From Candidatus Latescibacterota bacterium (GTDB taxonomy: Bacteria > Latescibacterota > UBA2968 > UBA8231): DNA of 20,000 nt. The translations under genes and the position numbers were made by a program. Every line of letters starts with the position of its first letter. Position 1 is the first letter of the stretch. This document shows, in pieces, positions 1-20,000 of this stretch. A model generated the notes under the pieces. It worked only from the letters and a program-made list of their open reading frames with translations. It was not told where the DNA came from and ran no database searches. The stretch covers positions 2,840,305-2,860,304 of the forward strand of contig CBDCNM010000002.1 of the NCBI GenBank assembly GCA_965219385.1. The letters are read 5' to 3'.

Positions 1-32
1 CATGGTTCGTGCCGTATTCCAGGAGTACGAGT

Positions 33-426
33 TCAGGTTCGCCTGTCCTCGGCATCCGCCCGCCTCCGCAACTGCCCGAGGCGGCGCCCCAGCTTCTCCA
101 CTTCTTCTTCAATCAACCTCAATTCGTCGTCGACGCTTATCTCGCCGTTCAGGGCCATTGTGCTTGCGCCACTCTTCGGCCTCGCGCTCGGCCTGGGCCT
201 CGTCCATCGAGTTGATGATCACGCCGATGAACAGATTCAGCATGATCACGGTGCCCGGCAGCACGAAGGACACGAAGTAGAGAGCCCCGCCGAGGACCGG
301 CAGCCCCTTTGAGGCCTGGCGCAACGGGGCCAGGGCAAAATCCTGGTAGCCCGGGTAGGCATCGCTGCCGTACATCTGAATGTACATCACGTCGGTCCAA
401 TCCTCCAGGGGCACCACCCGGAACAT
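33..426 (-). pseudogene. Remnant of a bacterial voltage-gated Na/Ca channel (BacNav-like): pore helix, selectivity filter, S6 and C-terminal coiled coil only
   Basis: ORF 109-426 reads [14 protein letters not shown]...[30 protein letters not shown], matching the BacNav pore/S6 pattern (F..vTLExW...NLFIGVIVN.M). S1-S5 are absent because the sequence stops at the inverted repeat at 429. Removing one base at 158/159 continues the protein as [41 protein letters not shown] (stop at 33-35), a typical coiled-coil tail. Confidence 0.85.
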
Positions 427-428
427 TA

Positions 429-454
429 AGAAGCCGTCTTAAAATTCCGGGTGC
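429..454 (+). repeat. Left copy of 26-bp inverted repeat (IS/MITE terminal-inverted-repeat-like)
   Basis: AGAAGCCGTCTTAAAATTCCGGGTGC; the first 20 bp are an exact reverse complement of 19520-19539, and 25/26 match 19514-19539. Confidence 0.9.
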
Positions 455-459
455 ACACC

Positions 460-1164
460 TCATGCGAACCGCTCCCGCTGCTGCAGGCGCAGCAATCCGA
501 ATAGCGTCGCCAGCACGGCCCCGACCAGCAGGTATGCCCGGTTGTAGAACGTCGTCGCTTGCTGGACGATGGATTCGTAGGCTTCCACCTGCGCGAAGGG
601 ATTGTGGTACAGGTTCCAGCGGCTGCCCTCCAGAGGCTCCGTCAGCATCCAGAAAAACAAGCCCAGGACCAGCAACAGAGCGGCGGTGCCGTTGCCGCTG
701 CGGATTAGCGTCGCCAGCATGAAGCCCAGGCTGCTCAGGAAGGAGATGGGAAACATTAGATGGAAGACCATGGACCACACCGAGAAGTCGGCCAGGGCCA
801 TCCTGCACAGGGCCGCCAGCAGCAGCAACATAGCGGCGATCACCAGCTGCTGCACGCCGTGGCGGGCCAGCCACACTTTGTAGCGGTAGTCGGGAATAGC
901 GAAAAGCGTCTCCAGCATGCGACCGTCCACATCGCTCTGCACACAGTAAGCCGACGGGTAGAACATCAGCAGCACCCCCGGCACCAGCAGGAAGTAGTAG
1001 ACTAGGGCCGCGCTCGGTGGCACCTCTTCCTGGGCCGTGTGCACGACGACTACGGTGCAGAAGATGAGCAGCGCCAGCAGCAGGAAGTAGATGAACTTGC
1101 CGGCGAACACCTGGCTGGCACTATAGCGCGCGAAGGCGGCCATACTCCGGAACCGGGCCAGCAT
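460..1164 (-). CDS. Small ABC-2-type permease / membrane subunit (234 aa, ~6 hydrophobic segments)
   Basis: Multiple TM stretches; DVDGRMLETLFAIP resembles the ABC-2 coupling helix (E.E.GTLE.LL..P); start overlaps the upstream stop (TGATG at 1166-1162). Confidence 0.8.
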   Translation of the reverse strand: MLARFRSMAAFARYSASQVFAGKFIYFLLLALLIFCTVVVVHTAQEEVPPSAALVYYFLLVPGVLLMFYPSAYCVQSDVDGRMLETLFAIPDYRYKVWLARHGVQQLVIAAMLLLLAALCRMALADFSVWSMVFHLMFPISFLSSLGFMLATLIRSGNGTAALLLVLGLFFWMLTEPLEGSRWNLYHNPFAQVEAYESIVQQATTFYNRAYLLVGAVLATLFGLLRLQQRERFA

Positions 1165-4100
1165 CAGGCCGGCCTCTCCAGCAGCCAGAGGTACGAGTCC
1201 TCCAGGGTCGGGGTCACTTCTTCGGCCTCGGGTAGGGGCTGCTCGTCCGCCAGGATGCGCACCCGGATGGATTCGCCGTCCCGCATGTGGTGCACGATCC
1301 GGGTGCGATGGCGCAACTCCTCCAGGCGTTCTTCGCTGATCCGTGCCTGCCAGACCGCACCCCTGGTCAGCTCCACCATCTCCCGCGGGCTGCCGTGGAA
1401 GCGGACCTGGCCCTGGCCCATGACGACCAGATGGTTACAGGAACTCGAAATATCCTCGATGATGTGGGTCGAGAAGATCACCACCCGGTTGCGGGCCAGT
1501 TCGGCCAGCAGGTTGCGGAAGCGGATGCGCTCGCGCGGATCCAGCCCCGCCGTGGGCTCGTCCACCAGCAGGATGCGGGGCAGGCGCAGGAGCGTCTGGG
1601 CGATCCCGACCCGTTGCTTCATCCCTCCCGAGAACCCGCCGATCTTGCTGTCCCCGCTCTCCTCGAGGTGCACCGACCGCAGGGCGCCCTCCACCACTTC
1701 CCGCCGCTCTCTGGAGTCCCACTGTCCCTTCAACAGCGCCTGGTAGTCCAGGAACTGGCGGGCGGTCATGTTCTCGTAGGTGCCAAACTCCTGGGGCAGG
1801 TAGCCGATCAAAGCCTGCAGCTCCTCCCGCTGTTGGGTCAGATCGATGCCGTTGATGCGCACCTTCCCCAGGCTCTGCTCCAGTATGCCGCAGACGATGC
1901 GCATCAGCGTGGTCTTACCGGCGCCATTGGGCCCCACCAGACCAAACATGCCGCTCTCGATCCTCAGGGACACTTGTTCCACGGCGGTGAATGGACGCTT
2001 GCGTTTGCCGATGAGGGGTAGCGCTCCTACCAGCAAATAGAAGGCGCGGCGGCTGCGCCGGAAGCGACCGGTTATGGCATCGACATTCACCACGCCGCTG
2101 TGCAACCACCGCACGCCCCGGTTTACCACTGCTCCGAGGTACCATACTGCCCCCGCTGTGATCACCAGAGGCATATCGTCCCCCCTGTTGCGGAACCACA
2201 ACACGTGCGCCAGGGGCAGCAGCCAGTAGCACAGGTGGTAGAGCAGACGTGTAGTGCGGTGCAGGAAGCCGGCTCCCCGCGGCAGCCAGATCCACGCCAG
2301 GCTCAGAACGTGGACGTAGAAGGCCACGGACAGGATGATGGTCCAGACCGCGCTCTCCTGGTACAGGTAGACGAAGTAGAAATGGAAGGCGAGCACGGGC
2401 AGTCGCCATGCCAGTGCGGCCCGGCGTCCACCCTGATTGTCGCCCGCGTCCGGCTGGTGCTGTGCCTGGCGCTCGCCGCGACCCCATTGCCGCGCGAAGC
2501 GGGAGCGCTCATCGTACACCTTGACCACATTATCGATCGAGATCTGCAGCGGCACCCCTTCCGGGATCAAAGCGGCCCGGCTGCGACGCAGACTCGACCG
2601 CGCGAACCAGGTGAACGCCGGTACCAGACCCAACAGGACGATGCCGTCGGCGAATTGCCAGAAGGTGGAGTCCACGTTGTGGTGTATCAGGGCGGCGCCG
2701 GCGGCCAGGATCGCCAACTGCACCAGATTGATCCACCAGTCCAGCTGCCCCAACCACGCCACAGCCGTGGCCAGTCCGAAGTAAACCGTTGGCACCAGCA
2801 CCAGGGTAAAAACCGTCCCCGCCACCAGGCCGCCGATCACGGCGATGGCGAAGGGGGCGCCAATGGTGGCCACGTACTCGGCCTTGCCCATGGCCAGGGG
2901 CAGCATGGCCAGGATGGTAGACAGGGCCGTGATCAGAATCGGCCGCACCCTGACCTGCCCGGCCGCCAGTAGCGCCCGTCCCAACCGGTACCCCTGCCGT
3001 TGCAGCAGGCGGGCGTAGTCGATCAGCATGATGCCGTTGTTGACCACCACGCCCAGGAGGATGAGGAAGCCCACCAAGGCATTGGCGTTGAAGAGCGAGT
3101 TGCCCGTCAGGATCAGGCCCCACAGGGCGCCGATGGTGGCCAGCGGCAGGGTTATCATCATGGCCAGAGGGGCCACCAGAGACTCGAATACCGCGGCCAG
3201 GATCATGTAAATGAGCACCACCGACGCCCCGATCAGGAAGTAAAAGGCGGAAAGGTCGGTCTCGTCATGCACTACCTCGATTGACATTCCCGGCGGCAGG
3301 GACAGATCGGCGGCCAGCCGATCCACGGCCGCCCGGGCCTCGTCCAGCAGGTCGTTCGTCCCGGTGATTTCCTCCTCGAACTGGTAGGTCAGCTCTGCTT
3401 CCCTTTGCTGGTTCACCCGGTTGAAACCGCCGTATCCTTGCGCATAGACCAGGTCGGCCAGCTGCAGCAAGGGCACGTCACCCCCGTCCACCGTGCCGAC
3501 CCGCAAGCGGCGCAAATCTTCGATCCGGCGCTGCGGATATCCCGTGCTCGTCAACGCCACCTTGATCGGGTCGGACCCTCTCATCACCTGGACCGAAGGG
3601 TTCAACTGGGGCTGGAAGCCCGACAGGGCCGCGGCGATCGCGTTAGGCTGGACCCCGAAGTGGGATATGGCCGTCCGGTCGATCAGTAGATCGATTTCCG
3701 GTTGGCCCCGATTGATACCTGGCGACGAATAGCGGACCCCGGGTTGCCGCTCCAGATTGTAGCGGATGTCGTCGATGATGGTCTTCACCAGATCCATACT
3801 ACTGCCGCGCACGACGATGCGCTCGCTCGCCTCGCCAATTCCGAGCAGGCGTTGAAAGGCCCGGCCACCACCTGGACCACCGCCCCTGCCGCCGTAGCGC
3901 GGGTCGGTCCGCGGCTGTTCCCAGGAGAGATGAACCTGCGGGAAGGCTTTCCTGAGCCGGTCGTAGATCTCCTTCTTGATCGCCGCCAGGTTGCGCCGGG
4001 CGATTTTCTGGTAGCCCTCCTTTAATTCGAAAGCCAGCCGTAGGTTGTCGACTTCGATGTCGATGCGTCGCTTTGCCACCTCCTCGATGTCCGCCAGACG

Positions 4101-5846
4101 CGCGTCCATTCTCCGGGCCTGTTCATCGGCCAGCTGCAGGGTCATTCCTCCGGGTATGGCAGCATACAGATCGAAGCTGGTCAGCTCTACTTCCACGGGG
4201 CTGTTGACGCTGACCGTCAGGCTCAGAAGAAGGCTGACGAGGAAAGCGACCACTGCAATGCCCGTGGTCCGTCCCGGAAAACGCATGCACGACTTGAGCA
4301 GCAGCGAGTAGATCTGCACCATGCGGTGACGCTGCGACACGGCGTTGAAGGTGCGCGACCGGTCGGTTGGGCGGCGGGCGAACAAGCGATAGGTGAACAC
4401 CGGGATCAGCAGCATGGCCACCAGCAGCGATACCAGCAAGGTGCAGATGATGGATACTCCGACCTGCTGTCCCAGGAGGCGCACCAGAAAATTGTCGGAG
4501 AAGACGAAGGGGAGAAACACGCACACCGTGGTCAGCGTCGTCGCCAACACCGCCCGCCACACCTGCGCTACCCCGGTGACCACCGCCTCGTGTGCCTGGC
4601 GCCCACGCCCCAGCTGCCGGTAGATATTTTCCAGCACCACAATGCTGTTGTCCAGCAGCATGCCCACGGCTATGGCGATGCCCACCAGGGATAGCATGTT
4701 GAGGCTTATGTCGAAGGCGTAGAACAGGTTCATGGCGATCAGCATTGAAATCGGTATGGCCGCCGCCACGATCGCCACCAGGGGCAGATTGCGCAGGAAC
4801 ACCCAGAGGATGCCGACCGCCAGCAGCCCGCCCACCACGGCCAGCGCCTTGATATCGCCGATGTTTTCCTCGATCGCCTCGGCGGTGTCGCTCTGGATCA
4901 CCAGTTCGACGCCGTCCGGATCCAGGTTCCGATTCAACTCGTCCACCACCTTGCGCGTCGCCCGCGACAGGGCCAGCAGGTTGGCCTGGCGGTCGCTGAC
5001 CAGGGTGATGGAGACCGCTTCCATACCGTTGATGCGGGCGATGCTCTCGCGCAGGGCCCCCCCCTCCACCACGGTGGCGATCTGCCCCAGCCACAGCGGA
5101 CCCTCGGCGCGAACGATGGTCTCTTTTAGGTCCTCTATGGAGCGCAGATCGCTGGAAAGGTTGACGAAGATCCGCTGGCCCCCGTTCTCCACCTGACCCA
5201 GGAAGCGACGGGGGCGAGAGGATTGGGAGATCCGCGTCTCTACCTCGGCCAGGGTCAGGCCGTGGCTGTGCATGATTTCTTCGCTGAGCAGCACCTCCAC
5301 CAGCTGCTGGCGACCCCCGTACACCGCCACGTTCGCCATCCCTTCCACGCTTTGCAGATCCGGCACTACCTTTTCGTCCACCACATTGCGAATCTGATCC
5401 AGGGTACCCACCCCGCGGGCCTGCAGCGACATGAACTGACTGGCCAGTTGTTCGGTGTCGATCTTGAGCACCATGGCCCGGAAATCATCGCCCAGCTGGG
5501 CCCGGGTGGCGGCGACGCGTTCCTCCAGCTTGAGGAAGGCGTACTGCTGAGCGCTCCGCCGGGTGTAATAGACGAACAGAGTCGCCTGCTGCTGTTCTAT
5601 GTACGACTCGATCCTTTCTATGTCCTCCAGACCCGCGATGGCGCTCTCCAGAGGGATCACCGCCTGCCGTTCGATGAAGTGCGGGTCGGCGTCGCGAGCG
5701 CTCTGTACCTGCACCACGAGCATGGGCAGCTCCGCGGCGGGGATGAGCTCCACGGCCAGACGGTCGTAGGACACCGCCCCCAGCAGGCATCCTCCGATCA
5801 GGAGCATGCACACCAGCACCGGTCTGTGGATGAAGAAGGCAATCAC
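1164..5846 (-). CDS. AcrB/AcrD/AcrF-family RND permease fused to a C-terminal ABC ATPase (1560 aa)
   Basis: One uninterrupted ORF. RND motifs: FFIHRPV, GMLLDNSIVVLENI (TM4), YMILAAVFES, GVVVNNGIMLID (TM10), RVRPILIT (TM11). ABC motifs: GPNGAGKT (1911-1934), GYLPQ, FSGGMKQR, ILLVDEPT, STH. GTG start 13 nt after the upstream RND stop. Confidence 0.93.
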   Translation of the reverse strand: MIAFFIHRPVLVCMLLIGGCLLGAVSYDRLAVELIPAAELPMLVVQVQSARDADPHFIERQAVIPLESAIAGLEDIERIESYIEQQQATLFVYYTRRSAQQYAFLKLEERVAATRAQLGDDFRAMVLKIDTEQLASQFMSLQARGVGTLDQIRNVVDEKVVPDLQSVEGMANVAVYGGRQQLVEVLLSEEIMHSHGLTLAEVETRISQSSRPRRFLGQVENGGQRIFVNLSSDLRSIEDLKETIVRAEGPLWLGQIATVVEGGALRESIARINGMEAVSITLVSDRQANLLALSRATRKVVDELNRNLDPDGVELVIQSDTAEAIEENIGDIKALAVVGGLLAVGILWVFLRNLPLVAIVAAAIPISMLIAMNLFYAFDISLNMLSLVGIAIAVGMLLDNSIVVLENIYRQLGRGRQAHEAVVTGVAQVWRAVLATTLTTVCVFLPFVFSDNFLVRLLGQQVGVSIICTLLVSLLVAMLLIPVFTYRLFARRPTDRSRTFNAVSQRHRMVQIYSLLLKSCMRFPGRTTGIAVVAFLVSLLLSLTVSVNSPVEVELTSFDLYAAIPGGMTLQLADEQARRMDARLADIEEVAKRRIDIEVDNLRLAFELKEGYQKIARRNLAAIKKEIYDRLRKAFPQVHLSWEQPRTDPRYGGRGGGPGGGRAFQRLLGIGEASERIVVRGSSMDLVKTIIDDIRYNLERQPGVRYSSPGINRGQPEIDLLIDRTAISHFGVQPNAIAAALSGFQPQLNPSVQVMRGSDPIKVALTSTGYPQRRIEDLRRLRVGTVDGGDVPLLQLADLVYAQGYGGFNRVNQQREAELTYQFEEEITGTNDLLDEARAAVDRLAADLSLPPGMSIEVVHDETDLSAFYFLIGASVVLIYMILAAVFESLVAPLAMMITLPLATIGALWGLILTGNSLFNANALVGFLILLGVVVNNGIMLIDYARLLQRQGYRLGRALLAAGQVRVRPILITALSTILAMLPLAMGKAEYVATIGAPFAIAVIGGLVAGTVFTLVLVPTVYFGLATAVAWLGQLDWWINLVQLAILAAGAALIHHNVDSTFWQFADGIVLLGLVPAFTWFARSSLRRSRAALIPEGVPLQISIDNVVKVYDERSRFARQWGRGERQAQHQPDAGDNQGGRRAALAWRLPVLAFHFYFVYLYQESAVWTIILSVAFYVHVLSLAWIWLPRGAGFLHRTTRLLYHLCYWLLPLAHVLWFRNRGDDMPLVITAGAVWYLGAVVNRGVRWLHSGVVNVDAITGRFRRSRRAFYLLVGALPLIGKRKRPFTAVEQVSLRIESGMFGLVGPNGAGKTTLMRIVCGILEQSLGKVRINGIDLTQQREELQALIGYLPQEFGTYENMTARQFLDYQALLKGQWDSRERREVVEGALRSVHLEESGDSKIGGFSGGMKQRVGIAQTLLRLPRILLVDEPTAGLDPRERIRFRNLLAELARNRVVIFSTHIIEDISSSCNHLVVMGQGQVRFHGSPREMVELTRGAVWQARISEERLEELRHRTRIVHHMRDGESIRVRILADEQPLPEAEEVTPTLEDSYLWLLERPA

Positions 5847-5859
5847 GATGGCGTCGTTC

Positions 5860-8800
5860 TCACATGGGTCTGGATTGCAGCCGGTCGCCGCGCGCCAGCA
5901 GGTGATAGGCGCAGGGGATCACGGCAAGCGTGAGGGCGGTGGAGGTGACAAGGCCACCGATCACGGCAACGGCCATGGGGGCGCGCAGCGCGGCGCCCTC
6001 CCCGGCGCCGATGGCCAGGGGCAAAAGCGCCAGCATGGTAGTCGCGCTGGTCATCGCGATCGGCCGGATGCGCGTCTGACCGGCGCCGAGAATGGCTTCC
6101 CGCAGCTCCTGCCCCGAGCGGCGGTTCTGATTGATGCGGTCCACCAGTATGATGGAGTCGTTGACGGCGATGCCGGCCAGCATGATCACCCCGATGAAGG
6201 ACATCACGTTGAGCGGCATCGACAAGGCCATGAGTCCAAGGACCGCTCCGACGCCCGCCAGCGGGATGGTCAACAGGATGACGAAGGGATGCACCAGGGA
6301 CTCGAACTGCGCCGCCATCACCATGTACACCATCACCACGGCCAGTATCAGGGCGAAAAGCAGGTTTTCGAAGGCATCCTGGCGCAGCTTTTCCTCGCCG
6401 GTCACCTCGTAGCCGTACTCGGGCGGCCACGCAATCGTGGCCAGTTCCGCCTCTACCTGGGCCGCGACCTGGTCGAAAGGCCGGTCTGAACTCAGGTGGG
6501 CGCTTACCGTGGACGTGCGCATCTGATTGTTCCGCGTTATCGCCCGGGGCGACAGGGAGGGAACCAGCCGCGCCACCTCGTCGAGGCGCACGCGTCGGCC
6601 CTCCGGCGCCTCCAGCATCACATTTTCCAGCTCCTGCAGCGACAGGCGCGGCCGTTGGATGACGATGTCGCTGTACTCGCCCAGCTGCTGAAGCTGCCCC
6701 GCCGCCTGCCCCGAAAGCAGGTGCTCCAGCTGGTTGCCTATGGCGTCGATCTGTATGGAGTGCTGCGCCGCACGGGTGCGGTCGATCTCCAGGTCTATCT
6801 GGGGGTGGCCCTCGCCCAGGCCGGTTTCGACGTTGGCGAGACCGTTCATCCCGGCCAGCCGCTCCTCCACCTGGCCGGCCAGCTCGGTGAGGATCTCCAG
6901 ATCCTGCCCCTTGATTTCTACCTGCAGCGGCGCCGCCGTGCGCCCGAGGCTGATCTCCAGGGCCGTCTCCTGCTGCACGAACCGCGCCTCCACATCCGGC
7001 AGCGCCTTTAGCTCCGCGCCCAGGGCGGCAATCAGCGCGGTCGGTGCCAGCGAACTGGCCGGCTCGAAGATGATGTGGATGGCGGCGCTGTTCTCATCCG
7101 CCAGCAGATCCCGCACGTCGGTGCTGCTCCCGGCGGGACCCACCCGCGCGTAGAGGTGTCGCAGGTGAGTGCCGAAGTTCTGCGTCAGGAAAGTTTCGAG
7201 GTTGCGGACCACACCCTCGGTGCGGTCCAGGTGCGTTCCCTCGGCCAGGGTCAGTTCTACCGACAGCTCACCGCGGCCGGTCCGCGGCATGAACTCGCTG
7301 CCCAGCATCGGCAGCAGCGCGGCCGTGCCGGCCACCAGAAGCAGGCCCGCAAGCAGCACCGGGATGCGGTGCTTCAGCAAGCCCTGCAACAGGCTGGCGT
7401 AGCGCGGAAAGTGGACGGCATTCACCGTTGCGCCGCGGCCCTTTCCGAGTAAACGCGAGCACAACATGGGGATGACGACCATGGCGACGAAGAGGGAGGA
7501 CAGCAGCGAGAACGCCACTGTCCACGCTTGTTCCCGGAAGAGTTCCCCGGCGGCGCCGTGGAGGTAGACGATGGGAAGGAAGACGACGATGGTGGTTGCC
7601 GTCGAGCTGGTGATCGCGCCGCCGACCTCGCCCGCGCCCAGCACCGCTGCGTCCTTCAGGGGGGCGCCGTCCTCCAGCTTTCTGAAGATGTTTTCCAACA
7701 CCACGATGGCGTTGTCCACCAGCATGCCGGCACCTAGGGCCAGACCGCCGAGGGTCATCAGGTTCAGCGACAGGTCGCCGAAGTACATCAGGTTGAAGGT
7801 AGCGACGATGGAAATGGGGATGGCGATGCTGACCACCGCCGTCACTCCGAGGCGTCGCAGGAACAGGAACAACACCAGCATCGCCAGGAAAATGCCGAGC
7901 AGTCCGGCCTGCTCTACCTCGGCGACCGCCGCCTCGATGAAGCGGGCCTGGTCCTGCACCACCTCGATCCGGTATCCCGGTAGCGTCCGTCGCAGCACCT
8001 CTAGCTGCTGGTGGATGCTGCCGGCCGCGTCAATGGTGTTGAAACGCGCCTCCTTGTATATCTCCAGGCCGATGCAGCGCCTCCCGTCCAGGCGCACCAC
8101 GTTCTCCGGCTCGCTTAGAATGGTGCGCACCTGGGCCACTTCGCGCAGAGGTACCGGGGTCTGCTCAACCGTGGGCGCGGCCGTTGTGGCACCCGTCCGG
8201 GCCGCTGTTTCCGGGGTCCTGGCGGCTACGATCAGATGGTTCAGTTCCTCCGGAGAGGCGAACTCCCCCACCCCTTTGATGAGGTAGCGGCGCCCCATCT
8301 CCACGATGGATCCCCCCACCGTGTTGCGGTTGGCATTCTCGATCGTCGACTTCAGCTGCTCGGCCGTAATGCCGTAGGCCTCCAGGGTGTAGGCATCGGT
8401 CCGCACTTCCACCTGGCGCCGCCGCTCCCCCACCAGTTCCACCGCCGCGACTCCCGGCAGCCGAATCAACTCGGTGCGAATGATGTTCTCCGCGGTCTGG
8501 CGCAGGGCGTCCAGACCGCTCACTTCCGGGTGGTAGAAGGCGGCCACCACCACCGGCCGGGCATTGGGATCGTGCTGGCTGACCGCGACCTCCTCCGCGT
8601 TCGAGCGCTGCGCCTGATCGGCCATCATCTTTTGCAGGTCCAGGAAAGCTTCGTCCATGTCGACCTGCCAGCCGTATTCAACCGCAATCAGGGCGCGTCC
8701 AGTCTGGGCGATGGAGTGCACATTCTCCACTCCGCGCCCGCGCGCGGCCACCGCCTCCAGACGGGAGACGAACTGCCGCTCCATCTCCTCCGGCGGCCGC

Positions 8801-8961
8801 TCCCCACCCTTCACCTCGATAAACAGTCGGGGATTGTCCAGCTCGGGGAACAGGTCCATCCCCAGGCGCTCGAAGGAGATGTATCCCAGCAGCAGGATCG
8901 CCAGGATCAACATCAGCACCGTGGTCGGGTAGCGAACCGCGAATCGCGCCAGTCCATGCAT
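5860..8961 (-). CDS. AcrB/AcrD/AcrF-family RND permease (1033 aa)
   Basis: FAVRYP N-terminus, GMLVDNAIVVLENI, VYMVMAAQFES, GIAVNDSIILVD, RIRPIAMT; canonical RND length; GGAGG upstream of the start. Confidence 0.95.
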   Translation of the reverse strand: MHGLARFAVRYPTTVLMLILAILLLGYISFERLGMDLFPELDNPRLFIEVKGGERPPEEMERQFVSRLEAVAARGRGVENVHSIAQTGRALIAVEYGWQVDMDEAFLDLQKMMADQAQRSNAEEVAVSQHDPNARPVVVAAFYHPEVSGLDALRQTAENIIRTELIRLPGVAAVELVGERRRQVEVRTDAYTLEAYGITAEQLKSTIENANRNTVGGSIVEMGRRYLIKGVGEFASPEELNHLIVAARTPETAARTGATTAAPTVEQTPVPLREVAQVRTILSEPENVVRLDGRRCIGLEIYKEARFNTIDAAGSIHQQLEVLRRTLPGYRIEVVQDQARFIEAAVAEVEQAGLLGIFLAMLVLFLFLRRLGVTAVVSIAIPISIVATFNLMYFGDLSLNLMTLGGLALGAGMLVDNAIVVLENIFRKLEDGAPLKDAAVLGAGEVGGAITSSTATTIVVFLPIVYLHGAAGELFREQAWTVAFSLLSSLFVAMVVIPMLCSRLLGKGRGATVNAVHFPRYASLLQGLLKHRIPVLLAGLLLVAGTAALLPMLGSEFMPRTGRGELSVELTLAEGTHLDRTEGVVRNLETFLTQNFGTHLRHLYARVGPAGSSTDVRDLLADENSAAIHIIFEPASSLAPTALIAALGAELKALPDVEARFVQQETALEISLGRTAAPLQVEIKGQDLEILTELAGQVEERLAGMNGLANVETGLGEGHPQIDLEIDRTRAAQHSIQIDAIGNQLEHLLSGQAAGQLQQLGEYSDIVIQRPRLSLQELENVMLEAPEGRRVRLDEVARLVPSLSPRAITRNNQMRTSTVSAHLSSDRPFDQVAAQVEAELATIAWPPEYGYEVTGEEKLRQDAFENLLFALILAVVMVYMVMAAQFESLVHPFVILLTIPLAGVGAVLGLMALSMPLNVMSFIGVIMLAGIAVNDSIILVDRINQNRRSGQELREAILGAGQTRIRPIAMTSATTMLALLPLAIGAGEGAALRAPMAVAVIGGLVTSTALTLAVIPCAYHLLARGDRLQSRPM

Positions 8962-8979
8962 GATTGCCTGTTGTGCCTC

Positions 8980-10056
8980 CTACCTTTCGGTCCCTGAAGT
9001 TCCCCTGGCTACCTTGACCTTGGAGCGGTTCCGCAGTGTTTCGAATCCCTCCACGACCAGCTGCTCGTCCACCTCCAGGCCACTGAGCACCTCGATTTCC
9101 AGGCGATTGCTCAATCCCGTCTCCAGCCGGCGCTCCAGAGCCAGTCCCTTCTCCACCACGAACACGCCCCTGTTGTCCCCCCGGTCGAGGACGACCTCCT
9201 TGGGGATCACCACGGCCGAGTCCTTGGCGGCCACCACGATGTCCACCTTCACGAACATGCCGGGACGGATCGCCAGCGAGTCGTTGGCGATGCTCAAGGT
9301 CGACTTGAACATGCGGCTCTCCTCGTCCAGCACGGGCGACACCTGCTCGATATGACCGATCAGGGTATCCACCGCCGCGGTGCCGTAGTGGGTCACCAGG
9401 GCTGTCTGCCCTGGCTGTACCCGGTTGATCTCCTTGCCCGGGAGGGACACTTCGGTGTAGAGCACGGCGTATTCCATGATCCGCCCGATCGGCCCCCCGG
9501 TTTCCAGCAGCTGCCCGGAGCTGTGGTGCTCCAGGTCTACCAGCACGCCGTCGAAGGGGGCGCGGACCTCGAGTTTGGCCAGCTGCAGCTCGGCATTCTC
9601 CAGACTGTAGCGCGCATCGATGAAAGCCCGCTCCGCCGCGGTGAGTTCCCGCAGGGTGATACCCCCCTTCTCGAATATGGCCTGCTCCTTCTCGTATTCC
9701 CGCAGCGCCGCGGTGAACGCCAGTTTCTTCGAGTCGATGCCGACCTGGTTCACCAGCTCCGGATTTTCCAGCATCGCGATCAGCTCGCCCTCCGGCACGT
9801 GATCCCCCATGGCGTAGGGTGCGCCGGTGCGCGGGTTGGCTTGCGGCTGGTACAGGCCCGCCTGCAGACACTGCAGCTGGGCCTCCCGCGTGGCCTGCGC
9901 CGTACTGGTGGCGGTCACGTATTCGGCGATCGGTCGTCGGGTGACCATCTCGACCCTCACCGGAATGGCGGATTCGATGTCGATCTGGGGGCCCTCTTCT
10001 TCACAGCTGCACAGCACTGCGGCCAACAGCGCGGCGGGAATCTGTCGAGGCTTCAT
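8980..10056 (-). CDS. RND periplasmic adaptor (membrane fusion protein), probable lipoprotein (358 aa)
   Basis: Lipobox-like LAAVLCS-C; helical hairpin followed by EVRAPFDGV; IRPGMFVKV; IPKEVV; EVLSGLEVDEQLVVEG; ATGA overlap with the TolC stop. Confidence 0.93.
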   Translation of the reverse strand: MKPRQIPAALLAAVLCSCEEEGPQIDIESAIPVRVEMVTRRPIAEYVTATSTAQATREAQLQCLQAGLYQPQANPRTGAPYAMGDHVPEGELIAMLENPELVNQVGIDSKKLAFTAALREYEKEQAIFEKGGITLRELTAAERAFIDARYSLENAELQLAKLEVRAPFDGVLVDLEHHSSGQLLETGGPIGRIMEYAVLYTEVSLPGKEINRVQPGQTALVTHYGTAAVDTLIGHIEQVSPVLDEESRMFKSTLSIANDSLAIRPGMFVKVDIVVAAKDSAVVIPKEVVLDRGDNRGVFVVEKGLALERRLETGLSNRLEIEVLSGLEVDEQLVVEGFETLRNRSKVKVARGTSGTER

Positions 10057-11561
10057 CGGTCGGTCTCCTGGTCCTGGCCGAACTCCTTGACGGGTTCGTC
10101 GCGGACGAAGTCGTACAGGGTGCGGATCTTGAGATTCAGGAGGGCGAGGCGGTAGTTGATCAGCACGCCGATCTGGTTGATCTGTTCCCGCGACAACTGG
10201 TTCTGGTAATCGGCGATGTCCTTCGACGACAGATCCCCGTTCCGGTAGCGCTCCAGGTTGATTTCGTAGGTCTGGCGGGCATTGATCACGTTCTTTTCGG
10301 CGATCTCGATGCGCGTTTTCTGGGACTGCAGATTCCGGTGCGCTTGGCGGATCTCGGCCGTGATGCGCTTGCGCTCCTCCGCGGCGGACAGCTCGGAGCG
10401 GGCCACTGACTCCTGGGCGGCGGCCATTCGATGTTGCTTCTCGCCCCAGTCGAACAGGGGCAGGTTGAAGGTCACGGTTACCCGCTGGTTGCGCGTGGGT
10501 TCGGCGTAGATGCGGTCGAGATTCTCGTCGGTGCCGATCAGGCCGAAGGTCAGATCCAGCGATCCCTTGAACTCGTTCTGTGCATCCGTGGTGATCAGGC
10601 CCTGCATGGCGTTCTCGATGGCGATGTCCCGCTGGCGTAGTTCCATCCGGTTTGCCAGGCCGTGGACCAGCGCCTGCTTCAGGTCCACCGCCACCAGTTC
10701 CTTGCGCACGTCCGCGGAAACCCTCAGGTCCGGATCCAGGGGCAGGCCCAGCAGGAGCTTGAAGTCGTCGAGGGCATTGGCGTACTGAAGCTGCACACTC
10801 TCCAGACTACCGCGGGCGTTGGCCCGCGTCAGGTCGGCCTGCAGCAACTGCTCCCTGGCGGTGATCCCCGCCCGCACCTTGCTCTCGATGATCTCGTAGC
10901 GCTCGGCGGCGTTCACCAGTTCCTCCCGGACGATGTCTACGTTGCGCTGCTTCAGGTACAGGTCCAGGAACAGCTGCGTTGCCTGGCTTTCGATCTGCAG
11001 CCGTTGCAAGGCGTAGCTCAGCTGCGCATTTTCCAGCGCCAGCTCCAGCTGCTTCAGGTTCAGCCTGGTGCGGTTGTAGGTGAACAACGGCTGGGAATAG
11101 CGCAGGAAAAGCTGGTTGTTGTAGGTTTGCCGCTCGTCCCCGCCCGCAAAGCTGCTGGACGACCGGCGCCAGTCCAGGGACTGGACCACGCTCAGGGTGC
11201 CGTCGGTGCGTTCGAGTGGCTGCTGGATGGTAAACGCGGCGCCCAGGTGCGTCTGCTCCTGGGTGTTGTATTGCGACGCCAGGGGGCTGAAGACCCGGTC
11301 TTTGGAAAACTCGTAGGGCGTCACGGTCAGGCCGAACCGGGACTTGAGCGCCGCGCGCTGCGCCTCCAGGTTGCGGCGGCTGATCTCCAGGTTGTGCCGC
11401 GCCTCCTGGATCGCCGGGCTGCGGTCGAAGGCGATCTCCAGGGCCTGGTCGAGCACCAGGGGCTCGGCCCTGGCGGCCCCTGCCATCAGCAAGCCTGCGG
11501 CAAAGGCACCGGCCAACCACCGCCGGCGTCGATCCTCTCTTCTATCCCGTCGTCGGTTCAT
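10053..11561 (-). CDS. TolC-family outer membrane efflux protein (502 aa)
   Basis: Start moved to the ATG at 11561 (ATGA overlap with the upstream stop; GGAG upstream). Signal peptide ending AARA|E; LDQALEIAF, YSQPLF, FNLPLFDWG and ERYRNG are OEP-repeat hallmarks. Confidence 0.92.
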   Translation of the reverse strand: MNRRRDRREDRRRRWLAGAFAAGLLMAGAARAEPLVLDQALEIAFDRSPAIQEARHNLEISRRNLEAQRAALKSRFGLTVTPYEFSKDRVFSPLASQYNTQEQTHLGAAFTIQQPLERTDGTLSVVQSLDWRRSSSSFAGGDERQTYNNQLFLRYSQPLFTYNRTRLNLKQLELALENAQLSYALQRLQIESQATQLFLDLYLKQRNVDIVREELVNAAERYEIIESKVRAGITAREQLLQADLTRANARGSLESVQLQYANALDDFKLLLGLPLDPDLRVSADVRKELVAVDLKQALVHGLANRMELRQRDIAIENAMQGLITTDAQNEFKGSLDLTFGLIGTDENLDRIYAEPTRNQRVTVTFNLPLFDWGEKQHRMAAAQESVARSELSAAEERKRITAEIRQAHRNLQSQKTRIEIAEKNVINARQTYEINLERYRNGDLSSKDIADYQNQLSREQINQIGVLINYRLALLNLKIRTLYDFVRDEPVKEFGQDQETDR

Positions 11562-14500
11562 GGTCTCTCCACCCATTTCACCGCGTCGGCGATTACCATG
11601 CGTCCCTGGCCGCGGTCCGTCATCTCCACGTGGGCCGGCCCGGCGGCCAGTCGGTAGGTGCCGATGTGGTTCCAGCCCTCCTCGACCTGTGCCAGGTCCA
11701 GCTCTACGGGCTCGACGCCGCCATCGTGATAGACCTGGAGATTCACGCTGCTGTCGTTCGTCCAGCGTCTCCGCCGCTGTCGTCCATGTCGCATCTGATT
11801 CAACGGCCCGCAGTAGAAGTAGAGCTCGTAGTTGCCGGCGCGATTGACCTGGGTCCGCCAGGAGACGATGCTGCGGCCGTCGCTCGTCCGCTTGTAGTAC
11901 CCGGAGAGTACGAACTGCCCGTAGAACCCGCGGTCGGTGGTCGGCTGCCAGGTGCCGGGTGGGTCCCACCAGCTCAGACCCACGTACGGCACCTCCCGCG
12001 CGCCCAGATCCAAAAGGTCGACCAGCATCCGCCGCAGCCAGTTGGCCTGCTCCGGTTCGTGCACCAGAAACCCCTCGTCTTCGTTGTCCACCACGTATTC
12101 CACGACCTCGGCAGGGGCGTCATCGGCCAGGAGCATGGCCTCCTCGCCCGCGAACGGCCGGGCCCGGCGACGCAGCTTCTGCTCGGCAAAGGGGATGTTG
12201 ATCACCGCCGGGATATTGCGGGAAACGTAGGTGTCCAGCACCATCTCGGCCGCGGGTCGGTCCAGGAGAATGCCGATCTTCACACGAGTTCCGGCCGGCA
12301 TCGAAACCACCTGCTCATACCCTTGCGGCCGCCCCCGCTGGAGCCACCAGGGCTCGATCTTGGTCTCGCGGTAGCGGAAGCCGACCTCCACCAGCCCATC
12401 CACCTCGGTCGGGTTGCTCACCTCCATTTCCACCTGGGTCCTGGTGCGCTCCCCGTCGAGCACCAGATACGATTCGACGCTCTCTACCTCGTACCCGGGC
12501 AGCTCCGAAGATCGATACCAGCGCTCGATCAACGGCTCGGGTTCGCGGCTGCTGAACCCGGTTATCAACTGGATCAGTTCTTGCTCTGACAGGCCCCGGT
12601 AACGGCTGTCCGTTGCGGCCGCTGTCAGGCGCGCGCCAAACGCCTCGAACCCCAGTTCGGCCGCGAACAGCTGCAAAAGATGGCGCCCCTTGGCATGGAG
12701 CGCCGCCTCGCGGATGTGCCGCGGGCGCTCCGTATCCTGCAGCAGTTCGGCCAATCCCACCTCCTTGAGCGCCAGGTTGGCCTCTTCAGTAGTGGTCAGG
12801 CCGCTCCACGCGCCGAGGCGGGTTTTGGGCGGTGCCACTCGTTCCCTGAAATAGGATTCGAAGGCGTAGTTGAGCACCGGCCAGCGGCTTGACGACAGGT
12901 GGGTGACATACGAAAGGAAGCAGGGCAACACCTTGTAGCGGGTTTCCAGGTTCGGATTTTGGTCGATCTGGCTCCAGCGCGGCGCCTGCAGTCCCAGCAG
13001 GTCCAGGGTCGCGAAGGTGCGGACGTAGTCGCTCTGCAGGGCCTCGGCCGACTCGACTTGGTTGGCCCGTTCCTGGCTGTAGCGAGCCCTGCGTTTCTGC
13101 CGCCGGAAGTCGCAGCCCTCGCACAGGGTGCCCATTTCGGGCAGGAACACCAACTCCGGCTGCACCGACTCCTGAGCGACCGTCCACAGGCGATGGTAGG
13201 CGAAAAACTGGATGGGCGCCTCGACCAGGGAGAACCGTGGGTGCGGGTATTCCATCCCCAGCGCCACCTCGTATTCGTTTCTCAGCTCCGCGATCAACCC
13301 GGGCAGGGCCCCGGTCACCGAGTCCAGGTAGGCGTCGAAGTAGTTGTGCCCCGGATGGATGGCAAGGGTGTAGGTGACCTCGTCCACCGTCAACTGCCGG
13401 ACTTCGTACTGGCCCATGGTCAGCGACACCTGGGGCAGTGGGTGATCCGTGATAAAGCGGTGCACCCCCGCCAGCGAGTCGACCTGGACCGCGCCCTGAG
13501 AGAATGCCGTCCAACCCTCCGGCACCGCCACCGAGATCTGGTAGCGGGCGTAGTCCCGGTGACCGGGCCTGGGGAAAGCGGTTCCCAGGGGCAACCCGCC
13601 CCGCGGGTACCAGCCGGCCTCCGGCGTCAGGTGCAGGAAGTCGGTTGTGACGGCGGCGTAGATCTTGGGAATGGTGTGGAGAAAAAACCGGTAGGCACCC
13701 TCGTAGCGCTCGCGTTCCACATCCAGGTAGCAGAAGCGTTGATCAATGCTACCGGCGTAGGCGATCCGCAGCCGACAGGTGTCTCCATTTGCCAGGGCGG
13801 CCGGCGGCGCCACGTGCAGTATGTGCTCGTTGCGACGGAAGGCGAGCGCCACCCCTTCCGCTGCTATTTCTTCAACCTTCAGACCAGGGTTCAGGGTGAA
13901 CACCAGGGTGTCCAGCGCCCCCTGGTTCCGGTTGGTCACCGCCAGGTCGACCGCCAGCGCCAGATGCTCTCCGGCGTGCTCCACCTCCAGGCGGCACTCC
14001 ACGACGGTGGGAGCGGGCCGTTCCGCTGCCGCGGCGCTCACTTGGCGCAGCTTCTCCCGGTACTCGAGCGCGGCCCATTGAGATCGCATGTAGGTAGTCC
14101 CCGTCCACGCAGCCCCTCCCAGGCAGGCGACCGCGGCCAGCCCGGTGGCGACGTTGGCCAGCTTCGACTGGGGCAGGCGGCTGCTCAACAGGGGCGTCAC
14201 TGCGATACAGGCCAGGCCGAAGAGCAGGTGGGTCGAACGGACCAGGAGGAGTTGCCGCTGGTTGCCCGCCCCCACGAAGTCCGACCACATCAGCGGGATG
14301 TGAAAAGCGAAAAAGTCGAAGAAATAGAAATAACGGTCGCCCAGCACCGTGAGGGAGAGGATGCCGAGCCCCACCAAAAGTACCAGCACCACGGCCTGGC
14401 TTCGCAGCAAGGTCACCAGCATCATCGCCAGACCGATGGTGAAGATCAGGGTGGGCAACGCTGCCGCCAGGACGGCCAGGGCGTAGGGCGGCCAGGTGAA

Positions 14501-14920
14501 CGGCGCCGGGGCGTAGAACCGGTGCAGCACCCCCGCCACCACCAGCACGGCCAGTTCGAGCGCCGCAAACACCGTCACCACCCCGAGGATCTTGCCGGCC
14601 ACGTAGTCCAGATTGGAGAAAGAGTGGACGAACAGGGTCTGCGCGGTGTCCTCGCGACGATCGCGCTTGACGAATTCCGTCGCCAGGAAAGCGGCCACCA
14701 CGCCCAGGTAGAGGTTGAGGAGCTTGACGTTGCCCAGCGGGAACCCGCCGGGCAGCGACACTAAGAGGTGGGGCCTATTCACGGCCGGCGAGCTCATGCC
14801 CAGGTTGTAGAAGAACAGGAAGAATACGGCCAGGCCGAGAGAGAGGCGGAAGGTCCACGAGCGCCACAGCAGACGGGCCTCACACAGGGCGATGGTTCCT
14901 ATGGCGCTCGGGTTGATCAC
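11558..14920 (-). CDS. Large ABC-2-type permease with M1-aminopeptidase-like extracytoplasmic region (no HExxH) and C-terminal golvesin/xanthan-lyase-like beta domain (~1120 aa)
   Basis: Likely GTG start at 14920, 8 nt after the ATPase stop (the longer ORF overlaps the ATPase by >200 nt). N-terminal TMs with RDRREDTAQTLFVHSFSNLDYVAGK coupling motif; M1-like FTLNPGLKV, IAYAG, GWYP, VPEGW, YPHPRFSLVE, RWY...LP; C-terminal VVDNED...GWNHIGTYRL...VIADAVKW. Confidence 0.8.
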   Translation of the reverse strand: MINPSAIGTIALCEARLLWRSWTFRLSLGLAVFFLFFYNLGMSSPAVNRPHLLVSLPGGFPLGNVKLLNLYLGVVAAFLATEFVKRDRREDTAQTLFVHSFSNLDYVAGKILGVVTVFAALELAVLVVAGVLHRFYAPAPFTWPPYALAVLAAALPTLIFTIGLAMMLVTLLRSQAVVLVLLVGLGILSLTVLGDRYFYFFDFFAFHIPLMWSDFVGAGNQRQLLLVRSTHLLFGLACIAVTPLLSSRLPQSKLANVATGLAAVACLGGAAWTGTTYMRSQWAALEYREKLRQVSAAAAERPAPTVVECRLEVEHAGEHLALAVDLAVTNRNQGALDTLVFTLNPGLKVEEIAAEGVALAFRRNEHILHVAPPAALANGDTCRLRIAYAGSIDQRFCYLDVERERYEGAYRFFLHTIPKIYAAVTTDFLHLTPEAGWYPRGGLPLGTAFPRPGHRDYARYQISVAVPEGWTAFSQGAVQVDSLAGVHRFITDHPLPQVSLTMGQYEVRQLTVDEVTYTLAIHPGHNYFDAYLDSVTGALPGLIAELRNEYEVALGMEYPHPRFSLVEAPIQFFAYHRLWTVAQESVQPELVFLPEMGTLCEGCDFRRQKRRARYSQERANQVESAEALQSDYVRTFATLDLLGLQAPRWSQIDQNPNLETRYKVLPCFLSYVTHLSSSRWPVLNYAFESYFRERVAPPKTRLGAWSGLTTTEEANLALKEVGLAELLQDTERPRHIREAALHAKGRHLLQLFAAELGFEAFGARLTAAATDSRYRGLSEQELIQLITGFSSREPEPLIERWYRSSELPGYEVESVESYLVLDGERTRTQVEMEVSNPTEVDGLVEVGFRYRETKIEPWWLQRGRPQGYEQVVSMPAGTRVKIGILLDRPAAEMVLDTYVSRNIPAVINIPFAEQKLRRRARPFAGEEAMLLADDAPAEVVEYVVDNEDEGFLVHEPEQANWLRRMLVDLLDLGAREVPYVGLSWWDPPGTWQPTTDRGFYGQFVLSGYYKRTSDGRSIVSWRTQVNRAGNYELYFYCGPLNQMRHGRQRRRRWTNDSSVNLQVYHDGGVEPVELDLAQVEEGWNHIGTYRLAAGPAHVEMTDRGQGRMVIADAVKWVERP

Positions 14921-14928
14921 GGCCGGCC

Positions 14929-15837
14929 TCAGCCCTCGAGCGTCCCTTCCAGGCTCATGTCCTGGCCGATCGACTGCATGTAGTGGATGTAGGCGTCCTC
15001 CAGGTTGGGGTCCAGCCTCTCGGCTCCCGTTCCTGGTGGGGCGTCGGCCACAAGGCGCACCTCGTAGCCCTCTGTGGCCGGCACCATCGATACCACCGGA
15101 TAGCGTTCCTTGAGGCCGTCCACATCTGCGTAGGTGGCCGCCATCTTCCACACTTTGCCCCTGGCCCTGGCCACCAGATCCGTGGGCGCGCCGTTGAAAA
15201 CGATCTCCCCCTCATGCAGCAACGCCAGATCTGTACAGGTGGATGAGATGTCGCCGACGATGTGGGTCGACAGAATGATCGCGATCTCCCCCCGAGCCAG
15301 GTCGGCCAGCAAATTGCGGAAGCGCAACCGCTCCTGCGGGTCCAACCCGACGGTGGGCTCGTCTACCACCATGATCGACGGATCGCCGATCAGGGTCTGG
15401 GCAATCCCGAGCCGTCGCTTCATGCCGCCCGACAGCTTGCTGGCCGACCGGTCTCTCACGTCGAACAAGCCGACCTGTTCCAGCAGCCGGTCCACCCTCT
15501 CCCGCCGCTCCCGCTTCCGCCGCAGACCAGCCAGCGCGGCGCCATAGTCCAAAAACTCCCAGGTCGCCAGCTTTGGAAAGCGGCTGAAGTCCTGGGAAAG
15601 GTAGCCGATCATCCGCCGGATCTGGGCCCGGTCCCGCCGCAGATCCAGGTCGTCGAACCGCACCTGGCCCGAAGTCGGCTTGAGCAAGGTCACCAGGATC
15701 TGCATCAGGGTGGTCTTGCCGGCGCCGTTGGGCCCCAGCAGACCGAACATGCCATTGCCGATCACCAGGTCCACCTCGCGCAGGGCATATTTTCCGTCTC
15801 GGTAGCGCTTGCTCAGCTGCTGGATTTCAATACGCAA
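14929..15837 (-). CDS. ABC transporter ATP-binding protein, ABC-2/drug-exporter type (302 aa)
   Basis: GPNGAGKT, LSGGMKRR, IMVVDEPT, STH, C-terminal PNLEDAY; TTG start with AGGAG upstream. Confidence 0.95.
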   Translation of the reverse strand: MRIEIQQLSKRYRDGKYALREVDLVIGNGMFGLLGPNGAGKTTLMQILVTLLKPTSGQVRFDDLDLRRDRAQIRRMIGYLSQDFSRFPKLATWEFLDYGAALAGLRRKRERRERVDRLLEQVGLFDVRDRSASKLSGGMKRRLGIAQTLIGDPSIMVVDEPTVGLDPQERLRFRNLLADLARGEIAIILSTHIVGDISSTCTDLALLHEGEIVFNGAPTDLVARARGKVWKMAATYADVDGLKERYPVVSMVPATEGYEVRLVADAPPGTGAERLDPNLEDAYIHYMQSIGQDMSLEGTLEG

Positions 15838-15879
15838 TCGGGATGTCTCCTAAGGAAGGAAGCCTTCTCTATGCCCTTA

Positions 15880-15909
15880 AACTTACCTTTGAAACGTGAC
15901 CAATGTCAA
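15880..15909 (-). promoter_or_regulatory. Candidate sigma70 promoter for the transport operon
   Basis: On the minus strand: TTGACA (15909-15904), 18-nt spacer, TAAGTT (15885-15880), in an AT-richer intergenic gap ~40 nt upstream of the ATPase start. Confidence 0.55.
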
Positions 15910-15955
15910 TAGCAAGAACCATGCTGCCTGGTGGAGCCCTGCCGCATAGTGGCCG

Positions 15956-17638
15956 TCAAGAGGCAGGTGTTTGGCGGTCGGATCCGGAGAGGGGTATCAC
16001 CCTCACGTCTATCTCATCGACGACGATTTCGCCGGTCAACCCGGCTCTGGGCGTGGCCAGGTGGATACCCAGGAAGTTATCGCCGTCGATGGCGATGTCC
16101 GGTGTCAGATCGAAGATGAGGGTAGAGTACGGCGGCAGCGGTCTACCGATATTGACGGAGCGCCCGTCGGCGTGCCAGGTCCGCCGGATCGTTGCAGAGG
16201 GGATCGGGAATCCGTTCATCTCGATCTGTACTTGCTCGTCCGCTTGCAGTCCCTGGGCGCGGATCGCAATGTAGGCATGGCGGATGTTGACCGCCTTCTC
16301 ACAGAGGCGCAGGCGGTACTCCTGACGCTGGCCGGGCCTGGACCGCGCCAGCACTATCTTGTCGTCCTTGATAGCGCCGGTGGCCGCCATGCCAGGGGCA
16401 CCGTGGTAGTCTACTCCACCCAGCATCGAACGAAACAGATAGGTGCGTGCTGCAGCCGCAAGCTTGTCCGGCTCCTTGAGATCAGCCAGCATGGCCAGTT
16501 CGCCGGGAAAGTTGCCGATCAAATTGCCGGTGTAGTGCTCCTGGAAGTTGAAGATAGAGATGCCGTCCGCACCGGCACCATACATGTTGTTGGCGATGGC
16601 CCGGTAGTGCTCGCTCTTCATGGGATTGAGGTAAACCCGCGACTGGAAGGCGATGTGCTCTTCGGTTCCGCTCTTCTTGCCGGTGAACGACCAGGGGGTG
16701 GGGTCGCTGCGGGCGTCGGTGGCGCTGCAGAACGGCAGGATGCCCGGGAACAGGCGGCATTGCGCGTCCTGCGTCAACTCGAAAAACTCCTCCCACCGGG
16801 CGTTGGGGTTGGCGTACATGGCTTCGCTGGGGCTGACATAGCTGATGAGGTCATCCGCGATCCAGGTGGGGATATCGAGGCCGCAATCGTGGCACTCGTC
16901 GATGGTCTCCGGCACCCGCACACCCAGCAGTAGCTCCCTGCCGCGCTGCCGGCCGTAGTGGTCCAGCATCTTGCGGATGCGTCCGATAAGCTCGGTCATC
17001 AGGGGCTGGCGCTGGCGGGATATGGACCGGGGATGGGGAAAGTGATTGCAGCTGCGAAAGGTAATCTCGATGCCGTCGATGTCGAAGCGGCGCGCGATCT
17101 CCTCGATGGCTTCGAAGTGATAGTCCCGCACTTTTGCGAAGGAAAAGTCCAGGAGGTTACCCGGCTTTTTGAGCGGAGAGGGCGGCAAGTCCACGAGCTT
17201 GTACTGGGGATGGTCGTGAAACCATCGAGCCGCCTGCGACGGGGCGCCGTGGTCGTCGCCGAAGCGCGCACCAGCGATGAATTTCATCCCGCGCTGGTGC
17301 GCCCGTTCGCAAAAGATATCGATGGGATTGATGCCCTGGTCCAGCAGGGGAATCCAGCGCTGGTGCTGCGGACGCTGGTCGTATTCGTACCTGTCGGAGC
17401 GGAAATGCAGGACCCATCCCTGCCCGAAGACCTCCTGCCCCAACACGTCGGCCCCGCTGAGCGCGAAGTCGTCCACCAGACGATGGATCTGCTCAGGGGT
17501 CGCCGGGTCGGAGGTATAGGGTTCGCGGGCATAGCTGGAAAGGTCGGCCATGAACAGTAGCCGGATGTCACCCTGCGGGGCGCATGGGCGCGGCCCAGGA
17601 GGGGTGTTGGCGGAATCATGTCCATCCCTGTTTGTCAT
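15956..17638 (-). CDS. Glycoside-hydrolase-like TIM-barrel protein (GHL10/DUF187-like) with C-terminal beta domain, no signal peptide (560 aa)
   Basis: ERAHQRGMKF, WFHDHPQY, LDFSFAKVRDY...EEIARRFDIDGIEITFR, GLDIPTWI and GADGISIFN fit this family; GGAGG upstream of the start. Confidence 0.65.
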   Translation of the reverse strand: MTNRDGHDSANTPPGPRPCAPQGDIRLLFMADLSSYAREPYTSDPATPEQIHRLVDDFALSGADVLGQEVFGQGWVLHFRSDRYEYDQRPQHQRWIPLLDQGINPIDIFCERAHQRGMKFIAGARFGDDHGAPSQAARWFHDHPQYKLVDLPPSPLKKPGNLLDFSFAKVRDYHFEAIEEIARRFDIDGIEITFRSCNHFPHPRSISRQRQPLMTELIGRIRKMLDHYGRQRGRELLLGVRVPETIDECHDCGLDIPTWIADDLISYVSPSEAMYANPNARWEEFFELTQDAQCRLFPGILPFCSATDARSDPTPWSFTGKKSGTEEHIAFQSRVYLNPMKSEHYRAIANNMYGAGADGISIFNFQEHYTGNLIGNFPGELAMLADLKEPDKLAAAARTYLFRSMLGGVDYHGAPGMAATGAIKDDKIVLARSRPGQRQEYRLRLCEKAVNIRHAYIAIRAQGLQADEQVQIEMNGFPIPSATIRRTWHADGRSVNIGRPLPPYSTLIFDLTPDIAIDGDNFLGIHLATPRAGLTGEIVVDEIDVRVIPLSGSDRQTPAS

Positions 17639-17889
17639 TGATCCTCCGGTTCCGGTGTTTGCGGTGCAGTGCGCCGCTGCATCCTAGAGCTCCAGGAGCA
17701 TGTCGTGGTTGTGTGGTTCGACCAGAAGTCGGCCGGGGGCCAGTCTAGTGGAAGGCCACGGTCGGCATAGCGCTCGCCGCCTGTAGAAAGCAATACCCGG
17801 GCTTGAAGTTCGGCGCCCTCGGGAAGATACAGGGTGCGGGACACGAGCCCGGGGCCGGTGGTTATGGCTTCTCTGGCCAGGGGTTCCAA
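17635..17889 (-). CDS. Short hypothetical ORF or gene remnant (84 aa)
   Basis: AGGAGG 6 nt before the TTG start; ATGA overlap with the next gene; fills the intergenic gap. No recognisable domain. Confidence 0.35.
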   Translation of the reverse strand: MEPLAREAITTGPGLVSRTLYLPEGAELQARVLLSTGGERYADRGLPLDWPPADFWSNHTTTTCSWSSRMQRRTAPQTPEPEDQ

Positions 17890-17925
17890 CTCAGTCCTCC
17901 TGCGGCAGTCAACCAGACACTGGTC

Positions 17926-18357
17926 TTATTCGCTCAGTTCCATGAGCTCCAGCCAGTTGCCGTCCGGATCCTGGAGATAACAGGCGATCCGGCCCGGGGC
18001 AAGCTGGGCCGGCGGGTTCATGATCCAGGCCCCGCCTGCGGACATTTTCTCAAAGGCCGCCTCGATGTCTTCCACCTGGAGCGCCAGGTGCGCCGCTCCC
18101 ACCACATTGCGCTCTGCGGTCGGGCACTCGGCAGGAGGCGGATGTAGGTACTGGATAAGCTCCAGGATATGGCCTCCGCCCAGGTCCAGTATGGCGCACT
18201 TGAGGTGCACATCCTGGTACCCGACGACCCGGTCAATCCCCGGACCGATGCGCTCGTACTCGCTGATGGGCTCGAGGCCGACGATATCGCGGTAGAAGGC
18301 CACGGCCTTGTCGCGATCCCGGACCACGAATCCGGTGTGGTGTATTTTCTGTAGCAT
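17926..18357 (-). CDS. VOC/glyoxalase-family protein (143 aa)
   Basis: IHHTGFVVRD...AVAFYRDIVGL, LELIQY, HLALQVEDIEAA, YLQDPDGNWLELME. Confidence 0.93.
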   Translation of the reverse strand: MLQKIHHTGFVVRDRDKAVAFYRDIVGLEPISEYERIGPGIDRVVGYQDVHLKCAILDLGGGHILELIQYLHPPPAECPTAERNVVGAAHLALQVEDIEAAFEKMSAGGAWIMNPPAQLAPGRIACYLQDPDGNWLELMELSE

Positions 18358-18411
18358 TGTTTCTTCCTCGTACTGGGATGGAGCAGGTGAGGGTGAAAAG
18401 ACGGCGCGGAG

Positions 18412-19356
18412 CTACGAAAATTGATCGATGCTGGCCAGGGCGCGGGTTATGCGCCGGCGCAGCGCGACCACCGCGTCGTCGTCCCATTTGTAGAACCCCT
18501 GGCCCGACTTGACCCCCAGGTCGCCACGCTCTACCATGTGGCGCACCAGGTCCGGGGTCTGGCTGTCCTTCTCCAGGTCGGGGAAGAGCTGGTCGCAGAT
18601 GGCCGCGATGGTGTCCCACCCGGCGATATCGAAAACCTCCAGAGGACCTGCCACGGCCAGCCGTCTCCCGAAGCTGGTCTTGACCACCGCGTCCACGTCC
18701 TCCGGGGTTGCGATCCCCTGCGCTACGATGGACAGGGCCTCGCGCAGCAGGGCGAACTGCATCCGGTTGCCGATGAACCCCAGCGATTCCTTTTGGAGCA
18801 CCACGGGCTTCTTGCCCAGCCTGGAGAATAACCCGGTGATAAGCTCGACGGTTTCATCGCTGGTCCGCGGCCCGCGCACCACCTCGATGAGGGGCAGCAA
18901 ATAGGGCGGATTCCACCAGTTCGCCACCACCACCTTTTCCGGCCGCCTGGTCAACGGGGCCAGCTGGCTGGTCATGAAGGACGAGGTATTGCTGGTCAGG
19001 GTGGCGTGCTCTGGGGTACAGCGGTCCAGGTCGGCGAAAACCTCCTGCTTGAGGCCCAGGTCCTCGAACACCGCCTCCACCACAAAGTCCACCCCGGCAA
19101 AGGCGTCGGCGAGGGAGACGCTGGGGTGGATGCGGTCGGGTACCGGTCCTGCAATATGCGGCTCAACCAGCCCCTGTTCCACCAGCACCTCCAGGGTTTT
19201 GCGGACGTTGTCCATGGACGCCCGGAGCTTTTCGTCGGTGGTGTCGACCAGCGCGACGTCGTAGCCTGAGAGGGCGAATTGCAAGGCGATGCCGTGGCCC
19301 ATGAGGCCGGCGCCGACGATCCCGATGTGCTGCACCTCTTCAGGATTCATGTGCAC
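18412..19356 (-). CDS. 3-hydroxyacyl-CoA dehydrogenase family NAD-binding protein (start at GTG 19356 or ATG 19350)
   Basis: GIVGAGLMGHGIA Rossmann motif, VVEAVFEDLGLKQ, SNTSS, GFIGNRMQ, GPLEVFDIAG, GVKSGQGFY. Confidence 0.92.
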   Translation of the reverse strand: MHMNPEEVQHIGIVGAGLMGHGIALQFALSGYDVALVDTTDEKLRASMDNVRKTLEVLVEQGLVEPHIAGPVPDRIHPSVSLADAFAGVDFVVEAVFEDLGLKQEVFADLDRCTPEHATLTSNTSSFMTSQLAPLTRRPEKVVVANWWNPPYLLPLIEVVRGPRTSDETVELITGLFSRLGKKPVVLQKESLGFIGNRMQFALLREALSIVAQGIATPEDVDAVVKTSFGRRLAVAGPLEVFDIAGWDTIAAICDQLFPDLEKDSQTPDLVRHMVERGDLGVKSGQGFYKWDDDAVVALRRRITRALASIDQFS

Positions 19357-19513
19357 GCCATCCCGGCCGGGGTTTAGTTCCGGCCCGTGGTTCGAAGTTC
19401 GGCAAACCCGAATCGAGCCCAGATGAAAATCGACTCTAAGAAACTTTTTAAATTGTCCTTTCTCTCCACTCAGGTCAAGAAAAAACTCTTCAGGATTGAA
19501 AGGGAATCATCGG

Positions 19514-19539
19514 GCACCAGGAATTTTAAGACGGCTTCT
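19514..19539 (-). repeat. Right copy of 26-bp inverted repeat (IS/MITE terminal-inverted-repeat-like)
   Basis: GCACCAGGAATTTTAAGACGGCTTCT; its reverse complement matches 429-454 at 25/26 positions. Confidence 0.9.
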
Positions 19540-20000
19540 ATGACCACTCCCCCAGGTCATCCGCGGCCATTGTTCGCGCCGCTTTGAGCTCGTCCCAGGC
19601 CTCGGGCAACAACAACAGCTCTGCCAAACCGCTGGCGGAGGCCACCTCGAAACGGCCGATTTCCTCCTCTATCTCAGCGGCGATCAGGGCGCGGATCCGG
19701 GCAGACTCCAGCACCCTCTCCAGGTGCTCTCCGATTTGTTGCCGCACGGCCTGGAGCACCTGCGGCGCCAGGCAGCCATCGACAAAACACTCTTCCCGAA
19801 AACGACGCGCCACTTCGTCGTCCACTTCCAGCTCTTCCCGCCCCAGCCCCACGGCCAGGATCAACCGCCGCAACAGCGCCGCAAAGGTCCAGCCCTCGGG
19901 CTCGGTCTCCAGCAGCCGGCGCACCGGCTCTTTGGGCAGGGAGCGCAGGAATTTCATGCGACCCTCTGCTTCCTTGAAGGCAGCGTAATCCTGCTGCGGA
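19538..20000 (-). CDS. 3' end of a hypothetical, helix-rich protein entering from beyond the window
   Basis: The frame of ORF 19538-19957 stays open to the window edge (PQQDYAAFKEAEGR-MKFL...); its TAG stop (19540-19538) overlaps the outer end of the inverted repeat. Confidence 0.65.
   Translation of the reverse strand, partial: PQQDYAAFKEAEGRMKFLRSLPKEPVRRLLETEPEGWTFAALLRRLILAVGLGREELEVDDEVARRFREECFVDGCLAPQVLQAVRQQIGEHLERVLESARIRALIAAEIEEEIGRFEVASASGLAELLLLPEAWDELKAARTMAADDLGEWS

Follow-up and report, generated by a model that had tools for sequence, protein, structure and literature searches.

Tripartite pumps are normally classed by a single inner-membrane energiser, which may be an RND, an ABC or an MFS transporter. 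The locus analysed here raises the question of whether an RND pump and an ABC transporter can be parts of one export machine, and what such a machine would move.

Gene content and order of the locus

Seven open reading frames occupy positions 460..15837 of the window (the whole 20,000-nt stretch of DNA analysed), all on the minus strand and with gaps of at most 18 nt between adjacent genes. In operon order they encode an ABC ATPase, a large type V (ABC-2) permease, a TolC protein, an adaptor, RND1, an RND2-ATPase fusion, and a small permease. The features are as follows:

14929..15837, minus strand: free ABC ATPase, 302 aa, TTG start, DrrA/GldA/LanF-like group
11558..14920, minus strand: large permease, 1120 aa
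14084..14920, minus strand: membrane part of the large permease (residues 1-279), a type V TMD of six helices followed by a seventh out to the periplasm
12491..14047, minus strand: M1-aminopeptidase-like periplasmic region of the large permease (about residues 292-810), without HExxH zinc motif
11558..12109, minus strand: C-terminal domain of the large permease (about residues 938-1120), Golvesin_C / xanthan-lyase C-terminal / CBM35-like beta-sandwich
10053..11561, minus strand: TolC-family outer membrane factor, 502 aa, Pfam OEP 3.9e-42, start in an ATGA overlap
8980..10056, minus strand: RND-type periplasmic adaptor, 358 aa, TIGR01730 above cut-off
5860..8961, minus strand: RND1, stand-alone RND subunit, 1033 aa, ACR_tran 1e-216
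1164..5846, minus strand: RND2-ATPase fusion, 1560 aa, ACR_tran and ABC_tran in one chain
2769..5846, minus strand: RND2 core of the fusion (residues 1-1026), 12 helices, ACR_tran 1-1023
2598..2735, minus strand: two extra membrane helices of the fusion, TM13-14 (residues 1038-1083), from the AlphaFold model and hydropathy across 75 rows
2514..2543, minus strand: first NBD strand and adenine-stacking tyrosine of the fusion (residues 1102-1111), detached from the remaining NBD
1995..2513, minus strand: insert of about 170 residues in the fused NBD (residues 1112-1284), located where a gate helix would be, with a basic amphipathic helix and four membrane helices
1164..1994, minus strand: bulk of the second ABC ATPase, ABC_tran 1290-1433, catalytic motifs intact
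460..1164, minus strand: small six-helix permease, probable second type V TMD, 234 aa

The junctions, read from the sequence in gene order, are a gap of 8 nt, two ATGA overlaps, gaps of 18 and 13 nt, and a TGATG overlap. Pfam assigned ABC_tran to the first protein, a weak ABC2_membrane and Golvesin_C to the second, and then OEP, HlyD, ACR_tran, and ACR_tran with ABC_tran; the small permease had no match. The first-pass annotation had proposed a seven-gene operon over this span with a balanced list of ATPases, permeases, RND subunits, adaptor and TolC. Reading frames, strand, junctions and Pfam confirmed the operon, and the domains of the seven proteins bore out the list. The arrangement is, on the sequences compared, not a product of chance, the gene order repeating among relatives at 25-70% identity.

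At the operon ends neither a sigma-70-like promoter nor a clear terminator was found, and an Rfam search gave no match. A 26-nt inverted pair was considered as a mobile-element boundary and rejected, as the pair is a dispersed repeat present in 27 copies. Two metatranscriptome runs from a single sponge study, which share 6-7% of words, yielded exact contigs of only 159-410 nt at depth 2-5, scattered across the operon; because DNA carry-over is possible, these runs are no evidence of transcription or habitat.

Domain architecture of the ATPases, permeases and RND subunits

RND1 and RND2 are both full-length, each with 12 helices and a pair of periplasmic lobes (ACR_tran matched at 2-1020 and 1-1018 of 1021), and the nearest solved relative of RND1 is MdtB (9lyq, E 9e-93, alignment 4-1023). 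In an RND-only pump the RND is the sole energiser and its chain ends after helix 12, whereas in 74 full-length homologues the RND2 chain runs on past helix 12, with six more helices and an intact NBD. Both Pfam domains were present in all 120 homologues of 950-2710 aa among the matches listed. A frameshift or assembly artefact was rejected, since contigs of two other DNA runs cover the fusion without indels; one of these contigs spans window positions 1-6331 with 0 differences. A triple fusion with the small permease, considered on account of 1850-aa open frames, was also rejected, the small permease lying in another reading frame.

The NBDs of type V transporters are contiguous and soluble, whereas the fused NBD is split: as read from sequence and model, four membrane helices interrupt it after its first strand, at the site of the Wzt gate helix. 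That helix is described in PMC6379404 as an extension between NBD beta-strands 1 and 2, right after the adenine-stacking tyrosine. The AlphaFold model places a strand at residues 1102-1111, followed by the insert helices, and the residues K1109 and Y1111 of this strand are kept in 74/74 and 73/74 homologues. In structural alignments solved NBDs matched the fusion model from their own residue 1-5 onwards, beginning at this strand, and FtsE (8hd0_A) aligned over 212 of its 218 residues (rmsd 1.8, model span 256-639). The distance from the tyrosine to Walker A is 174-205 residues in the fusion (75 rows) and 21-23 in the free ATPase (72 rows). The insert helices follow a positive-inside pattern across the fusion rows, and mean identity in the insert is 0.35, against 0.65 in the NBD core. 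No membrane-split NBD of this layout was found in the solved structures or open-access literature searched.

Both ATPases are predicted to be catalytically intact, giving two competent NBDs. The Walker A and B, Q-loop, signature, D-loop and H-loop of the free ATPase are invariant in 71 homologues, and the catalytic motifs of the fused NBD are present in 72-74 of 74. NosF, an NBD with a C-terminal extension, was among the top structural NBD matches (Z 25.1). Fused NBDs form a single clade (support 96/88), and their tree and that of the free NBDs show the same two subclades; the fused NBD apparently has one origin.

On its modelled fold the large permease TMD is of type V, a class of six-helix TMDs marked by an elbow helix, re-entrant helices and a 6+6 arrangement. 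The nearest structures were NosY (7o0y_D, Z 18.3, rmsd 3.0, 225 of 267 aligned) and the peptide exporter PmtD (6xjh, Z 15.4), with an Rv1217c-type transporter also at 15.4. The seventh helix is hydrophobic in 92% of 77 rows and is preceded by a K/R-rich loop. For the periplasmic region that follows, the top Foldseek matches of a low-confidence model were M1 aminopeptidases (E 9e-13), and 6a8z matched residues 292-598 with a Z of 18.0; the N-terminal beta domain matches well, and the catalytic region of the model has a pLDDT <50. Profile searches returned tricorn F3 and 3cia, and Peptidase_M1 was matched by 14/25 large-permease rows. HExxH was found nowhere in the sequences of the homologues (0/77), and in the alignment with 3cia the Glu and Tyr positions that we take to be the third zinc ligand and the catalytic residue are replaced. 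An active M1 peptidase was rejected on the missing zinc motif (77/77), and the region is best described as a predicted pseudo-peptidase, with an M1 fold and a dead zinc site. The C-terminal domain scored above cut-off for PF25275, as it did in 25/25 rows, and its model matched 6f2p (Z 14.3) and CBM35 (Z about 10).

Small-permease homologues matched ABC2_membrane_3 at E<=0.01 in 24/70 cases, and the Atlas look-alikes were named ABC-2 permease (score 0.99); there was no PDB sequence match for the small permease. Predicted contact between the small permease and residues 1026-1558 of the fusion reached 0.42 vs. 0.00 for the best of 3 controls, graded as weak on a scale where 18/157 solved complexes and both passing mismatches scored <=0.60, and where NBD-TMD pairs may pass because the predictor has memorised such pairs. 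Agreement between runs was at least 86% of contacts, with a partner pLDDT of at least 68.

The proton relay of AcrB is described in PMC8277102 as D407, D408, K940, R971 and T978. The equivalents of D407, R971 and T978 are invariant here, the relay residues kept being D416, R964 and T971 in RND1 and D399, R966 and T973 in RND2 (the latter in 73-74 of 74). The equivalents of D408 and K940 are Asn in both subunits, and proton coupling is therefore assumed. Four RNDs of this genome without an ABC partner also show D-N / N-N, which marks the pattern as a trait of the family and not as a sign of uncoupling. The adaptor, encoded with the outer membrane factor alongside the RND genes, has an N-terminal lipobox-like cysteine and scored as RND-type, above cut-off for TIGR01730 and below it for the HlyD and MacA models (TIGR01843 51.7 bits, cut-off 208.65).

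A proposed two-engine cycle and known transporters

The best reading, to which we give about an even chance, is that every RND trimer has one ABC exporter attached and receives from it an amphipathic peptide or glycoconjugate. The seven products would work together as one exporter that spans the envelope and has two energisers. The large and small TMDs and the free and fused NBDs would assemble into a fully heteromeric type V ABC exporter, and since RND2 and one NBD share a chain, with this NBD pinned in the membrane by six extra helices, one ABC unit would be held against each RND heterotrimer. The latter would most simply consist of two RND1 and one RND2, capped by adaptor and TolC. ATP hydrolysis would either extract the amphipathic cargo from the inner membrane or carry it to the other side; in the periplasm the dead M1-peptidase and CBM35-like domains would bind it and bring it to the RND entrance, and the RND, driven by the proton gradient, would expel it through TolC. 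Peptides, lipopeptides and glyco-peptides are the likeliest cargo, and foreign or turnover material is more probable than something made by a linked biosynthetic cluster. Counting against the export reading, no gene for biosynthesis or for a peptide recurs beside the operon, the largest flanking family occurring in 10/100 loci.

A relay has long been discussed in which substrate reaches the periplasm by one transporter and is then cleared across the outer membrane by an RND, and the RND-ABC chain would be its physical version. As a conserved covalent chain it also breaks the single-energiser classification. We lean slightly towards seeing in it a new class of tripartite exporter, in which a type V ABC unit would be covalently built into an RND heterotrimer with the two engines in series, the ATP site would be wired to the membrane by four helices beside the adenine-binding loop, the dead-peptidase domain would deliver cargo to the RND, and ATP hydrolysis and proton flow would be coupled in one cycle. 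All parts come from known superfamilies and the novelty is one of architecture, judged against the open-access literature, in which no RND-ABC hybrid system was found described; the first-pass annotation had likewise called it a candidate uncharacterised machine.

MdtABC-TolC likewise has two RND paralogues, one adaptor and one outer membrane factor, and its RND paralogues stand at a ratio of 2:1. They are reported in PMC8277102 to form a heterotrimer. Unlike this operon, MdtABC-TolC has no ABC genes and no fused ATPase, and MdtB carries Asp-Asp in TM4 and Lys in TM10 where RND1 and RND2 have Asp-Asn and Asn. PmtABCD, LanFEG and YbhFSR-YbhG also combine two different six-helix permeases with DrrA/LanF-like ATPases, and Pmt and LanFEG function as heteromeric type V exporters, PmtD exporting peptides. 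YbhFSR is stated in PMC8277102 to work with an adaptor. All three lack fusion or gene linkage to an RND, a pseudo-peptidase domain and a membrane-split NBD. MacAB-TolC and HlyBD-TolC link an ABC ATPase to an adaptor and TolC, as here, but have type VII and type IV TMDs and no RND. None of the seven proteins matched MacB_PCD (the periplasmic core domain of MacB), FtsX (its four-helix TMD) or ABC_membrane (the type 1 secretion TMD, joined there to the N-terminal side of the NBD), and the TMD model is type V. The Wzt/TarH gate helix lies at the same NBD position as the insert, after the adenine-stacking tyrosine, but is one short cytosolic helix, compared with about 170 residues and four membrane helices here. 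A conceptual precedent is SecA-SecYEG-SecDF, in which an ATPase and a PMF-driven device of the RND superfamily act in series (PMC8277102), although SecA is not an ABC protein and there is no fusion, adaptor or TolC.

NosDFY shares with this operon the type V TMD fold, an NBD with a C-terminal extension and a large periplasmic partner domain. It has a homodimeric TMD and a separate periplasmic subunit, serves copper-site assembly, and, unlike this operon, has no RND and no TolC. Its mechanism inspires the strongest alternative, which we consider unlikely but worth weighing: the ABC half would carry no cargo across the inner membrane and would act as an ATP-driven loader or gate, moving the pseudo-peptidase domain to load or gate the RND with periplasmic peptide or protein, while the four helices pass the ATP cycle to the RND membrane domain. 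The best TMD match to NosY, the rank of NosF, the 840-residue periplasmic binding-type region and an RND relay without the Lys and second Asp of AcrB are consistent with this, as is the site of the insert, where the Wzt gate helix shifts about 8 A on ATP binding according to PMC6379404. However, the type V Z-scores are close to each other (18.3 for NosY, 15.4 for both PmtD and the Rv1217c type) and speak to fold, not function, and the low conservation of the insert suits an anchor better than a precise transducer.

Co-inheritance and distribution of the seven genes

Among loci picked by RND1 with enough DNA, 38/39 had all seven genes in order; in the one exception (L103) N gaps of the assembly bound the locus, and a lost ABC half was rejected as the explanation. 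Loci picked by the small permease were complete in 30/40 cases, with a contiguous fusion in 36/40. Co-conservation of ABC and RND genes, which the first-pass annotation had put forward for a gene-neighbourhood survey, thus held from both starting points. Its mention of unfused gene sets in Bacteroidota did not: RND and ATPase form one chain in all Bacteroidales loci examined whose DNA extends far enough, and no unfused set was found in these or in the 40 small-permease-picked loci. A distant unfused family may lie below the detection limit of a scan that scored at most two candidates per genome and had hits in 3/301. The operon is broken up in three genomes, each of which retains the displaced genes: one (G443) has all seven at four distant sites, with the fusion still one chain, and in two (G025, G032) the free ATPase lies 0.9-1.4 Mb off, with 84-85% identity. 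ABC and RND pairwise identities track each other (Spearman 0.85-0.97, 58 rows), as shared ancestry alone would make them do. The seven-gene set is, judging from these homologues, kept across several bacterial phyla.

These data bear on a second alternative, in which an ABC-2 exporter and an MdtABC-like pump serve the same stress or cargo class in parallel, exchanging no substrate, and the fusion co-localises them and fixes their ratio. Each half does have its own complete parts list. Stand-alone pairs of large permease and ATPase exist, and this genome has two-RND operons without ABC genes. Large-permease paralogues also occur without RND genes in four loci (L018, L020, L030, L158), which counts against the two-engine reading in that the large permease can exist outside the hybrid. 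We nevertheless regard the parallel arrangement as improbable: wherever the DNA is complete, RND2 orthologues were found only together with the ATPase, 52/53 linker-profile representatives of at least 300 aa have RND and/or ATPase sequence attached, and the elaborate split NBD is retained across phyla. Short linker-bearing proteins are mostly contig fragments whose clusters include full-length members; in two clusters (P0028, P0183) the chain is interrupted within the insert, with both pieces on one contig, probably by frameshift, because close relatives are whole.

Least probable of all is envelope trafficking or uptake, with a lipid, lipoprotein or glycoconjugate moved between membranes or a TolC-admitted ligand imported in place of toxic-peptide export: type V includes lipid floppases and importers (as listed in PMC8386196), the gate-helix position is the entry site of the lipid-linked glycan in Wzt (as described in PMC6379404), a CBM35-like domain is present, and carriage is near-universal in some genera (21/21, 15/15), but the RND subunits belong with the trimeric efflux proteins MdtB and AcrB, their adaptor and TolC are ordinary, and carriage is patchy (73/140 genomes of the own phylum, 41/301 in the order of genome G041). 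The operon, patchy overall, is therefore not essential.

Three features lay beyond the first-pass annotation, namely the splitting of the fused NBD by four membrane helices, the dead M1 domain with its CBM35-like companion, and a second clade in which the in-line TolC is absent, a point against the two-engine reading. A divergent TolC follows the small permease in loci L016, L024, L027 and L170. Cultured carriers of the operon, all non-pathogenic, include Prolixibacter bellariivorans, Maribellus luteus, Labilibacter sediminis and Marinifilum.

The operon and its fusion protein

Seven ORFs, all on the minus strand, occupied 460-15837 of the window, with successive junctions of 8, -4, -4, 18, 13 and -1 nt. 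Pfam and NCBIfam assigned the products to a free ABC ATPase, an ABC-2-like permease with a Golvesin_C match (the large permease), a TolC (OMF), an RND-type adaptor, an RND subunit (RND1), and a 1560-residue fusion in which RND (RND2) and ABC ATPase matches lie within a single chain. The last gene encodes a six-helix protein without family assignment in either database (the small permease). These results confirm the first-pass annotation, which had proposed a seven-gene hybrid ABC, RND and TolC operon joined by overlaps or gaps under 20 nt. The region was recovered without indels in contigs from two other DNA runs, and the fusion is therefore real. A search of the source genome (5.81 Mb, two contigs, GC about 60%) revealed one copy each of both permeases and of the linker between the RND2 core and the ATPase. 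Three genes identified by Pfam lie upstream of the operon, and these neighbours are not conserved:

15956-17638, minus strand, GHL10-like 560-aa protein
17926-18357, minus strand, glyoxalase/VOC protein
18412-19356, minus strand, 3-hydroxyacyl-CoA dehydrogenase

An inverted 26-nt intergenic repeat was present at window 429-454 and 19514-19539; 27 copies with at most 3 mismatches occur in the genome, some in hairpin pairs (REP-like), and 6 nt separate the small-permease stop from one downstream copy. Directly past the repeat begins a 105-aa fragment (109-426, minus strand) that matched only the C-terminal part of Ion_trans. It has two more partial copies elsewhere in the genome (73-87% identity) and is probably a truncated channel gene.

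In the fusion, a 12-helix RND core is followed by two helices, the first strand of the ATPase domain (NBD), about 170 residues of insert, and the remainder of the NBD. The first strand was recognized by K1109 (74/74 fusion rows) and Y1111 (73/74), and the distance from this Tyr to Walker A was 174-205 residues in 75 fusion rows versus 21-23 in 72 free-ATPase rows. Modelling of residues 846-1558 with AlphaFold (mean pLDDT 81, from 72 sequences) gave the order strand, short helices, four long helices, NBD. Known NBD structures superposed on it starting with their first residues at the detached strand; for FtsE, 212 of 218 residues were aligned at rmsd 1.8 across a 384-residue span of the model. 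The four insert helices show hydrophobic character in 61-92% of rows, with basic residues on alternate loops, in agreement with the positive-inside rule. Hydropathy and this pattern together give the fusion 18 membrane helices. All catalytic motifs were kept in both the free and the fused NBD. In a tree of 45 rows with long outgroup branches, from which the free ATPase of locus L022 was left out, the fused NBDs formed one clade (96/88) with the same two-subclade split as the free NBDs.

Co-conservation of the ABC and RND genes

Of 20 loci gathered through large-permease matches in 41 kin genomes, five were of the window type, four of them complete and one cut; 12 belonged to a second clade, and three had the permease and no RND genes. 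Second-clade loci had the same gene order at 25-55% identity and no TolC in line between permease and adaptor. A divergent TolC (~22% identity to that of the first type) was located 3' of the small permease in L016, L024, L027 and L170; in the other second-clade loci none was seen.

A second survey, with the RND1 alignment alone against species genomes, gave at least 562 relatives. Among the best 80, the closest named loci belonged to Latescibacterota/'Gemmatimonadetes' MAGs (65% identity), and the loci came, among others, from Zixibacteria, KSB1, Aminicenantes/Acidobacteriota, Krumholzibacteriota and many Bacteroidales, cultured species included. All seven genes were present in 44 of these 80. 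The set was complete in 38 of the 39 loci whose DNA extended 8.5 kb or more upstream and 7.5 kb or more downstream, the remaining 41 having too little DNA on one side; the lone exception (L103) is flanked by N gaps. Conversely, the small-permease profile matched 41 of 301 genomes in Prolixibacter's order, of which 40 loci were fetched (centre omitted). Thirty were complete, so the proposed co-conservation held from both directions, in sets that apparently share a few loci and contain kin genomes that are not independent. RND2, linker and ATPase were contiguous in 36 of the 40, and the suggestion that Bacteroidota carry unfused versions was therefore not borne out; in the rest the fusion was cut at a contig start (2) or end (1), or the small permease was an orphan (1).

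This orphan came from genome G443, where the operon is split into four parts, all within a single 4.08-Mb contig (loci L156, L157, L172 and L149/L151): ATPase with large permease; TolC, adaptor and RND1; the fusion alone; and the small permease alone. Every ORF is full length and the fusion is still fused. In two genomes of one genus (G025 and G032; operon loci L021 and L022) the free ATPase is outside the operon, kept 1.4 and 0.9 Mb away (L175 and L176, 84-85% identity). Such retention after loss of linkage, seen here in no more than two or three events, speaks for a mutual dependence of the parts.

The operon was patchily distributed (73 of 140 genomes of its own phylum), and the large permease was matched in 3 of 301 across Prolixibacter's phylum. 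Extra large-permease copies without RND genes were found at L018, L020, L030 and L158, those of L030 and L158 being split. The L018 copy is accompanied by an ATPase of its own, grouped in the tree with the operon free ATPases, and adjoins glycosyltransferase genes. L039 carries a tandem pair of large-permease genes, and its fusion is apparently broken inside the ATPase close to a contig end.

Relation to known systems

The hybrid operon resembles MdtABC-TolC on its RND side and PmtABCD, LanFEG and NosDFY on its ABC side, yet it misses defining features of each, as well as of MacAB and of type 1 secretion. No RND-ABC fusion was found in searches of open-access full text, nor in passages of the reviews PMC8277102 and PMC13328181, and database names for the fusion are automatic only ('AcrB/ABC-type ... 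ATPase subunit'). The RND-ABC architecture is real and ancient, and apparently undescribed so far; we consider an existing description unlikely.

The closest solved relative of RND1 is MdtB. Both RND1 and RND2 conserve the equivalents of AcrB D407, R971 and T978 and have Asn at the D408 and K940 positions (AcrB residues as given in PMC8277102). Four RNDs of the same genome without an ABC partner have the identical pattern, so it is a mark of the RND subfamily, and it neither proves nor denies proton coupling. Two further two-RND operons without ABC genes (C1:47287-56982 and C2:945055-953192 of this genome) each contain a long RND, of 1209 and 1270 aa.

Permeases, mechanism and cargo

The large-permease model was weak overall (pLDDT 57). 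In structure comparisons its first 250 residues matched type V membrane domains (TMDs; NosY, Z 18.3; PmtD, Z 15.4), residues 292-598 gave Z 18.0 with the N-terminal domain of M1 aminopeptidases, and residues 938-1120 resembled a CBM35-like sandwich, with Z 14.3 for xanthan lyase. A seventh helix places the part with the M1-like and CBM35-like matches in the periplasm. The M1-like region is a pseudo-peptidase: HExxH was absent from the whole length of all 77 large-permease sequences.

The small permease is ABC-2-like by weak family matches only. Its predicted complex with fusion residues 1026-1558 scored 0.42 (contact agreement at least 86%, partner pLDDT at least 68); the highest score among three controls was 0.00. 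This counts as a weak grade (0.60 or less), into which 18 of 157 solved complexes fell, as did both mismatched pairs that passed. NBD-TMD likeness could be the source of this score.

MdtB2C is a 2:1 RND heterotrimer, and this is the basis of the RND1/RND2 ratio we propose. All parts would be accounted for if a single type V transporter were built from the two TMDs and two NBDs and tethered by one RND2 per trimer. At about even confidence we favour a relay in series, in which substrate would pass from the ABC unit to the periplasmic binding domains, then to the RND and to TolC. It is possible, with distinctly lower probability, that the ABC half carries nothing itself and serves as an ATP-driven loader or gate. 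Parallel action of the two halves is improbable, and a role in envelope trafficking or import slightly more so.

The pseudo-peptidase and the likeness to PmtD point to a putatively peptide-like cargo, with a putative glycan part suggested by the CBM35-like domain. In the flanks of 100 loci no gene family occurred in more than 10, and none was biosynthetic; this speaks against a dedicated natural-product exporter. In 10 Prolixibacteraceae-type loci (including L046, L053, L078, L081, L082, L089, L093, L101 and L106) a 190-aa protein that bears a type IX secretion C-terminal-like domain, and is sometimes doubled, was seen upstream of the operon.

Follow-up and report, generated by a model that had tools for sequence, protein, structure and literature searches.

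In the window, by which is meant the whole stretch of 20,000 nucleotides analysed here, a single gene of a Candidatus Latescibacterota bacterium encodes a genuine and conserved membrane protein of 18 helices (P0001), which consists of an RND permease, two linker helices and an interrupted ATPase of the ABC-2 class. RND pumps, which use an ion gradient, and ABC transporters, which use ATP, are usually treated as separate solutions to export. A search of the literature outside subscription journals returned no description of an RND-ABC fusion, and the passages of the review PMC8277102 that deal with fused proteins, heterotrimers, MdtB and Bacteroides do not mention one. The gene belongs to a cassette in the order free ABC ATPase, large permease (TMDbig), outer-membrane factor, periplasmic adaptor, unfused RND permease (RND1), RND2::ATPase fusion and small permease (TMDsmall).

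Architecture of the Fused Protein

The features of P0001 are the following.

1164..5846, minus strand: RND2::ABC fusion P0001, 1560 aa, GTG start, no internal stop
2772..5846, minus strand: RND permease domain, aa 1-1025, TM1-12 and two periplasmic loops (ACR_tran match)
4650..4652, minus strand: Asp399 of TM4, the one acidic residue of the AcrB-type relay that remains (invariant, 29/29)
2577..2738, minus strand: linker helices TM13-14, aa 1037-1090 (AlphaFold2, helices 38-58 and 62-91 of the model; hydropathy peaks agree)
2514..2543, minus strand: first beta-strand of the ATPase, aa 1102-1111, severed from the remaining domain (AlphaFold2, strand 103-112)
2097..2435, minus strand: four-helix insertion TM15-18 within the ATPase, aa 1138-1250 (AlphaFold2, helices 139-163, 167-187, 195-222 and 226-251)
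1167..1991, minus strand: ATPase core and C-terminal extension, aa 1286-1560 (Pfam, motif alignment)
1908-1934, minus strand: Walker A, GPNGAGKTT (coordinates verified)
1791-1793, minus strand: Q-loop, Q1352 (coordinates verified)
1623-1631, minus strand: ABC signature, SGG (coordinates verified)
1557-1562, minus strand: Walker B, D1429-E1430 (coordinates verified)
1464-1466, minus strand: H-loop, H1461 (coordinates verified)

The RND part gives a full-length match to Pfam ACR_tran (PF00873), with aa 2-1023 covering positions 2-1018 of the 1021 in the profile (E 3.1e-154, 515.6 bits against a cut-off of 28). It stops at about aa 1025, that is nt 2772, close to the position near 2775 given in an earlier note on this DNA. 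ABC_tran (PF00005) matches aa 1290-1433 (E 4.4e-28, 99 bits against a cut-off of 25). That note had described a full RND joined in-frame to an intact ABC ATPase, and the single stop-free frame of 1560 aa bears this out; reading of the open reading frame likewise found neither a stop nor a separate ATPase start at the junction, as had been claimed. The Walker A, Q-loop, signature, Walker B DE and H-loop that it had listed as intact are all invariant in the alignment of full-length members of the fusion family (29/29). Its count of two extra hydrophobic segments has to be revised: the AlphaFold2 model has six additional helices long enough to span a membrane, two in the linker and four that interrupt the ATPase after its first strand and ahead of the Walker A strand. 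The model covers aa 1000-1560 with a mean pLDDT of 80, and 999 is added to a model number to obtain the protein number. In it the first ATPase strand (model residues 101-110) has a pLDDT of 91, and the remaining ATPase resumes at aa ~1286, after TM15-18. In AcrB-type pumps the C-terminus of the RND protein is on the cytoplasmic side. Because it lies there, and because each extra block contains an even number of helices (2 and 4), the ATPase of P0001 is predicted to be kept in the cytoplasm.

The TM13-18 block is conserved and specific to the family, and the linker region contains the invariant residues W1031, K1109, Y1111, P1211 and P1277. A search with aa 1026-1290 among 1.84 billion representatives gave 73 matches, 15 of them 1550-1585 aa long, and no homologue of the TM15-18 insertion outside the fusion family. 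Five shorter matches were inspected. One of these, of 526 aa, begins with Met at TM13 and may be a split form or a miscalled start; another shorter match has an odd leading peptide and looks chimeric. There was no clear stand-alone family of linker plus ATPase among the 73, though rare split forms may exist. There is also a short-linker variant of the RND-ABC fusion, which is devoid of extra helices.

The closest solved relative of the fused ATPase by sequence is NBD2 of ABCA3 (E 2.5e-53), and the closest folds are those of TM_1403 (4yer, E 1.1e-17), ABCA4/7/3 and NosF. Its scores fall below the cut-offs of GldA (TIGR03522, 164.8 vs. 402.6) and DrrA (TIGR01188, 161 vs. 312.45), which places it outside both families. 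When the C-terminal model was compared with solved structures, no match extended past the ATPase part, TM-scores on the query did not exceed 0.40, and none of the structure matches found had a counterpart to the membrane insertion between the first two ATPase strands.

The RND Domain and Its Relay

The best solved relative of the RND domain is MdtB (9lyq_B, E 2.7e-72), and the docking-domain stretch at aa 171-280 is colinear with residues 182-292 of CusA. P0001 scores far below the models of named pumps: 269 bits vs. 1584 for the MdtB/MuxB equivalog, 260.9 vs. 1774 for MdtC, and 460 vs. 1250 for NCBIfam RND_permease_2 (NF033617). The proton relay of AcrB-type pumps is formed by an Asp-Asp pair in TM4, a Lys in TM10 and an Arg in TM11. 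Alignments show 'DN' in TM4 and 'NN' in TM10 of P0001, compared to 'DD' and 'KN' in solved pumps, so that only the first TM4 Asp and the TM11 Arg of the AcrB-type (HAE-1) relay are kept. Asp399 aligns with the first Asp of 'DD' in MdtB and CmeB. Along with N936 and N937 of TM10 and Arg968 of TM11, it is invariant in 29 of 29 fusion members. Mutants of the TM4 Asp had been proposed in the earlier note; the residue is indeed present, but the relay in which it stands is already non-canonical.

The idea that fusion allowed the RND to lose its proton relay was rejected. Among the RND paralogues of the host genome, P0001 included, TM4 reads 'DN' in 6 of 9 and TM10 reads 'NN' in 5 of the 7 that can be aligned; the TM10 Lys is absent from every alignable one. 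The non-canonical relay is not a consequence of fusion, since it is the norm in the unfused RNDs of this genome. Both engines of P0001 look functional, in that the catalytic motifs and Asp399/Arg968 are invariant and the relay resembles that of the genome's unfused RNDs. An ion drive like that of AcrB may apply to these proteins, and is treated as an assumption here because the second TM4 Asp and the TM10 Lys are missing.

The Seven-Gene Cassette

The other six genes, in cassette order, are these.

14929..15837, minus strand: free ABC ATPase P0124, 302 aa, first gene of the cassette (all motifs canonical)
11558..14926, minus strand: large permease TMDbig, P0125, with a membrane domain resembling those of ABC-2 permeases, a seventh helix and ~820 aa in the periplasm
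10053..11555 (start approximate), minus strand: outer-membrane factor, TolC-like (Pfam OEP, E 3.9e-42)
8980..10056, minus strand: periplasmic adaptor, a membrane fusion protein (TIGR01730 RND_mfp, 161.5 bits vs. cut-off 94.9)
5860..8961, minus strand: RND1, P0002, 1033 aa, the unfused paralogue (ACR_tran, E 1.2e-216)
460..1164, minus strand: small permease TMDsmall, P0003, 234 aa, its ATG sharing one base with the stop codon TGA of the fusion

The free ATPase is 45% identical to the fused one over 271 aa, the C-terminal extension included. Of the NCBIfam models DrrA fits it best, with 192.5 bits under a cut-off of 312, and it was found in 29 of 38 loci, with absences at contig or locus ends.

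The real start of P0125 lies near aa 76 of the listed open reading frame. The protein has a weak match to ABC2_membrane_2 (21.6 bits, below the cut-off of 27.2) and one to Golvesin_C (43.8 bits) in Pfam. The top Foldseek match of its AlphaFold2 model (pLDDT 83, pTM 0.79) is the M1 aminopeptidase IRAP (8cgp_B, E 9.3e-20 over 652 columns), and the ERAP1 fold also matches. Both the HExxH zinc site and GxMEN are missing in 28 of 28 members of the P0125 family, which places them outside the M1 aminopeptidases; the periplasmic domain is a catalytically dead, M1-peptidase-like fold.

The outer-membrane factor (34 of 38 loci) scores 76.7 bits with TIGR01844, below the cut-off, and the start of the adaptor gene (35 of 38) overlaps its stop. 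At the level of genes a tripartite RND system is present, with RND, adaptor and outer-membrane factor genes that are adjacent and overlapping and are kept in 34-35 of 38 loci. RND1 itself occurs in 35 of 38, and RND2 is the more diverged of the two paralogues (ACR_tran, 515.6 vs. 722.2 bits). TM4 reads 'DN' in 33 of 34 RND1 orthologues. The suggestion that RND1 supplies an extra Asp in TM10 was dropped, the motif being unconserved among the 34 ('ND' 16, 'NN' 17, 'SN' 1).

The small permease, found in 34 of 38 loci, matched no Pfam or NCBIfam family; its nearest Atlas cluster is automatically named 'ABC-2 type transport system permease' (score 0.99), and its number of helices is taken from hydropathy only. 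Complex prediction of P0003 with the fused ATPase gave an ipSAE of 0.66 in three runs, and the best of 3 controls gave 0.00. At that mark the benchmark counts 116 of 157 solved complexes and 2 of 215 mismatched pairs, figures that hold roughly with the alignments used here. The runs share at least 93% of their contacts, with a partner pLDDT of at least 77. In the predicted complex the N-terminal helix and a conserved loop (aa 81-97) of P0003, through which ABC-2 docking is predicted, contact the region of the ATPase Q-loop and helical subdomain (aa 1316-1381). These contacts would be the usual ABC coupling interface, and the ABC half, on which the small permease is predicted to dock, would be a real transporter and not a lone ATPase. 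Residue 1085 is the sole linker residue in the confident interface, and TM13-18 is otherwise left without an assigned partner. Permease-ATPase complexes of ABC transporters have already been solved, and the docking result may reflect a likeness to them. BLASTP found no similarity between the two permeases and hhalign gave a probability of 16% (E 0.0016), at most a hint of possible common ancestry.

Occurrence of the Fusion

In runs of two studies a single contig covers positions 400-6000 of the window with 0 differences, and a contig from a third bridges 1509-2897, across the junction, without a difference. The earlier note had suggested a check of read coverage over 1900-2800. Four apparent joints against the window rest on 21-22 letters of unrelated contigs and are not rearrangements. 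One metatranscriptome run contains four contigs, 159-204 nt long, that match the P0001 gene without a difference; this places the sequence in an RNA library but does not prove that it is transcribed.

A second check was for ACR_tran and ABC_tran in one protein. Among the best 120 proteins matching aa 1000-1560, both PF00873 and PF00005 were found in 120, of which 111 are 1522-1621 aa long, and the architecture is spread over several phyla. The frame is full-length and free of stops in 17 of 31 related genomes, at 36-83% identity, and RND2 and ATPase share one frame in 37 of 38 fetched loci. A fusion confined to this assembly, with split genes in close relatives, is contradicted by these counts. 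The same architecture recurs in independent genomes far beyond chance, and the physical tethering of an ABC engine to an RND permease, proposed from this one sequence, is a genuine and conserved trait across related genomes.

A profile of the linker only was positive in 84 of the 168 genomes of the phylum and in 34 of 52 of high quality. The cassette is accessory, since half of the phylum's genomes are without it. All ten cassette labels occur in 24 of 38 loci, the misses lying at contig or locus ends. By label the hosts are Gemmatimonadaceae, many Bacteroidota, Calditrichaceae and Latescibacterota. According to record titles they include the cultured Bacteroidota Marivirga tractuosa, Marivirga sericea, Prolixibacter bellariivorans, Draconibacterium mangrovi, Maribellus maritimus and Parabacteroides massiliensis. 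No flanking gene family that could give a clue to the substrate recurs in more than 4 of 36 loci, and for this reason the seven genes are taken as the unit.

A Possible Mechanism and Its Alternatives

We assign a probability of about 0.5 to the reading that the cassette encodes a heterodimeric ABC-2 exporter attached to one kind of protomer in a tripartite RND pump that has two RND paralogues, with the ATP-driven step feeding the proton-driven one. The fused and free ATPases, 45% identical, would pair as a heterodimer, and the two unlike permeases would make one ABC-2 (type V) transporter, covalently held against an RND1/RND2 heterotrimer with one fused protomer. A substrate that is amphipathic or resembles a peptide would be taken from the cytoplasm or the inner leaflet by the ATP-driven module and expelled across the outer membrane by the ion-gradient-driven module of RND, adaptor and outer-membrane factor, and the tether would set stoichiometry and hand-off. 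From gene content we infer the putative ATPase heterodimer and RND heterotrimer, and one fused protomer per heterotrimer, as proposed in the earlier note, is plausible: a 2:1 RND heterotrimer with a heterodimeric ABC transporter would need a second RND, a second ATPase and two permeases, and the cassette holds these genes, which the note had not taken into account. More tentatively, the whole may form a dual-energised machine in which the ABC-2 heterodimer is wired to the RND heterotrimer through one fused protomer, the clash of 2-fold and 3-fold symmetry is resolved, the substrate crosses both membranes in two coupled steps, and the six-helix block is a mechanical or substrate-path link.

A fusion that serves co-assembly only, in which an independent ABC-2 exporter and a tripartite RND pump are made and placed jointly without hand-off, seems to us unlikely. 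Either module looks complete alone, fusions of neighbouring genes are common, and no measurement here shows coupling; however, the ABC genes bracket the RND genes, both this interleaved order and the fusion persist across phyla, selection acts on the linker, as the invariant residues named above show, and its 73 matches included no stand-alone linker-ATPase family. We also think it unlikely, and with slightly more conviction, that the ATPase dimer acts on the RND membrane domain itself through TM13-18, replacing the ion gradient or gating the pump, with the permeases as accessories. Such an arrangement would suit the family-specific, conserved and partnerless TM13-18 block and the incomplete AcrB-type relay. 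Yet 'DN'/'NN' also occurs in the genome's unfused RNDs, hence is no adaptation to ATP, the cassette keeps two dedicated permease genes, one of them predicted at the classical coupling interface, and the short-linker variant dispenses with the extra helices altogether.

The greater divergence of RND2, together with the existence of tripartite ABC pumps (PMC8277102), would fit an inactive RND2 that recruits adaptor and outer-membrane factor to an ABC exporter, much as the periplasmic domain of MacB does in MacAB-TolC. This is improbable, given that Asp399, N936, N937 and Arg968 are invariant and match the genome's other RNDs, and that a separate intact RND1 is always alongside. Nothing was found in favour of an artefact, a stop loss or a chimeric assembly joining two genes, and with matching contigs from three studies and dozens of independent genomes sharing the fusion its likelihood is close to nil.

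If the reading of an ABC-2 transporter tethered to the RND pump is correct, the conserved weld would offer a system for coupling two energy sources in one path and would show how a 3-fold pump and a 2-fold engine share a complex. It bears, too, on how substrates reach the periplasmic entrance of the RND from the cytoplasmic side. Bench study is possible because the cassette occurs in cultured Bacteroidota. Were the modules merely co-assembled, the domain architecture would still be new, and of modest interest.

Comparison With Known Systems

MdtABC-TolC and MuxABC-OpmB resemble the cassette in having two adjacent paralogous RND genes and one adaptor gene. P0001 is not a member of MdtB/MuxB or MdtC, its scores being far below the equivalog cut-offs and its relay 'DN'/'NN' where theirs is 'DD'/'KN'. 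To our knowledge, no Mdt or Mux protein has an ATPase, and ABC genes are absent from those operons. MdtBC is named as a heterotrimer in a passage of PMC8277102.

MacAB-TolC, like the cassette, combines an ABC ATPase, an adaptor and an outer-membrane factor in one envelope-spanning system. MacB adopts a distinct four-helix fold and carries a periplasmic domain of its own. In MacB the ATPase is fused to its permease, as described in PMC8277102, whereas the fused ATPase of the cassette belongs to the ABC-2/DrrA/ABCA class and has an RND permease as its partner. The ABC-2 or type V exporters (ABCA1/3/4/7, NosFY, DrrAB, GldAFG) are closest to the fused ATPase by sequence and fold, but it scores under every equivalog cut-off of these families. 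ABCA proteins carry a very large extracytoplasmic domain, as does TMDbig.

SecDF acting with SecYEG-SecA provides a case, in the passage of PMC8277102 devoted to it, in which a proton-driven protein of the RND superfamily and an ATPase machine serve one substrate in turn. It differs in being made of separate proteins, in having an unfolded protein as substrate and in lacking an outer-membrane duct. The 'regulatory insertion' of CFTR NBD1 occupies the same site of the ABC fold, after the first strand, and consists of ~30 soluble residues. In contrast, the insertion modelled by AlphaFold2 in P0001 has ~175 residues and four membrane helices.

The fused gene and its motifs

The fusion protein P0001 is encoded on the minus strand by one open frame of 1560 codons (1164..5846) that starts with GTG and contains no internal stop. 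The stop codon of this frame shares one base with the ATG of the gene that follows. Residues 2-1023 form a full-length AcrB-type domain (Pfam ACR_tran, E 3.1e-154, profile positions 2-1018 of 1021), and residues 1290-1433 match the ABC ATPases (Pfam ABC_tran, E 4.4e-28). The ATPase part contains Walker A (GPNGAGKTT), the Q-loop (Q1352), an SGG signature, Walker B (D1429-E1430) and the H-loop (H1461), coordinates that were confirmed by translating the exact stretches. An earlier note on this DNA had reported an RND permease joined in frame to an ATPase with all of these motifs intact, without giving the strand; because the frame, both Pfam domains and every motif it named check out, that core observation is correct. 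By its Pfam matches P0001 is an RND-superfamily permease combined with an ABC ATPase, and it falls outside the MdtB/MuxB, MdtC, RND_permease_2, GldA and DrrA models at their curated cut-offs.

Conservation of the fusion

Contigs from four public runs were compared with window 400-6000. One 6932-nt contig spans the whole interval in two studies with 0 differences, one of these being possibly the assembly's own source, and in a third study a contig covering 1509-2897 crosses both junctions of P0001, also with 0 differences. The coverage check across the junction proposed in the earlier note thus finds the contigs of three studies in agreement with the window.

Conservation is the stronger argument against an artefact. 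When residues 1000-1560 were used as query, PF00873 and PF00005 occurred together in 120/120 of the best 120 proteins, 111 of which were 1522-1621 aa long; the source names among these matches include Gemmatimonadota, Latescibacteria, Zixibacteria, Deltaproteobacteria and Aminicenantes. A full-length, stop-free match to the fusion, at 36-83% identity, was present in 17 of 31 related genomes, the window's own counted. From a collection of species-representative genomes 80 loci were kept; the RND and ATPase parts were both matched in 38, and in 37 of these they share one frame. The exception is locus L035, where frameshifts fragment every cassette gene, which points to assembly quality; its breakage looks like an assembly error and not the decay of one gene. 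The earlier concern that the fusion might be unique to this assembly, with split genes in its relatives, is set aside because the fusion is conserved across related genomes and loci. That the fusion family is real we regard as nearly certain (probability about 0.98).

The seven-gene cassette

The fusion gene belongs to a cassette of seven genes, all on the minus strand and tightly packed or overlapping.

Genes of the cassette (window coordinates)
14929..15837 (-), free ABC ATPase
11558..~14926 (-), large permease
10053..~11555 (-), outer-membrane factor
8980..10056 (-), adaptor
5860..8961 (-), RND1, an unfused RND paralogue
1164..5846 (-), RND2::ABC fusion
460..1164 (-), small permease

The identical gene order was found in records titled Gemmatimonadaceae, Calditrichaceae, Latescibacterota and many Bacteroidota, the last including Draconibacterium, Maribellus, Marivirga, Prolixibacter, Parabacteroides, Bacteroides and Rikenellaceae. 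All ten labels were present in 24 of the 38 loci, and in the others every gap coincides with the end of a contig or locus; one MAG carries the upstream cassette genes that its locus lacks on a separate contig. There are no conserved flanking genes, every flanking family being confined to at most 4 of 36 loci. Within the phylum, a linker-only profile detected the gene in 84 of 168 genomes (34 of the 52 of high quality) and in 27 of 49 genera, usually as one copy per genome in open frames of ~1570-1600 aa. The order kept across hosts, the lack of fixed flanks and the presence in half of the phylum thus mark the cassette as an old, accessory and self-contained module.

Upstream of the cassette the window encodes a 560-aa protein (15956-17638, -) with a sub-threshold match to GHL10 (glycosyl-hydrolase-like) and a 3-hydroxyacyl-CoA dehydrogenase (18412-19356, -), neither of which is kept beside the cassette elsewhere. 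In one metatranscriptome run, labelled as sponge metagenome, four contigs of 159-204 nt match the fusion gene without a difference within window 2095-4732, a weak hint of expression.

Anatomy of the junction

Residues 1000-1560 were aligned from 38 genomes (alignment A2) and then folded, giving a mean pLDDT of 80 and a pTM of 0.62; model number plus 999 equals protein number.

Modelled elements of the junction (model of aa 1000-1560)
aa 1037-1057, 1061-1090, two membrane-length helices, after the last RND helix
aa 1102-1111, beta-strand, first strand of the ATPase (block pLDDT 91), with a short helix next
aa 1138-1162, 1166-1186, 1194-1221, 1225-1250, four membrane-length helices, with a second short helix next
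from aa ~1286, remaining ATPase

The two extra hydrophobic segments of the earlier note are therefore an undercount: six helices were modelled, two in the linker and four within the ATPase, so that as modelled the ATPase fold is interrupted by four of the six. The free and fused ATPases are 45% identical over 271 residues in an alignment that begins at residue 18 of the free ATPase, leaving out its own first strand; in the fusion the first strand sits ~180 residues upstream, where K1109 and Y1111 are invariant. The C-terminus of AcrB-type RND pumps lies on the cytoplasmic side, and since both extra blocks contribute an even number of helices the ATPase would stay cytoplasmic.

A search with the linker and insertion (aa 1026-1290) gave 73 matches at E <=0.001 among 1.84 billion representatives. 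Fifteen were proteins of 1550-1585 aa aligned over ~1030-1300, and the others were shorter; the five shorter matches inspected were apparent fragments or miscalls, with one possible split form. Judged by these searches, the region is specific to the family and has no relatives outside it. Foldseek with the model of aa 1000-1560 found no solved chain matching beyond the ATPase part (TM-score on query <=0.40), the best matches being TM_1403, ABCA4/7/3, MetN and NosF. One linker match, the 442-aa protein P0134, has an unrelated N-terminus and an odd leading peptide joined to part of the linker/ATPase, and looks like a chimeric gene call. At G042:C278:1434-2269, in one relative, a TAG stop within the linker region splits the match into two frames, possibly through a pseudogene or a sequencing error.

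A second, simpler architecture was found in two loci, L049 (9968-14290) and L053 (11483-15847), whose hosts are titled only 'bacterium' and whose gene order is unlike that of the cassette. They encode distant RND::ATPase fusions (1441 and 1455 aa; 26-29% identity) with no extra helices: a short amphipathic stretch connects the last RND helix to the first ATPase strand, and only ~50 soluble residues come before the Walker A strand. Fusions thus exist with and without the six-helix block, which is not needed simply for joining the domains.

Partners on the ABC side

Both ATPases of the cassette, fused and free, have canonical motifs and belong as paralogues to the ABC-2/DrrA/GldA/ABCA class. The small permease falls in no family of Pfam or NCBIfam, and the Atlas cluster closest to it (score 0.99) bears the automatic name ABC-2 permease. 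When it was modelled in complex with the fused ATPase, three runs gave an ipSAE of 0.66, a mark attained by 116 of 157 solved complexes and by 2 of 215 mismatched pairs; the best of three controls gave 0.00. Those counts apply only approximately, because the complex was modelled from own alignments. At least 93% of contacts agree between runs, and partner pLDDT is at least 77. The small permease is predicted to dock on the fused ATPase through the classical coupling interface, its N-terminal helix, conserved loop 81-97 and C-terminus facing fusion residues 1316-1381 and 1417 around the Q-loop; because this is the classical interface, the passing score may partly reflect likeness to solved ABC transporters. 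No partner is predicted for the six helices (window 2097-2738, -), of which aa 1085 alone is among the confident contacts with the small permease.

The model of the large permease (pLDDT 83, pTM 0.79) has a helical membrane domain and a seventh long helix, followed by a periplasmic part of ~820 aa. In Foldseek this part resembles M1 aminopeptidases, with matches to IRAP (8cgp_B, E 9.3e-20, 652 columns), to ERAP1/2 and to the lanthipeptide peptidase EryP; after the M1-like part come beta-sandwich domains (Golvesin_C). HExxH and GxMEN are absent in 28/28 members. By fold and motifs the periplasmic part is a conserved pseudo-peptidase shell without a catalytic site, and it may bind the substrate. 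Homology between the large and small permeases is distant at best.

The RND side and a proposed model of coupled export

Solved RND pumps (MdtB, CmeB and others) have 'DD' in TM4 and 'KN' in TM10. P0001 has 'DN' and 'NN', which are invariant in the family. As a control, all nine RND paralogues encoded by the genome that contains the window were aligned: TM4 'DN' is present in 6 of 9 and 'DD' in 1 of 9 only, TM10 'NN' in 5 of the 7 aligned at that site, and the TM10 Lys of AcrB-type pumps in none of those alignable there. The reading that the relay decayed because ATP took over is rejected, most unfused RNDs of the same genome showing the same pattern, which is therefore a trait of the subfamily and not of the fusion. 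The TM10 motif of RND1 (5860-8961, -) is 'ND' in the window; among its 34 orthologues 16 have 'ND' and 17 have 'NN', so that this membrane helix gains or loses an acidic residue between lineages. Along its docking-domain stretch P0001 is colinear with the trimeric CusA, which gives modest support for a trimer-type RND.

The architecture, the preserved motifs of both engines and the constant set of seven genes are shown by the sequences, while the docking of the small permease is a prediction. In the model that we propose, the free and fused ATPases would make up a heterodimer, and one ABC-2 transporter would be built from the two unlike permeases. RND1 and RND2 would form a heterotrimer like that of MdtB with MdtC; MdtBC is named as a heterotrimer in a 2021 review of tripartite systems (PMC8277102). 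One fused protomer per trimer would bring exactly one ATPase, and the 3-fold and 2-fold symmetries would be reconciled. This stoichiometry, a guess of the earlier note, fits the gene content better than the note's author could know. Substrate lifted by the ABC module out of the cytoplasm or the inner leaflet would be expelled by the RND/adaptor/duct module. Alternatively, ATP could gate the RND, the ABC and RND modules could be merely co-assembled, or RND2 could act as a scaffold. To two-step coupled export, taken whole with its conditional steps, we give an even chance.

Comparison with known systems

No description of an RND-ABC fusion was found in the non-subscription literature that was searched. 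In the accessible portion of the 2021 review 'fused' is used only for MacB and SecDF (PMC8277102). Public annotations name merely the two halves: NCBI calls such proteins 'efflux RND transporter permease subunit' or 'ATP-binding cassette domain-containing protein', and JGI gives a double name. The fusion is an undescribed combination of two well-known machines.
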